A stretch of DNA of 64,000 nt from Patescibacteria group bacterium (GTDB lineage: Bacteria > Patescibacteriota > Patescibacteriia > Buchananbacterales > UBA6539): contig JAQTYZ010000002.1 of the NCBI GenBank assembly GCA_028688055.1, forward strand, positions 132,256-196,255. Reading direction: 5' to 3'. Shown here one piece after another: positions 1-64,000 of the stretch; the first letter of the stretch is position 1, and every line of letters begins with the position of its first letter. The notes under the pieces were generated by a model. It was not told the origin of the DNA. It searched no databases and saw only the letters and a list, made by a program, of their open reading frames with translations. Both the position numbers and the translations under genes were made by a program.

Positions 1-65
1 GGGGCTAGTCTGGTAAATTATGATGTCCGAAATCAAGCACACGAGACTATAAGGAGAAGAGACGA

Positions 66-251
66 ATGTGCAATTCGAAACGCTGCGACGATTGCCGCGG
101 TGAAGGTGCTCCATGCGTGAAGCCGTCCGAAGAACAATGCGATCATTGTCGATCGCAAAGCAATGAGATTGGCTGGGGCACTTTGGGTATCGTTGCGGCA
201 GCGGCGACAATTTTGGCGTTGCTCATTGTGGCGATCAGCCGTCTGTTCTAG
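66..251 (+). CDS. small Cys-rich protein with C-terminal transmembrane helix (hypothetical)
   Basis: 61-aa ORF with 6 Cys in the N-terminal 30 aa (CDDCRGEGAPC..CDHC) and a hydrophobic tail. AAGGAGA SD 7 nt upstream. Strong hairpin+T-run terminator follows. Lies in a GC-rich segment. Confidence 0.3.
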   Translation: MCNSKRCDDCRGEGAPCVKPSEEQCDHCRSQSNEIGWGTLGIVAAAATILALLIVAISRLF

Positions 252-267
252 GCGGTGGGCGACTTTA

Positions 268-317
268 GCGCGTTCTCGGTGTTTTCCAAAGGGAAGCCGA
301 GAACGCCCTTTTTTTAT
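268..317 (+). terminator. rho-independent terminator (10-bp GC stem + T-run)
   Basis: gcgttctcgg...ccgagaacgc stem followed by TTTTTTTATT. Confidence 0.5.
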
Positions 318-534
318 TCAAAAAACACCTCGAAGGTGTTGTTATTTATCATTAAATTCAGGCCACAATTGATTGACAAAACCACTAAAATAAGCTACCT
401 TTTCAAGTTGCAGAATCAGCGTGATTTTGCGCTCCCGTCACGGCAGGGGAAATACTGCCCAGGTCGCTGCTCTGGCAGGGCCGCAGTTCTTTGAACGGCG
501 CGCGACTTTGGTCGGCGCTATGTAGGAGGTTGTT

Positions 535-1434
535 ATGGATCTCGGGAAGTTAGTTAAAGCTGATTCACACGCTGGGGTGCTGGTACTTAGCCCAGCCCAC
601 AGTAGAGCCATGATCAGATTTATTGGCAGTAGCCTGTCGACATTCTCAGTGCCTAGTGAACGTGAGTGGCGAACAAGTGCCATCCCGTTTGACACCAAGA
701 GTATTGCCGGGCCACTCGTCGATTCAGTTGAGGTTTGTGAGGTGATTGCCTTGGGTGTGGCTGATCATCAGCAGAGTGGGACGTTCATTCTCGTCCCGGT
801 TTATTTCACGAGTCAGCAGTGTTCCGTTAAGCTGGATCGACCGTTTGTACCTCGCTCTGGCTGTTTGGCTGAGATTATCACTGTGGATCCCGAACACGTC
901 AGTCGGTTCGCGCTCTCCTACCTGCGGGTTCAGGTAAGTGGCTCGGAGGAAGAAGCTGACCAGGTCTTTACCACTCAGCCCGATGTCCCCGGCACGTTTT
1001 ACGTGCCCGACAGCAATTTGCTTTGTCGGTTTCTGGTTGGTCGCGCGGAGTTAAGTGAGCTCCAACAGGCCGCGATTGAAACGACGGCCGAAGCTTCGGC
1101 GGCCGAACAACTGCGTCAGTTAGAGCAGTTGTCGAATACACTGGCTGTTTGGCCGAGCGAAAGTGGCGATATGGCCAATCAGGTTGAGGTGTACATTAAT
1201 CAGCTTCAGTCTTCTCTGAGCGGTGCCAACTTTAATGCCAGAATCGCTACCGCACAATTGAAAAATATTCTGGACATGACTTTGCGCATTGAAGACTATG
1301 CTAGGACCAACCTAGCGCCGCCCCGCTGGCGTCTTTTCCGCCGCCTCCGGCATCAAGCCGCGATGATTTCGTGGTTTTTGTCCCACGTCGCTCAAATCAG
1401 GTTTGGCATTGAGGATCTTGACCAGCATCTTTGA
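535..1434 (+). CDS. hypothetical protein (GC-rich island A)
   Basis: 299-aa ORF, ~52% GC against a ~38% background. AGGAGG SD 6 nt upstream. TTGACA-17-TAAAAT promoter at ~373-402 and a structured ~120-nt leader. No recognisable family. Confidence 0.5.
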   Translation: MDLGKLVKADSHAGVLVLSPAHSRAMIRFIGSSLSTFSVPSEREWRTSAIPFDTKSIAGPLVDSVEVCEVIALGVADHQQSGTFILVPVYFTSQQCSVKLDRPFVPRSGCLAEIITVDPEHVSRFALSYLRVQVSGSEEEADQVFTTQPDVPGTFYVPDSNLLCRFLVGRAELSELQQAAIETTAEASAAEQLRQLEQLSNTLAVWPSESGDMANQVEVYINQLQSSLSGANFNARIATAQLKNILDMTLRIEDYARTNLAPPRWRLFRRLRHQAAMISWFLSHVAQIRFGIEDLDQHL

Positions 1435-1456
1435 CAAGATCTCGTAACGACATCGA

Positions 1457-1490
1457 CCGGGAAGCGCCCCTGGCTTCCCGGATTTTTTTT
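1457..1490 (+). terminator. rho-independent terminator
   Basis: ccgggaagc-gcccctg-gcttcccgg hairpin + TTTTTTTT. Confidence 0.55.
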
Positions 1491-1647
1491 ATCAATAATA
1501 TCATCCCTGACATCCCTTCGTTCTGCCGGTGGTTTTTGAGTTGACGCCACGCGCTCGCATTGGTTATGCCGAACTTGCTTGCCCCGCTGTGGCGGTGGTT
1601 TCGACATCCCATAGATTTTTGAAATCCATCCATTTCTTGCTAGATAC

Positions 1648-1682
1648 CAAAAAATCGCCGCTGGGGCGATTTTATTTTTTAA
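1648..1682 (-). terminator. bidirectional intrinsic terminator downstream of the tRNA pair
   Basis: AAAAAATCGCC-gctgg-GGCGATTTTATTTTTT. The same hairpin family recurs at 29427-29456. Confidence 0.5.
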
Positions 1683-1685
1683 AAC

Positions 1686-1762
1686 TGGTGGGCGATAGTG
1701 GACTCGAACCACTGACCTTTACAATGTCAATGTAACGCTCTAACCAACTGAGCTAATCGCCC
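1686..1762 (-). tRNA. tRNA-Val (anticodon GAC)
   Basis: Reverse complement GGGCGATTAGCTCAGTTGGTTAGAGCG..TTACA-TTGACAT-TGTAA..GGTTCGAGTCC..CGCCCACCA. Cloverleaf with anticodon loop TTGACAT. CCA encoded. Confidence 0.85.
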
Positions 1763-1805
1763 ATGACCCATATCTTAATTGTAAAAACATATTTTGGCAA
1801 TAACT

Positions 1806-1882
1806 TGGTGCGCCCACCTGGACTCGAACCAGGGACATCCACCTTATAAGAGTGGCGCTCTAACCAGCTGAGCTATGGGCGC
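1806..1882 (-). tRNA. tRNA-Ile (anticodon UAU, read from loop CTTATAA)
   Basis: Reverse complement GCGCCCATAGCTCAGCTGGTTAGAGCG-CCACT-CTTATAA-GGTGG..GGTTCGAGTCC..GGGCGCACCA. Anticodon stem has one G-U pair. Discriminator A. CCA encoded. Confidence 0.6.
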
Positions 1883-1910
1883 AAAAAGCTTTTATATTAT
1901 AGCAATCAAA

Positions 1911-3047
1911 TTATTTTTGACCAAGCCGCTCTTTAATTTTGGCAATGACTTCGGTTTCCGCATCAGCTAAGGTTTGGTTGCTAATTTGAAACTGCGCACT
2001 ATTTTTTGATCCTTCCGGATTAAACGTTGAGGCTAAGTATAGGGCATTATGGCCTTTTAGGGTGTGGACCAACACATTTATGCTACCGTTGAGCTGATAA
2101 ATTAGCACGACAATTTCGACGCCGGGCATAAAGGAGATTAATTCATCAATCACATCGGACAAATCTTTTTGGTCAGCCTTAGCCTCGACAAAATCGTTAT
2201 CAGTTAGCAGCGACCAGATCAATTTACTGTCGCCGTCGTTGCGCAATCTTGCCAAAACGCGACCCCAAAGATTAAGTGTCGCTAGGCTGCGGCTGCGGTA
2301 GAGATTTTTAATGATGGTGTCGCGATCAGCCTCGGCGGTCATGAGCGCGCTGGCGACGCCCAGGGTCGTCGGGGTTACGTTCGGGGTTTTGAAACTTTTG
2401 GTTTTAGCCACTAAGCCGGTTAGCAAACACGTCGCAATTTCCGCGTCCAATAGATTTTTATCAATTGAGTTTATCAAGTCAAATAAAATTTCCGACGTGG
2501 CCACCGCATTGAGGTTGGTAATATTAATTTGACCATATTGTTCGTTATCGGAATGGTGATCAATATTAATGATATTGGTATCAAAGAAAAATTGGGTGAA
2601 GTTTTGGTAAATGGCGCCCAAGGCATTGAGGTCGGCGGTATCAAGGGTGATGATTAAATCATACTTGAATTGCGAACTTTCGATTTTGACCTTTTCTTCA
2701 TTCAAGCCGCCGGTTTTCGGAGTAATAAAAATTTTTAATTTATTAGCTTCAAAGTTATAGCTAAATTCTTCAATTTGCTCTTGGTCCGCGTCAACGGTAA
2801 TAATTAATTTTTGTAGCGTTTCTAGTTTGGGATTGATAATCTCCGCGTTCGGCAAAAATTTTAAGTTTTTCGGCAAAACAAAATCAGGGCAGATGATGTC
2901 GACCAGTTTATTTTGCTTTTTTAAAACCGAGTATAATCCCAAGGCAGCCGCGACCGCGTCAATGGTAAACTCTTTCTTAAAAACGATTAAAACGTGGCTA
3001 CTTTTTTTGATTAATTCGGTAAATTGTTGGGTTTCGTTGAGCGCCAT
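1911..3047 (-). CDS. DHH-family phosphoesterase (NrnA/RecJ-like)
   Basis: 378 aa. DHH motif (INIDHHSDN) and downstream DHHA1-like region. Confidence 0.75.
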   Translation of the reverse strand: MALNETQQFTELIKKSSHVLIVFKKEFTIDAVAAALGLYSVLKKQNKLVDIICPDFVLPKNLKFLPNAEIINPKLETLQKLIITVDADQEQIEEFSYNFEANKLKIFITPKTGGLNEEKVKIESSQFKYDLIITLDTADLNALGAIYQNFTQFFFDTNIINIDHHSDNEQYGQINITNLNAVATSEILFDLINSIDKNLLDAEIATCLLTGLVAKTKSFKTPNVTPTTLGVASALMTAEADRDTIIKNLYRSRSLATLNLWGRVLARLRNDGDSKLIWSLLTDNDFVEAKADQKDLSDVIDELISFMPGVEIVVLIYQLNGSINVLVHTLKGHNALYLASTFNPEGSKNSAQFQISNQTLADAETEVIAKIKERLGQK

Positions 3048-3175
3048 TATCCTTATTGATATATCATGTGCTAAAGCAGAATGAATCGATAATCATAATG
3101 TTTAGCGCCAATTGTGTCAAGTGTTTTGGCTAAATGACGTTAAAACTTGCGAAAAACGCTTAAAACCGTTAAAAT

Positions 3176-5815
3176 ATGGCCATGAAACAAGGTGAAATTT
3201 CTAAAGTTTATCAAGCGTCTTCTATTGAAGACGCGATCTATAAGACTTGGGAAGAGTCTGGTTTTTTTAACCCTGATAAGCTACCGGGGCAAAGAAAAAA
3301 ATCTTTCAGTATTGCGATGCCGCCGCCAAACGCGACGGGAACTTTGCATTTGGGTCATGCGGTGATGTTGGCGATTCAGGATTTGGTTATCCGCTATCAG
3401 CGGATGAGCGGCGCTAAGGCGCTGTGGCTGCCGGGAACGGATCATGCCGCGATTGCCACTAATGCCAAGGTGGAAAAAATTTTGAAGGAAACTGTTAATA
3501 AAACTCGTTTTGATCTTGGCCGTGAGGCGTTTGTTCAGCGGGTTAATGATTTTATTATTGAATCGCAAAACACTATTACCAATCAAGTTCGCAAAATGGG
3601 CTCAAGTTGTGATTGGTCGCGTCAGCGCTATACCCTTGATGCTGGTTTGAGTAATGCCGTGGCCACCGCGTTTGTTGAAATGTACCATGATGGGCTGATT
3701 TATCGCGGTGAACGAATTGTTAATTGGTGTCCGCATTGCGCTTCCACGCTGGCTGACGATGAAGTTGAGTATCAAGAAGAGCAAACACCATTTTATTATT
3801 TTAAATATGGACCGGTGGTGATTGGTACGGCGCGGCCGGAAACTAAATTTGGCGACAAGGTTATCATTGTCCATCCCAACGATAGTCGCTATCAAGCTTT
3901 GGTCGGCCAGGAGCTGGAAGTTGATTGGATTTTAGGCAAAATTAAAGCCCGCGTGATTGCTGATGAGGCTACCGAAATTGATATGGGTTCCGGCGCAATG
4001 ACGATCACGCCCGGCCACAGCTTTATCGATTTTGAATTGGCGCAAAAGTATGGTATCCCCATCGAAAAAATTATTGATGAGCAGGGTAAGCTGACAGCGG
4101 CGGCCGGCACCTTGGCCGGACTGGATGTTAAAACCGCGCGCCAAAAAGTCGTCGAGATTTTGCAATCAAAAAATTTAGTTGACCATATTGACGAAAATTA
4201 TACTCATAATCTATCGGTCTGTTATCGTTGTGGTACGGCGGTGGAGCCGTTGGTGTCCAAGCAGTGGTTTGTTAACGTCAACGCGCCGGTTAAAAAATTT
4301 AAAGGTCAAAGCTTAAAAGAGCGCTCACTGGCAGTAGTTCGTAATAACGAAATTAAAATAATTCCCGAGCGGTTTGAAAAAACTTATTTTCACTGGATGG
4401 AAAATTTGCGCGACTGGTGCATCTCGCGCCAGATTTGGTTTGGCCATCGGATTCCGGTTTGGTATCGAAATGGTAAAGCGCAAATAGCAAACGGCAAATC
4501 GTCTGAAGAAATCTATGTTGGTGTATCGAAACCAACCGGGGAAGGATGGACTCAAGATCCCGACACGCTCGACACTTGGTTTTCGTCAGGCTTGTGGACT
4601 TTTTCAACCCTTGGTTGGCCGGAGCAAACCGTTGACCTAAAAACTTTTCATCCGACGTCGTTAATGGAAACTGGCTATGATATTTTGTTTTTCTGGATTG
4701 CGCGCATGATTTTAATGACCACTTATTTAATCGAAGATATTCCGTTTGAAACCGTTTACTTACACGGTTTGGTGCGCGATGAGCAGGGGCGGAAAATGAG
4801 TAAGTCGTTGGAAAATACTATTAATCCGCTTGATACGATTGCCAAATATGGCGCCGATGCCACGCGTCTGAGTCTGATTATCGGTACGACGCCAGGCAAC
4901 GATGTTAATTTGGGTGAAGCGAAAATCGCCGGTTATCGCAATTTTGTTAATAAGCTCTGGAATATTTCGCGTTATATCTTAATGACTGTTGAAAATCCGC
5001 AAACGCTTGACCAGCGCCCGCAGCCCAAGACTTTGGCCGATGCGTGGATTTTAGCGGAACTTGATTTATTGATTGTCACTGCCACTGATAATTTGGATAA
5101 GTATAATTTTTCCGCCGTCGGCGAAAAAATTTACGAATTTACTTGGAGCAAATTGGCGGACTGGTATGTTGAAGTGGCTAAAATTGAAAAAGAAAAAGAT
5201 GAAATTTTGTGTTATGTTCTGACGCAGTTGTTAAAACTTTGGCATCCCTTTACACCGTTTGTTACTGAAGCGATTTGGCAAGAATTAAACCCCGCTGAAT
5301 TGTTAATCGTGGCGGCCTGGCCTCAGACATCCGCTAAGGTTGATAAAAATGTTCTCAATGATTTTGGCTTAGTCAAAGATGTCATTACGGCCATTCGAAA
5401 TCTTCGTTCTGAAAGTAAAATTGCCGCGGGTAAAAAAATTAAAGCTATAATTATTTCTAAGCAAGCCAAAATTTTAACCCCACAAGCGGAAATTATCAAA
5501 AGTTTAGCCCGGTTGCAAGATTTAGAAATTGTTGAAACCGGCGACCAGCCCAGTCAAGCCTTGTCGGCCGTCGTTGGTGGCACTGAGATTTATTTGCCGG
5601 TTTCTGATATGATAGATATTGAGCAGGAGACCAAAAGATTAACGGCCGAAGCCCAACAATTGAACAATTATCTTGAAAGTTTGAACAAAAAATTAAGCAA
5701 CAAAGACTTTGTGAAACGCGCACCAGCAGAAGTGGTGAAAGCCGAAATGGCCAAGCTTGAAGCCAGTCGCGAGCAACTGGCTAAAATAAGTGAGCAATTA
5801 AAAACTCTAACATAG
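3176..5815 (+). CDS. valS: valyl-tRNA synthetase
   Basis: 879 aa. HIGH motif (PPPNATGTLHLGHA), KMSKS, class I editing domain, C-terminal coiled coil. Confidence 0.95.
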   Translation: MAMKQGEISKVYQASSIEDAIYKTWEESGFFNPDKLPGQRKKSFSIAMPPPNATGTLHLGHAVMLAIQDLVIRYQRMSGAKALWLPGTDHAAIATNAKVEKILKETVNKTRFDLGREAFVQRVNDFIIESQNTITNQVRKMGSSCDWSRQRYTLDAGLSNAVATAFVEMYHDGLIYRGERIVNWCPHCASTLADDEVEYQEEQTPFYYFKYGPVVIGTARPETKFGDKVIIVHPNDSRYQALVGQELEVDWILGKIKARVIADEATEIDMGSGAMTITPGHSFIDFELAQKYGIPIEKIIDEQGKLTAAAGTLAGLDVKTARQKVVEILQSKNLVDHIDENYTHNLSVCYRCGTAVEPLVSKQWFVNVNAPVKKFKGQSLKERSLAVVRNNEIKIIPERFEKTYFHWMENLRDWCISRQIWFGHRIPVWYRNGKAQIANGKSSEEIYVGVSKPTGEGWTQDPDTLDTWFSSGLWTFSTLGWPEQTVDLKTFHPTSLMETGYDILFFWIARMILMTTYLIEDIPFETVYLHGLVRDEQGRKMSKSLENTINPLDTIAKYGADATRLSLIIGTTPGNDVNLGEAKIAGYRNFVNKLWNISRYILMTVENPQTLDQRPQPKTLADAWILAELDLLIVTATDNLDKYNFSAVGEKIYEFTWSKLADWYVEVAKIEKEKDEILCYVLTQLLKLWHPFTPFVTEAIWQELNPAELLIVAAWPQTSAKVDKNVLNDFGLVKDVITAIRNLRSESKIAAGKKIKAIIISKQAKILTPQAEIIKSLARLQDLEIVETGDQPSQALSAVVGGTEIYLPVSDMIDIEQETKRLTAEAQQLNNYLESLNKKLSNKDFVKRAPAEVVKAEMAKLEASREQLAKISEQLKTLT

Positions 5816-5817
5816 GT

Positions 5818-7008
5818 ATGGCCGATCAAGCCGAAAAAATTAAAGAAGTGCTAACGCGTGGCGTGGAAAATATTTATCCCAGCCCTGAGGCGTTGGGAAA
5901 AGTTTTAGCGTCCGGCAAAAAAATTAAACTTTATACTGGCATTGACCCCACCGGTGATTTACATATCGGCCACGGCGTGGTTTTGAATAAATTGCGTCAA
6001 TTTCAGCAGCTTGGTCATCACGTTATTGTTTTAATTGGTGATTTTACCGCTACGGTTGGTGACCCGACTGATAAAGCCGCCACCCGGAAACCTCTGACCA
6101 AAAAACAAGTTTTGACTAATGCTAAAAATTATAAAGCTTTAATTGGTAAGACCCTTGATTTAAAAAAAACTGAATTCCGTTTTAATTCAGCCTGGCTGTC
6201 AAAAATGAAGGTGGATAATTTTTTTGAATTAATTTCGCATTTTACCGTCCAGCGTTTGTTGGAGCGGGACATGTTTGCCAATCGTCTTAAAGAAGGTCGA
6301 CCGATCCATGCCCATGAATTTTTATACCCAGTCTTGGTCGGTTATGATTGTGTCGCGCTTGACGTTGATTTAGAGCTTGGTGGTAATGATCAAACTTTTA
6401 ATATGTTGGCGGGCCGGACTTTAATGAAATCATTAAAGAACAAGGAAAAATTTGTCATGGCAACCAAGCTATTGGTTGATCCAACGGGCAAGAAAATGGG
6501 CAAGACCGAAGGTAATATGGTTAATTTGGATGATTCACCTCAAGATATTTATGGCAAAGTGATGAGCTGGCCTGACACGTTGATTGTGACAGCGATGGAA
6601 ATTGCCACCGACATACCAATGGCTGAAGTTAAACAGGTTGGAAATGAGCTTGCGGCCGGTAAGAATCCAAAAATTTTGAAAATGTTATTAGCCTACAAGC
6701 TCGTTGAAAAATATCATTCAACGACCGAAGCGATTAAGGCCGAAGAAAATTTTAAGCAGGTTTTTGAAGAAGGCCTTAACCCTGATGAGATTCCCGTTTT
6801 TAAAATTAAAACCCGAAGGTTAGTTGATGTTTTAGTTGAAACTAAATTAGCGTCATCGCGAACTGAAGCGCGCCGTTTAATTGTTCAAGGGGGGATTAAA
6901 GTTGATACGAAAAAAGTAACGGACGAAAATTTTGTCATTAGTAAACTCGATGCCGACGGCGTCGTGATTCAAAAAGGCAAACGTCATTTTGCCAAAATTT
7001 TAAAATAA
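5818..7008 (+). CDS. tyrS: tyrosyl-tRNA synthetase
   Basis: 396 aa. GIDPTGDLHIGHG (HIGH), KMGKT (KMSKS variant), C-terminal S4 RNA-binding domain. Confidence 0.85.
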   Translation: MADQAEKIKEVLTRGVENIYPSPEALGKVLASGKKIKLYTGIDPTGDLHIGHGVVLNKLRQFQQLGHHVIVLIGDFTATVGDPTDKAATRKPLTKKQVLTNAKNYKALIGKTLDLKKTEFRFNSAWLSKMKVDNFFELISHFTVQRLLERDMFANRLKEGRPIHAHEFLYPVLVGYDCVALDVDLELGGNDQTFNMLAGRTLMKSLKNKEKFVMATKLLVDPTGKKMGKTEGNMVNLDDSPQDIYGKVMSWPDTLIVTAMEIATDIPMAEVKQVGNELAAGKNPKILKMLLAYKLVEKYHSTTEAIKAEENFKQVFEEGLNPDEIPVFKIKTRRLVDVLVETKLASSRTEARRLIVQGGIKVDTKKVTDENFVISKLDADGVVIQKGKRHFAKILK

Positions 7009-7012
7009 TCAT

Positions 7013-7372
7013 ATGGCCAAAATTTTAATAATCGACGACGACCAGGCCGTCGTTAGTAATTTAGTGCAGGCTCTTAAAGATAAACACGAGGTTCTCACCG
7101 TTGCCAGCGGGCAAGAGGGATTAGCTCAGGCCAGCAGCCAGCAGCCGGATTTAATAATTTTAGACGTGATGTTGCCTGATTTAAACGGCATTGAAGTTTT
7201 AAAGGCCTTGAGCCGTGACATTAAAACTAACAATATTAATGTTCTAATTTTAACCAACCTAAGCGACCATGATACGGTTAGTAAAATCATCGCCGCGGGT
7301 GGGCGCGAATATCTAGTCAAAGCCGATTTATCAATTAATGAGATTACCGAAAAAATCGAAAGCCTGCTGTAA
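7013..7372 (+). CDS. single-domain response regulator (CheY-like receiver)
   Basis: 119 aa. ILIIDDD..DLIILDVMLPDLNG..K receiver signature. Confidence 0.85.
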   Translation: MAKILIIDDDQAVVSNLVQALKDKHEVLTVASGQEGLAQASSQQPDLIILDVMLPDLNGIEVLKALSRDIKTNNINVLILTNLSDHDTVSKIIAAGGREYLVKADLSINEITEKIESLL

Positions 7373-7512
7373 AACCAGCTAAAATTTATTATCATTAAGG
7401 TTGACAATGGTCAGCCTTTTTGGTATAGCTATATTAGTAGTATGTTCCAACTTGGGGCAGTTTCCGTTTCAACCGTACGGCCATGGAGGTCCGTACATCG
7501 TAGGAGGGTGTT

Positions 7513-8145
7513 TTGAATTATTTACGCAGGGTTCAAAGAAGTCTTCCCAGTCGTCGACCGGAAGCAAATACGGTCGCAAGCGAAGAGCGAGATGAAGGAG
7601 ATCTCGCACCTGAGCTCACGGACGGTTCCGACCGTGATTCTGTCATCAAGGCATTTACCATCAGACTTACTGAGTGTCTTGCCGAGATGAAGGCGCGCGA
7701 TCGGTGTCGAATCAAACTTTGGCGAAGTCTGCTAGGCTTACGCCGGACCGCCGAAGAGTTCGAGATCACCGCTTCGGAGATCATTGGGGAGCTGGCTCGT
7801 CAGGCCGGCATCAATATCGATCTGGCTGTGCTCAGTCAGGAGGTCGTACTCGACCAACCCGTCGGTAAGATCGAAGAGAATCCGAGCGAGGTCATTGCCG
7901 AAATGTTTCGGACACTCCCGACGCTGCCACAATTCCACGATTTTTCGTTGGATGACCCGTGGCAATATGGGGTTGCCCACGACGATCGCGGCATTGGCTG
8001 CATCGGTGGCTGGTTTGCCCGGCCCGGTGATGAAACCTTTGGGTTTCACATTGTGACGAAACCGTCATATGTCGGTATGCCTTCCGGCGATAACTCCCAG
8101 CCACGCGACGAACGGGGACGATTCGTCTCCACCAACATCGCCTAA
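7513..8145 (+). CDS. hypothetical protein (GC-rich island B, TTG start)
   Basis: 210-aa ORF, ~55% GC. AGGAGGG SD. TTGACA promoter at 7402. Own terminator at 8163-8199. Confidence 0.45.
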   Translation: MNYLRRVQRSLPSRRPEANTVASEERDEGDLAPELTDGSDRDSVIKAFTIRLTECLAEMKARDRCRIKLWRSLLGLRRTAEEFEITASEIIGELARQAGINIDLAVLSQEVVLDQPVGKIEENPSEVIAEMFRTLPTLPQFHDFSLDDPWQYGVAHDDRGIGCIGGWFARPGDETFGFHIVTKPSYVGMPSGDNSQPRDERGRFVSTNIA

Positions 8146-8162
8146 GCCGAACCTTTGATACT

Positions 8163-8199
8163 GGACCGAGAGCGCGCCAACTCTCGGTCCTCCTTTTTT
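8163..8199 (+). terminator. rho-independent terminator
   Basis: ggaccgagag-cgcgccaa-ctctcggtcc + TTTTTT. Confidence 0.55.
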
Positions 8200-8200
8200 A

Positions 8201-8230
8201 AATAAAAAAAGGCAGGGGGTAAACCCTGCC
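8201..8230 (-). terminator. minus-strand intrinsic terminator
   Basis: ggcaggggg-taaa-ccctgcc preceded on the + strand by an A-run, which is a T-run on the minus strand. Distal terminator for the GT4 gene. Confidence 0.4.
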
Positions 8231-8425
8231 TAGTGAAGGTTGCCGCTTCGACCTTTGGCAACTTAAAATTGCATCAATTCTCCGGTTCAACCGGAATTTC
8301 CATATCGCCAAACCAGCAAAATAGCTAGGCCTCTAAAACACTATGGTTTGTGGCTTTTAGGTCAGCGTTTTGCCGGTTTTTTGATTACCCCCTGCATCTA
8401 ATAAGACGCAAAAAAAGGAATTTTA

Positions 8426-9553
8426 TTACATTAAGGTTTGGTAGATTTTAATCAATTTTTCAAAGGCCGTTGGCCAAGTTTTAGCTAAGCAATTTTCACG
8501 CGCTTGCTGCGACATTTTAGCTCTTGTTATTTTTATTTTTAACAAATCTAGTCCGCGATTAAAATCATAGGCATTAGGTTTCAAAACAAAACCGGAAATT
8601 TTATCTTTAATAATTTCTTGCGGCCCGCCAACGTTAGTAACTAAGCAGGGAAGTCCTGACGCCTGAGCTTCCAGTACGGCGTTACCAAAAGTGTCGGTTC
8701 GTGACGGAAAAATAAAAACATCAGCCGAGGCATAAACTTCGCTCAATTTTTCGCCGGTGAGTTGGCCAAAAAATTTGGCCGTTGGCAATTTTTTTTGTAA
8801 CTCTTTTTTGTCGGGTCCGTCGCCAACCAGCCATAATTCATAATCCTTTCTGGTTTGCCAAATGGCCGCTAACAAATCCAGATTTTTTTCCGTTGATAAT
8901 CGGCCGACATAAAGTGCGACTAGTTTATTGTCCTTTGGTCTTTTGCTTTTTTGTGGGTTAAATAGTGTCGTATCAATGCCGCGTGGGAATAGTTTAACTG
9001 GCTTATTAAATTTTTTTATTTTTTCCGCCGTGGCTAGGCTTGGCGCCAATATTAAATTAACATTGCTGTAAAACCATTTTAAAGCCTGCTCGGTTGATAA
9101 TTGCGAGAAGTTAATTAGTGAGTTTTGGAGCTTGTCCGGAAATTTTTTTAAAATTTTCTGCGCTAAATTTTTAGCGTACTCATCAAGCTGAGTGTGAAAA
9201 ACGCCAATTTTTGGTTTCGTGTTTTTAGCCAAAATAATTCTGGCCGCAATGCCCAGCGAGCCGGGCGTGGCCAGGTGAAAAATGTCGTAGTTACCAGCTA
9301 ATAATTTTTGTTTAAAACCCGCTGGGGCAAATTTTAGATCAAAGGGTGGTAAATCGGGGTAGTATTTAATTGGTAAAGCAGCGGGGAATTCAAAAATATT
9401 TACTGATGCAATTTTTTTGGTCGTTAGTTTTTTACCAATCGTAAAAATATCTAACTCAATATTTTGGCTTTGGCAATATTGGGCAAATTGCTGATAGGTA
9501 CGGCTGACGCCGTTGGTGGCCGTATAGCTGTCGGTGATAAGCGCAATTTTCAT
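8426..9553 (-). CDS. glycosyltransferase family 4 (GT-B fold)
   Basis: 375 aa. C-terminal EAQASGLPCLVTNVGG motif typical of GT4/GT1 retaining glycosyltransferases. Confidence 0.85.
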   Translation of the reverse strand: MKIALITDSYTATNGVSRTYQQFAQYCQSQNIELDIFTIGKKLTTKKIASVNIFEFPAALPIKYYPDLPPFDLKFAPAGFKQKLLAGNYDIFHLATPGSLGIAARIILAKNTKPKIGVFHTQLDEYAKNLAQKILKKFPDKLQNSLINFSQLSTEQALKWFYSNVNLILAPSLATAEKIKKFNKPVKLFPRGIDTTLFNPQKSKRPKDNKLVALYVGRLSTEKNLDLLAAIWQTRKDYELWLVGDGPDKKELQKKLPTAKFFGQLTGEKLSEVYASADVFIFPSRTDTFGNAVLEAQASGLPCLVTNVGGPQEIIKDKISGFVLKPNAYDFNRGLDLLKIKITRAKMSQQARENCLAKTWPTAFEKLIKIYQTLM

Positions 9554-9577
9554 ACCTCTCCATTATATCATTAAACT

Positions 9578-10018
9578 TTGACAGCCCACGCCGCTGGCGA
9601 TATAATAGACTTGTTTATGGCTGCCTTAAATCGACACAACTTAATCATTGCTTTAACTCTAGCGTCTTTTGTCTATGTGGCGATTTTTGGGCTGAGTATG
9701 GGGATGAATATGAATAATCAGGGCCAAATGACTAATTGTCCGTTTATGTCTGAAGGCGCTTCAATTTGTCCAATGACTATTGGTGATCATGTCTCGGCCT
9801 GGGAAACTATCTTAATGTATTTAACTGTGACAATTGGTTTTGTCTGGCTCGGAATAATTATGTCGGTAGTTTTGTTTATTTTGCCAACCCTGCTATCGCC
9901 GCCTAATTTTTGTCGTTTCCATTTGGCACGATTTTTTGATTTTTCTGAAACTAAAATTTTTGATTTTCTCCGTTTGGCTTTTGCGGACGGTATCTTACAT
10001 TCTCGAATTTACGCCTAA
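9578..10018 (+). CDS. hypothetical membrane protein
   Basis: 146 aa with 3-4 predicted TM helices. Confidence 0.45.
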   Translation: MTAHAAGDIIDLFMAALNRHNLIIALTLASFVYVAIFGLSMGMNMNNQGQMTNCPFMSEGASICPMTIGDHVSAWETILMYLTVTIGFVWLGIIMSVVLFILPTLLSPPNFCRFHLARFFDFSETKIFDFLRLAFADGILHSRIYA

Positions 10019-10074
10019 TTAATTTGTTTTTGATTAAACCAATTTTAATTAGGTGTTTTTATTAATCTAAAAAT

Positions 10075-11523
10075 ATGGATAACAATAGTAATCATAAAAT
10101 GAAATTGAAGATCTCGGGTCTGCATTGCGCTAGTTGCGAGGTTTTGGTTGAACGTCAGTTCAAAACCGTGGCGGGCGTTGAAAAAGTTTATGTCAGTCAG
10201 GCCGCGGGCAAAGCGGTAGTCTATTATTCCGACCGTCCGGCTGTTGATGAATTGCAAGCCTCAATTAAAGCGGCTGGCTATGCCATTACGGCTTTAAACG
10301 GGCAGTCACTGGCGGCGACCGACCCTATCAGTAATGATAGTGAAAAAAATTATTTTCAAGTCGGGGCGATCTTTTTGATCGTTGCTGGCATTTACTTGTT
10401 GGCCAAAAAATTTAATTTATTGCCCGCCGGTTTTGGCGTGGCCGAAGGGATGAGCTATGGTTTTGTTTTTTTGATTGGCCTGGTGGCCTCAGTTTCAACT
10501 TGTATGGCGGTAACGGGCGGATTACTGTTAGCATCGGCGGCTAAGTACAGCGAGTTGCATCCCGATTTGTCGGCGGGGCAAAAAATTAAGCCGTTATTAT
10601 ATTTTAACGGCGGCCGCTTAGCTGGCTACACTTTTTTTGGCGGTTTGGTCGGCGGCCTTGGTGGCTTAATTACTTTCTCGCCCCGCGTTAATGGAATTAT
10701 TACCATTTTGGCCAGCTTAGCGATGGTGTTTTTAGGTTTGCAATTACTCCATTTATTCCCCGGTTTGCGACGGCTTCAAGTTAAACCGCCCAAGTTTATC
10801 AGTCATAAAATTCACGATCTGAGTGACAGTAATTCAAAGGTGGCCCCGGCGATTTTAGGGGCGCTTACTTTCTTTTTGCCTTGCGGTTTTACGCAGGCTT
10901 TACAGCTTTATGTTTTGGCTCATGGTGGCATTGTCAGTGGCGCGTTAACGATGTTTTTTTTCGCGCTGGGGACGATCCCGGCTTTGATTTCGGTTAGTGC
11001 GTTATCAAGTGTGTTGCGCGGTAAGCCATTATCATTGTTGCTAAAATTTGCTGGGGTGATTGCGGTGATGTTGGGAATATTCAATATTCAAAACGGCTTG
11101 GTTTTAGCGGGGGCGAGCTGGCCAAGTTTTAAGGCGCGAACCGTTGTTCAAACACCAACCAGCGTCGATCCTAATGTGCAGATTGTTAATGGTTGGCAAA
11201 TCATCAAAATGAAAGTTGACGGCGTCAACTATCTGCCATCACATTTCACGGTCCAAAAAGGCATTCCGGTTTCTTGGCAAATTGATGGTACCCAGGCCGC
11301 TGGTTGTATGAGTTCTCTCATTGCGCCGCAGTTAGGCATCCGCGATTATTTGCCGCGGACCGGTATTAAAACCATTGCCTTTACCCCGACCACCGCTGGA
11401 ACTTTCAAGTTTAATTGTCCAATGGGTATGGGTACGCCGGGCGCCGCCATCACGGTTATTGACGCGCCCACTCAAGGCGGTTCAAGCAGTTGTGATCCCG
11501 CCGTGGCTAATTGTCTAAATTAA
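10075..11523 (+). CDS. HMA-domain membrane protein (CcdA/DsbD-like TM core with Cys in TM segments) with C-terminal cupredoxin-like domain
   Basis: 482 aa. N-terminal heavy-metal-associated motif GLHCASCEV. Polytopic TM core with STCMAV and FFLPCGF cysteines. C-terminal ~130-aa beta-rich domain (NCPMGMGTPGAAITV). Directly upstream of copA. Confidence 0.55.
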   Translation: MDNNSNHKMKLKISGLHCASCEVLVERQFKTVAGVEKVYVSQAAGKAVVYYSDRPAVDELQASIKAAGYAITALNGQSLAATDPISNDSEKNYFQVGAIFLIVAGIYLLAKKFNLLPAGFGVAEGMSYGFVFLIGLVASVSTCMAVTGGLLLASAAKYSELHPDLSAGQKIKPLLYFNGGRLAGYTFFGGLVGGLGGLITFSPRVNGIITILASLAMVFLGLQLLHLFPGLRRLQVKPPKFISHKIHDLSDSNSKVAPAILGALTFFLPCGFTQALQLYVLAHGGIVSGALTMFFFALGTIPALISVSALSSVLRGKPLSLLLKFAGVIAVMLGIFNIQNGLVLAGASWPSFKARTVVQTPTSVDPNVQIVNGWQIIKMKVDGVNYLPSHFTVQKGIPVSWQIDGTQAAGCMSSLIAPQLGIRDYLPRTGIKTIAFTPTTAGTFKFNCPMGMGTPGAAITVIDAPTQGGSSSCDPAVANCLN

Positions 11524-11559
11524 CGATTAGGATTACTCTAACAGAACAGAATAAAAAAT

Positions 11560-13806
11560 ATGTCTATCAAAAAAACGGTTGATATTCGGGGGATGCATTG
11601 TGCCAGTTGCGCCCTGAATATTGAACACCAATTAAAAAAAATTACTGGCGTCACCAATGCCGTGGTTAATTATGCCAGCGAAAAAGCGACAGTTGAGTCG
11701 GATGCCGATATCGCCGATGACGCCATTAACAAGGCGGTGTCGTCGGCTGGTGATTATGAGGTGATTGAAAAAATGCCAGATCATAGTGGTCACAAAATGT
11801 CGGATATGTCTGGTCACGATCATGTGGCGATGCTGAAAGCGGCGGACCTTAAAATTTTGCGTCACAATGTGGTCGCCGGTACCATCGCCTCGGTGGCAAT
11901 TATGTTGTTAATGTTGGAACGCTTTATCCCGATCCTGATGTCGCTGGGCCAGCCGGTGATGTTTGCGCTTCAACTAATTATTGCTACCCCCATTCAATTT
12001 TGGCTGGGCCGGCAATTTTATCGTGGTGCCCAGTCGGGCTTGAAACGTTGGTCAGCGAATATGGATACTTTAGTCGCAGTCGGCACCACGGCCGCTTACG
12101 GTTATTCGGTCATTGCCACGTTATTCCCAAGTTTTTTTGCGTCCGCCGGTTTGGAAGTTAATGTTTATTATGACGCCGCGGTGGTCATTCTAACCTTGAT
12201 AATTTTTGGTAAGTACTTGGAGGCAACGGCTAAAGGTAAGGCGTCGGAAGCCATTAAAAAATTAGCCGGTCTGGCTGCTAAGACGGCGCATGTCATTAAA
12301 GCTGGTCAGGAAGTTGAAACACCAATTGACCAAGTTGTGGTCAGCGATATTATTGTCGTCCGTCCGGGCGAAAAGATTCCCGTTGATGGGGTGATTGTCG
12401 ATGGTGAGTCGGCGATTGATGAGTCGATGATCTCGGGTGAAAGTTTGCCCGTTGATAAAAAACCTGGTGACGCGGTTATTGGCGCGACGATCAATAAGTC
12501 TGGAATGTTTAAGTTGCGGGCGACCAAAATCGGTGCCGATACCGCCTTGGCCCACATCATTAAAATGGTGGAAGATGCTCAAGGATCAAAAGCACCAATT
12601 CAGAAATTAGCCGATATTATCTCCGGTTATTTTGTGCCGATTGTTATTGTTATTAGTATGGTCACGCTCGCAGTTTGGTTGGTCGTCGGCCAACCGTTTG
12701 CCTTAGCCTTCTTTGCCTTTGTGGCGGTACTCATCGTGGCTTGTCCGTGCGCCTTAGGTTTGGCCACGCCAACCGCCATTATTGTCGGTACTGGTCGTGG
12801 CGCTGAGCATGGGATTTTAATTCGTGACGCCGAAAGTCTTGAACGAACCGGTGAAGCGACCGCGATTATTTTGGATAAAACCGGTACCATTACCGAGGGC
12901 GCACCAAAGGTAACTGACGTTGTTACGGATAATGCCAATGATTTTTTGCATTTCGTCGGCTCAGCGGAAATTGGATCCGAGCATCCTTTGGGGCAAGCCA
13001 TTGTCGCTTACGCCAAAGAAAAAAATGTTGCGTTAGTTGAACCGAAGAATTTTTCTGTCATTTCCGGCTTTGGACTTAAGGCAATTGTTGATGGCAAAAC
13101 CGTTGCCGTTGGCAAGCGAGCATTTTTGCACGATTTGAAAATTGATGTCAATCAATATGATCAAAGGGCAAAAGATTTGGCGGCTCAAGCTAAAACCGTT
13201 ATTTATGCCGCTGTTGATGATAAAATTATTGGCGTTCTTGCCCTGGCCGATACGCTTAAGGCTGGGTCAGTCCAGGCCATTGCTGAATTAAAGGCTATGG
13301 GGTTGAAAGTAATAATGATTACTGGCGATAACATTCAAACCGCCAATGCCATTGCCAGCCAGGTTGGCATTACTGAGGTAAGGGCCGAAGTTTTACCGCA
13401 ATACAAATCACGAGCAGTCACTGAATTACAGCGGCAAGGTCAGAAAGTAATTATGGTTGGTGATGGTATTAACGATGCGCCGGCGCTGGCGGCGGCCGAT
13501 ATTGGTATGGCAATTGGTTCCGGGACCGACGTGGCGATGGAAGCGGCGGATATTACTTTGGTGTCAGGCGACTTGCGTAAAATAGTTTCGGCGATAAAAT
13601 TGAGCCGTAAAACAATGTCGACGATCAAATGGAATTTGTTTTGGGCGTTCGGGTATAACATTTTAGGTATCCCAGTGGCGGCCGGCGTGCTTTATCCGTT
13701 TTTTGGCATTTTGTTGCACCCGATTTTAGCGTCGGCGATGATGGCGTTTAGTTCAGTGTTTGTAGTGACCAATTCACTCCGTCTTAAAAAAACCAAGATT
13801 AACTAA
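11560..13806 (+). CDS. copA: copper-translocating P1B-type ATPase
   Basis: 748 aa. [16 protein letters not shown] motif ([11 protein letters not shown]), [13 protein letters not shown]. Confidence 0.95.
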
Positions 13807-13875
13807 TATTACAATCAATCCGCTAATTATAATTATGGCGCTAGTTATTGGTGGGCGATATTTCCGGTGGTTACA

Positions 13876-13947
13876 ATGATTTTGGTTTGGGCTTTACTAA
13901 TTTTGGGTCTGGTTGCTTTGGTAAAATTTTTGAAGCCTAAAAAATAA
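13876..13947 (+). CDS. possible 23-aa hydrophobic micro-protein downstream of copA (MILVWALLILGLVALVKFLKPKK)
   Basis: Short ORF below the track cutoff. A single TM helix with a basic tail. No SD. Speculative. Confidence 0.2.
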   Translation: MILVWALLILGLVALVKFLKPKK

Positions 13948-14162
13948 TTTATCTTTAATAAAAAACGCCGTTGTTACCAGCGGTGTTTTTTAGTTTAAGT
14001 TAATTAACCAGCCCGAGTCGGGGAGTCGCCTCAAGCCCCGTGGCAACTTGGCAATTTTCAATCATTAATGCTAAAATAAAAACGGTACAATGAGGTGCCA
14101 CCATTGCGACAACGACGTCTAAAAGATTTTAGGCGCTTTTTTTATTATTTAAAAATAAAACT

Positions 14163-15374
14163 ATGGTTACTTTAGATACCGGCAACACCGCTTTTATGTT
14201 AATTGCCACCAGTCTCGTGATGTTAATGACTCCCGGCTTGGCCTTTTTTTACGGCGGCTTGGTCGGACGAAAAAATGTCTTGGCGATTATGATTCAAAGT
14301 TTTTTGTCGATGGGCTGGACGACGATGATCTGGTTTTTGGTTGGTTATTCGCTGACCTTCAGCGGCGATTGGTATGGTATCATTGGTAATCTTGACGCGG
14401 CCTTGCTCCGCGGTCTTGATGTTACGACGCTGCACCCCAACGGTTTTCCGTTGCTGGTGTTTGTTGCTTATCAGATGATGTTTGCCATTATTACGCCCGC
14501 TTTAATTACCGGTGCGTTTGCTAATCGAGTTTCGTTCAAAGCTTATTTATTTTTCTTAACCACTTGGTTAATATTTGTTTATTTCCCCATTGCTCATATG
14601 GCTTGGGGACCAAACGGTTTATTTCAGCAAATTGGTGCCCTTGATTTTGCCGGTGGCACCGTGGTTCATGCTACCGCCGGATTTGCCGCCTTGGCGTCGG
14701 TCTTATTTGTTGGCAAGCGAAAATTCAACGGTGAAGGTTCGCACAGTGTTCCGTTAGTAGCTTTGGGTACGGGGCTGTTATGGTTTGGTTGGTATGGTTT
14801 TAATGCCGGCAGCGAATTGGCCGCCGACGGTGTCACGGCGCTCGCTTTTTTAAACACTGATATTGCCGCTTCGATGGCAGCCGTGACTTGGCTGATGATT
14901 ACTTGGGTGCTTGAGAAAAAACCGAAGTTTGTTGGTTTATTAACCGGTGCGGTGGCCGGACTTGTTGCCATTACCCCAGCGGCTGGCTTTGTTACGCCCG
15001 GCAGTGCGTTTATTATTGGGATAGTTTCGGCTTTTGCTTGTTACGCCGCGGTGGCTTTAAAGAATCGGTGGCAGCTGGATGACGCGCTGGATGTTTGGGG
15101 TGTCCACGGTGTTGGTGGCGTTGTTGGTTGTTTGATGTTGGGCTTGCTAGCGACCACCACGGTTAACGCCGCGGGAGCTGATGGTTGGTTTTATGGTAAC
15201 CCGATGTTTTTTGTTAAAGAAGCGGCGGTCGTCTTGGGCGTTGTTATTTATGTCTTTATCTTTTCTTATTTAATGTTGTGGTTGATAAATAAAATCACGC
15301 CGGTTCGGATCACGTCGGCGGATGAGGAATTGGGTTTAGATGAGTCACTACACGGCGAAGTTGCCTACGAATAA
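14163..15374 (+). CDS. amt: ammonium transporter (Amt/MEP family)
   Basis: 403 aa, 11 TM helices, Amt signature regions (DFAGGTVVH..). Confidence 0.9.
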   Translation: MVTLDTGNTAFMLIATSLVMLMTPGLAFFYGGLVGRKNVLAIMIQSFLSMGWTTMIWFLVGYSLTFSGDWYGIIGNLDAALLRGLDVTTLHPNGFPLLVFVAYQMMFAIITPALITGAFANRVSFKAYLFFLTTWLIFVYFPIAHMAWGPNGLFQQIGALDFAGGTVVHATAGFAALASVLFVGKRKFNGEGSHSVPLVALGTGLLWFGWYGFNAGSELAADGVTALAFLNTDIAASMAAVTWLMITWVLEKKPKFVGLLTGAVAGLVAITPAAGFVTPGSAFIIGIVSAFACYAAVALKNRWQLDDALDVWGVHGVGGVVGCLMLGLLATTTVNAAGADGWFYGNPMFFVKEAAVVLGVVIYVFIFSYLMLWLINKITPVRITSADEELGLDESLHGEVAYE

Positions 15375-15533
15375 AATTACGTCAGTCAAAACAGCTCGTA
15401 TTCGCGCGGGCTGTTTTATTTTATTAATTTATTGGTAACACTAAAAATTCGTTAATAGTTTTCATAAAGTTATTCGTATATAAAAAAAGACCCGCGGTTC
15501 TCGTTTGAATCAAGTCCAATTTCGAGCGCGGGG

Positions 15534-15779
15534 CTAGGTGGCCGGTTCGGCCAACAGGTTTTCCAGGGCCGTGAGGAGGTCGCTGACATTTTTACTGCGG
15601 TCGGCGGCCTCGTCGCCAATGGTGTTGCTTGGGTCGGCGGCCTCGAGCCCAAATGATTTGAGGACGTTTGAGACTCCTGGATGTACCTTCAGGGCAGAAG
15701 CAATTGTCATCCCCGGATCAAATCTTCTTACCACTCTATGTGTGGCGGTTTTGGGGCTTTCTGTTTCCAAGGTGGTCAC
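15534..15779 (-). CDS. DUF1858-like (hybrid-cluster-protein-associated redox disulfide) paralogue that lacks the CxxC
   Basis: Its core MTIASALKVHPGVSNVLKSFGL...LLTALENLLAEPAT aligns with the neighbouring DUF1858 gene, but the CxxC region is replaced. GTG start abuts the SD, so the true start may be the internal ATG (58-aa product). Confidence 0.45.
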   Translation of the reverse strand: MTTLETESPKTATHRVVRRFDPGMTIASALKVHPGVSNVLKSFGLEAADPSNTIGDEAADRSKNVSDLLTALENLLAEPAT

Positions 15780-15955
15780 CCTCCTTAATATTCCTACTGA
15801 CGGTTAACGGTAAAAATACTTTATCATACTTTATCTTAGTTTTAGTTTAGCGTCAACGTGTTATATCTGTTTTAGTTGTTTGTTGGTAAACCCCGTCGTT
15901 AAAAAAAAGACCCCACGGGTACTGACCTTGATTAAGTCCAAAGTCAAGCGCGGGG

Positions 15956-16177
15956 CTAGGTGGCCGTTTCGGCCAACAGGTCTTCCAGGGCTTTGAGAAA
16001 ATCGTCGAGATTGACTCCTGCTTGGGTGCAAATGTGTTCCAAAGTGTCGGATTGCGCCGACGGGCAAGTAGTGCAGTAGCCGAGATGAAACCGTTCAAAG
16101 ACATCGTGTGCCTTGGAATGAGCATCCAGGGCATCAGCAACGCTCATCTGTGAATAGAAGCGCTTTTCGGCCGACAT
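15956..16177 (-). CDS. DUF1858 domain protein (hybrid-cluster-protein-associated redox disulfide domain)
   Basis: 73 aa. MSVADALDAH..VFERFHLGYCTTCPSAQSDTLEHICTQAGVNLDDFLKALEDLL matches the DUF1858 pattern (fhlgyC..CP..etLee...hGvdldell). TTGACA-17-TAAAGT promoter and AAGGAGG SD on the minus strand. Confidence 0.7.
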   Translation of the reverse strand: MSAEKRFYSQMSVADALDAHSKAHDVFERFHLGYCTTCPSAQSDTLEHICTQAGVNLDDFLKALEDLLAETAT

Positions 16178-16433
16178 AGCTTACTTCCTCCTTAGTTTAG
16201 ACCAGCCATTATTGGTTAAAATACTTTATCGTAGTTTTAGCTTGGTGTCAACTGTAGCGTTGCAGATAAAAATATTTGTATCTGCGTATTTGTAAAATTA
16301 TTAGCATGTTGTCATATACAAAAATAAAAAAAGACCCCGCACCATTTTTCCGAATGAATTAGATCCGGGGGTTTAGGTGCGGGGGCTAAGCAAAGGTCAA
16401 TTTGTTAAATCTAGCCTAGCGGCTGGTCCACGA

Positions 16434-17408
16434 TTAGGCGAGTTTCAGGGATTCGAGAAAATGCTCGCGGGTGAAGACGGAAAGATCGCAGGTCGTCGGG
16501 TTGATCGCTTGGTTGGCCAAGGAAAATAACACGGGCAGGGAAGTCATCTCGCCGGGGAGAAGTTTAACGTTAGGCCCGATGTCTTCCATCTCGACCATGG
16601 CCGGCCCCGGGTTGTCAACTTGTGCCGACGGGCCAACGTACATCGCGGCGTTGCACCCGGGGATGGGGTAGGACAAGTTGTGATTGTAAGGCGGCGCGGC
16701 CTTGAATAGCGTCATGTCCTTATTCGGTATGATCATGGCTTGTCCACCAAAGGGGGAAGTCCAGGCGCGTTTGGCCTCTAGACCGGAAGGCAGGAGAAGG
16801 TGCAACCACTGTCCGTCAGAGATGACCTGACTGAATTGCCCGTCGCCGTCGTCACTGGTCGTGTGGCCACCACCCCATTTGGGGAAGTGGACGACCGTGA
16901 AGGAATCCCAAGCGTCATCGCCGCTATTCAGGCGACTGGTGTAGACCGCATCCGTTGACACGGGGTCGGTGCAGGTGATCGGCCAGATTCCGCCGGATAT
17001 AAGCATATCCCCGGCATTCTTAACGAAGCTAACCACATCGACCATACTGTCCGCCAAAGGCCGAATAATGAACCCTTTGACGAGTTGCATCTCGTCGGGC
17101 GGTGCCGTGAAGACGAAGCTGCCGTCCTCGAATTCGCCGACCTTAATGGGGCCAGTGTCGGGCGTGTAAGCCCCGTGATGCTCATCGGCACCTTCCAGTG
17201 CCCACCAGACCCGAAGGCCACCCCTCAACTGCCACAGCCCGCGCCTGAACTTGCCTTCCGGATCAAGGTAGAGCAAGTTCGTGTTTATGTCTGGACCAAG
17301 ATGGGCGATCCGCAGAAACGTCGTGAATATCACCAACTCGATCCCGGCCAGACTCAGGTGGACTGCTGATTGACCTTGAAACTGGATATCTCTTCTTGTG
17401 AACCTCAT
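16434..17408 (-). CDS. hypothetical protein (GC-rich island C; possibly sugar-metabolism partner of the adjacent isomerase)
   Basis: 324 aa, ~58% GC. In an apparent operon downstream of the FucI-like gene. Intrinsic terminator at 16325-16360 on the minus strand. Confidence 0.5.
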   Translation of the reverse strand: MRFTRRDIQFQGQSAVHLSLAGIELVIFTTFLRIAHLGPDINTNLLYLDPEGKFRRGLWQLRGGLRVWWALEGADEHHGAYTPDTGPIKVGEFEDGSFVFTAPPDEMQLVKGFIIRPLADSMVDVVSFVKNAGDMLISGGIWPITCTDPVSTDAVYTSRLNSGDDAWDSFTVVHFPKWGGGHTTSDDGDGQFSQVISDGQWLHLLLPSGLEAKRAWTSPFGGQAMIIPNKDMTLFKAAPPYNHNLSYPIPGCNAAMYVGPSAQVDNPGPAMVEMEDIGPNVKLLPGEMTSLPVLFSLANQAINPTTCDLSVFTREHFLESLKLA

Positions 17409-17448
17409 CTTTTTCTTTGCTCCTGTTGTTGTACTTCTTTCGGTTTCG

Positions 17449-18927
17449 TTAGTCTTCTTCGGGTCGTTCGTGGCGGTAGGTTGTCATGCCGAAATAGTTC
17501 TCGAAAGCCTCGGTGATGGCGTCGGCATGGTTGCCAAAACCGATAGCCACATGGTGTGGGAATCCGTTGCGACAAGCGATCCGTACAAGTTTGTCGAGCT
17601 TTGGCACGGCAATGATGCCAAAGCCGCCAAAGGTGGTGATTTGGTCTTCGGTGGTAACACCTTGCGCGGTGTACGCCATACATTGGCCGTCCGCGTCGTT
17701 GGTCGTCATCCGGCAGAGTGTGACATTTTGATTCGGCGCGAACGCGCCTTCAATGGTACCGTAGGTACTTTCTTTTCCGACGGTGCCAGCGATGATCGCT
17801 TGATAGCCCATCATGGGTTTGACCAGGAACGATCTGGCGATATTGCTACAGTGGAAGGCAACGAAGGTTCCCTTACGCGGGCCGTTGTTGTTCCAGTCCA
17901 CCAGTGCCGCCGGATTTCCCGATGCAAGTTGTAGAGCGCGCATACTGACGGCTCCGCAGACATCGACTTCGCAAGCCGCACAGAACAGCGAATCGCTGAG
18001 CATACTCATGATCGCGCAGGGGACCACGCCGTAGTGTTGCTGCAAAGCAGTCCAACACTGGATTGCCAGGGCATCGATTTCGTTTTCTTCGCGGAAGCGG
18101 TTGATAACGACGGCCAGTTTGGCCATCTTCAGCAATGCATCCAGAGGGATATGCGAGGTTTCAACATAAGCCTTGATGGCTTCAACCTGGGCTTTGACCG
18201 TTTCGTCGTCGTCGGCGAGTGCGTTGGCTTGGCCGATGACTTCGGACAAATCGAGCGTGATGACCTGGATGCCAAGGACTTGGGCCAACAAGGTCTCGCT
18301 ATACCGCATGGTGCGGAAAGCGTCGGGTCGCGTGCCAATGGCACCGATGCGACAGCCACGCAATCCCTGGACCACCCGGCAGGTCGCCGCGAATTGATCG
18401 ACCTCGGCTTTGAATTCGTCGCTGGCCGGGTCGAGCGTGTGCGATTGGGTCAGGCTGAAGGGAATACCGAGCTGGGTCAGGTTGTTGCAGACACTGAATT
18501 TGCCGCAGAACGAATCGCGGCGTGTTGCGATTGTCATCGCGGCGCAGTCATCGGCAAAGGCGTGCACCAAAATCGGTACATTGAGCCCGGCCATTTGTAG
18601 GGCTTCGGCGACCGCTTTTTCATCGCCGAAGTTAGGCAGTGTGACGATCACGCCGTCGATTACGTCACCGTGCTTCCGGAAAAGCTCCGCGCACTGTTTC
18701 GCATCTCGATGGCTTTCTATCGCCCCACCGAATTGAGTGTCGTTCTCGGCGAGGACGACGACGTCATAGCCAAGGCCTTTGAGGTTCTCGACCATTTGTC
18801 GTCGGCCATTGACCGCCAGTTCACTTGGGAAAAACCCCCGCGTGCCGACAATCAGTCCAAATGTGGTTCTTCGTTGCATCCTGATTTCCTCTCTTTCTAC
18901 AATCACTTCGCTGTGGTTTAACTGCAC
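17449..18927 (-). CDS. L-fucose isomerase-like family protein (FucI/AraA superfamily)
   Basis: 492 aa. N-terminal FGLIVGTRGFFP substrate-binding-domain signature. AACEVDVCGAVSM corresponds to the FucI catalytic ATENDSLNGVAM region. The true start may be the internal Met at 18879. Confidence 0.7.
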   Translation of the reverse strand: MQLNHSEVIVEREEIRMQRRTTFGLIVGTRGFFPSELAVNGRRQMVENLKGLGYDVVVLAENDTQFGGAIESHRDAKQCAELFRKHGDVIDGVIVTLPNFGDEKAVAEALQMAGLNVPILVHAFADDCAAMTIATRRDSFCGKFSVCNNLTQLGIPFSLTQSHTLDPASDEFKAEVDQFAATCRVVQGLRGCRIGAIGTRPDAFRTMRYSETLLAQVLGIQVITLDLSEVIGQANALADDDETVKAQVEAIKAYVETSHIPLDALLKMAKLAVVINRFREENEIDALAIQCWTALQQHYGVVPCAIMSMLSDSLFCAACEVDVCGAVSMRALQLASGNPAALVDWNNNGPRKGTFVAFHCSNIARSFLVKPMMGYQAIIAGTVGKESTYGTIEGAFAPNQNVTLCRMTTNDADGQCMAYTAQGVTTEDQITTFGGFGIIAVPKLDKLVRIACRNGFPHHVAIGFGNHADAITEAFENYFGMTTYRHERPEED

Positions 18928-19205
18928 AAATTGTCAAACAACATCCTCCAAAATCAACTGCAACTTACTTAAAAATGGCTTAATTGTCAAGGATAATTCT
19001 CTTTACTAGAACAGCCCTTGTTCTCAAAATTAGAGAATTAAATACCCTTGACAATTTCACATTTTCCCTTAGAATGTGCATATTCATGATATTGTCTTAT
19101 TTTTTCTTTAAAATTATTGGAAAAATATGTACAAAAATGTCAAAAAATATTATAATGAAGGGGTTTTACTGATATTTTTTAGACATCAACGATAACAGAT
19201 AATAT

Positions 19206-19475
19206 ATGAATGATCGACAGTGGCAACCAATTGTTGCCTTTGGCTTGACTCTGTCGGGCTGGCTGGCCGCACCCTTAATTGCCGCTCTGTTTATCGGCCG
19301 TTATCTTGATAACCATTGGTCGATTGAGCCCTGGGGCACTCTCGCCGCTGTTGGTATCGCCTTTATCATTTCTAATGTGGGAATGGTCATTGAAGCTAAA
19401 CACTTGTTTAAACAAATAAATCAAACTAGTCAGAAATTATCGAAACCAGAAAACCATGACAATCGAAACGAATAA
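19206..19475 (+). CDS. ATP synthase protein I / AtpZ-like small membrane protein
   Basis: 89 aa with 2 TM helices, immediately upstream of atpB. Confidence 0.45.
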   Translation: MNDRQWQPIVAFGLTLSGWLAAPLIAALFIGRYLDNHWSIEPWGTLAAVGIAFIISNVGMVIEAKHLFKQINQTSQKLSKPENHDNRNE

Positions 19476-20364
19476 CCAAATTCAAAATACAGCACAACCA
19501 GACGCGGCTACTTTAGCCGGCGAAACGGTAACTGATAGTGAGACAACTAGTAGTGTTCATCAGCCGACTCTTTTTGCTGAGCCGGTTTTCAATATTGGCA
19601 GTTTTACGGTTACTAATTCCTTGCTAAGTTCCTGGATTGTTTTGAGTGTCATTTTATTGATTGCGGTAGCTATCAGATTGTCATTGAAAAAGGTGCCGCG
19701 GGGGATTCAAAACTATTTTGAGGTGGTTGTTGATGGGGCGCTTAATTTGGCTGATTCGGTGACTGGCTCACGCGCCAAGAGTATGAAATTTTTTCCCATC
19801 GTTTTTCCACTTTTTTTATTTATTCTTTTAAATAACTGGTTGGGAATTTTGCCGGGCGTCGGTTCGATTGGTTTTAACACCATTGAAGAGGGTCATCAGA
19901 TTTTTATTCCATTTTTACGCGGTGGCACCGCTGACCTCAACACCACCTTGGCGTTAGCAATTGTGGTCGTCATTGCCACGCACGTCGCCAGTATTGCTAT
20001 GACCAGCACTTGGCAGTATCTTAATCGTTTCATCGGTATTGATTTATTTTTAGAATTACCAAAAAAGATTTTTAAGCATCGCGAATTTACAGCAGTTTTG
20101 GTTAATCCGATTAAATTTTTAGTCGGCTTAATCGAAATTGTCGGCGAATTCGCCAAAGTCGCTTCATTGTCATTTCGATTATTCGGTAACATTTTTGCCG
20201 GCGAGGTTTTGCTCGGCGCGATGGCGATGATTTTTGCTTATATTCTGCCAGTGCCGTTTATTTTTTTGGAAATTATTGTTGGACTGGTTCAAGCGATGAT
20301 TTTTTCAATTTTAACTTTGGCGTTCCTCACGGTGATGACCATCGATCACGGTGAGGCACACTAA
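19456..20364 (+). CDS. atpB: F0F1 ATP synthase subunit a
   Basis: 302 aa. LSFRLFGNIFAGEVLL motif carrying the conserved Arg. Confidence 0.9.
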   Translation: MTIETNNQIQNTAQPDAATLAGETVTDSETTSSVHQPTLFAEPVFNIGSFTVTNSLLSSWIVLSVILLIAVAIRLSLKKVPRGIQNYFEVVVDGALNLADSVTGSRAKSMKFFPIVFPLFLFILLNNWLGILPGVGSIGFNTIEEGHQIFIPFLRGGTADLNTTLALAIVVVIATHVASIAMTSTWQYLNRFIGIDLFLELPKKIFKHREFTAVLVNPIKFLVGLIEIVGEFAKVASLSFRLFGNIFAGEVLLGAMAMIFAYILPVPFIFLEIIVGLVQAMIFSILTLAFLTVMTIDHGEAH

Positions 20365-20384
20365 ATTAATAATTAACTAATTAA

Positions 20385-20612
<228 letters not shown>

Positions 20613-20686
20613 TTTTTTTATCGGCACTGCGTCGTTTTCACGGGGGAGCGCCGATGGCTAAAACTATTTATTACTGAACTTAAGTT

Positions 20687-21196
20687 ATGGAATCAATTAT
20701 TACAACTTTTCATATCGATTGGCGTTTGTTAATTGCCCAAGCCGTCAATTTTGGTTTAGTGGTCGGGGTGTTGTGGTGGTTTGCGGTTAAACCATTGACC
20801 AAGTTAATGGCTGAACGCAGCGCCACGATTGAAAAAAGTTTGCACGACGCCGAAGAAATTACCAAAAAACTTCAAGTTGCTGAGGAGGAAAAGCGACAGC
20901 TTATTAATCATGCCCGAGTGCAGTCTCAGGAAATTATCGCTCAAGGCCAGGCGCGCTCGGCGGAAGCCACCGCGCTGGCGGTTAACCGTGCCAAAGAACA
21001 GGTCAAAAAAATTATTGAAGAATCAAAACGGGAAATTGCCAATGAGCAAAAGAAAATGATGGTCGAAGCCAAATCGGAAATTGTTGAGGTTGTGACCGCG
21101 GCGGTTAACGCCGTTTTAGCCACCGCCGTTGATAAAAAAGTTGATGCCAAGCTGGTTGAGGAAACAGTGTCAGCGCTTAATCAGACTACTAAATAA
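20687..21196 (+). CDS. atpF: ATP synthase subunit b
   Basis: 169 aa. N-terminal TM helix and a long charged coiled coil. Confidence 0.85.
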   Translation: MESIITTFHIDWRLLIAQAVNFGLVVGVLWWFAVKPLTKLMAERSATIEKSLHDAEEITKKLQVAEEEKRQLINHARVQSQEIIAQGQARSAEATALAVNRAKEQVKKIIEESKREIANEQKKMMVEAKSEIVEVVTAAVNAVLATAVDKKVDAKLVEETVSALNQTTK

Positions 21197-21198
21197 CG

Positions 21199-21597
21199 AT
21201 GAAAGTAACACCCAAACAACTAGCGGCGGTCTTAGCCCAAGCGACAGCCGATGTTAAAGGATCGGAACTGGCTAGCATTTTGGAAAATTTTTTTCAATTG
21301 GTAAAACGTTCGTACTTAATGTCGCGGTTGCCGGAAATTATTTTGGAGTATAAAAAATATTATCTGGCCGCCCAAGGAATAATAGCGGTTAAGGTTCAAT
21401 CAAGTCGGCCGTTGACCAGCTCGGAACATAATCAGTTGGTCAAACAACTCAAAGCACTGACGGGAAAAAATATTGAATTAACCGATACGGTTGACTTGAG
21501 TCTGGGCGGGGGAATCAAGCTCCAGTATGAAGACACTTTGATTGACGGTACCATCAAACGCCGCGTGGAAAATTTAAAATCATTATTAAAAAGTTAA
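21199..21597 (+). CDS. atpH: ATP synthase subunit delta (OSCP), short form
   Basis: 132 aa. Lies between atpF and atpA. OSCP-like C-terminal motifs. Confidence 0.7.
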   Translation: MKVTPKQLAAVLAQATADVKGSELASILENFFQLVKRSYLMSRLPEIILEYKKYYLAAQGIIAVKVQSSRPLTSSEHNQLVKQLKALTGKNIELTDTVDLSLGGGIKLQYEDTLIDGTIKRRVENLKSLLKS

Positions 21598-21620
21598 CGC
21601 TTTAGAAATATTAAAAAATT

Positions 21621-23135
21621 ATGTCAAACAATCGGATTATCGATGCCCTCACGCAACAGCTAAAACAATACAAGGCCGACCCAGCAGTCGAAAAGGTTGG
21701 TACCGTTTTAGAAATCGGTGACGGCATCGCCAAAATTAGCGGTTTGTCGTCAGCCATGGCCGGCGAAATGCTTGATTTTGGCAATGGTGTGATGGGCGTC
21801 GCTCTTAATTTAGAAGAAGATTTTGTCGGTGCTATTGTTTTGGGCGATTATCAAAAAATTATTCAGGGTACAACGGTCAAGACTACCGGCCGGATTTTGG
21901 AAGTGCCCGTCGGCGACGGGATGATCGGTCGCGTGGTTGATGCTTTAGGTCAGCCGCTCGACGGCCGCGGTGCGATTTCAACTAAAACTTTTTATCCGTT
22001 AGAAAAAATTGCCCCGCGCGTTATTACTAGACAAGGGGTGAGCGTGCCGTTGCAAACCGGTATTAAAGCGATTGACGGGATGATTCCGATTGGTCGCGGC
22101 CAGCGCGAATTAATTATTGGCGATCGGCAAACCGGTAAAACTTCCATTGCGATTGATACCATTATTAATCAAAAGGGTCAGGATGTTATTTGTATTTACG
22201 TGGCGATTGGTCAAAAAAGTTCCAAGGTGGCCCGAATCGTTTCGGAGTTGACCAATGGTGGGGCAATGGATTATACAACTGTTGTGTTGGCCTCGTCATC
22301 TGATCCGGCTTCTTTACTTTATTTGTCACCCTTTGCCGGCTGTGCCATTGGTGAATATTTTATGGATCAGGGCAAAGACGTTTTAGTTATTTATGATGAT
22401 TTATCCAAGCACGCGGTGGCTTATCGAGAAATCGCGTTGGTGTTGCGACGCCCGCCGGGACGCGAAGCTTATCCGGGTGATATTTTTTATCTTCACTCAA
22501 GATTATTAGAGCGGGCCGCGCGTTTAAGTAAAGATTATGGTGGCGGTTCCTTAACCGCGTTGCCAATCATTGAAACTCAAGCCGGTGATATTTCCGCCTA
22601 CATTCCGACTAACGTTATCTCAATTACTGACGGCCAAATCTTTTTGGAAACGGACTTATTTTATCAAGGCGTTCGGCCCGCGATTAACACCGGTTTGTCA
22701 GTGTCGCGCGTTGGATCGGCGGCCCAAATTAAGGCTATGAAAAAAGTGGCCGGCAAAATGAAATTGGATATGGCGCAATATCGAGAATTGGCTGCCTTCG
22801 CGCAGTTTGGTTCTGATTTGGATGAGGCGACGAGAAAACAGATTCATTTAGGCCAGCGTTTAACGGAAGTTTTAAAGCAGGGACAATTTCAACCCTTGCC
22901 CGTTGTTTTGCAAGTTACCATTTTATATGCGGCGACTAACGGCTATTTGGATGACGTGCCGGTTGAAAAAGTTCGCGAGTTTGAAGCAGGATTGTTGGGC
23001 TATGCGCAAGCTCACGGTCAAGCGATCTTGAAAAACATCGCCGAGAAAAAAGAAATTGTTGAAGCCACCGAACATCAATTGCGCGGTTTGATTGTAGAAT
23101 ACAAACAGAGCCTTGATTATCTAACTAAAGCTTAA
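21621..23135 (+). CDS. atpA: ATP synthase subunit alpha
   Basis: 504 aa. P-loop GDRQTGKT and alpha-subunit signature. Confidence 0.97.
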
Positions 23136-23141
23136 GCGCTT

Positions 23142-24068
23142 ATGGCGGTTTCAACTAAAATTATTAAAGGGCGGATTCGATCAATTGGTAATACCAAAAA
23201 AATTACCAAAGCGATGGAAATGGTTGACGGTGCTAAAATGCGCAAGGCGGTGGCCGCGGTTTTGGCTTCACGGGCTTATGCTGATTTAGCGTGGTCGATG
23301 ATTTTTAATTTAACCGCCGGAGTTAATGAAATTGCTAATCCGTTATTACAGCCGCGCGCTGAAGTAAAAAATATCTTATATGTTTTATTTTCTTCCAATC
23401 GCGGTTTGTGTGGTGGTTATAATAGCCGCGTCGTGGCTGAAGCCTTCCAGCAAAGTCAGCGATTCAACGGTTATGGGGCCACAGCGCATTGGCTAGCGGT
23501 TGGTAAAAAGGCGGCCGATGCGATCGTCCGTTCCGGCCGAACGCTTGAAGCGCAATTTGAAAAACCGGAACGAGTTGCCACCAGCGCTGATGTAATGGCA
23601 TTAAGCCATTTAATCATCAACGGTTTTTCCGACGGCACTTATGACAAGGTGATGATAATTTACACTGATTTTGTAACACCTTTAGTCCAACAAGCCAAGG
23701 TAAAGCAATTGTTGCCGCTTGAAAAAAATTCAGATGATACTTTGGGTGCGGCCGAGGAAGTATTTACCGATCAGCCGAAACCAATTCAAACGCGGGTAAA
23801 ATCAGCGGCGATCGAATATATGTTTGAACCAGACCCTGAGATTGTTTTAGATCAGTTGTTGCCGCGCTTTATTGAAGTTCAGCTTTATCAGGCGATGTTG
23901 GAATCAGCGGCATCGGAACATTCAGCCCGAATGATTGCGATGCGCAACGCCACTGATGCCGCGGCTGATATGATTGATTCATTAACCTTACTTTTTAATC
24001 AAGCCCGTCAAGCCAGTATTACCCGTGAGATTGCGGAAATTTCTGGTGGTAAGGCGGCCTTAGAATAA
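23142..24068 (+). CDS. atpG: ATP synthase subunit gamma
   Basis: 308 aa with gamma-subunit N- and C-terminal helices. Confidence 0.9.
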   Translation: MAVSTKIIKGRIRSIGNTKKITKAMEMVDGAKMRKAVAAVLASRAYADLAWSMIFNLTAGVNEIANPLLQPRAEVKNILYVLFSSNRGLCGGYNSRVVAEAFQQSQRFNGYGATAHWLAVGKKAADAIVRSGRTLEAQFEKPERVATSADVMALSHLIINGFSDGTYDKVMIIYTDFVTPLVQQAKVKQLLPLEKNSDDTLGAAEEVFTDQPKPIQTRVKSAAIEYMFEPDPEIVLDQLLPRFIEVQLYQAMLESAASEHSARMIAMRNATDAAADMIDSLTLLFNQARQASITREIAEISGGKAALE

Positions 24069-25475
<1,407 letters not shown>

Positions 25476-25477
25476 TT

Positions 25478-25927
25478 ATGTCTAAAACCTCGTTCGAATT
25501 TAAAATTGTCACGCCGGAACGGGTGGTGATGTCTGAGGTGGTTAAACAAGTTACCATTTCCACCGTCGCCGGTGAAATCACCGTTTTACCACACCACTTG
25601 TCGTTGGTGTCGCTTTTGAAGCCAGGTGAAGTTCGCGCGGTGTTGCATGATTCGGAGGTGACAGTCAGTATGGCCGTGTCCGGCGGTTTTATTGAAGTTA
25701 CTCACGACCGAGTTTTGATTTTAGCCGACACGGCCGAACGAGCCGAAGAAATTGATGAGCAGCAAGCCGTCGCGGCTCATCAGCGCGCTCAACAATTAAT
25801 GACTGAATCAAAGAATCGTGACGACGTTGATTACACCGCTTTAGCCGGTAAGATTGAAAAAGAGTTGGCGCGACTTAAAGTCGCTCGTAAGCGCCGCCCG
25901 GGTATTCAACCCCATATTGAATCTTAA
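25478..25927 (+). CDS. atpC: ATP synthase subunit epsilon
   Basis: 149 aa. Beta-sandwich plus C-terminal helical hairpin. Confidence 0.9.
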   Translation: MSKTSFEFKIVTPERVVMSEVVKQVTISTVAGEITVLPHHLSLVSLLKPGEVRAVLHDSEVTVSMAVSGGFIEVTHDRVLILADTAERAEEIDEQQAVAAHQRAQQLMTESKNRDDVDYTALAGKIEKELARLKVARKRRPGIQPHIES

Positions 25928-25939
25928 AAAATATCGTTT

Positions 25940-26359
25940 ATGTCTAAACATTCTTGTGCCGCGATGGTCATTCGTTGTATTGATTTTCGCATCGCCCCTA
26001 AAAATTTATCAGAATTGCTTTCCGAAGCTGGGATGTGCCATGACGGTGATTATGATTTAGTTTCGGTCGCCGGATCTGGCAAGGATTTATTATCAGAAAA
26101 TACAACCGAGCGTGATTTTATCTTAAAGCAGATAAATATTTCAAAAAAACTTCATGACATTAAAACTATTTATATTTTAATGCATGACAACTGCGGCGCC
26201 TATGCCATTCCAGATGCGGTGGAAGAACATAATATTCAAGTTAAGGATCTAAAGCAAGTTGAGCAATATCTTAATTCGGTGCTGACTGATGTTGAAATCA
26301 AAGGATTTATCGTTAAGGGTGTTCCGACTGGTATATTGTCATTGGAGTCAGTTTATTAG
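25940..26359 (+). CDS. hypothetical protein with beta-carbonic-anhydrase-like zinc motifs
   Basis: 139 aa. CIDFR (C-x-D-x-R) at ~23 and HDNCGAY (H-x-x-C-G) at ~92. AT-rich host composition. Terminator at 26378-26406. Confidence 0.45.
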   Translation: MSKHSCAAMVIRCIDFRIAPKNLSELLSEAGMCHDGDYDLVSVAGSGKDLLSENTTERDFILKQINISKKLHDIKTIYILMHDNCGAYAIPDAVEEHNIQVKDLKQVEQYLNSVLTDVEIKGFIVKGVPTGILSLESVY

Positions 26360-26377
26360 TTTTTAAAAGTCATTTAA

Positions 26378-26406
26378 GGCGGTGGTTTTGCCACCGCTTT
26401 TTTTAT
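26378..26406 (+). terminator. rho-independent terminator closing the atp operon
   Basis: ggcggtgg-ttttg-ccaccgc + TTTTTTT. Confidence 0.6.
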
Positions 26407-26515
26407 TTAACTCTTGACAAAATACCATAATATGTTATGGTAATCCCTTCGTTTGTTCCAGGTGAACAAATGATTTAGTTACTAATTGGGTCAAGGCAAC
26501 AGGAGGATTTGACCA

Positions 26516-27544
26516 TTGATCTATACAGTAAGCACCAATCAGCTGTTGGCGATGGCGGCCAGACATTCGGAGCAGTTCCTAAGGGAACAGCTGAATCGAC
26601 AAGATTTTCTCAGAAAACATCCGGTTCAAATTGCGGGTATCTCCTGCATGGACGGCCGGACAAAACTGAGTGCAATCTTTGGGCTCCGCTTCGGCTTTAT
26701 CCGACGGCAATGGCGAACTTTAGCCGGTGTGGTTGATTTGGGCGCCCCTCGTTTTAGGGCTTCCGTCGACAATTGGCGAAGTTACGCCAAGCAAAACGAT
26801 CAGGATAGCTTAGTGTTTGTCAGCTATCACTACTCGGGCAGAAATGACGCCCAACTCGGTTGTCGTGGTCATCACCACAACAAAGACCGAGCGCTGGCCG
26901 CGGCCCTGAAGATTTACGAACAATTCGTTCGTGTCTATGGTGAAACGATGCCATGCCCGGTGGTCATTGGCATTGATACTGACTTTGAGACAGTTTATGT
27001 CCACGATCAGAAGGGTTCTATTATCGACGCGAGCAGTTTCGTCAATCAGCCGGAGGCAGATATTGTGGAATGTCTTGCCGGCGGTTTCCCGAGTATGCCG
27101 AAGACAGTGCTAGAGGTTTTAGCCTTGGCGGTCAAAGGTAACGCTGTTCATACGTCCGGCCTTAAAGCGGCCAAACGTCCGATTGAAGAGGCTCAGCACC
27201 ACGAGTATGCCCTCGTCGTTGGCGAGGGGATGTGGACTGAGCCGAACTCAGCAATTGTTGTTGGTCCTTACACTCTGGATTTTGGCGAATCGATCGGTGT
27301 CGCCGCTGGATTGCTGTCGGACAATTTCGACAAGGGTCGGGCCAATGGCAATGATCCGGTCCTGTTGTCTTGTGCGGTTTTCCGCGATTCGGAAATCGCT
27401 CGTCGCGGTGCGATTGAAGAAGCTCGATGTTTTCTGGATTATTCGCAGCAGGTCATTGCCAAGCAAGTCCCTGACTTCGCCAAGCGTCTGATCTATCATG
27501 CGAGTGTTCTCGATTTGAATAATCGCCTCGTCGAGCTAGTCTAG
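26516..27544 (+). CDS. hypothetical protein (GC-rich island D, TTG start)
   Basis: 342 aa, ~53% GC. AGGAGG SD. Promoter region contains the perfect inverted repeat ACCATAAtatgTTATGGT at ~26417-26434. Terminator at 27573-27606. Confidence 0.5.
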   Translation: MIYTVSTNQLLAMAARHSEQFLREQLNRQDFLRKHPVQIAGISCMDGRTKLSAIFGLRFGFIRRQWRTLAGVVDLGAPRFRASVDNWRSYAKQNDQDSLVFVSYHYSGRNDAQLGCRGHHHNKDRALAAALKIYEQFVRVYGETMPCPVVIGIDTDFETVYVHDQKGSIIDASSFVNQPEADIVECLAGGFPSMPKTVLEVLALAVKGNAVHTSGLKAAKRPIEEAQHHEYALVVGEGMWTEPNSAIVVGPYTLDFGESIGVAAGLLSDNFDKGRANGNDPVLLSCAVFRDSEIARRGAIEEARCFLDYSQQVIAKQVPDFAKRLIYHASVLDLNNRLVELV

Positions 27545-27793
27545 TATCGTTCTTTGTCATCTTGCTCTCACACGGTCCCAAAAAGTTTTTGGGCCGTTTT
27601 TTTATTTGGCTTTTGTCAAAAATATTTTTGTTCATCTATAATTTGAGAATATTTTTTTGTTTGGAACGTGTTTTAGTGACGGCCATCGGATATTAAGTTT
27701 CACGCTTGACTCATTGGTAAATTAGTACTAAATTTTAACGAGCATTTTGACAAATCGTAGCTTGGCTACTAACGGTTTTAGGAGGGAGAACCA

Positions 27794-28411
27794 ATGGGTA
27801 GTTACGGTGATAGGCTTACCGAAATGCAGGCTCTTGTTAACTGTGGTTTTGCCAGAGACGCTGAACATGCCGCAAGAATTTTGGACGATCTTGAGGCAAA
27901 CAAGAAACATGCCGATTTGTTGATTTTATACAATCAGCCTGGTCCGGTACGCCACTGTTTTGGCAGTCATTTGGTTGGTGAGAATCCATATCGCTGTACC
28001 AATGTTTTGTCCGCTCGGGTGCCCTCGGGCGCTTTGAGCCAAGCCATCAAAGCCTCACCGGCGATGGCCTTTGGCGCTTTGCGGGAATTTACTTCCCGCG
28101 TCGCCGATGATGAAAGATTCATCGACGAAGATGCCAGATTGGGGGCGTTTGTCTGGAATTTCCCGAAGCCTAATGAATGTCTTTTCTGTAGTCCTTTCTC
28201 GGCTGATTGTGTTCATGACCGAGGTAGTATGACTATTGATGAACGAGAAGGATACTTGCGCCTCGAGTTTCAGTCAGTCGCGGGAGATGATGTCTTGGGC
28301 ATATTTCATGCCTGGGGTCAGCAGTCATACGGCGATGTGCCCTTGGTTCTATACCTGTCTTGGAATCGGGTTTTGTATCCTGGATCAGCGCAAGCTGTAC
28401 CTGACATTTAA
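27794..28411 (+). CDS. hypothetical Cys-rich protein (island D)
   Basis: 205 aa. GGAGGGAG SD. TTGTCA-17-TATAAT promoter at ~27614-27642 and a ~150-nt leader. Confidence 0.45.
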   Translation: MGSYGDRLTEMQALVNCGFARDAEHAARILDDLEANKKHADLLILYNQPGPVRHCFGSHLVGENPYRCTNVLSARVPSGALSQAIKASPAMAFGALREFTSRVADDERFIDEDARLGAFVWNFPKPNECLFCSPFSADCVHDRGSMTIDEREGYLRLEFQSVAGDDVLGIFHAWGQQSYGDVPLVLYLSWNRVLYPGSAQAVPDI

Positions 28412-28420
28412 GGAGAAAGC

Positions 28421-29119
28421 ATGATGAAACCAGCTACGATTGTTATTGCCGGACACGGCAAAATGGCCCGAGCCCTAACGGCTCTTTGTCAAAGTCAAAC
28501 AGGCCCAACTCGGTTGTTTTTCGACTTTACCGAAGACATGGCCTGTCTTGATTACGATGGCATGGTCGCTGTTCATTTTGGCAGCGGCAAACAGTTGCCG
28601 GCTTTGCTGGACTGGTGCCAGCGTCATAATGTGCCACTGATCCAGGGGTCGACCAAGCTAACGCTGCCCGCTGAAGTTACGGTGCCGGTAGTGGATGCAC
28701 CCAACCTTTCGTTGCCCATTATCAAGCTGTTTGGCATTTTGCCCGTTTTACAGCATGCGTTTGGTGATATGAGCGTGAGAGTTATCGAATCTCATCAAGC
28801 GGATAAGCCAGGTGTATCGGGTACGGCCATCGTGATGGCAAAGGCTTTTGGCGTCACCGAAAGCGAGATTGATCCAATTCGCCAACCGGCCATTCAGACT
28901 CTATTGGGCGTTCCTTCGGAACACCTCAAGGCTCACGGCTATCATTGGATCGAGTTTAATGGCGCTGGTGTGAGTATTACCGTCAGTACCAAGGTTAATG
29001 GTCGTCAAGCGTATGCGGAGGGAGCGCTGGTGATCGCCGATGCCTTGATCCAACACCGTCATCAGTTGGAGGCACGAGTCTACAGGGTTACCGATATCTT
29101 GGGATTGATGTCGCTCTAA
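28421..29119 (+). CDS. DapB-like protein (4-hydroxy-tetrahydrodipicolinate reductase family)
   Basis: 232 aa. N-terminal IVIAGHGKMARAL Rossmann motif. VIESHQADKPGVSGTA resembles the DapB E-x-H-H-x-x-K-x-D-A-P-S-G-T-A signature. Overlaps or abuts the previous gene. Terminator at 29150-29186. Confidence 0.5.
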   Translation: MMKPATIVIAGHGKMARALTALCQSQTGPTRLFFDFTEDMACLDYDGMVAVHFGSGKQLPALLDWCQRHNVPLIQGSTKLTLPAEVTVPVVDAPNLSLPIIKLFGILPVLQHAFGDMSVRVIESHQADKPGVSGTAIVMAKAFGVTESEIDPIRQPAIQTLLGVPSEHLKAHGYHWIEFNGAGVSITVSTKVNGRQAYAEGALVIADALIQHRHQLEARVYRVTDILGLMSL

Positions 29120-29534
29120 AGCGACTTGTCATCAAGACAATTTCATATGCTCACCGCTGGCAATACTGGCTGGTGAGTTTTTTTAATTAAAAATACCTCT
29201 CAAAAAGGGCGATGTTTTTATCGGGATGAAGAATCTAGGATTATTCAGTGCTCTTGTCTTTTTTATCTTTTAGTTTTTTTATGCTGTTTTTTGATAGCGC
29301 TGCCCATACCAGAACGCCGATCGCAGTCTCAACCGATTCTTTTTCTTCGGCGTCTAGGGAGTGCTTTTTAAGCAGGCTTATTAAAATGGTAGCGGCTTTT
29401 TTATAATCCATCATAGTTTAACCATACCAAAAAATCGCCGGTCAGGCGATTTTTAGATAGGGGTCGGGGGAGGAGGCACATTAGCACTGAGCTTCATTAT
29501 CACTGAAAAAAGTATTTTGATTTTCAATCCTCGC

Positions 29535-30965
29535 CTAATCTTTTGGTTCAACATGAATCACCACTCTTTTTATTTCCGGCATCTTATTTTTTATCAGATA
29601 TTCAAACCGGCTAACTGCATTATGCACTTCCTCAATGGAAAGTTCTGCCGGCGCCAAGCAATGCAGGGAGATGAAAAACCGTTCGCCAATTTTTCTCACT
29701 AGCACATTGTGCAGATTGCTGATAATTTTTATTTGTTGATCGGTTTCAGTTATTAATGTCATCACTTTCGCCATCTCTTCGGCGGTGACATTTGAACTCA
29801 AAATGGCTTCTTTTTTTTGAGGTTCGATATGTGAATTTATTTCCACATCACTCCCAAATTCTTCTTTAATTGCCTTTTCCAGCTCGGTGGCAATTTCATG
29901 GGATTTTCTAAGGGTCAGGAAATCTTCCAACTCTAAGTCGAAACTGATATATTTTTTTTCGTCCAAATTATCAACAACGATATTGTGAAGCGTTAGGTTA
30001 CTTTTACCAGCCAAAGCCTGGATGGATTCCACAATCGTTTCATTATCCAGCTGAACTGAGCTGGTCCTGATTCCGATGTCTGCTTCGGGGACTTTTTCAA
30101 TTATCCTTTCCTTAATGCTTGTTTTTATTTCCTCCACTTTTGGCAAAGATAAAGTCCGGCTGATCTGAATAGCTACGTCAACAAAAACGTTTGGCCCAAG
30201 CGGTCTGACTCTAATATTTTCCACTGCTACCACTCCCTTGGTCGTTTTAACAATTGCTGCAACCACTTCGGTTATTCCTTGGGGAGCGGTATCGACCAAA
30301 ACATCAATGGTCCTTTTGCCCAAGCGCCAGCCGGCAACCGCTACGAAAATAGAAACACCAATCGCCGCTAAAGCATCTGCTCCCTGAACGCCAAACAAAA
30401 CTAAGATCAAACCAACCAGTACCACCGTCGAACTCCAGATATCGGAACTAAAATGTAAAGCGTCAGCTTCAAGCGCCTGGCTTTTAGTTTCTTGAGCAAC
30501 TTTAGTCAAAGCCCGGGAACGAGAAATATCAACCAGTATGGAAAAGATCACAACCGCAAAAGCGTACCAAGTAGCCTCCACTTCAATATTTTTGGTCATT
30601 AAACGGTGTGAAGCTTCATAGATTATCCAGCCGCTGGTAAGAAAAAGCAGGCCGGTCTCAATGAGGGCAGAAACGCTTTCAATTTTGCCGTGGCCATAAT
30701 GATGTTTTTCATCAGCCGGCTGGCCGCCAAAGCGGACGGCATAAAAAGTTAGTCCAGCTGCCCCTAAATCAAGCAAGGAATGGGCGGCTTCCGACATAAT
30801 ACCGATGCTACCGGTTAAAATGCCAACAACAAATTTAGTCCCAGTCAAAGCGGTGCCAGCCAGGATGGAACTCAAAGCGACCGCTTCCTTTTTATGATTT
30901 TGGTTGTGATTTTTTTTGGTTTCAGCAGTCGATTGTCCAGCTGTCATAGGGTTATTTTTGTTCAT
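29535..30965 (-). CDS. cation diffusion facilitator (CDF) family transporter with long C-terminal extension
   Basis: 476 aa. Six-TM CDF core (HSLLDLGAAG, HFSSDIWSS) followed by ~170 extra residues. Terminator at 29427-29456 on the minus strand. Confidence 0.8.
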   Translation of the reverse strand: MNKNNPMTAGQSTAETKKNHNQNHKKEAVALSSILAGTALTGTKFVVGILTGSIGIMSEAAHSLLDLGAAGLTFYAVRFGGQPADEKHHYGHGKIESVSALIETGLLFLTSGWIIYEASHRLMTKNIEVEATWYAFAVVIFSILVDISRSRALTKVAQETKSQALEADALHFSSDIWSSTVVLVGLILVLFGVQGADALAAIGVSIFVAVAGWRLGKRTIDVLVDTAPQGITEVVAAIVKTTKGVVAVENIRVRPLGPNVFVDVAIQISRTLSLPKVEEIKTSIKERIIEKVPEADIGIRTSSVQLDNETIVESIQALAGKSNLTLHNIVVDNLDEKKYISFDLELEDFLTLRKSHEIATELEKAIKEEFGSDVEINSHIEPQKKEAILSSNVTAEEMAKVMTLITETDQQIKIISNLHNVLVRKIGERFFISLHCLAPAELSIEEVHNAVSRFEYLIKNKMPEIKRVVIHVEPKD

Positions 30966-31125
30966 ATTAATATCCGGGAATATCTATAATTTTGGTACTT
31001 ATCTTTTTCCTCTGGTTTTGCTTTGATTAAAAATAGCTCTCCGCCTTGAAGATTATTATGTTTAGCATAAGTGATAGTGGTGATTTTGTTAAGGGGGTCA
31101 AATAAAATAATATCTATAACAAAAA

Positions 31126-31213
31126 ACACCTCCCCGAAATAGGGGAGATGTCTTCTCCTGAAACTACGACCTTAATCGCAGGTTCAGGTCGAGATGGGGA
31201 CGATGCTAGAATT
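31126..31213 (-). repeat. repeat copy 1 (tRNA-His trailer/terminator-like element with degenerate tRNA 3'-end remnant)
   Basis: ~64 nt is identical to copy 3 (ataacaaaaaacacctccccgaaataggggagatgtcttctcctgaaactacgaccttaatcgcaggttcaggt). Its tail is similar to copy 2. On the minus strand it forms a CTCCCC-tatttc-GGGGAG hairpin + T-run. Confidence 0.7.
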
Positions 31214-31445
31214 AGATTATATAATGTCATTGAAGGATTAAAATTAATTTTTAGTGGTTTAAATAATTTTCATATTCCAAATTTTTTAGATAATGTAACA
31301 CCATGAAAGTCATTTTTAACGTCTATTGTTGACAATAATAAATTTTTATGTTAGTGTCGAACGTTAACTGATTGGCAGTTAACTCTCACATACGCGTGGG
31401 AATATCCAGCAGCTCGGATGAGCTCAAAGAACGGAGGTTCAGGAT

Positions 31446-39414: not shown

Positions 39415-40872
39415 ATGACGGACCCCTTCCGAAATTTAACAAGATTTTTCTCGACCTTCGTTAGCAAGTATCAAAAAATGTTGAAAAAAATCTGGCTAAT
39501 TTTGGCCGGGGTTTTGTTTTTGTCAGCTGTGGCCCTATTCGGGCGCTGGTTGATTTTTGTTTCCGATAAATTAATAGCATTTGCGCCGGCTAATTCCATT
39601 GTTTATTTCTCATCACGCCAATCGTTTTGGTCGTGGCAAGTTCATACGGCCGATAATCTACCAATTAAAAATCTTGATTGGCTGACCAATGAAGTAACCA
39701 ATTTATCGACTGCTGACTTTCGACAAAAATTTACCAGCCAGGCTAACCAACTTTCCTTCAGCGTTGTCAGCAATACCACTGGTGGTCTAGGTTATATTTT
39801 ATTTTTAGCTTTTGATCGTCACAGTATTGCGGCTGACGACTATGCTCAATTGAAAAATTATTGGCAGCCGCGTCCTAATATTTTAATCATCGCTTCGGAC
39901 GCGACACTGATTGAGCAAGTTAAAAAAATATCAACTGGTTTTGAGTTATCACTTAATGACGTCATTAGTCACGACTTGTTTGGTCGGGGGGAGTTTAATT
40001 TATTTCTTAGTTCCAAAAATTTAAATCAGTATTTAGATAATAAAAAAACGACTCTGGGATTTGTAAAAATTCTAAATCGGGATGTCTATTTATCATTGAA
40101 CAAAAAAGTTGAACACTGGGTTTTTACGGCCAACCGTTTGGACAAATCACAATTATTAAACATCGCTTCTCCCTTAACGGTGTTGCCCCAGAATTTTATT
40201 TTTTATATTTCTGGCTTTAAGCTCAGTGACGTCTTGACTGACTGGCTAAGCATTGATTCTAGTTTGTTCACAGCGCAAGCCGATTTATTAAAGCCGATCT
40301 TATCATCAGGTAATTTTAGCAATGATGATATTTCAGGTTTATTTAATCATCCGGCCACCGCCGTTTTTGCCCCGACCTCAGCGCCGTCTGTTTTCGGCGT
40401 CGATTATGTCCTGACGTTTGATAATGTTAGCGACCGTGAAGTCAGCCTGCTTAAAGATTTAGTCGTTTATTATTTAGCCCAGAAAAATCCTAAAATAATT
40501 GCCAGAGTTTTACCAGATAAAACAGTGGTTAAGGAATTGGTTTTGGATCGAAATTTGTGGCCCTGGCAAGTTGATCATAGCAGTAGTCGCGAAGTTTATT
40601 ATGTTAATGATAAGTCTTTGCCAATTGAGTTTGCCTATAGTTATGATGGTAGCATTTTAACTATCGCTAATTCACGCCAATTGTTAAATAATATATTTGT
40701 TGGTGACGGTATTTCACTTTTGTCATTAGGCCGTTGTCGTCAGGCGGCGCCAAATTTTATTTTAAATGTTGCTAATTTGTCCGCTGACATTAATAAGTAT
40801 TTGCCGTCGGGGCTAGTTATGGGAAGCGATCATCAGGGTAGTAAGGTTAGTGGGTGTATCTTGGAAAATTAG
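39415..40872 (+). CDS. hypothetical membrane-anchored protein
   Basis: 485 aa. Single N-terminal TM helix, no recognisable domain. Terminator at 40945-40972. Confidence 0.45.
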   Translation: MTDPFRNLTRFFSTFVSKYQKMLKKIWLILAGVLFLSAVALFGRWLIFVSDKLIAFAPANSIVYFSSRQSFWSWQVHTADNLPIKNLDWLTNEVTNLSTADFRQKFTSQANQLSFSVVSNTTGGLGYILFLAFDRHSIAADDYAQLKNYWQPRPNILIIASDATLIEQVKKISTGFELSLNDVISHDLFGRGEFNLFLSSKNLNQYLDNKKTTLGFVKILNRDVYLSLNKKVEHWVFTANRLDKSQLLNIASPLTVLPQNFIFYISGFKLSDVLTDWLSIDSSLFTAQADLLKPILSSGNFSNDDISGLFNHPATAVFAPTSAPSVFGVDYVLTFDNVSDREVSLLKDLVVYYLAQKNPKIIARVLPDKTVVKELVLDRNLWPWQVDHSSSREVYYVNDKSLPIEFAYSYDGSILTIANSRQLLNNIFVGDGISLLSLGRCRQAAPNFILNVANLSADINKYLPSGLVMGSDHQGSKVSGCILEN

Positions 40873-40989
40873 TAGTTGTGGATAAGTTGTTGATATTAAT
40901 TTAAATAATAAAATATTTTTTTTAGCTTTTGTAAAGACGAAAAAGGCGCTAAAATAAAGCGCTTTTTTATTTTTAAGTCAAAAATATTG

Positions 40990-41378
40990 ACATAAGCCAT
41001 AATGTATGATATATTTAGATTGTAGACTGAAACTTGAAAATTATAGAAAAGTTTCCCCAGAATTAAATTGGAGAAATTTTTTTCTTCTCTACTACTTTTA
41101 TCGACGAGGTCATAAAACTGACTATGGCCCACAAAAACAAAAACAAAACTTCGGTTCAAGAACCCATAAAGAGAGTTCTGACCAAAGAGGGGTAGAGGAG
41201 CGCTTCAGTCAGTAGAAGCACAAGTAAGCTTTTGGGAGTCTGTGTCTAGACATTCAGTAGAGAGTAAATCAAATTTGATTTATTGCCTACTGAGTGTGTA
41301 GGCGACTGCTAAGAGCTCTAGGGGTGCATTCGCCATAAATTAAATTATTTGGGGCGCTAAATGCGCCCCTCTTTTTAT
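40990..41378 (+). ncRNA. candidate non-coding transcription unit (promoter- and terminator-bounded, unknown RNA)
   Basis: TTGACA at 40992 with a downstream TATGAT/TAATGT. Ends at the strong terminator ggggcgc-taaat-gcgcccc + T-run (41351-41377). The only ORF is a 69-aa low-complexity one with no SD. Contains a ~20-bp imperfect inverted repeat TCAGTAGAGAGTAAATCAAA/TTTGATTTATTGCCTACTGA at ~41248-41287. Confidence 0.3.
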
Positions 41379-41436
41379 CCCATTGATTTTACCATTATTG
41401 ACATAATAATCTGACGGCGATATCATTATCTTTAGT

Positions 41437-41808
41437 ATGAATCAAGCAGCTTTAGACAAAATTAAATCTAGCCTCGAAGTTGAAAAAAAGAAACTGTCTT
41501 TGGAGTTGTCCGAATTTACCAAACCGGATGTTGATAATTCGGATAATTATAAATCCGAGTTTCCTAAGTATGGCGATGATGAAGACGAGAATGCGGCCGA
41601 GGTTGCTGACTACGGCGATCGATTATCACTGGAGCATGTTTTAGAAAAACAGTTGCGTGATGTCAACAAAGCGCTGGGCTTAATTGAAGCTGGAACTTAC
41701 GGTACTTGTCAGCATTGTGGGCAGGCCATTGAGGAGCAACGACTGTTGGTTAGGCCAACTTCGAGTTCATGTGTTGAATGTAAAAAACGTCTAACCGGTG
41801 AAGAATAG
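41437..41808 (+). CDS. DksA/TraR-family C4 zinc-finger protein
   Basis: 123 aa. N-terminal coiled coil. C-terminal CQHCGQ...CVECKK four-Cys finger. Confidence 0.75.
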   Translation: MNQAALDKIKSSLEVEKKKLSLELSEFTKPDVDNSDNYKSEFPKYGDDEDENAAEVADYGDRLSLEHVLEKQLRDVNKALGLIEAGTYGTCQHCGQAIEEQRLLVRPTSSSCVECKKRLTGEE

Positions 41809-42268
41809 ATTGATGCTTAAAAAATATTTTTTGTTTGGCTTGCCGGTCATTTTCTTTTTTATTGCTGACCGGTTTTTAAAATATTGGTTTACCCAAAATC
41901 CCTCCGCTAAAATCGGAGGGGGTTTTATTATTCCTTTTTTGGATTTTAAGTTGGTGCCCAACTATGGTGTTGCTTTTGGCATTTTATTTAATCAGACCGC
42001 CATTCTATTTTTTGTCATCGTCATCCTGATTGTTTTAATTTTCTGGTTAGTCGATTTTATTAAACAGCTCAATTGGTTTTCGGTTTTTTCACTTAGCTTG
42101 ATTATCGCCGGTGCCATCTCTAATTTGCTTGATCGGTTGCACTATGGATTCGTCGTCGACTATATCGACGTTACTTGGTTTACGGTTTTTAATTTAGCTG
42201 ACGCCATGATTACGTTCGGAGTTTTTTTACTATTGTTGGCAACTGTCAAAAGTAAAAATAATAGTTAA
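41798..42268 (+). CDS. lspA: lipoprotein signal peptidase II
   Basis: 156 aa, 4 TM helices. Conserved NLLDRL and FNLAD motifs. Confidence 0.85.
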   Translation: MKNRLMLKKYFLFGLPVIFFFIADRFLKYWFTQNPSAKIGGGFIIPFLDFKLVPNYGVAFGILFNQTAILFFVIVILIVLIFWLVDFIKQLNWFSVFSLSLIIAGAISNLLDRLHYGFVVDYIDVTWFTVFNLADAMITFGVFLLLLATVKSKNNS

Positions 42269-42350
42269 CTGGACAAAGCTTTAATTATCTTGTAATATCA
42301 ACTCAGAAAATATTCAACATAGCGCACCTAATTATTAAGGGGCGCTTTTT

Positions 42351-43217
42351 ATGTCTTCAAAAGTTTTAGCGGCGGCGGTCTTGGGCCTAGAGTGTGAATT
42401 AGTTACGGTTGAAGCGGACACCTCGCCGGCTTTGCCCGGAATATTTATCGTGGGCTTGCCGGATAAATCGGTCGACGAATCTAAAGAAAGAGTGCGCTCG
42501 GCAATTAAAAATTCCGGTTTAGCGATGCCGCGCACCAAGGTGACTGTTAATCTCGCTCCCGCTGATTTAAAAAAAGTTGGGCCAGCTTATGACTTGCCAA
42601 TCGCAATCAGTATTTTAGTAGCCAGCAGTCAGTTGTCGTTAAAAGATAAATGGTCGAAGCAACTTTTTATCGGTGAATTAGCGCTGGACGGCCAACTTCG
42701 TCCGGTGGCCGGCGTTTTATCAATTTGTCTTAAAGCCAAGGCGTTAGGAATAAATAAAGTAATTTTACCTTTGGCTAACGCCGCTGAAGCATCATTGGTT
42801 TCAGGGTTAGAAATAATTGCCTGTAAAAGTCTGGAGCAGCTTTCATTATATTTAAAATCGAAAATAGCCATTGAGCCATTTGAGCCACCGCCAACAATTT
42901 TTAATGCTGTTAATGAATTCGGGGGATTAGATATGGCTAATATTAAAGGTCAGCATCAGGCCAAACGAGCGTTGGAAATAGCGGCCGCCGGTGGGCATAA
43001 TATTTTATTTTATGGCCCGCCCGGCTCTGGTAAAACATTATTGGCCAAAACTGCGGTAACGATTTTGCCGTCAATGACTAAATCTGAAGCGCTTGATGTC
43101 ACTAGGATTTATAGCGTCGCTGGCTTACTGCCGCCCGGGCAACCGTTGATTAACCAGCGGCCATTTCGGGCACCGCATCATACTTCATCGGGCGTGGCGT
43201 GTATAATAGCAAGGTAG
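42351..43217 (+). pseudogene. comM: comM/yifB (Mg-chelatase-like AAA+ competence ATPase) N-terminal fragment, interrupted by an integrated element
   Basis: YifB N-terminal Lon-like domain and Walker A (FYGPPGSGKT). Reads ...RAPHHTSSGVA, then runs into element sequence and terminates. The rest of the gene resumes at 52558. Confidence 0.8.
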
Positions 43218-43342
43218 AGAGATTAGGGGTTAAGTTTGAGATTGTGAGAAATTTAACCTGAAATTTAAGGTATTCTAGTATTATGGACAGAGCTCTATTA
43301 AAGTAATAAGATTTAGGGTAGTAAAATATTTTGGAATAGTAT

Positions 43343-44404
43343 ATGGGAAAAATGTTTTTAGCTTTTGCAGACTGCTCTTCTTCTAACAAAAATGTTATCA
43401 AAAAGATTGGAAACATTGAATTTTTTAATTTAGCAAAGATTAATCAGAATGATTTTTTGAGGTTAATGAATAGTAAATTTAAGTTTCCGAACAAAAAGTT
43501 GATAAAAAACTTTCCCAATTCACCTGACTATAAATTATTCACCGATTTATACAAATGTAGTGCCTGGGGCATGATGGTACCCCACAATCATAGGGAAAGT
43601 TTTGGATCAATATATATTCCAAGAATGATAACCCATCTTTATACGGCCAAACCTTTGATATGCACTTTTTCTGTGACTGTTGCCGGACCATGGATTATGA
43701 CTAGAAAACTTGCTATAGATCAGAGAGCTCAGTTTCATTCTGAAGACAAGTCTTTGATGTCTAAAAGGTTTTTAAAGTTTTATAAAGAAATTTATCCGGT
43801 GATCCAAGGAACCAACTGGAACGCCGATGAAGTTACTCAATGGGATAATGAGCGTTGGAGGGTTCACTTGGCACTAGTTTTTTTTGATCAATTATTCGAA
43901 TACTATAACAAGAAGCCAGTAACAACTTGGCCGAAAGAATGCTCAGAAATTGTCACACTAATTGAAACTATTTTCTCAGTGCATAAAAGTGATTATGGTC
44001 AAACACTAATGATGCAAAGAGTAGAGGTGTTGTTGGGTGATTTTTATGGCAAAGCCTTTAAGGATGTAAAACAAGATCTAAAAGATCTTTTTGATTACAG
44101 AAACAAATTTATTCATGGTAAATACTTTTTGACATTAAAGAAAAAAGTAACTACTTATCCAGATAATAGTAATATGGCACAGTTGCCCTCTGTTGACATG
44201 AGGTTGCTTTTTTCTCTAGAACTTATCGTTAGGGATTTAATGGTGGCATACTTGTATTTGTTAAAATATTTTCATCATAAGTCAAACAGAGGTAATATTA
44301 TGCTATCTAGAGTTATTTTGGAAGCCGTTATGGACATTCAGTTACGAGAAAAAATTCAATTCCGAGTAAATAGAATCCTTAGGCTAACTCATAGGGAGAG
44401 GTGA
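43343..44404 (+). CDS. hypothetical protein with C-terminal HEPN-like R-N-x-x-x-H-G motif (element cargo)
   Basis: 353 aa. DLFDYRNKFIHGKYF in a helical C-terminal region. Preceded by a TATTATGGACA promoter-like box. Followed by a CCCC-gtaa-GGGG + T-run terminator (44487-44506). Confidence 0.4.
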   Translation: MGKMFLAFADCSSSNKNVIKKIGNIEFFNLAKINQNDFLRLMNSKFKFPNKKLIKNFPNSPDYKLFTDLYKCSAWGMMVPHNHRESFGSIYIPRMITHLYTAKPLICTFSVTVAGPWIMTRKLAIDQRAQFHSEDKSLMSKRFLKFYKEIYPVIQGTNWNADEVTQWDNERWRVHLALVFFDQLFEYYNKKPVTTWPKECSEIVTLIETIFSVHKSDYGQTLMMQRVEVLLGDFYGKAFKDVKQDLKDLFDYRNKFIHGKYFLTLKKKVTTYPDNSNMAQLPSVDMRLLFSLELIVRDLMVAYLYLLKYFHHKSNRGNIMLSRVILEAVMDIQLREKIQFRVNRILRLTHRER

Positions 44405-44585
44405 AGAGATCTGGTTTGACTTATTGAGGTTAATGAACTATTTTTAACCTACCAACATAGCACGATAAAGCAGAATCAACATAGCGTCCCCGTAAGGGGG
44501 TTTTTGATTTGTCTAATTTTGGTATTATGGACACAGATTTGTTGGTGTATTAAGATTTATAATAATTGAAATAATCAAATAAGTT

Positions 44586-45113
44586 ATGCATGATTCAGAA
44601 AAATTTAAAGAAGCCATGAAAAGTATGCCTGATAATAGCATTGATGATTTTACTAAAAATATTGTAAAATTTTTATTAAAATTTAATGATGAGCAGATTA
44701 ATACAGTATCATTCGTGTTTTGGTTAGTTTATGTCGCAGAACTTAAATTAGACGAATTTAGAATACACGCATGGGAAGTAGCAGAAAAGGATTCTTCTGA
44801 AGATATAATTGATAGAGCTAAGCAGATGCTTACTGATAAAATTAATTTAGATAGGTCAGTTATCAATAACCCTAGATATTTTTCTGAAAAAATAAAATTT
44901 TTTGAAGGTGTTATAGGAAAAAATGATTTTGTTGAGATTTTATATATTTTAAGAGATTTGAGAAATGATATAAGTCATTTACGTATAGATAATTTAAAAT
45001 ATAAAGAATTATCTCTCTACACAAGAGAAGCAAAGGAAAATCTTATAATTGATTTTGTTGAGTCGGCAAGGAATTGCAATGCATCTAAATCTGATTTTAG
45101 GCAGTTTATCTGA
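44586..45113 (+). CDS. small HEPN-like protein (R-N-x-x-x-H motif; element cargo)
   Basis: 175 aa. ILYILRDLRNDISHLRID, which resembles the LRxxRNxxxH HEPN catalytic helix. Own TGgTATTATGGACA extended -10 box. Confidence 0.4.
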   Translation: MHDSEKFKEAMKSMPDNSIDDFTKNIVKFLLKFNDEQINTVSFVFWLVYVAELKLDEFRIHAWEVAEKDSSEDIIDRAKQMLTDKINLDRSVINNPRYFSEKIKFFEGVIGKNDFVEILYILRDLRNDISHLRIDNLKYKELSLYTREAKENLIIDFVESARNCNASKSDFRQFI

Positions 45114-45188
45114 GTTTTTAATCCTTCTTGTTTAAACTTAAGGTGGCAGATGGTTGGGTCGTCATTATACATGAATATTTAATTTAAT

Positions 45189-46328
45189 ATGGAAAATTTT
45201 CAAAGTCTTTATGATCCAATTGATAAGTGTATAGAAGAAGGTGTTATTAATTCCAAGTTTCTCGAGATACTTGCAAAGACAAATCCTCTTAGCACTTGGC
45301 ATAATGAATTTTTAGAATTAGATAAAGTATATAAGTGGCCAAGTCTTAAACAAACACATTATCAAATCGACATAGAAGTTGATAGCCCGACCATTATCTT
45401 AAATGGGGAAATAAAAGATTATAAAAATATTATCTATACTAAAAAAACTAAGGTAATAAGAAAGGGGAGAGGCAAAGACTCGGAAGAAAGTTTAGAATCA
45501 TATTTAAACGAAAAGCTAGGAACAATATCATCGTTTTTGATGTTAAGTAAAAAACATTCAGATGATTATATTAAGTTAGGTTCAGAAAAATTAAGTCAGT
45601 TATTGAGCAGTGAGGGTTCGTGGGAGATTAAAGATAAAGATATTTCTATTAGTGGAAACTTAAATATTTTTGAGAGTGATGAATTGTTAGACCAGTTAAC
45701 TATTTCATTTTTATTAAAATCTGCGAGAGAAGGTAAAGGTAGACTACTACAAGATGCTGCAGCTTTGATTTTAATAGCTTTACTATATAAAAGATTGAAC
45801 TATCAGGTAGAAAGTATTTTTAAAGATATTAAAAATATTGACTGTAGTGAGACTCTTGATGATGCAATACATTTTGCAATCAAAATTATTAAGGACGATG
45901 AAACGGTGCCAGAAAGGTTTAGATTCAAGTCTGGCAACAGCAGTTCATTAAGATTTTTTTTAGTAGGGACAAGTTACTCAGAAGCTGGGGAAAACGTCTT
46001 TATACCAAAAATAAGAGAATATTTTCGGGATAAACGACTAAAATATGATAAGGTTTCAAAAGAGGATTATTTTAGTGAACTATCTACCGAAAAAGATGAA
46101 GAAGAAATAGAGTTTGATGTAAAAGATGAAAAAAATAACTTAAAGTTAAACGAGGGGTTACTGGCAAGTATTGATGGGGTAATCAATAATTTATCCGAGA
46201 GAGATCAAGCCATCTGGCGTATGTTTTTGGACGGACGTACCGGTGACGAAATAGGTGAAAGATTTGGCTTAGGTAAGGCAAGGATTTCTCAGATATTAGC
46301 TGAAATTAGAAAAAAAATTATGGATTAA
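45189..46328 (+). CDS. protein with C-terminal sigma-70 region-4 (LuxR/ECF-type HTH) domain
   Basis: 379 aa. C-terminal LSERDQAIWRMFLDGRTGDEIGERFGLGKARISQILAEIRKKI is a region-4 HTH signature. The N-terminal 300 aa has no recognisable family. Confidence 0.55.
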   Translation: MENFQSLYDPIDKCIEEGVINSKFLEILAKTNPLSTWHNEFLELDKVYKWPSLKQTHYQIDIEVDSPTIILNGEIKDYKNIIYTKKTKVIRKGRGKDSEESLESYLNEKLGTISSFLMLSKKHSDDYIKLGSEKLSQLLSSEGSWEIKDKDISISGNLNIFESDELLDQLTISFLLKSAREGKGRLLQDAAALILIALLYKRLNYQVESIFKDIKNIDCSETLDDAIHFAIKIIKDDETVPERFRFKSGNSSSLRFFLVGTSYSEAGENVFIPKIREYFRDKRLKYDKVSKEDYFSELSTEKDEEEIEFDVKDEKNNLKLNEGLLASIDGVINNLSERDQAIWRMFLDGRTGDEIGERFGLGKARISQILAEIRKKIMD

Positions 46329-46504
46329 ACTTTTCCGGTTTTTAATCCATATATATAAGTAACACTATTTAAAGTGTTATTTTTTTATATCCCAAATGAC
46401 TCCAAACTTTGAGATCATCCATGAAAAGCTTGATATATCACCTCAGGAGGCCGAGCGCCGCTTATTTTCAGCGTTATCTCAATTAATTTCATACGGAGAT
46501 TTAT

Positions 46505-46765
46505 ATGTCGAAGAAAATGAACAGAAAAATCACAATCAATCCGCTGTTTAAAACGAAGGATTCGTACCTAGCGAGTGTAATTTATTATTTTGGTTTTAAA
46601 TTGGACTCTACGGAATGGCAGGGAGACTCCTTATTTTTTGTATTCGAAAATGCAGAGGAAGCAGAAAAAATTGTTAAGCAATACTATGCAGGGGAACTTA
46701 AAGTCGATCCTAGAATTTTATTTGATTCCTATAAGATAATAAAGCAGATAATCTTTAGCAGATGA
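46505..46765 (+). CDS. hypothetical small protein (element)
   Basis: 86-aa ORF co-oriented in the element. Confidence 0.35.
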   Translation: MSKKMNRKITINPLFKTKDSYLASVIYYFGFKLDSTEWQGDSLFFVFENAEEAEKIVKQYYAGELKVDPRILFDSYKIIKQIIFSR

Positions 46766-46974
46766 TGGAATTTAAATTTACAACTGAAAATTATGAGTTG
46801 CTCAGATTTTTGCATAAAGAGCTAATAAAGAATTTAGATGAAACTAATGAACTAGAGTTTGTCCTGATGGAAAAGAAAAGAGATTTTTATAGACTAAGTA
46901 AAAAAATTAACGAACTAACTAACAAAATTAAATTAAATGAAAATGAAGATTCAAAGCCCAAAGCCAAAAGTTAA
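46762..46974 (+). CDS. hypothetical small coiled-coil protein (element)
   Basis: 70 aa. Its start overlaps the preceding stop (ATGA). Confidence 0.3.
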   Translation: MMEFKFTTENYELLRFLHKELIKNLDETNELEFVLMEKKRDFYRLSKKINELTNKIKLNENEDSKPKAKS

Positions 46975-48328
46975 AGAAGTATTTATCAGTTCCTTGGTAA
47001 ACCCTAAAGATGCCAGTCTAGTTGAAATGGTTTATTCAGAAGATCAAAACTCCACTCGTTTTATTCAGTACTTTAACGGAGAAATTGATACTAGGGATTA
47101 TATCGAAAAAGAGGATGGTAGAGTTAAGCTATTACCATTTCCACCCAATAATGACTTGGTTAAAAATAAGGTTATCCTATTCCCTAGCTATCCAGCCGAG
47201 TATGGCAATGATAGACAGTTGTTAAATAACATTTCTAACTTTATTCATAAATACTTAGACGTAAGTCCATTTTTTGAAAAAATATCGTCTTACTATGTTT
47301 TGTTTACATGGGTTTATGATTGTTTTAATGAACTACCTTACCTCCGAGCGCTAGGTGATTATGGAACAGGCAAATCAAGACTTTTAAAAGTTGTTGGTTC
47401 AATTTGTTATAAACCAATGTTTACTGCTGGGGCAACTACTGTTTCTCCAGTTTTTAGAATTATTGATAGCTTTAGAGGCACATTAATTTTAGATGAAGCA
47501 GATTTGAAGTTTAGTGATACTACTATGGAAATAATTAAAATATTAAACTCTGGTTATGCAAGTGGAACTCCAGTATTACGAAGTGTAACCGATGGTAAAA
47601 ATGGCTTTGATGTTAAGAGCTTTAATGTTTACTGCCCTAAGATTATAGGGACTAGGGGTAGATTTCAGGATAAAGCTCTAGAGAGCCGTTTTCTAGTTGA
47701 GGTAATGGATAAAAATAAGTTAAGAGATGACATCCCGATCAACCTGCCTGAGAGTTTTGAAAAAGGAGCGCTTGATCTAAGAAACCAATTGCTAATGTGG
47801 CGCTTTAAGAACCATGGCTCTAAGAAGATTAAGCATGAGTTGGTTGATAAAAGTATAGAGCCTCGTTTAAACCAAATCATTGTACCTCTGGCTAGTGTTA
47901 TTGAGCACTCTGAGCTTATCAAGGAGTTGCAGGACTTTATTAGAGAGTACAATAGGCAATTAACCTCAGATCGGGGAATGACATGGGAGGCTGGTATTCT
48001 AGAGGCAATTATAGAGCTTAAAAAGGAGTTGATATTAAGCCCAACTGTTAAAGAAATCACTGAAAGGCATAACGCCACCGTTGAAGAAAAAGAAAAAATA
48101 ACAAATAGGAAAACGGGTTACATCATTCGGGAGAAGCTTGGGTTCATAACGGTGAAAACTCGTGATGGTTATATTGTTGAGGGTAATGAGAAGAATAACA
48201 CAAGATTTTTTCACCTAGTTACTAAATATGGTTTAGATGAATTGTTAGAGGGTGAGAAGCGTGAACATGTGAATGATGTGAACGTTGCTACAGGGGTAGA
48301 TAAGGATGATTTACCTAAATTCAGCTAA
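46937..48328 (+). CDS. P-loop NTPase, putative element replication protein (D5/VirE/primase-helicase C-terminal-like)
   Basis: 463 aa. Walker A LGDYGTGKSRLL and Walker B TLILDEADL with downstream motifs. Confidence 0.5.
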   Translation: MKMKIQSPKPKVKEVFISSLVNPKDASLVEMVYSEDQNSTRFIQYFNGEIDTRDYIEKEDGRVKLLPFPPNNDLVKNKVILFPSYPAEYGNDRQLLNNISNFIHKYLDVSPFFEKISSYYVLFTWVYDCFNELPYLRALGDYGTGKSRLLKVVGSICYKPMFTAGATTVSPVFRIIDSFRGTLILDEADLKFSDTTMEIIKILNSGYASGTPVLRSVTDGKNGFDVKSFNVYCPKIIGTRGRFQDKALESRFLVEVMDKNKLRDDIPINLPESFEKGALDLRNQLLMWRFKNHGSKKIKHELVDKSIEPRLNQIIVPLASVIEHSELIKELQDFIREYNRQLTSDRGMTWEAGILEAIIELKKELILSPTVKEITERHNATVEEKEKITNRKTGYIIREKLGFITVKTRDGYIVEGNEKNNTRFFHLVTKYGLDELLEGEKREHVNDVNVATGVDKDDLPKFS

Positions 48329-48399
48329 ACTCAAATAAGCCAAATTCTATTTATTAACCCCTAATTAAAGTTCACAACGTTCACACGTTCACAAAGTAT

Positions 48400-49059
48400 A
48401 TGGAGAAACCTAAAAAAATAAACAATCAATTGTCTATTAGTCAAAAAAAAGAGCTTGAAGAATGGGAAAAAAAGATAGACAGTGGAGAAGCTTATAAAAT
48501 TGCAGAAAATGAATTAATGAATAACGTTAGTAGCAATTATGATTTTCAACAGGGTATAAGGAAATTTGCAGAGGTCATTTTTCCTAAGTTGGCAATTAAA
48601 AGAGAAAAACTAACCAAAGAAGAACAGGAAGAGTTCAGAAATATTAGTTTATGTTGTGGCTTAGATAACGGGTTTGGGATAATGGGGGCTGTGGAAGTTG
48701 ATAATCGTGGTTTAATTCAAACCCTACGGAAAAAGTTGATAAAGGAATTTGATTGCAAATCGTATAGCGAGAAAGCATTGGTTGACTTGGCAGTTAATGC
48801 ATATTCAAGAAATCTAACATTCAGCACAAGTTTAATTACTTCCAACAAAATGGGGTACACTACTCAGCTACTAAATAATTATTTAAGTATTGCAAGCAAA
48901 GAGATAGATCGAGCAAATAGACAATTTATTACTGCCCTAGAAACATTGAGACAACTAAAACAGCCGGAGTTAAAGGTTAATGTTAAAACAAAAAATGCTT
49001 TTATTGCTCAAAATCAACAGTTTAACAATAATCAGAATGAAACCAACAACTCCAAATAA
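48400..49059 (+). CDS. hypothetical protein (element)
   Basis: 219 aa. Asn/Gln-rich C-terminus. Confidence 0.35.
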   Translation: MEKPKKINNQLSISQKKELEEWEKKIDSGEAYKIAENELMNNVSSNYDFQQGIRKFAEVIFPKLAIKREKLTKEEQEEFRNISLCCGLDNGFGIMGAVEVDNRGLIQTLRKKLIKEFDCKSYSEKALVDLAVNAYSRNLTFSTSLITSNKMGYTTQLLNNYLSIASKEIDRANRQFITALETLRQLKQPELKVNVKTKNAFIAQNQQFNNNQNETNNSK

Positions 49060-49369
49060 TTTAGGAAAAAAGTATTTAGTTGATCAGTGTAAGTCAATTG
49101 ATATTTCTGATTATTTGGGTAAGGTTAAAAATGAACTTAAACAATTGGCCATTAAGTCTCAGGCAGAGGTAGATGGTTATGAGGTGGAATTAACCACTAG
49201 TAAAATTCATTACCTGGGGCTCAGATACTGGTTTAAATGCCCTCTATGTAGCAGAAGGGCAGGCAAGCTATATAAGCACCCTATAAGCCATATTTTGGGT
49301 TGTAGACGCTGTTTAAATCTTGAATATAGGTCTAGAAGGTACAAGGGAATGGTGGAAAGCTGTAATTGA
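49037..49369 (+). CDS. hypothetical zinc-ribbon protein (element)
   Basis: C-terminal CPLCSRRAG...GCRRC four-Cys motif. The ORF-track start at 48980 overlaps the previous gene, so the internal ATG at 49037 is preferred. Confidence 0.35.
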   Translation: MKPTTPNNLGKKYLVDQCKSIDISDYLGKVKNELKQLAIKSQAEVDGYEVELTTSKIHYLGLRYWFKCPLCSRRAGKLYKHPISHILGCRRCLNLEYRSRRYKGMVESCN

Positions 49370-49436
49370 CATAATATGACAAAATGATACAATAGTTATA
49401 AGTAGATTCTAAAAATATTTATGTATTTATGTATTT

Positions 49437-50144
49437 ATGAATAAAAGTATAGGTATTATTTTAATTTTGTTAGCTGGTTTAATTCTGCTGGGGTTAGCTA
49501 GTGGTTGGAGTTTTTTTACCTGGAGATTTATGGATTACATAATAATAGCCGCTAATGTTGTGATTGGAGTAATGCTAATTAATGTTAACGATTTCAATGA
49601 TTTGAATATTAAATCTATTTTTAAAAGTAGAAAATTTAAATTTATTGTTGTAGCTTTAATTTTTATAGCAATTATTTTTTTCGTTACCATATTATCAATA
49701 GTAAAAATCAATGAAGAAAATTTAAAATGTAAATTTAATATCAGTGACGTAGTTGAGAATAGATTTCAAGAAGATAAAGATGCATATTCTGAAAAATGTG
49801 TTGGATATCAACCTCTATTTGCCACGATAGTTTGTAAAGATGGGTTTAAAAATTACCCTGCCAAACATTTAACTTATTGGGAGATCAATGGGTTATTAAA
49901 AAATAATTCTAAATATAGCCAGTATCTCAAGAGTATTGTTTTGAAAATATATACCAATGACGAAAGAAAAATTTTATTAGCAGAAAATTTTTTAGATATT
50001 AATGAATCATTAACATCAGATCAATCTTATCCTTTTCAGGTAAGAGCACAAATTAATAGAGATTCTCAAATTGGAAAATATTTTAATAAGGACGATAAAG
50101 TAAAGGTAGATATATATCCATATTTTGCGAGTTGTACATATTAA
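49437..50144 (+). CDS. hypothetical membrane protein (element)
   Basis: 235 aa. Three N-terminal TM helices plus a soluble domain. Confidence 0.4.
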   Translation: MNKSIGIILILLAGLILLGLASGWSFFTWRFMDYIIIAANVVIGVMLINVNDFNDLNIKSIFKSRKFKFIVVALIFIAIIFFVTILSIVKINEENLKCKFNISDVVENRFQEDKDAYSEKCVGYQPLFATIVCKDGFKNYPAKHLTYWEINGLLKNNSKYSQYLKSIVLKIYTNDERKILLAENFLDINESLTSDQSYPFQVRAQINRDSQIGKYFNKDDKVKVDIYPYFASCTY

Positions 50145-50491
50145 ATATGAAAAATCAAGAACTATACACTACTCAAGAGGTTGCCGATATTGTTAAAGTT
50201 CATCAGAGAACTGTGTTCCGATACATTAAAAATGGCAAGCTAAAGGCCATTAAGATGTTTGGTCAATGGAGAGTAAAAAAAGATGATTTGGATAAGCTTG
50301 CAGGTGAAAAAAATTTTTTACCCAAAAAAGGAAGTAGGATTAGGCCTAGGGAATTTATGGATATTATGGCAAGGATAGAATTAATAGATAAAGAAATTAA
50401 GAAAGAAGAGAAGCTTTATACAGTTAAACTAAATTCTCTAGAATTGGAAAAGGAATATCTCTTGAATAAAATGCAGTCGAGGAAAAAGTAG
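50132..50491 (+). CDS. excisionase-family HTH DNA-binding protein (putative recombination directionality factor)
   Basis: 119 aa. TTQEVADIVKVHQRTVFRYIKNGKLKAIKMFGQWRVKKDDL matches the helix-turn-helix_17/excisionase pattern. Lies two genes upstream of the serine recombinase. Confidence 0.6.
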   Translation: MYILNMKNQELYTTQEVADIVKVHQRTVFRYIKNGKLKAIKMFGQWRVKKDDLDKLAGEKNFLPKKGSRIRPREFMDIMARIELIDKEIKKEEKLYTVKLNSLELEKEYLLNKMQSRKK

Positions 50492-50586
50492 TAAAGAGGA
50501 TCATTTTTTTGGAACCATTTAATCTTGCAAACTTAAAGCCACTAAAACTAGTCAGTGGCGGATAACCAGAAAGGATCTAGATAGTT

Positions 50587-50967
50587 TTGTCAATAAGTTT
50601 AAAAATAAGTGATATGGAAAAAAAGAATGAATTTGATATTACTTTAACAGAGGCAAGAAATATAATGGCAGACTTTGGTAAATGTATACAGGATCATCCT
50701 GGGGGTGGCTATCAGAATCTTTTACCGCATAGTACGGATTCAATTCTCATTGCCGCATTAAAAATTATTTTAAGTGATGAAACCGACAAAGTCTATAAAG
50801 AAATTGCATCTCTGTCGTTAGTATATCTAAAAGACTTTATCCCAGACGAGAAGGAGTATAAGAAGATGGTTTTTCTAAAAGAGTCAAAAGATATTTTAAT
50901 GGATGAATCAATATCCCTAGAAGAGAGAGCTGCTAAAATGAGCAGGATAAGGAAAAAATATTTATGA
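50587..50967 (+). CDS. hypothetical protein (element)
   Basis: 126 aa. Stop overlaps the recombinase start. Confidence 0.35.
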   Translation: MSISLKISDMEKKNEFDITLTEARNIMADFGKCIQDHPGGGYQNLLPHSTDSILIAALKIILSDETDKVYKEIASLSLVYLKDFIPDEKEYKKMVFLKESKDILMDESISLEERAAKMSRIRKKYL

Positions 50968-52595
50968 AAAAAGCGGTTTATTATGCTCGTGTAAGTACTA
51001 GCCTGCAGGAAGAGAAAGGTACAATTGAAAGCCAAAAATTTGAACTTCTTAATCAGATTAAAAAAGATGGGAGTATTTTAGTTAAAGAATATATTGATAA
51101 TGGTTGGTCTGGAGGAAGATTAGATCGTCCAGCTTTAGATGAATTAAGAAATGATATTAAAACCGATCTATTTGATGTGGTTTATTTTTTAGATGCCGAC
51201 AGAATCGCTAGAGATGTAAGCTACCAAAATATAATTATTTCAGAATTATTAAAGTATAACAAAGATATAATTATCAAAGGTAAGAGCTATATTCACAATC
51301 CAGAGAATAAATTTTCACTAACTGTCCTCGGAGCTGTTAACGAGTTGGAGAAAGCAAAAATAGTTGAGAGGATGATGAGGGGTAGGAGAGAGAAAGCTAG
51401 AAGGGGAGCAATTGTTGATTCAGGCGGACTATTTGGCTATGACCATGTCAAAAAAACAGATCAAAAAGATGGGTATTATAAAATCAATGAAAAACAAGCA
51501 GAGGTTGTTAAATTTATTTATGAGACATACGCCTATGAAGATGTTAGCATTACGGGACTCATTAAAATTTTAGAAAACAAAGGCATCCAAACGGCCAGAG
51601 GTAGTAGTGTTTGGAAAGGTAGTGTTATTAGACGGATTCTGACAAATGAAAGTTATTATGGGCATCATCATTTTAATCGAACAGAAAAAGTGGAATCAGG
51701 AATAGAAAAGGAAAGGTATGCGAAGAACGCCAAAACTCTTTCAAGACTGAGGGATAAATCTGAGTGGATTTTGGTTCCAATCCCTCCCATAATTAATCAG
51801 GAGCTTTTTGATATAGTTCAGGGTAAGTTGAAAAGGAACTATAAACTCCTAAGAAATACGAACAACAAGTATCTTCTAGGGGGCGTTATAAAGTGTGGCG
51901 TTTGTGACCATACTTACTCGGGGGTTAGTTGGAAGGGAGATCAATACTATAAATGTAATTATAGAGACAAGACATACAATCATAGTAAGTTGGTTGATAT
52001 TGAAAAATGTGATAATCAGGCAATTAAGGGTGAGATGATAGACGGCTTAGTATTGGAAGAACTAAAAGAAAAAATACTAAAACCGTCTATTATTAAGAAG
52101 CATATAGACATTTTGCAAAGCTCTAAAAGCGAAGGCGCTAAGTCTTTAAACAAAGCATTTGATAAAGCAGACGCAAAACTTAAAAGTTTAGAAGTTAAAA
52201 AACAGAGGTTGTTAGATTTGTATGCTGATAATTTATTAAGCAAAGAGGACTATATAAGCAAGATTGAAGAAATTGATTTAAGCTGCAAAGAGCTTGAAGA
52301 AGAAAAAGATGATTCGACCAAAAGACTTTCCTTGTTAGATAAGAGAAAAGATATTAGAGTTAATATTAATCATTTTTGTAGACTAGCTAGGAGAAGATTT
52401 GATAAATTAGACAGAAAAGAACAAATTCGGTTCATAAAAAATATTATTGATGAAGTTATCATTTTCAAAAATGATTCTGCAAAAAAGCTAATTATTAGAG
52501 GGATTCTACCCGTATTAGCTGAGAACAATAGTCTGTCACCTCAGTATTATACAGGCTATGGGGGTGGCGTTGGTTGGCGGCGGCACTTGGCCTAA
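50964..52595 (+). CDS. large serine recombinase (integrase)
   Basis: 543 aa. Resolvase catalytic domain (AVYYARVSTSLQEE). Recombinase domain. Zn-ribbon (CGVCDH...CNYRDK). Coiled coil. The ORF crosses the right junction into comM sequence (..GYGGGVGWRRHLA). Confidence 0.9.
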   Translation: MKKAVYYARVSTSLQEEKGTIESQKFELLNQIKKDGSILVKEYIDNGWSGGRLDRPALDELRNDIKTDLFDVVYFLDADRIARDVSYQNIIISELLKYNKDIIIKGKSYIHNPENKFSLTVLGAVNELEKAKIVERMMRGRREKARRGAIVDSGGLFGYDHVKKTDQKDGYYKINEKQAEVVKFIYETYAYEDVSITGLIKILENKGIQTARGSSVWKGSVIRRILTNESYYGHHHFNRTEKVESGIEKERYAKNAKTLSRLRDKSEWILVPIPPIINQELFDIVQGKLKRNYKLLRNTNNKYLLGGVIKCGVCDHTYSGVSWKGDQYYKCNYRDKTYNHSKLVDIEKCDNQAIKGEMIDGLVLEELKEKILKPSIIKKHIDILQSSKSEGAKSLNKAFDKADAKLKSLEVKKQRLLDLYADNLLSKEDYISKIEEIDLSCKELEEEKDDSTKRLSLLDKRKDIRVNINHFCRLARRRFDKLDRKEQIRFIKNIIDEVIIFKNDSAKKLIIRGILPVLAENNSLSPQYYTGYGGGVGWRRHLA

Positions 52596-53244
52596 ACCGG
52601 GAGAAATTTCTTTGGCCCACCGCGGGATCTTGTTTCTCGATGAATTTCCAGAATTTCCTAGGTCCGTGCTGGAAAATCTGCGTCAACCGCTCGAGGATGG
52701 AGTAATTAATGTCTCTCGGGCCACTGGTACGTTACAATTTCCGGCCAAGTTTGTTTTAATTGGTGCGATGAATCCTTGCCCCTGTGGTTATTTAACTGAT
52801 ACGGAAAGACAATGCGTCTGTTTACCTGGGCAGATCATCAAGTACCAAAAGAAAATATCCGGCCCGCTGCTGGACCGTATCGATTTGCACGTCGAAGTGC
52901 CCAAGGTCAATTTTGATAAATTGACCGAAGAAACGTTAGCGGAAGATTCAGTTAGTATTCGCCAGCGGGTTGAGGCTGCTCGGCAGTTACAGATTGAACG
53001 GTTTAAGTGTATTGGCGTTGTCGCTAATGCTGAACTGTCTTCAAAACAGACCAGTGAATTTTGCCAAATTGATGACAAATCGCTGCAGCTTTTAAAGCGA
53101 GCGGTCAGCCACTTTGGCTTGTCGGCTCGCTCCTATTTTCGAATTTTTAAATTAGCTAGAACCATCGCTGACTTGGGGGCCAAGGAAAGTATTGAGTTTG
53201 ATCACGTGGCCGAGGCGTTACAATATCGTCCTAAGGCTGATTAG
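52558..53244 (+). pseudogene. comM: comM/yifB C-terminal fragment (downstream of insertion)
   Basis: Resumes GVALVGGGTWPKPGEISLAHRGILFLDEFPEF (Walker B / sensor regions) through the C-terminal Mg-chelatase domain. Confidence 0.8.
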
Positions 53245-53341
53245 TCAGCCGTTGACAAATTGGTAAAATATTGTTTAGCTCTCTTGTGAACTAATTATAT
53301 ATTTGATATTATTAAACTATTAATTAATAGTAACTAAAACT

Positions 53342-53872
53342 ATGAGTCCAACTACGAGTCCACAGCCGACTCCGATGACCAAACCAATGAACATTTGGGT
53401 AATCATCAGTATTGTCCTTGCCATTGCTTTAATTGGCGTCAGCGTTTACGCTTTTGGTCCGCTAAAATCAACTAAGGGTGATAATATGGTCGTCAAGTCA
53501 TCTGATCAGGCCAGCTCTGATTTGATCAGTTTTATCAATCAAGTTTACGGTGCCCAGGTCGGTAATGCGACGCTGAAGAGTACAACCGAGAAAAGTGGCT
53601 TATATGAAATAGCCCTGTCGATTTCAACTAATGGTCAGCCAACCGATCAGACCGTCTATGTTACTAAGGATGGAAAATATTTCATTCCTCAAGTTATTGA
53701 TATCGCTGACGTTACTAAGCAGTTCCAGACTTATCAGCAACAACAGCAACAGGGTGGAGCTAACGTTAATGCCAACGTCAATGCTGTCAATACTAATGCG
53801 AATGTTAATGTAGATACTAACGCTAATACTAACACCGCACCATCCCCAACCCAGCCTGACCCTACTAAATAA
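53342..53872 (+). CDS. hypothetical secreted/membrane-anchored protein with low-complexity tail
   Basis: 176 aa. N-terminal TM/signal anchor. C-terminal NVNANVNAVNTNANVNVDTNANTNT repeats. Terminator at 53886-53912. Confidence 0.5.
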   Translation: MSPTTSPQPTPMTKPMNIWVIISIVLAIALIGVSVYAFGPLKSTKGDNMVVKSSDQASSDLISFINQVYGAQVGNATLKSTTEKSGLYEIALSISTNGQPTDQTVYVTKDGKYFIPQVIDIADVTKQFQTYQQQQQQGGANVNANVNAVNTNANVNVDTNANTNTAPSPTQPDPTK

Positions 53873-54154
53873 TCAGTATTTTAAAAAGCCCCGCTCAACC
53901 GCGGGGCTTTTGTTTTACGGCCAAATTTAATATTTACTAGCGTTAAGGTATGAATAAATTTTAATTAGTGATTGTGCTTGATTATTTCTACCAAGCAGCC
54001 TTGTAAGTTTGGCTTAAGCAATCAAGACAATTTACTCGTTAGAGTATTAGATCGTAATACTACGGGCGAACCGATTACTAATGTTGAATTAGTTAGTTGC
54101 AAGTTAGTAAATTAAAACCAATAAAAAAACATTCTTGAAGTTAAGAATGTTTTT

Positions 54155-55351
54155 TTATTTGACGTAATACAATGGATTGCGCCGAACCGAACCAGTGCGA
54201 ACTTCAAAGTGAAGATGAGGCCCCGTCGAATGTCCGGTTGTTCCCATGGCAGCAATTAAGTCGCCTTGGTGAACGTAATCACCAACACCGTAGTAGATTT
54301 TACTTAAGTGGCCATATAACGATTGAATACCATTGCCATGATCAATGATGATCATTAAACCATAACCACCATTATAGCCACCTTGGGCTTTGATGATTTT
54401 TCCGGCGTCAGCGGCATAAATTTTATGACCCATACCGCAAGCAATATCAATACCGGTATGACCTAAGTGGAAATATTGGGTGATTCGTCGACAATCGGTT
54501 GGCCAAGTCATTTTGCCCGAGGATGTCACTGGTTTTGTCTGAGTCGCTTTTGGTGGCTTATAACTTGGGGCCGTATAGCTAACAATCGGCGCGGTTGCGA
54601 TAATTTTGGCGCCGCCCGGGATCATTAATGATTCGCCGATCTTAATATCATTGGCCGAAGCCAATTTGTTATAATCAAGAATTTTATCAATGTCGATACC
54701 ATATTTTTTGGCAATTGAGGCCACGGTTTCGCCGCGCGCGACTTTATGTCGAACGCCGGAAACCGGTAAAATTGTAAGCTTATCACCCGGTCTGATTAAG
54801 CTATAACCGGTTAGATTGTTCTCCCACAAGATGGTGTTAATGGTGGTAGCAAATTTATCGGCAATTTGTGAAATGGTATCGCCTTGTTCAACAACATATA
54901 TAATCGTTTCGTTACGATTTCTTAAGGCTTCTTCGGCCGGGGATAAAATTGGCTGAACCAGAGCGTTACCGCTAACACTTGGCGGCGGTGTTTCACCGTT
55001 TTGTTCGACAATTTGCGATTTACTTTCAATCGCCGTTTGGCCCAAATATCTGGTAATTTTTTTGGTGGTGGTGATTGGCCCTTCCGTTTCGATTACCCCG
55101 TAATCATTTTCGGAAACTAAGGCTGCGACGACGCTGGATTGATCGAACTCGTCGCTGCGGTTTTCGTAAGCATTAAGATTGGCCGCGATGGTAGACAAGG
55201 CCATTAGAATAATAATCAGATGAGTTAAGAACCGCCGCGAAAAAGGGTGGATGAGTTTGTGTCTGATTTTTTGTGGCGAATAAAATTTCGTGGCAATTTT
55301 TTTTAGGTTTACTGTTACTTTATAAAGGGGCAGAATAATTGCCAATAACAA
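54155..55351 (-). CDS. LysM-domain M23-family peptidoglycan metalloendopeptidase
   Basis: 398 aa. Two LysM repeats. C-terminal M23 motifs (HTGIDIA..., GHLHFEV). Confidence 0.85.
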   Translation of the reverse strand: MLLAIILPLYKVTVNLKKIATKFYSPQKIRHKLIHPFSRRFLTHLIIILMALSTIAANLNAYENRSDEFDQSSVVAALVSENDYGVIETEGPITTTKKITRYLGQTAIESKSQIVEQNGETPPPSVSGNALVQPILSPAEEALRNRNETIIYVVEQGDTISQIADKFATTINTILWENNLTGYSLIRPGDKLTILPVSGVRHKVARGETVASIAKKYGIDIDKILDYNKLASANDIKIGESLMIPGGAKIIATAPIVSYTAPSYKPPKATQTKPVTSSGKMTWPTDCRRITQYFHLGHTGIDIACGMGHKIYAADAGKIIKAQGGYNGGYGLMIIIDHGNGIQSLYGHLSKIYYGVGDYVHQGDLIAAMGTTGHSTGPHLHFEVRTGSVRRNPLYYVK

Positions 55352-55616
55352 AAAACGCCCAACCTTGCCGAGCGGCTTAAGTGCAACCTTGATGAGTTTC
55401 GGATTCTTTTCTTTCCAACTAGCTAAGCCGCGAAGAATGTTGGCTATGATCTTAATTAACCAAATTTTTACTTTTACTTTAATATGGTTAAAAGATTATT
55501 TTAACACCCCTAAGCTTTATTTTCGATACTAATATAAATACCATGATATCGGGTCAATGTCAATTGATGTTGTACTGAAAATATGGTAGATTGTCAATAA
55601 TAATTTAACTATCTTT

Positions 55617-56678
55617 ATGGATAATAATTTACTGGTCGGCATCATTGCGGTTTTGGTTGTCGGGTTATTCTTAGTCATTTTTTGGTTTGGAAAAAAAGTT
55701 TCCGATCTCAGCGGTAAAAAAGGAGCTGATCAGTCAATGTTGATGCTGCAAGGGCAGATTAATGAGATTACCAAAACTTTAGACAATAAGCTGGGGCAAA
55801 CCACCGAAGCCATTCAGCGACATTCCGACCAGAATCTAAATATCATCAAAACTTTAACTCAGGAACTAACCAGTCTGCGGGAAACCAATAAGCAGGTGAT
55901 GGGGGTTCAGGATCAAATCAAAAATTTAGAGCGCGTTTTGACTAGTCAAAAACAACGGGGCAATTTAGGGGAAGCGGGTTTGCAATTGGTTTTGGAAAAT
56001 ATTTTGCCGCCGACGGCTTTCAAAATTCAGTATAAGTTTGACGATGGTGATATTGTTGATGCGGCCATTTTTACCAAAGACGGCATTATTCCGGTTGACG
56101 CGAAGTTTTCGCTTGAGAACTATTCGCGCATTATTGACGAAGGGGATGAAACGCGCCGACTGGTTTTAGAGAATGATTTTAAAAATGATTTAAAAAAGCG
56201 AATTGATGAGACGAGCAAATATATCAAGCCCAGCCAGGGGACGTTAGATTTTGCTTTTATGTTTATTCCCGCCGAAGCAATTTACTACGATTTGCTGGTT
56301 AACGAAATCGGGGCGGTTAAGGTTAATACGCGCAACTTGGTTGATTATGCCTTTCGGGCGAAAAAGGTCATTATTGTTTCGCCAACCACTTTTGCCGCTT
56401 ATCTGCAGACTGTTTTGCAAGGGCTCAATGCGTTAAATCTGGAAAAGAAGACCCAGCAAATAATTAAAAATGTTGAATTATTACAGCGACATTTAGCTGC
56501 CTATGATGAGTACACCAAAAAATTAGGTAATAATTTGGCCACCGTGGTTAACACTTATAATACATCTCAAAGTGAATTGAAAAAAATCGATAAAGATGTC
56601 GTCAAAATTTCCGGTGTTGATGAGACCATCGAACCATTGCGAATTGATCGACCTAAGTCGGGAGTAGATTATGATTGA
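55617..56678 (+). CDS. rmuC: DNA recombination protein RmuC
   Basis: 353 aa. N-terminal TM helix, coiled coils, C-terminal RmuC-family region (DFAFMFIPAEAIYYDLL...IIVSPTTFAAYLQTV). Confidence 0.7.
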   Translation: MDNNLLVGIIAVLVVGLFLVIFWFGKKVSDLSGKKGADQSMLMLQGQINEITKTLDNKLGQTTEAIQRHSDQNLNIIKTLTQELTSLRETNKQVMGVQDQIKNLERVLTSQKQRGNLGEAGLQLVLENILPPTAFKIQYKFDDGDIVDAAIFTKDGIIPVDAKFSLENYSRIIDEGDETRRLVLENDFKNDLKKRIDETSKYIKPSQGTLDFAFMFIPAEAIYYDLLVNEIGAVKVNTRNLVDYAFRAKKVIIVSPTTFAAYLQTVLQGLNALNLEKKTQQIIKNVELLQRHLAAYDEYTKKLGNNLATVVNTYNTSQSELKKIDKDVVKISGVDETIEPLRIDRPKSGVDYD

Positions 56679-57621
56679 GCTTAGTCATAATCAGCAAGCC
56701 ATTTTAAAAACCTTGGCCTATTTTGATATTTTTGATTATCCTTTAACCTGGCTGGAAATTTACCGCTGGCTCTGGCAGCCAAGCGAGCTATATTTGAGTT
56801 CAGACTTGCTGGCTGATTTACAACTGCTAATATCGGAAAATATCATTGAGCAGAAGTTTGGGTTATATTTTTTACCCCAGCGTGTTGGCATCATCTCAGT
56901 TCGCTATGATCGTTATCAGTTCGCGGAAAAAAAATTTGCGATTGCAAAAAAAGTGGCGCGGTGGTTTTCGACGGTTCCTTTCATTGAAATGATTGCCGTT
57001 TGTAATAATGTCAGTTACAACAACGGCTCCGCGAAAAGTGATATTGATTTTTTTGTTGTTGTCAAAAATGGGCGGCTTTATTTTACGCGCGCGATTGTCA
57101 CTGTTTTAGCTAATGCTTTGGGTTTGCGCCGCCATGGTGCTAAAATCAGCAACCGTGTTTGTTTAAGTTTTTATATTATTGATACTGAACTTGATCTTAG
57201 TGATATTGCCATTGCTGACCCGGACCCATATTTGATCTATTGGTCCGCGACGCTTTTTCCAATTTTTAATAATGATGTTTATCATAAATTTTTGGCAAGC
57301 AACGCTTGGCTAAAAAAATATCTGCCTCATTTTAATGGTGTGGAGGCCAACGGCCGCCGCTTCGCCAGCCGTTATAAAATGGCCGCCAGCTCGCAGGCTT
57401 TGGGTCGTTGGATTTTTGGTGGTCGCTTAGGTGACGCGGCTGAAAAAATAGCTAGATTGATTCAGTTGACTAAAATGTCCTATAATAAAAAGAGTGTCGC
57501 CACCCAACCAAATACCAAGGTGGTCATCTCGGAACGGATGCTTAAGTTTCATGAAAATGATCGCCGGCTGGAATATGCCAATCGCTGGTACCAATCATGC
57601 GCTAATTTGAAAATTTTGTGA
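56671..57621 (+). CDS. nucleotidyltransferase-fold protein (hypothetical)
   Basis: 316 aa. NGSAKSDIDFFVV resembles the G-S...D-x-D nucleotidyltransferase motif. Confidence 0.45.
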   Translation: MIELSHNQQAILKTLAYFDIFDYPLTWLEIYRWLWQPSELYLSSDLLADLQLLISENIIEQKFGLYFLPQRVGIISVRYDRYQFAEKKFAIAKKVARWFSTVPFIEMIAVCNNVSYNNGSAKSDIDFFVVVKNGRLYFTRAIVTVLANALGLRRHGAKISNRVCLSFYIIDTELDLSDIAIADPDPYLIYWSATLFPIFNNDVYHKFLASNAWLKKYLPHFNGVEANGRRFASRYKMAASSQALGRWIFGGRLGDAAEKIARLIQLTKMSYNKKSVATQPNTKVVISERMLKFHENDRRLEYANRWYQSCANLKIL

Positions 57622-58256
57622 ACAATTTTTTAAACAGCAAAAAAAATTATCTCGTCTTTACTTTTACTGTTGTCTATTTGGCTGCCTTTACTTTTAACAG
57701 TATTATTAACGCCAATTATGAGTTCCTTTATTATACTTTCTTAATTTCATTTATCATTTATTTAATTTTTACCATTCACCAGAAACTCCATCTGGCTTTT
57801 TTTATTTTGATTAACTTATCATTGATGGGTTTTTTTCATTTGCTCGGTGGCAATTTTTATCTGCACGGCAACGTCAGGCTTTATGATTATTATATCATCC
57901 CCGGTATTTTCCGCTATGATAATTTTGTCCATACTTATGGCGCGTTTATTGGCACTTTGACGTTATACAGTTTGTTAAACTTAGTCTTTGATGAAAGGGT
58001 TAAAAAAAGATACTTTATTTTTTCCTTTATTTTGGTGTTGATGGCGATGGGGATGGGAACCATTGTCGAAATTGTTGAATTTATTGGCGCGATGACATTC
58101 AACGCCTGGGATCAAGTTGGTGATTATACTAACAATGCTTTGGATCTCGTGTTCAATACGCTGGGGGCTATTTTAGCCGCGACGGTAATTTATTTCTATC
58201 GTAACCCACCTAATTTTATTCGCAAGATTAATGCTCAGCCTCTCAAGGATAATTAA
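57618..58256 (+). CDS. hypothetical polytopic membrane protein
   Basis: 212 aa, 5-6 TM helices. Confidence 0.4.
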   Translation: MNNFLNSKKNYLVFTFTVVYLAAFTFNSIINANYEFLYYTFLISFIIYLIFTIHQKLHLAFFILINLSLMGFFHLLGGNFYLHGNVRLYDYYIIPGIFRYDNFVHTYGAFIGTLTLYSLLNLVFDERVKKRYFIFSFILVLMAMGMGTIVEIVEFIGAMTFNAWDQVGDYTNNALDLVFNTLGAILAATVIYFYRNPPNFIRKINAQPLKDN

Positions 58257-59589
58257 ATTTGGTTTTTATACTTTGTTGTTTTTTTTGCCCTGGCAAACGC
58301 GTCTCATTTGGCAGGATGCTTTTTTAAATGGCTTTGTGTGGGAATATGGAAGAATGAGCTTGTATGGCACGGAAATTTTATTGTGGCTACTTTTATTGTG
58401 TTATGCGGCCTGGCTTTTTTCAGTTCATCCCAAGCCAAGTTTTAGTTTAGAGTTTTTTTTTCATGGGCTTAAAAAACCAGCCGTGATAATTTATGGGTTG
58501 GTGGTGTTATTTTTATTATTTGCCGCGGTTTCAATGACTTGGTCGGTTGATCGGAGTTTGGCTTGGTATGGTTGGGTTAGGTTAGTTGAGGCCATTGCCT
58601 TAATGTCTTTAGTTGTCGTTTTTAAGCCAAAAGTTAGCCGTGACGAGATTACGTTTTCGGGCCTGGCTTTTGTTTGGGTTTTATCATCGTCGCTCCAGAG
58701 TATTTTTGCCAGCTGGCAATTTTTTAGCCAATACACTTTTGCTAATAAATGGTTGGGGCTCGCTTCCCATTTTCCTAACATTAGCGGTTCAATAATTTTA
58801 CAAACTTCAAATGAGCGCTGGCTGCGGGCTTATGGTAGCCTTCCTCATCCCAATATTTTGGGTGGATTTTTGGCGGCTGGATTATTTTTTTTAATTTTTC
58901 TGGCCTTTGAAAACGCCAGTCGTCGTCGTCGAATTTTTGTGGCCACTAATTTAATTATCATTTTGCCGGCCTTGTTTTTTAGTTTTTCGCGTTCCGCGTG
59001 GCTGGCGTTAATTACTGGTCTCTTTATTTTCGGTGGTTGGTTTATCAAAAAACCGAGTGGCTTTGAGAAAAATTATTTCGCCAAAATTTTATTTTTAGTG
59101 GTCCTACTTATTGCTATCCTCGCTTTTAATTTAGTTGACCCGCTCCTGACGAGACTGGAGGGGATAGAACCCAACGAAGTTGACTCAATCCAACAACGCT
59201 TAACTTATTCCGAACAAGCCCTGCAATTAATTTCGCAGCGGCCACTGAGCGGTTATGGTATCAATAATTACACCTTGGCTATTGATCGTAATATTGATTC
59301 GACCTGGCCGGGGTATTATTATCAGCCGGTTCATAATATTTATTTATTGGCCTTCACTGAACTCGGTTTGATCGGTGGATCTATTTTCACGCTGTTAATA
59401 TTTTTATTACTTTTTTATTCCTTTAAATATCTCAACAACCTCGAAACGGTAACGGCCTTTAGCTTGCTGTTAGGTGCTTTGATTATTGGCCTGGTGGATC
59501 ATTATTTTTGGACATTGTACTGTGGTCTGCTATTTTTTTGGTTGATTGTCGGAATAAATATCCGTCTGATTAATGCTGAAAAAAAATAG
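58231..59589 (+). CDS. O-antigen ligase/polymerase (Wzy_C)-like membrane protein
   Basis: 452 aa, ~12 TM helices. FSFSRSAWLAL resembles the Wzy_C SRgawla motif. Confidence 0.5.
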   Translation: MLSLSRIIKFGFYTLLFFLPWQTRLIWQDAFLNGFVWEYGRMSLYGTEILLWLLLLCYAAWLFSVHPKPSFSLEFFFHGLKKPAVIIYGLVVLFLLFAAVSMTWSVDRSLAWYGWVRLVEAIALMSLVVVFKPKVSRDEITFSGLAFVWVLSSSLQSIFASWQFFSQYTFANKWLGLASHFPNISGSIILQTSNERWLRAYGSLPHPNILGGFLAAGLFFLIFLAFENASRRRRIFVATNLIIILPALFFSFSRSAWLALITGLFIFGGWFIKKPSGFEKNYFAKILFLVVLLIAILAFNLVDPLLTRLEGIEPNEVDSIQQRLTYSEQALQLISQRPLSGYGINNYTLAIDRNIDSTWPGYYYQPVHNIYLLAFTELGLIGGSIFTLLIFLLLFYSFKYLNNLETVTAFSLLLGALIIGLVDHYFWTLYCGLLFFWLIVGINIRLINAEKK

Positions 59590-59750
59590 CTTTACTCTCT
59601 GTTTTTTCCGCCCAGCTGATTATCGCTTGGGCTGATTGACATCACTTGACAGTCATCTTAAAATAATTTAACCTGATAGGTAGCTAGCACTCTATAATTT
59701 AGAGTGCTAATTATGTCCAATGTTTAATAATAATTTAAGGAGCTAAAGCT

Positions 59751-60029
59751 ATGAAGTTAAAACCATTAGGTAATCGCATCGTGGTTGAACCTTTAACCGA
59801 AGCGGAAACCACCAAGTCTGGTATTATTTTGCCGGAAACTGTCGATAAGGAAAAAAAGGCCGAGGGCAAGGTTGTGGCGATCGGCGATGGCGCGAAAATT
59901 ATAACGCGCGGACTTAAGGAAGGCGATACTGTCTTGTTCGGTAAATATGCCGGTGAAGAGGTAAAGCTTGGCGAAGTCGAATATAAAATTTTGTCTGACG
60001 ACGACGTTTTAGCCGTTGTCATTAATTAA
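59751..60029 (+). CDS. groES: co-chaperonin GroES
   Basis: 92 aa. [14 protein letters not shown]...GKYAGEEVK. Confidence 0.95.
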
Positions 60030-60046
60030 TTCTAATCATTCTAACT

Positions 60047-61699
60047 ATGGCTAAACAATTACTATTTGGAGAAAAGGCGCGCGTCGCTGTGAAAAGGGGA
60101 ATTGACCAAGTCGCTGATGCGGTCAAAGTCAGCTTGGGTCCGAAGGGGCGCAATGTCATTTTAGACAAAGGTTTCGGTTCACCCGTCATTACTAATGACG
60201 GTGTCAGCATCGCTAAAGAAATTGAACTGGAAGACAAGTTCGAGAATGTCGGTGCATCGTTAATTAAAGAAGTGGCCGAAAAAACTAATGACGTGGCTGG
60301 TGATGGTACCACCACGGCTACCGTTTTGGCGCAAGCGATGATTGAAGAAGGTTTGAAAAATGTCGCGGCCGGCACTGATCCGGTGGCCTTGAAAAGTGGC
60401 ATTCAAAAAACCGTCGCTGTTGCCATTGAGGGGTTGAAAAAAATTACCAAGCCGATTAAAGATAAAAAAGAAATTGCCCAAGTCGCCACTATTTCCTCAC
60501 TCGATGCTCAGGTTGGACAAATGATTGCTGACATTATGGAAGAAGTTGGCAATGACGGTGTGGTCACCGTTGAAGAAGGTCAAACTTTTGGTTTGGAAAA
60601 AGAAGTGGTTAAAGGAATGCGTTTTGATAAAGGCTATGTCTCGCTTTATATGGCAACTAATGCTGAACGGATGGAAGCCGAATATGACGAGTCGGCGATT
60701 TTGATTACCGATCAGAAAATTTCCTCGGTTCAAGGTATTTTGCCGTTACTGGAAAAAGTCGCTCAGAGTGGTAAAAAAGAGTTGGTAATTATTGCCGACG
60801 ATATTGAGGGCGAAGCTTTGCCAACTTTTGTGCTAAACAAAATTCGCGGTACCTTCAATGTGTTAGGCATTAAGGCGCCGGGTTTTGGTGATCGACGTAA
60901 GGAAATGTTGGCTGATATCGCGGTGCTGACTGGGGGCAAGGTCATTTCGGAAGAAGTCGGAATGAAACTCGAAAATACAACTTTGGAAGATTTAGGTCAC
61001 GCCCGAAAAGTTATCTCAACTAAAGATCATACGACCATTATTGACGGGGCGGGTAAAAAGAAAGCGATTGAAGATCGCATCGGTCAAATTAAAAAAGAAA
61101 TTGATTTGGCAACTTCGGATTTTGATAAGGAAAAACTTCAGGAGCGATTAGCTAAATTAGCTGGTGGTGTTGGTGTGATTAAAGTTGGTGCGGCCACGGA
61201 AACGGAAATGAAAGAAAAGAAATTCAAAATTGAAGACGCGCTCAACGCGACGAAGGCCGCTATTGCCGAAGGGATTGTCCCGGGTGGCGGCGCGGCATTA
61301 GTAAAAATTGCCAACGCCTTAAATGATTTATTGAAAGAGGCTAAGGTTGAATTAACTGACGATGAAAAAATTGGGGCTAAAATTGTTCAGCAAGCTTTGT
61401 CAGCGCCCTTACGTCAGATTGCCGCTAACGCCGGTATTAAAGATATCTCGTTAATCTTAAACGAGATTAAAGATCTTAAAGACGCTAACTCAGGCTATGA
61501 TTTCAGTGCGATGAAGAAAGTTGATATGCTCGAAGCGGGAATTGTTGACCCGATGAAAGTGACGCGGACCGCTTTGGAAAATTCTTCATCCATTGCCTCA
61601 ACGCTCATTACGATGGAAACCGTGGTAACTGATTTGCCGGAAAAGAAAGATGATTTGCCAGCCGGTATGCCGGGAATGGGCGGTATGGGAATGATGTAA
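60047..61699 (+). CDS. groEL: chaperonin GroEL
   Basis: 550 aa. [12 protein letters not shown]...[13 protein letters not shown]...C-terminal GMGGMGMM. Confidence 0.97.
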
Positions 61700-61722
61700 A
61701 AAAATTGAATATGTAAAAAAGG

Positions 61723-61763
61723 AGCCGGGGGAGATCGCACTTGCGTCTCCCTCGGCTTTGTTT
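61723..61763 (+). terminator. rho-independent terminator after groEL
   Basis: gccgggggaga-tcgcacttgcg-tctccctcggc + TTTGTTT. Confidence 0.5.
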
Positions 61764-62041
61764 CGTGGCTACTAGCTCGGTTGCACCAAGCCAATGGCAC
61801 AGGCTATAGCACCCAATAACCCCCCGTGTATTGCCACAAGTGCTTTGCTTAGGCAACGACTGCAGTTGCAGTCTTGGGCGCATTCGTCCGACGGTTTCGG
61901 TTTCGTTTGTAGCATAGACCCTCCGTTGTTTGTTGCGGTTATTGCTATGACACGAATGATCATGATATCATTGATTGGCTTTATTGTCAAGGTTTTTTGT
62001 GGTATAATTAACTTACTTTTAATTAAGTAATTATAAAAAAT

Positions 62042-62365
62042 ATGGCCGAAGTAAAGAAAAATAATTCGGAAGAAAAAATCTGGGGTGCCGTTGGCTACCT
62101 CTGGATTCTAAGTTTAGTTGCCTTAGCGGCAAGAAAAGATAATGAGTACGTTAGGTTTCATGCCAGTCAGGGCGCTTTACTGGCCTTATTATCAGTGGTT
62201 TTTATGTTTATTCCGGTGTTAGGCTGGTTGGCTAATATCTTAGTGGCGGTGTTGGCGATTGTTGGAATTATTAAGAGTTTGCAGGGCGAAAAATGGGAGT
62301 TGCCGATTGTTGGCAGTCTGGCCCAGAATTTTGGCAACTGGATAATTAAAACGATCAAACTTTAG
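62042..62365 (+). CDS. small membrane protein (DUF4870-like)
   Basis: 107 aa, 2-3 TM helices. TTGTCA-17-TATAAT promoter at ~61986-62012. Confidence 0.45.
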   Translation: MAEVKKNNSEEKIWGAVGYLWILSLVALAARKDNEYVRFHASQGALLALLSVVFMFIPVLGWLANILVAVLAIVGIIKSLQGEKWELPIVGSLAQNFGNWIIKTIKL

Positions 62366-62382
62366 GTTCATCAAATTAAACT

Positions 62383-63870
62383 ATGAAAAGAACCAAAATT
62401 GTCTGCACCGTTGGTCCGGCTTCGGAATCAAAAAGTAAAATGGAAAAAATGGTTAAGGCGGGTTTGAATGTGGCGCGGCTGAATTTTTCGCATGGCAGTT
62501 ATAAACATCACGCGATGTTGATTGCCAATTTACGTCAGGTGGCCACCAAGCTCAATTCACCCGTGGCCATTTTGCAGGATTTGCAAGGTCCGCGCATCAG
62601 AATCGGTAGCGTTGCCAAAGATGGCATTAAATTACAACTTGGTCAACAGATATCATTGGTTCCGGAAAATTATCGTTTGGCGCTTAAGGACGCTTCAACT
62701 TATATTCCCATTCAGTTTCCTGAACTTTATCAAAATGTAAAACCTGGTGATCCCGTGTTAATTGATGATGCAAAAATTGAGTTAAAGGTAGAGGCGATAA
62801 AAAATAAAGCCATTATTTGCAAGGTCAAAGTTGGGGATATTGTTTATTCCAATAAGGGCATGAATTTTCCCAAGTCATCAATTAAGGCTGAGCCAGTCAC
62901 CGCTAAAGATCGGGAGGATTTATTATTTGGCTTGAAGCAAAATGTTGATTTCGTCGCTTTGTCATTTATTAAGGAAGCATCGGATATTATTAATTTGCGC
63001 AAAGAAATTAGCCGTATCGAAGTCAAGCTCGGCCGTAAGATGAAAGATTTTAAAAAGCCGAAACGGAGCGGCAATTGGCCGGGAACGTTTACTAAAATTA
63101 TTGCGAAAATCGAACGACCGGAAGCGGTTAAGAATTTTGAGGAAATCTTAGCGGCCGCTGACGGAATTATGGTCGCGCGCGGTGATTTAGGCTTAGAGAT
63201 TCCCCTTGAAGATTTACCATTAATCCAGAAAAAAATTATTCGGCGCTGTGTCCAGGAATCAAAACCAGTCATTGTCGCGACGCAAATGCTTGATTCAATG
63301 ATTCGCTATCCAGTGCCAACGCGCGCCGAAGTTTCCGACGTGGCCAATGCTATTTTAGACGGCACTGATGCGATTATGCTGTCGGGCGAAACGGCTACGG
63401 GGAAATATCCGCTCAAGGCGGTTCAAGTGATGGCTAAAATTGCTCACGAAGTTGAAAAAACGGAAATTGTCGAACACGAAAAAATTAAGGAACTTTTAAA
63501 AAAAGTTGGCGGGATTACCGAAACAGTCAGTTTTGCTGTTCAAGATATCGCCGCTGATTTAAATGCTAAATTAATTGTTTGTGCCACAACTTCCGGTTTT
63601 ACCGCGCGGTCAATCTCCAAATATCGACCAGGTATTTCAGTCGTGGCCATGGCGCCGACTGAAAAAACTCGAAATCAACTCTGTTTAAGTTGGGGTGTTA
63701 GCTCGTATTGTTTGCCGTTTGATGCTAATCTCACCAAAATCATTAATCAGATTAGAAAATTACTTAAAGCTAAAAAATTAGTTGCCGCTGGCGATGTGGT
63801 GGTGATTACGGCCGGCCATCCGTTTGGCTATTTGGGCCAAACCAACCTGATCAAGGTTGAAACCATTTAA
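62383..63870 (+). CDS. pyk: pyruvate kinase
   Basis: 495 aa. KIVCTVGPAS...NFSHGS...MVARGDLG signature. Confidence 0.93.
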   Translation: MKRTKIVCTVGPASESKSKMEKMVKAGLNVARLNFSHGSYKHHAMLIANLRQVATKLNSPVAILQDLQGPRIRIGSVAKDGIKLQLGQQISLVPENYRLALKDASTYIPIQFPELYQNVKPGDPVLIDDAKIELKVEAIKNKAIICKVKVGDIVYSNKGMNFPKSSIKAEPVTAKDREDLLFGLKQNVDFVALSFIKEASDIINLRKEISRIEVKLGRKMKDFKKPKRSGNWPGTFTKIIAKIERPEAVKNFEEILAAADGIMVARGDLGLEIPLEDLPLIQKKIIRRCVQESKPVIVATQMLDSMIRYPVPTRAEVSDVANAILDGTDAIMLSGETATGKYPLKAVQVMAKIAHEVEKTEIVEHEKIKELLKKVGGITETVSFAVQDIAADLNAKLIVCATTSGFTARSISKYRPGISVVAMAPTEKTRNQLCLSWGVSSYCLPFDANLTKIINQIRKLLKAKKLVAAGDVVVITAGHPFGYLGQTNLIKVETI

Positions 63871-63888
63871 ATCATTAGGAAAAATTTT

Positions 63889-64000
63889 ATGTCGGCGAAT
63901 AAAAAATATATTCTTTGGTTTAATGAATTATCAATTCGCGACATTCCCAAAGTTGGTGGCAAAAATGCGTCCTTGGGCGAAATGTTTCGTCAGCTCAAGC
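63889..64000 (+). CDS. PEP-utilising enzyme N-terminus (phosphoenolpyruvate synthase / pyruvate phosphate dikinase), partial at window edge
   Basis: MSANKKYILWFNELSIRDIPKVGGKNASLGEM is the typical PPDK/PpsA N-terminus. Confidence 0.65.
   Translation, partial: MSANKKYILWFNELSIRDIPKVGGKNASLGEMFRQLK

Follow-up and report, generated by a model that had tools for sequence, protein, structure and literature searches.

Stand-alone DUF1858/TIGR03980 proteins, described as 'hybrid cluster protein-associated redox disulfide' proteins, are about 70 residues long, carry a CxxC motif and are represented by the NMR structures 2K5E and 2K53. A form of DUF1858 with CxxU, a selenoprotein, has been listed (PMC9312934), and DrpB, a protein with a DUF1858 domain, was the subject of work on nitrate respiration in Thermus (PMC6282519). 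For the sugar genes described here, the closest described systems are AraA (E. coli 2AJT/4F2D, G. kaustophilus 4R1O and T. maritima 7CWV), FucI/D-arabinose isomerase (1FUI, 4C20 and 3A9R) and the galactose mutarotase/aldose 1-epimerase superfamily, which includes the YeaD-type hexose-6-phosphate mutarotases and TTE1925. An earlier note on a Patescibacteria genome had pointed to two DUF1858-like genes beside a sugar isomerase gene, and had read them as a combination of a sugar isomerase with redox-sensing proteins. We analysed the whole 64 kb stretch of DNA that contains these genes (the window). The observations in that note stood, apart from coordinate slips of 1–5 nt, and its interpretation was supported in part.

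Organization of the locus

The region is a GC-rich patch with three minus-strand transcription units, each of which has its own promoter and terminator hairpin. Its composition is distinct, with a GC3 of 0.59–0.70 in the four genes versus 0.43–0.50 in the flanking genes. The open reading frames, all on the minus strand, are 15534..15779 (81 aa), 15956..16177 (73 aa), 16434..17408 (324 aa) and 17449..18927, and GenBank already holds all four genes (MDD2807342-45). The features are as follows.

15483..15532, minus strand: predicted intrinsic terminator of dufB, a two-tier hairpin then a T-run (RNA fold -17.3 kcal/mol, z -1.1)
15534..15770, minus strand: dufB, CxxC-less DUF1858-derived paralogue, 78 aa from the probable start TTG 15770 (cassette alignment)
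15828..15856, minus strand: predicted dufB promoter TTGACG-17-TAAAGT, -35/-10 pair 15856..15828 (promoter scan, cassette alignment)
15900..15956, minus strand: predicted intrinsic terminator of dufA (RNA fold -23.4 kcal/mol; cassette alignment)
15956..16177, minus strand: dufA, DUF1858/TIGR03980 protein, 73 aa, C35-T-T-C38 (family models, PDB match)
16223..16251, minus strand: predicted dufA promoter TTGACA-17-TAAAGT, -35/-10 pair 16251..16223 (promoter scan)
16262..16285, no strand: 24-nt palindrome GCAGATA-N10-TATCTGC (exact site unique in the window)
16326..16387, minus strand: predicted intrinsic terminator of the isomerase/324-aa operon (RNA fold -25.8 kcal/mol, z -3.5)
16434..17408, minus strand: 324-aa protein, predicted galactose-mutarotase-like beta-sandwich (AF2, Foldseek, NF052227)
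17449..18879, minus strand: AraA-like aldose-ketose isomerase of the FucI/AraA superfamily, 476 aa (PF02952, fold match)
18962..18990, minus strand: candidate operon promoter TTGACA-17-TAAGTT (read by eye, low confidence)

The isomerase and 324-aa genes look like one co-transcribed unit, as had been proposed: they are 40 nt apart, with no predicted terminator in between. A terminator homologous to that of the operon stands 3' of a 323-aa homologue at another locus (L002). The candidate operon promoter points away from an ATP-synthase promoter at 19048-19075 on the plus strand; it is absent from the promoter scan list because its -10 box agrees at only three of six positions.

The palindrome is real. 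The earlier note had given it an 11-nt spacer and an end at 16287; the spacer is 10 nt and the end is at 16285. It lies upstream of the dufA -35 box, its centre about 58 nt from the inferred transcription start; upstream of dufB, the cassette alignment showed only a related half-site, ACAGATA. Allowing up to three mismatches, 86 of 100 shuffles contained at least one such site, and the exact match is thus unusual, not extreme. We regard it as a candidate regulator-binding site.

dufA and its CxxC-less paralogue

The upstream small gene, dufA (MDD2807343, named 'disulfide oxidoreductase' in GenBank), passed the TIGR03980 model (46.3 bits, cutoff 44.95) and matched PDB 2K5E (E 1e-5) with its CxxC, in the context YCTTCP, aligned with CIGC of 2K5E. 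These results bear out its earlier description as a CxxC DUF1858 protein. The Pfam search was less decisive, since PF08984 did match (E 1.6e-6) at a score of 28.6 bits, below the gathering cutoff of 32.2. The length and the aligned position of the CxxC are those of stand-alone family members; dufA differs from them in this Pfam score and in that its C-terminus extends 10 residues (EDLLAETAT) past the domain. Its terminator hairpin starts at the G of the stop codon. The terminator z-scores of both dufA and dufB are only modest.

The dufA and dufB proteins are paralogues (BLASTP 35% identity, E 6e-11), and searches with either retrieved no close relatives. At the nucleotide level, a repeat search found a cassette repeat family of 117 nt (74%, spacing 422), and alignment of the two cassettes showed common ends around diverged coding cores. 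As the earlier note had described, the shared parts comprise the promoter (TTGAC[AG]-17-TAAAGT), an AAGGAGG Shine-Dalgarno sequence, the last ~16 codons and the start of the terminator. The shared 18-mer that it reported is present at 15526-15543 and 15948-15965, rather than at 15525-15542 and 15943-15960. A longer, 32-nt tract, CTGTTGGCCGAA[AC]CGGCCACCTAGCCCCGCGC, occurs exactly twice in the window (0 expected), the copies differing at one base. In the N-terminal part pN is 0.40 versus a pS of 0.71; synonymous sites there are near saturation while the cassette flanks are 72–79% and the last 16 codons 81% identical, so that the duplication is old. The ends seem to have been either homogenised or constrained: gene conversion over short tracts may have kept the two promoters, leaders, terminators and sets of 16 final codons alike, as may selection on these signals, alone or in combination with it.

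Four starts are available to dufB: TTG 15770, GTG 15779 (81 aa), GTG 15734 (66 aa) and ATG 15710 (58 aa). The TTG aligns with the dufA ATG, both standing 9 nt after AAGGAGG, which makes it the most likely start and an internal ATG, as previously suggested, less likely. GenBank calls a 66-aa hypothetical protein here, the length expected from GTG 15734. As had been noted, only the upstream copy has the CxxC; dufB has no cysteine at all and lacks the CxxC helix altogether. An internal 33-nt repeat at 15579-15644, encoding EAADPSNTIGD/EAADRSKNVSD, has apparently replaced that helix, and dufB would therefore be incapable of thiol-disulfide chemistry. Its terminator, which a simple scan missed because the loop is long, has its 5' arm and T-run in common with the dufA terminator.

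The earlier note had left dufB as either a decaying duplicate or a neofunctionalised partner. Somewhat unlikely, in our judgement, is the former in its plain sense, namely that dufB is a non-functional remnant that has drifted since it lost the catalytic helix, with a frame and signals that are leftovers or were gene-converted from dufA. Such a remnant would fit the loss of every cysteine, the failure against both family models (with Pfam and with TIGR03980 the match is confined to the N-terminal 25 aa, E ~0.08), a pN that exceeds pS in the central segment, the 10-nt tandem duplication at 15816-15835 that struck the -10 box, and the short GenBank annotation; an open frame over the 62 diverged codons would also come up by chance about 6.5% of the time. 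Other features, however, speak against drift. The N-terminal segment is nearer than that of dufA to four outgroup DUF1858 proteins (76/26/34/33 for dufB, 43/21/17/25 for dufA), and pN is below pS there. All length differences from dufA keep the frame, start codon and Shine-Dalgarno sequence hold homologous positions, and terminator pairing is maintained with different bases. The GC1/2/3 pattern also resembles that of dufA, and the intact reading frame counts on this side too, since as few as 6.5% of the shuffled versions were free of stops. Judged from these comparisons, dufB is not simply a decaying copy, its N-terminal third being nearer the family consensus than that of dufA, although the gene could be silent or untranslated.

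An AraA-like isomerase and a mutarotase-like partner

The isomerase (MDD2807345, 'fucose isomerase' in GenBank, 476 aa) most likely starts at ATG 18879 and not at GTG 18927, as first read. It belongs to the FucI/AraA superfamily, as had been claimed, with a PF02952 score of 69.6 bits. Foldseek of its AF2 model (pLDDT 95) placed L-arabinose isomerases first (TM 0.80–0.83, E 1e-25, over the whole chain) and FucI second (TM ~0.76). The 'FucI-like' label thus holds for the superfamily, but the predicted structure resembles AraA more than FucI. With FucI the isomerase shares the C-terminal domain PF02952 and the superfamily fold; FucI is, however, ~590 aa long, and its N-terminal domains have no Pfam counterpart in the isomerase. 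Its length is similar to that of AraA (~476 versus ~496 aa), and a family profile matched T. maritima AraA with an E of 1.2e-3. The catalytic Glu/Asp alignment expected of a FucI relative is not missing, because counterparts of the AraA metal ligands align, three of four directly and the fourth one residue off. When the isomerase is aligned with T. maritima AraA, its E304 falls on the Glu of GAEGDW, its H343 on the His of GAHMLE and its H442/443 on the SHH motif, and its D328 falls on the Asp of MEDY instead of the adjoining Glu; the E..D..H..HH spacing parallels the four AraA ligands. The isomerase nevertheless differs from AraA in sequence (identity only ~12%) and matches none of the Pfam AraA families, its sole Pfam match being Fucose_iso_C.

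Relatives of the isomerase number at least 596 in species-representative genomes. Among the best 80 of these loci, an FGGY kinase was found at 44, an araD-like class II aldolase/epimerase at 43 and a canonical aldose 1-epimerase at 8. GH127 and GH51 arabinofuranosidases also lie near relatives, and in other phyla the relatives sit within araB/araD/arabinofuranosidase clusters. The most likely substrate, by analogy, is L-arabinose or a closely related aldose. As the 64 kb window holds no araB or araD, this assignment leans on relatives only 50–57% identical.

The 324-aa protein (MDD2807344, hypothetical) had been suspected of an aldose-epimerase-like fold, and its AF2 model (pLDDT 88.7) agreed: Foldseek returned mutarotases at E 1e-9 (TM 0.52–0.58), the top matches being stand-alone mutarotases. 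An HMM search found no Pfam match, PF01263 included, and searches against PDB sequences with the single protein or a family profile gave nothing below E 0.5. A search of 5.8 billion clusters yielded no more than 16 homologues, all of which matched NF052227 (the TTE1925 family; best E 2.5e-24); the 324-aa protein itself scored 28.5 against a cutoff of 550. Fold model and family profile together suggest that it is a distant relative of TTE1925-family mutarotases, sharing the beta-sandwich of the superfamily and differing in that it has no PF01263 or PDB match and its catalytic residues are not mappable. At the His of a GGHR motif carried by 14 of the 14 homologues aligned there, it has Leu, a change that might modify or abolish mutarotase-like activity.

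Among the loci examined, the pairing of these two genes is unique to this genome. In a Buchananbacteria genome the gene for a xylose-isomerase-like protein (PDB 3KTC, E 5e-8) is followed, after 49 nt, by a homologue of the 324-aa protein, and a distant homologue is located in a KDPG-aldolase/SDR/AraC sugar cluster. At one isomerase locus (L013) a canonical mutarotase, GalM, occupies the same slot as the 324-aa gene, directly after the aldose-ketose isomerase.

We consider it unlikely that the operon uses another sugar (for instance L-fucose, D-galactose/tagatose, a rare pentose or a sulfosugar), or that the 324-aa protein is a beta-sandwich that binds carbohydrate or is non-catalytic in some other way, and not a mutarotase. 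The best sequence-model match of the isomerase, far below cutoff, is the sulfoquinovose isomerase SftI, which together with the lack of araB and araD would fit another sugar; the arabinose-type clusters in which its relatives are mainly found point the other way. A non-catalytic role would suit the Leu substitution, the occurrence of the fold in non-catalytic domains of YidC, phosphorylases and glycosidases, and the varied partners of the family (an MFS transporter, the xylose-isomerase-like protein and the AraA-like isomerase). It sits less well with stand-alone mutarotases as top fold matches, with the TTE1925 model being matched by every family member, and with the pairing of the family with aldose-ketose isomerases of two different folds.

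No linkage of DUF1858 genes and the sugar genes at the other loci examined

Linkage was examined from the sugar-gene side and, from the DUF1858 side, at no more than two to three loci on plasmids. No DUF1858 gene occurred within ~6 kb of the isomerase relatives at any of the best 80 of at least 596 loci, nor in the fetched flanks of 324-aa homologues at any of 8 loci, and the proposed combination of a sugar isomerase with redox-sensing DUF1858 proteins was thus not borne out. The plasmid DUF1858 genes adjoin a conserved protein of ~210 aa, joined at one of two loci examined by hemerythrin and Fe-S genes; tblastn found no match to the ~210-aa protein or the hemerythrin in the window. Given the separate promoters and terminators and the lack of DUF1858 genes at the 80 and 8 loci, the juxtaposition looks incidental, and the genes are best taken as mere neighbours and not as parts of one system.

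A single functional module made up of the two DUF1858 genes and the sugar operon is accordingly very improbable; in one version of it, redox sensing by the dufA protein, acting together with the CxxC-less dufB protein, would adjust isomerase activity, metal loading or operon expression. The units do adjoin on the same strand with raised GC3 in common, the palindrome lies between operon and dufA, and both small genes have kept strong expression signals. The absence of DUF1858 genes from the 80 and 8 sugar-gene loci, the strong terminator (z -3.5) that separates the operon from dufA, the different company that DUF1858 genes keep on plasmids and the nitrate-respiration context of DrpB all argue against it. 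Least probable of all is that dufA and dufB were captured separately, as mobile cassettes of an integron-like or similar kind with common recombination ends, and did not arise by tandem duplication in situ. In favour of capture, the coding cores resemble each other far less than the ends do, the conserved 3' element is rich in hairpins and the patch is foreign in composition. Against it, the cores are still homologous, and each cassette has a promoter of its own, which sets the two apart from integron cassettes. The closest integrase gene lies at a distance of 18 kb, and no tRNA flanks the region. The window has no further copy of the 32-mer, and its 27-nt core was not found in a metagenome collection.

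Discussion

Together, these data lead us to favour, with some reservation, a reading of the locus as three independent units, an AraA-type sugar operon, dufA and an old non-redox paralogue, dufB, that happen to lie side by side. The operon would be bicistronic, encoding an AraA-type metal-dependent aldose-ketose isomerase and then a mutarotase-fold protein; the latter would interconvert the anomers of the sugar and in this way supply the isomerase with the form that it can open. dufA, probably monocistronic and perhaps controlled by the palindrome, would supply a small helical protein whose CxxC is a redox-active disulfide. dufB would retain helices one and two of the domain as well as its final helix, an apparent 11-aa internal duplication having taken the place of the CxxC helix, and on this three-unit reading may still be expressed as a non-redox member of the family.

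Two DUF1858-type genes and a sugar operon lie in a compositionally distinct interval

The minus-strand interval at 15470-18930 holds two small DUF1858-type genes, dufA and dufB, and a two-gene sugar operon. GenBank holds exact matches to its four proteins, all from a metagenome-assembled genome of Patescibacteria (CPR).

Genes and sites of the interval and its flanks
14163..15374, + strand, ammonium transporter, one flank of the interval
15534..15770, - strand, dufB, downstream paralogue (GenBank entry at this position MDD2807342, hypothetical, 66 aa)
15956..16177, - strand, dufA, upstream gene with CxxC (MDD2807343, 'disulfide oxidoreductase', 73 aa)
16262-16285, palindrome GCAGATA-N10-TATCTGC upstream of the dufA promoter
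16434..17408, - strand, mutarotase-fold protein (MDD2807344, hypothetical, 324 aa)
17449..18879, - strand, AraA-like isomerase (MDD2807345, 'fucose isomerase', 476 aa)
from 19206, + strand, ATP-synthase operon (genes 19206-23135), the other flank

Every feature listed for this interval in an earlier note exists in the sequence, coordinates aside: those given for a shared 18-mer and for the palindrome were 1-5 nt off, and ATG 18879 is a more plausible isomerase start than the proposed GTG at 18927. The palindrome is real and unique in the window, although its spacer is 10 nt rather than 11 and its end had been misplaced. The earlier observation is confirmed and its interpretation supported in part.

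GC3 is 0.59-0.70 in the four genes compared with 0.43-0.50 in their neighbours, and the intergenic spacers of the interval are AT-rich (GC 0.29-0.40). No tRNA genes flank the interval, and the closest integrase gene is 18 kb off. Rfam searches of 14000-20500 returned no family at E<=1, and PADLOC gave zero defence-system matches for the four proteins. Upstream of the ammonium transporter, two genes from the DUF1858 genes, lies a thiol/copper-handling pair (10075-13806): a copper P-type ATPase gene and, directly upstream of it, the gene for a 482-aa protein that fuses HMA, DsbD_2 and cupredoxin-like domains. In the AT-rich spacer between the isomerase and ATP-synthase operons, AATTGTCAA occurs in three copies on the plus strand (18929-19056, 19135-19154) and also as a 17-nt inverted repeat (18982-18998 / 19040-19056). 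The motif overlaps each divergent promoter at its -35 box and might be a shared operator. Two carbonic-anhydrase-like genes (Pro_CA_2, CsoSCA catalytic-domain match) lie at 25940-27544, downstream of the ATP-synthase genes. At 32932-34886 on the minus strand, genes for tRNA-His, an HNH endonuclease, two tRNA-Arg and a tyrosine recombinase (Phage_integrase) cluster at low GC and may mark an integration hotspot. The 8 kb at 44000-52000 stand apart from the remaining window: GC is very low there (0.28-0.35), and GC skew is strongly positive (0.2-0.3).

The duf cassettes are alike at their ends and diverged in between

The two small ORFs are homologous, as had been claimed (BLASTP 35% identity, E 6e-11), and their cassettes, each with promoter, SD, gene and terminator, recur with a period of ~422 nt at the DNA level. 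Both carry the -35/-10 pair described earlier, TTGACA-17-TAAAGT at 16251..16223 for dufA and TTGACG-17-TAAAGT at 15856..15828 for dufB. Allowing up to 2 mismatches, this pattern matched six sites in the window compared with 1.3 expected, and the two duf sites were the only exact ones. The likeness of the cassettes extends to the ribosome-binding site (AAGGAGG), to the final ~16 codons and to the first arm of the terminator hairpin; a 32-nt tract over the stop codon has exactly two copies in the 64 kb, with 0 expected. Each of the three transcription units ends in a hairpin and T-run terminator, which a simple terminator scanner missed because of the long loops, and all three terminators finish in GGGTCTTTTTTT. 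An independent assembly of the same sequence, a Logan contig of 7652 nt, ends 44 nt past the dufA stop within the repeated terminator tract, which fits a break in assembly at the duplicated 3' segment.

Comparison of the copies bears on the age of the duplication. In the first 31 codons pS is 0.71, near saturation, whereas identity is 72% in the 5' non-coding part, 79% in the 3' non-coding part and 81% in the last 16 codons (pS 0.24). Because the ends are far more alike than the synonymous sites, uniform divergence since a recent duplication is ruled out. We infer that the duplication is probably old and that short-tract gene conversion, selection on expression signals, or both, would have kept the ends alike. 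In the distal arm and inner stem of the two terminators, pairing is kept through different bases, which suggests that both predicted terminators still work.

Other origins were considered and rejected. An integron or other cassette array does not fit cassettes that each have their own promoter and show no attC-like core, with the closest integrase gene 18 kb off and no flanking tRNA. A diversity-generating retroelement was rejected because the mismatches between the copies, by reading of the alignment, are not adenine-specific and no reverse transcriptase is present among the ~24 genes annotated around the island. An assembly artefact was dismissed because the central positions of the two copies differ at about half. 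Separately, the last codons of the 324-aa gene (HFLESLK, 16443-16474) resemble the DFLKALE codons of dufA (15983-16014) and dufB (15561-15592) in DNA, at 75% and 69% over 32 nt; by our estimate, a 24-nt likeness of these 3' ends is at about chance level over all region pairs, and it could be chance or convergence.

DufA is a borderline member of the DUF1858 family

The earlier note had assigned 15956..16177 to DUF1858, and a match was obtained. DufA (73 aa) scored 46.3 bits against TIGR03980, passing the cutoff of 44.95; this is the NCBIfam model for the 'hybrid cluster protein-associated redox disulfide domain'. Against Pfam PF08984 (DUF1858) it fell just short, with 28.6 bits (E 1.6e-6) for a gathering score of 32.2. 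Since TIGR03980 is barely passed and PF08984 is below its cutoff, membership of DufA as judged by these models is borderline. The whole of DufA could be aligned with two NMR structures, 2K5E (E 1e-5) and 2K53; C35-T-T-C38 of DufA fell on C-I-G-C of 2K5E and C-L-G-C of 2K53, a conserved position in the middle of the domain. We know of no biochemical function for the DUF1858 family. A listing of prokaryotic selenoproteins includes a CxxU (selenocysteine) form of DUF1858 (PMC9312934), in keeping with a redox role for the CxxC motif.

DufB lost the redox helix and kept the first and last helices

As the earlier note had seen, the CxxC is confined to the upstream copy: DufA has cysteines (YCTTCP and one more) and DufB has zero. 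We took 15534..15770 (78 aa) as dufB because TTG 15770 lies directly beneath the dufA ATG in the nucleotide alignment and both are 9 nt past AAGGAGG. Of the alternative starts, GTG 15779 abuts the SD, while GTG 15734 (66 aa, the length in GenBank) and the internal ATG 15710 have no SD, so that the start at an internal ATG suggested earlier is disfavoured. A perfect 10-nt tandem duplication (ATACTTTATC x2) at 15816-15835 doubles the dufB -10 box and lengthens the leader relative to dufA.

Family models matched only the N-terminal ~25 aa of DufB, at 12.9-13.6 bits and E about 0.08 (Pfam, TIGR03980); by these scores DufB is a derived non-member of TIGR03980/DUF1858 with clear homology to DufA. 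Compared with DufA it has an N-terminal insertion of 10-13 residues and lacks the segment GYCTTCPSAQSDTLEHIC, in whose place stands EAADPSNTIGD-EAADRSKNVSD. A repeat search showed that this stretch resembles a 33-nt internal tandem duplication (73% at the DNA level, 6/11 residues); TRF did not call it in dufB, and we regard the 33-nt internal repeat as probable.

The earlier note had left open whether dufB is a decaying duplicate or a neofunctionalised one, and several lines of evidence count against plain decay. The reading frame is open, and only 6.5% of shuffles of its 62 diverged codons are free of stops; its GC1/GC2/GC3 pattern is like that of dufA; and in the N-terminal region pN is 0.40 compared with a pS of 0.71. 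Most telling, the N-terminal segment of DufB (MTIASALKVHPGVSNVLKSFGL) outscored that of DufA against each of four outgroup DUF1858 proteins, all that could be assembled (76/26/34/33 and 43/21/17/25, respectively). DufB has thus kept the ancestral first helices and last helix and lost the redox helix. Word-indexed homology searches with DufA and DufB brought up no proteins besides those of the window itself, and metagenome scans with peptide patterns from the DufA/DufB alignment and with the exact DNA of a 27-nt core of the shared 3' tract each gave zero matches.

The isomerase is AraA-like

Pfam matched the isomerase only to PF02952 (FucI C-terminal), at 69.6 bits (cutoff 29.3) over residues 358-482; the N-terminal domains of FucI (~590 aa) were not matched in the protein, which has 476 aa. 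Its top NCBIfam match was sulfoquinovose isomerase SftI (NF048012), at 98.8 bits for a cutoff of 700. AraA models were not matched in the Pfam or NCBIfam scans, and a single-sequence PDB search found nothing at E<0.01. Representative relatives numbered 3070 in an exhaustive search; 284 had an E below 1e-30, and the best was 47% identical. With an AF2 model built on 23 relatives (pLDDT 95), Foldseek placed L-arabinose isomerases first, matched over the whole chain (7CH3, 4R1O, 4F2D and 2AJT; TM 0.80-0.83, E 1e-25 to 1e-23), and FucI and D-arabinose isomerase second, at TM ~0.76 (FucI TMt 0.61-0.65) and ~110 residues longer.

The family profile also matched the T. maritima AraA sequence (E 1.2e-3). 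In that alignment the Glu of GAEGDW was matched by E304, the His of GAHMLE by H343 and SHH by H442/H443, while D328 coincided with the Asp of MEDY and so lay one residue off the expected Glu; these motifs hold the four Mn2+ ligands of AraA (Glu, Glu, His, His). Because the residues fall on these motifs, the FucI-type catalytic acids, whose alignment the earlier note had made a test of its assignment, appear not to be lost. Conservation in the family alignment of 23 sequences is complete at D306 and H343 and nearly complete at E304, D328, H442 and H443. The GenBank name 'fucose isomerase' is corrected towards an AraA-like enzyme.

A scan of genomes with the single isomerase protein gave zero matches; with a 5-sequence alignment as query, at least 596 loci were found in species-representative genomes. 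The best 80 of these, 48-57% identical, come from Planctomycetota, Acidobacteriota, Hydrogenedentota, Armatimonadota, Verrucomicrobiota, Chloroflexota, Bacillota and others, with no Patescibacteria among them. Their neighbours include an FGGY kinase (44/80), an araD-like class II aldolase/epimerase (43/80) and a canonical aldose 1-epimerase (8/80), and at individual loci there are also arabinofuranosidases (GH127 and GH51) and components of sugar ABC transporters. Given these neighbourhoods of kinase, araD-like and arabinofuranosidase genes, the family is best read as an analogue of the araBAD-type L-arabinose isomerase. The 64-kb window itself has no araB or araD. A literature search on non-orthologous AraA found nothing usable.

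The 324-aa protein belongs to a rare mutarotase-like family

Pfam gave no match for the 324-aa protein, PF01263 included, and PDB sequence searches with the protein or with a 16-sequence profile found nothing below E 0.5. Only 16 homologues were present among 5.8 billion protein clusters. The AF2 model (pLDDT 88.7, pTM 0.90) is an all-beta sandwich whose best PDB matches by Foldseek were stand-alone mutarotases, namely B. subtilis GalM, YeaD, E. coli b2544 and yeast hexose-6-phosphate mutarotase (top entries 3MWX, 2HTB, 4BZE, 3NRE and 2CIR; E 1e-9 to 1e-7, TM 0.50-0.58). The aldose-epimerase-like fold conjectured earlier was thus recovered as a mutarotase beta-sandwich.

All 16 family members matched NF052227 ('TTE1925 family mutarotase'), with a best E of 2.5e-24 and every score far below the equivalog cutoff; the window's protein matched over its N-terminal half only (E 7.9e-7, 28.5 bits for a cutoff of 550). 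By these scores the family is a distant relative, not a member, of the TTE1925 family, on which a literature search found nothing usable. In the family alignment MVEME (E273, E275) is invariant, H182 is near-invariant and a GGHR motif is present. At residue 65 the window's protein has GGLR where all 14 homologues aligned there have GGHR; this change of a near-invariant His to Leu could mean altered or lost activity.

Mutarotases feeding aldose-ketose isomerases are a familiar arrangement. In the window the 324-aa gene follows the AraA-like isomerase after a gap of 40 nt, and at the isomerase-relative locus L013 a canonical aldose 1-epimerase occupies its exact slot. In a Buchananbacteria genome (locus L005), a 64%-identical homologue lies 49 nt after a GC-rich gene for a 350-aa protein. 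Pfam gave no match for this protein (4411-5463), which is similar to xylose isomerases (3KTC, E 5e-8); in it the family has a second isomerase partner, of an unrelated fold. In another Patescibacteria genome the homologue follows an MFS transporter, and a distant homologue sits among KDPG-aldolase, SDR, AraC and GFO/IDH genes. This genomic context fits a mutarotase role for the 324-aa protein.

The homologues in the other two Patescibacteria genomes (L002 8001-8972; L005 4411-6493) are GC-rich islands, with a GC3 of 0.67-0.75 compared with 0.26-0.54 in their neighbours, and are set, like the window's gene, in a DHH/ValRS/TyrRS/response-regulator/GT4 block. Amino-acid identity to the window's protein is 64-71%, similar to that of the housekeeping neighbours TyrRS (63%) and GT4 (53-55%). 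The three 324-aa copies are roughly equidistant, but for TyrRS the other two genomes form a group at 81%; this departure suggests that the sugar module may have been laterally exchanged, or repeatedly acquired, at a preferred site. We also noted a bAvd / 23S_rRNA_IVP family gene (L005 8535-8918) at the Buchananbacteria locus, flanked by the response-regulator and TyrRS genes; bAvd is the accessory protein of diversity-generating retroelements.

The DUF1858 genes and the sugar operon are not a conserved pair

The earlier note had singled out the pairing of a sugar isomerase with DUF1858 proteins as an unfamiliar combination, and we did not find it conserved. In tblastn searches the 80 isomerase loci (up to ±6 kb) and eight loci of 324-aa homologues showed no DUF1858 gene, and no 324-aa homologue was found in the 80 isomerase loci. 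The region's strongest terminator (z -3.5) lies between the sugar operon and dufA, and dufA and dufB each have their own promoter. On Peptoclostridium and Cetobacterium plasmids a DUF1858 gene adjoins a conserved ~210-aa protein, and on the Peptoclostridium plasmid it also adjoins a hemerythrin-domain protein and the Fe-S carrier MrpORP. The ~210-aa hypotheticals that follow DUF1858 at two plasmid loci (L090 3983-4815, L091 3980-4815) are 34% identical (E 5e-46), and this protein looks like a conserved, unnamed DUF1858 partner. With these plasmid neighbours (hemerythrin, ~210-aa protein) as queries, tblastn found no match in the window, and among 20 annotated flanking genes there are no hybrid cluster protein, hemerythrin/RIC-type or Fe-S functions. 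From the lack of linkage in the 80 and eight loci, the strong terminator between the units, the separate duf promoters and the absence of the plasmid partners from the window, we conclude that the adjacency is incidental, a conclusion tested for the most part through the sugar genes, since the searches retrieved no close relative of DufA or DufB.

These results bear on a more ambitious reading, that DufA (CxxC) and DufB (none) are a working pair in which DufB, as a neofunctionalised, redox-inert partner or decoy, would modulate DufA, the two together coupling cellular redox state to a laterally acquired pentose isomerase/mutarotase operon in an organism of minimal metabolism. We consider this very improbable. 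A likelier proposal is that the 324-aa family is a new sugar-mutarotase clade, a persistent GC-rich Patescibacteria module with interchangeable upstream partners (AraA-like, xylose-isomerase-like, MFS).

Discussion

Every component of the interval is a member or a distant relative of a known kind, and GenBank already contains all four genes. If our reading holds, little in the region is new in kind: a small CxxC protein of a known but uncharacterised family, its diverged paralogue, and an isomerase and mutarotase operon. Two features are worth remembering. One is a DUF1858 paralogue that is CxxC-less yet conserved; if the reading holds, this natural variant with conserved N-terminal helices would be a ready control for the role of the domain. 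The second is a rare family of mutarotase-like proteins whose isomerase partners differ among Patescibacteria; genomic context would provide functional support for this family, which lies outside Pfam, through pairing with aldose-ketose isomerases of two folds. Carbohydrate metabolism is sparse in Patescibacteria, and the module, if correctly interpreted, would be an example of compositionally foreign sugar-utilisation genes in these bacteria.

Follow-up and report, generated by a model that had tools for sequence, protein, structure and literature searches.

Two predicted HEPN ribonuclease genes at the attL end of a Patescibacteria integrative element as candidate single-gene defence modules

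Known HEPN defences and the proteins of this locus

Solo HEPN ribonucleases have recently been recognised as self-contained abortive-infection genes on mobile elements, as in the cases of HepS, HEC-08, ApeA and DARNA. HepS, the “HEPN solo” abortive-infection protein of the Gifsy-1 prophage (PDB 9oij/9oik), is a latent tetramer that is activated by a phage protein and cleaves tRNA anticodons (PMC13043305). HepS and HEC-08 are both validated single-gene HEPN defences working without a partner (PMC13043305; bioRxiv 10.1101/2024.01.29.577857), and in HEC-08, which matches SO_3166 (5yep) structurally, the motif histidine is needed for defence (bioRxiv 10.1101/2024.01.29.577857). The DUF3644/EC042_2821-type proteins contain a HEPN RNase domain and are embedded in restriction-modification or defence operons (PMC3710099; bioRxiv 10.1101/2024.01.29.577857). 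ApeA and DARNA/PD-T7-3 are anticodon nucleases that combine sensor and HEPN in a single protein.

Little is known about the immunity and the mobile elements of Patescibacteria, bacteria in which CRISPR is rare. The 64-kb stretch of Patescibacteria DNA analysed here (the window) adds two further HEPN families, represented by neighbouring genes for proteins of 353 and 175 aa, of which the 353-aa family recurs inside restriction-modification operons. The 175-aa protein resembles HepS in being a small single-domain HEPN with an Rx4H dyad and in being accessory cargo of an integrated mobile element, and no conserved partner or inhibitor gene was found here either, but its host is a Patescibacteria bacterium and its carrier a 9.4-kb non-phage element. 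It is not a member of the HepS family because the similarity is not significant; the 175-family profile searched against PDB reached HepS 9oij at E = 0.11, aligned on the RN..H helix. At the sequence level the nearest kinship of the 175-aa family is with Csm6/Csx1, although the 175-aa protein has no CARF sensor and the match covers the HEPN part only. As this protein consists of the nuclease domain only, control by cyclic oligoadenylate cannot apply, and there are no cas genes in the element. The toxins of HepT-MntA (SO_3166/SO_3165, PDB 5yep; 7ae2) are likewise small HEPN RNases, but the adjacent MNT antitoxin gene that defines these systems is absent here, and no NTP_transf_2/MNT domain was found in the element proteins or among the nearest neighbours of the homologues examined.

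The 353-aa protein is similar to ApeA and DARNA/PD-T7-3 in joining a HEPN RNase to a second, non-catalytic domain in one polypeptide. However, the N-terminal domain of ApeA is beta-rich and about 300 aa long, and DARNA has an N-terminal HEPN followed by a helical ssDNA-binding C-terminal domain, both unlike the 120-aa alpha/beta domain of the 353-aa protein; no significant sequence matches to ApeA or DARNA were obtained. HEC-08 has its HEPN at the N terminus and zinc fingers at the C terminus, whereas the 353-aa protein has an N-terminal alpha/beta domain and a C-terminal HEPN, and their partners differ also. The occurrence of 353-family members in restriction-modification and defence neighbourhoods is shared with the DUF3644/EC042_2821-type proteins. 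In practical terms, the locus offers two candidate defence genes in which explicit catalytic residues can be mutated, whereas conceptually it adds only modestly to what is already known of such systems.

The carrier element and organisation of the two genes

The host yifB/comM gene of this Patescibacteria genome is split by a 9.4-kb serine-recombinase integrative element (Table 1). Joining the attL and attR copies of the core restored the yifB reading frame, and TGTATAATA in the left arm is inverted relative to TATTATACA (52545–52553), both sequences flanking the junction cores. The region between the two yifB parts forms a low-GC island with a GC content of about 0.29–0.36 against about 0.42 outside. 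The recombinase is 68% identical to that of a sister element (L026), and a gene for a sigma-like protein of 379 aa, the sigma-70 region-4 protein referred to below, lies directly downstream of the HEPN genes.

Table 1. Positions in the window of the two genes, their flanking signals and the carrier element.
Feature	Position	Strand	Remarks
Host yifB/comM, 5' part (context)	42351..43217	+	TIGR00368 positions 2-279 of 499, E=2e-91
attL junction core GTGGCGT	43194..43200		Same heptamer at attR
Conserved left recombination arm of the element	43200..43250		Precedes variable cargo; ~50 nt common with sister L026, divergence beyond
Promoter-like cassette 1	43279..43312	+	TATTATGGACA box, TGGACA-17-TAAGAT; ATG 31 nt downstream
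353-aa protein ORF	43343..44404	+	Predicted N-terminal alpha/beta domain (~1-120) and C-terminal HEPN (~140-346); R253-N254-x3-H258-G259
Intrinsic-terminator-like hairpin and T-run, between the genes	44486..44510	+	Sole such site in 43150-45300
Promoter-like cassette 2	44523..44556	+	TATTATGGACA box, TGGACA-17-TAAGAT; ATG 30 nt downstream
175-aa protein ORF	44586..45113	+	Predicted minimal all-helical HEPN; R126-N127-x3-H131
Large serine recombinase (context), right end of the element	50964..52595	+	Resolvase, Recombinase and Zn_ribbon_recom domains
Host yifB/comM, 3' part (context)	52558..53244	+	TIGR00368 positions 278-499, E=6.8e-84
attR core GTGGCGT	52564-52570		Within yifB 3' part; same heptamer at attL

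A first-pass annotation of this DNA had described the two ORFs as lying immediately inside attL, with the motifs DYRNKFIHG in the 353-aa protein and LRDLRNDISHL in the 175-aa protein, and with a terminator between them. Both ORFs and both motifs (R253/H258 and R126/H131, respectively) are present as described, a hairpin with a T-run separates the genes, and the location is agreed upon by the split yifB, the GTGGCGT cores, the low-GC island and the serine recombinase, the 353-aa gene starting 143 nt inside the attL junction. The shared promoter box that had been reported before each gene is also there, but its coordinates (43275–43285 and 44520–44530) were off by 4 and 3 nt, as the TATTATGGACA box occupies exactly 43279–43289 and 44523–44533. 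This box sits in a 44-nt repeat with 77% identity between its two copies, and the composite TGGACA-N17-TAAGAT has two sites in 64 kb, only before these genes, against a chance expectation of 0.01. The box was not found in the loci of homologues.

A sister element (L026/L033) has the same yifB site, recombinase and core genes, and because it carries a DegP-like protease in the attL-proximal slot, this slot is considered to hold variable cargo. When the ORFs of 12 related elements were searched by hmmsearch with the family profiles, both the 353-aa and the 175-aa families were absent from all of them, and therefore the HEPN genes are not core functions of the element. Both are accessory cargo at its attL end.

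HEPN fold, active site and families

The AlphaFold models were confident (pLDDT 95.8 and 83.8 for the two proteins), and the predicted structures contain a four-helix up-down bundle that can be superposed on solved HEPN domains. In the HEPN superfamily, the dyad is canonically located where a long helix ends and the next loop begins (PMC3710099). The predicted dyads stand at the C-terminal end of a helix in both models, where the long helix 220–257 of the 353-aa protein is followed by a loop starting with H258 and helix 114–130 of the 175-aa protein by a loop starting with H131. The motif alone is weak evidence; among the 57 main ORFs of the window, Rx4H occurred 15 times and RNx3H three times, two of these three being in the neighbouring genes studied here. 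It is more than chance in these proteins because the arginine and histidine are invariant across both families, R253 and H258 in 35 of 35 sequences and R126 and H131 in 57 of 57. The residue following the arginine is always asparagine in the 353 family (35/35) and either asparagine or aspartate in the 175 family (57/57). HEPN proteins have a second conserved acidic residue upstream, in helix 2 near the dyad (PMC3710099); candidates for it are conserved acidic residues in upstream helices, namely E199 and E208 (35/35) in the 353 family and E52 (55/57) in the 175 family. The earlier suggestion of two HEPN proteins was thus upheld by fold prediction as well as by the conservation of the dyad among homologues. 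Judged from sequence and predicted model, both are HEPN-fold proteins with an intact, family-invariant Rx4H dyad, and a metal-independent RNase activity relying on these two residues would be expected of both.

The relationship of these families to described ones was monitored with profile searches. Members of the 353 family matched DUF3644, a HEPN family, and RiboL-PSP at residues ~190–313 (5.7e-4 to 5.5e-3). The DUF3644 model (PF12358) was matched by seven members over their HEPN region, the best scoring about 19 bits and so below the Pfam gathering cut-off of 27.6, and the 353-aa protein of the window gave no match to it. With RiboL-PSP (PF18735) the window protein scored 11.8 bits and the best member 17.1, against a gathering cut-off of 28.4. 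For the N-terminal alpha/beta domain of the 353-aa protein, searches with Pfam, NCBIfam, PADLOC and PHROG models and a Foldseek comparison with PDB (E ≤ 0.001) gave no match, and the family profile had no hit in PDB. The family contains an invariant QFHSEDK block (H132/E134/D135). Members of the 175 family matched CARF-HEPN, Csx1 and Cas13 HEPN models with a best E of 7.7e-8, which was obtained with the CARF2--CARF_HEPN model (nine members), and the window protein aligned with positions 286–375 of 412 of a Csx1/Csm6 model (E = 1.4e-3). Among Pfam models, HEPN_Apea (PF18739) was reached by the largest number of members of this family, 6 of 57, at a best E of 4.6e-4 and below the gathering threshold; the 175-aa protein of the window was not among the six. 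Neither HEPN family is covered by a curated model, and the 353-aa family has a new domain architecture.

Restriction-modification and other defence genes are recurrent neighbours of homologues in both families, in agreement with the defence context that had been proposed for the locus. The neighbours of 353-family genes include AlwI-type, type I HsdR with YgjP, PstI-type and MmeI-type restriction-modification genes, an AAA_15/21 ATPase and AbiEii, and those of 175-family genes include Mrr, GmrSD, an EcoRI methylase, Fic, AAA_15/21 with HNH, and a Bsp6I restriction enzyme. Genes of the 353 family were also seen solitary amid housekeeping genes (L011, L024), and housekeeping neighbourhoods were noted for some members of the families at L011, L021 and L024. 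No relatives of either family were found on IMG/VR viral contigs in a pattern-limited search or in annotated phage and plasmid collections. For back-translated scanning, the broad 175-family alignment was too diverse and a tighter subset was used.

Independent genes or a joint module

The reading that we hold to be probable, if not by a wide measure, is that the two genes are independent single-gene HEPN ribonuclease defence modules in the variable attL-proximal cargo and not one two-gene system. We infer RNase activity, oligomeric state, latency with a trigger and a defence phenotype for them. While the element is integrated, each gene would be transcribed separately from its near-identical sigma-70-like promoter, and each protein would form a homodimer or higher oligomer in which two Rx4H dyads meet to make a metal-independent RNase site. 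The enzyme would stay latent until a cue derived from an invader frees it, and would then cut tRNA or mRNA, halting translation and leading to abortive infection or growth arrest, by which the clonal host population and the element could be shielded from phages or competing mobile elements. HEPN toxins as a rule depend on an inhibitor; no inhibitor gene was identified for either protein, and by analogy with HepS we assume that they inhibit themselves. The likely sensing or regulatory part of the 353-aa protein is its unmatched N-terminal alpha/beta domain with the QFHSEDK block, and the 175-aa protein would be a minimal “solo” type HEPN such as HepS.

The first-pass annotation had regarded a HEPN-HEPN arrangement of an RNase toxin with a partner or antitoxin as plausible. 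In such a module the second protein could also supply a heterodimeric half-site, and both would function only jointly. The two genes do adjoin on one strand within a single cargo slot, the TGGACA-N17-TAAGAT cassette that they alone possess in 64 kb suggests co-regulation, and HEPN active sites are known from the literature to form across dimer interfaces. However, a terminator and separate promoters point to two transcripts, and the catalytic dyad is intact in both proteins, so neither resembles a degenerate inhibitor. Nor do the families show kinship beyond the motif; hhalign of one against the other gave E = 0.011 with a probability of 3.8% over the motif helix only, and a common origin of the two proteins was rejected on this ground. 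To look for pairing, 21 homologue loci were searched by tblastn with every protein of the element, and all neighbours by filter-free hmmsearch with both profiles. A 175-family gene was present in none of 16 353-family loci (about 10 distinct contexts) and a 353-family gene in none of nine 175-family loci, and the survey of these 25 loci and the 12 related elements, in which the unrelated families never co-occurred, did not bear out the conserved pairing. Motif-level hints came from RNxxxH proteins adjoining family members (L015, 285 aa; L002, 338 aa), but these and the other motif-bearing neighbours (a 534-aa protein in L002, 203 aa in L013 and 230 aa in L019) had no HEPN signal in Pfam and scored in hhalign at the motif level only (E = 0.04 and 0.35), so that a recurrent arrangement of HEPN beside other HEPN partners was rejected as unsupported. 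Taken with all this, a jointly acting pair appears quite unlikely.

The genes could instead serve addiction, with HEPN toxin(s) and an unrecognised antitoxin, either a small protein or an RNA, retaining the element rather than fighting phages. A location on an excisable element would suit such stabilisation, RNA antitoxins are known from the literature for AbiF HEPN, and a novel antitoxin RNA may lie beside the HEPN genes. The element, however, contains no MNT/nucleotidyltransferase gene, no conserved small ORF adjoins the homologues, the partners differ in every homologue locus, and sister elements persist in the yifB site without these genes. The regions upstream of and between the genes (43218–43342 and 44405–44585) had no tandem repeats by Tandem Repeats Finder and no Rfam match at E ≤ 1, which also speaks against this unlikely explanation. 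It is very unlikely that the HEPN proteins are not conflict genes at all and serve the element or host as MtlR-like regulators or RNA-processing factors; the sigma-70 region-4 protein encoded directly downstream and the homologues amid housekeeping genes (L011, L021, L024) would be in line with such a service, but R and H are invariant in both families, related elements lack both genes, and the distribution is patchy, rare and enriched beside restriction-modification genes.

Although independent action of the two modules is preferred, their identical promoter architecture and their position side by side could reflect a functional link in this particular element. A speculative and rather unlikely extension is that the 353-aa family is a new “sensor plus HEPN” effector of restriction-modification operons, whose alpha/beta domain and QFHSEDK block (H132/E134/D135) would be a trigger-sensing or second catalytic site. 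In this element, a duplicated element-specific promoter, which the adjacent sigma-70 region-4 protein may read, would serve to express it by design together with an unrelated solo HEPN, and the two would form a dual-RNase exclusion module carried by a mobile element in an episymbiotic Patescibacteria bacterium. The HEPN genes and the DegP-like protease at the same yifB/comM site constitute a natural “cargo swap”, which offers a clean comparative system for accessory-gene turnover in Patescibacteria.

Integrative element and its variable left end

In this window from a Patescibacteria metagenome-assembled genome, the Mg-chelatase-like gene yifB/comM was found cleanly split by a low-GC island (GC of ~0.29-0.36 vs ~0.42 outside), at the left edge of which lie the genes for the 353-aa and 175-aa HEPN-motif proteins. 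The core GTGGCGT is common to the left (attL) and right (attR) junctions, with inverted TGTATAATA / TATTATACA beside it inside the element. The split of yifB/comM and the junction positions thus gave an element of ~9.4 kb. At the right end are genes for a large serine recombinase (543 aa) and an excisionase-like protein (HTH_17), and no phage structural genes were recognisable among the element proteins. The recombinase ORF runs through the attR core into host yifB, so that in the integrated state its last ~9 codons come from the host; after excision, the circle would code for a different recombinase C-terminus.

A 463-aa P-loop protein (GDYGTGKS) is encoded by the conserved core gene of the element family. 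It matched nothing in Pfam, NCBIfam, PADLOC or PHROG and is possibly a replication or mobilisation ATPase. When metagenome contigs were searched with this protein, 12 related elements were found, at 30-75% identity. A sister element of ~7.2 kb (L026, 4806-13557, and L033) occupies the same yifB/comM site in another Patescibacteria genome and shares the recombinase and the core genes; identities to the window are 68% (yifB-N), 75% (P-loop protein), 68% (recombinase) and 73% (yifB-C). The first ~50 nt inside attL could be aligned between the two and the sequences diverged beyond, where the window carries the two HEPN genes and a sigma-like gene, and the sister element a single 675-aa Cys-rich DegP/HtrA-like secreted protease. 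Neither HEPN family is encoded in any of the 12 related elements. Because the slot contents differ and the HEPN families are missing from related elements, the attL-proximal slot is a variable accessory region, which agrees with the first-pass annotation of both genes as left-end cargo just inside attL.

Features of the element and of the surrounding window
Feature	Position	Details
tRNA-Ile	1806-1882	predicted; anticodon TAT
GC-rich block	16000-19000	GC 0.52-0.55 vs ~0.42 background
yifB/comM 5' part	42351-43217	TIGR00368 positions 2-279
attL core GTGGCGT	43194-43200	
Box TATTATGGACA, copy 1	43279-43289	exact copy
353-aa protein gene	43343-44404	+ strand; PHW95_02555, NCBI 'hypothetical protein'; DYRNKFIHG
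QFHSEDK block	43730-43750	residues 130-136 of 353-aa protein
Terminator-like hairpin	44486-44510	with T-run; single one between the 353-aa and 175-aa genes
Box TATTATGGACA, copy 2	44523-44533	exact copy
175-aa protein gene	44586-45113	+ strand; PHW95_02560, NCBI 'hypothetical protein'; LRDLRNDISHL
379-aa sigma-like gene	45189-46328	
463-aa P-loop gene	46937-48328	
Serine recombinase ORF	50964-52595	
yifB/comM 3' part	52558-53244	TIGR00368 positions 278-499
attR core GTGGCGT	52564-52570	

Promoter cassettes of the two genes

Both ORFs and their motifs were present as annotated earlier. The box reported before each gene was also recovered as two exact copies, at positions differing by 4 and 3 nt from those first assigned. 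It is part of a 44-nt repeat with copies 77% identical, in which both hexamers and the flanks are conserved and the spacer is not, a pattern fitting a conserved promoter rather than a recent duplication. Across the 64 kb, the composite TGGACA-N17-TAAGAT was located at only 2 sites, both before the HEPN genes (0.01 expected by chance), and both ATG codons lie 30-31 nt 3' of the -10-like hexamer. By these consensus matches, the observation of a putative promoter for each gene with a putative terminator between them was confirmed. The gene directly 3' of the 175-aa one, which it follows without a detected terminator, encodes a 379-aa protein whose C-terminal domain is sigma-70 region-4 / ECF-like. 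This protein is missing from the sister element and could regulate the shared cassettes.

Predicted HEPN fold and conservation of the putative catalytic dyad

The 57 main ORFs of the window contain 15 instances of Rx4H and 3 of RNx3H, two of the latter in the neighbouring HEPN genes; the motif alone hardly exceeds chance, and it is conservation among homologues that sets it above chance. The 353-aa protein has 35 full-length relatives of ~350 aa without a Pfam domain, among which R253, N254, H258 and G259 are invariant. The 175-aa protein was an apparent orphan by indexed search, and exhaustive phmmer gave 68 cluster representatives. In the alignment of 57 of these (mean column identity 24%), R126 and H131 were the sole invariant columns and the position after R126 was N or D in 57/57.

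The AlphaFold2 models built from family alignments were all-helical for the 175-aa protein (pLDDT 95.8, pTM 0.88) and, for the 353-aa protein (pLDDT 83.8, pTM 0.84), showed an N-terminal alpha/beta domain (~residues 1-120) followed by a C-terminal helical domain. In both models the dyad lies at the C-terminal end of a long helix (114-130 in the 175-aa and 220-257 in the 353-aa protein) running into the next loop, the place assigned to it in the HEPN superfamily analysis (PMC3710099). Members of the 175 family matched CARF-HEPN/Csx1/Cas13 HEPN models (down to E=7.7e-8) and HEPN_Apea, and the family profile touched HepS on the motif helix (E=0.11). Members of the 353 family matched RiboL-PSP and DUF3644, a HEPN family of restriction-modification operons (PMC3710099), across their HEPN region. 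This sequence-level support is consistent but below threshold. The confident models, the dyad placement and these matches together indicate that both proteins are HEPN domains in which the catalytic signature is intact, as first proposed. Between the two domains of the 353-aa protein, the QFHSEDK block is near-invariant (H132 in 32/35, E134 in 33/35 and D135 in 34/35 relatives) and may be a second functional site.

Probable independent modules, often in conflict loci

The first-pass annotation had considered a HEPN-HEPN pair plausible, in which an RNase toxin acts with a partner or antitoxin. Comparison of the family profiles by hhalign gave E=0.011 and a probability of 3.8% over the motif helix only, and the families are unrelated beyond it. 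No member of one family was found near the other by tblastn and filter-free hmmsearch at 16 loci of the 353 family (~10 distinct contexts) and 9 of the 175 family. The closest 353-family homologue (L001, 1936-3684; 62% identity) has tRNA-Trp before it and, adjoining it on the other side, a serine recombinase fragment in convergent orientation. This position, too, looks like the margin of an integrated element, and the locus has no 175-like gene. Some 353-family genes are solitary insertions amid housekeeping genes, for example directly 3' of rpsI (L024). No MNT antitoxin gene was found in the element, nor any tandem-repeat or Rfam-type RNA near either HEPN gene. Homologues never being found paired at these loci, the toxin-plus-partner reading fails by the annotation's own test. 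The annotation's observation was confirmed and its interpretation partly supported.

Members of both families are uncommon, patchily distributed and frequently located within conflict loci, and the defence-type context expected earlier recurs beside both. The 353-family genes adjoin an AlwI-type restriction enzyme and methylases (L002), type I HsdR and YgjP (L003), an Eco57I-type methylase with a PstI-type restriction enzyme and another methylase (L005-L008), an MmeI-type enzyme with AAA_15/21 ATPase, AbiEii and SLFN-like protein (L009), or a PDDEXK nuclease (L025). The 175-family neighbours include Mrr, AAA_21 ATPase and serine recombinase (L014), Fic, EcoRI methylase and GmrSD (L015), AAA_15/21 and HNH (L016), Bro-N (L017), and Bsp6I restriction enzyme with DUF2806 (L020); 7/9 loci of this family belong to named Patescibacteria/CPR lineages. 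No member of either family turned up among the viral contigs and the phage and plasmid records searched.

Two independent solo-HEPN modules, putatively RNases, are the best-supported reading. Each gene would be transcribed from its own copy of the shared promoter while the element is integrated. By analogy with the characterised solo or sensor-fused HEPN defences HepS, HEC-08 and DARNA, of which HepS is a latent tetramer with a tail-tip trigger and anticodon nuclease activity (PMC13043305), both proteins may be held as latent homo-oligomers that an invader cue would switch on to cut tRNA or mRNA, aborting infection. In the 353-aa protein, candidates for the sensing part are the N-terminal domain, which matched nothing known, and the near-invariant QFHSEDK block. 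The two are new families inside the well-known HEPN RNase/defence theme in an under-studied phylum, and not a new kind of system.

A tendency of HEPN genes to adjoin other HEPN genes was considered upon RNxxxH motifs in neighbours at L015 and L002, and gained no support from Pfam and hhalign. At L015 (6505-7362), a 285-aa protein with motif YYRNHLVHG is encoded directly 3' of the 175-family gene and reached only E=0.04 against the 353-family profile by hhalign. At L002 (4575-8864), a tight same-strand cluster of four genes (534, 190, 338 and 360 aa), the 353-family member last, lies by the AlwI-type system; its 338-aa and 534-aa proteins, without Pfam match, carry the Rx5H-like motifs FYRNRFIVH and LRSTSVAH, and the cluster is possibly a defence operon of several genes that is as yet uncharacterised. 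Elsewhere in the window, the GC-rich block contains long ORFs on both strands and is not rRNA because it has no Rfam hit. The tRNA-Ile, adjoining tRNA-Val, carries an anticodon that is an uncommon choice for this tRNA in bacteria.
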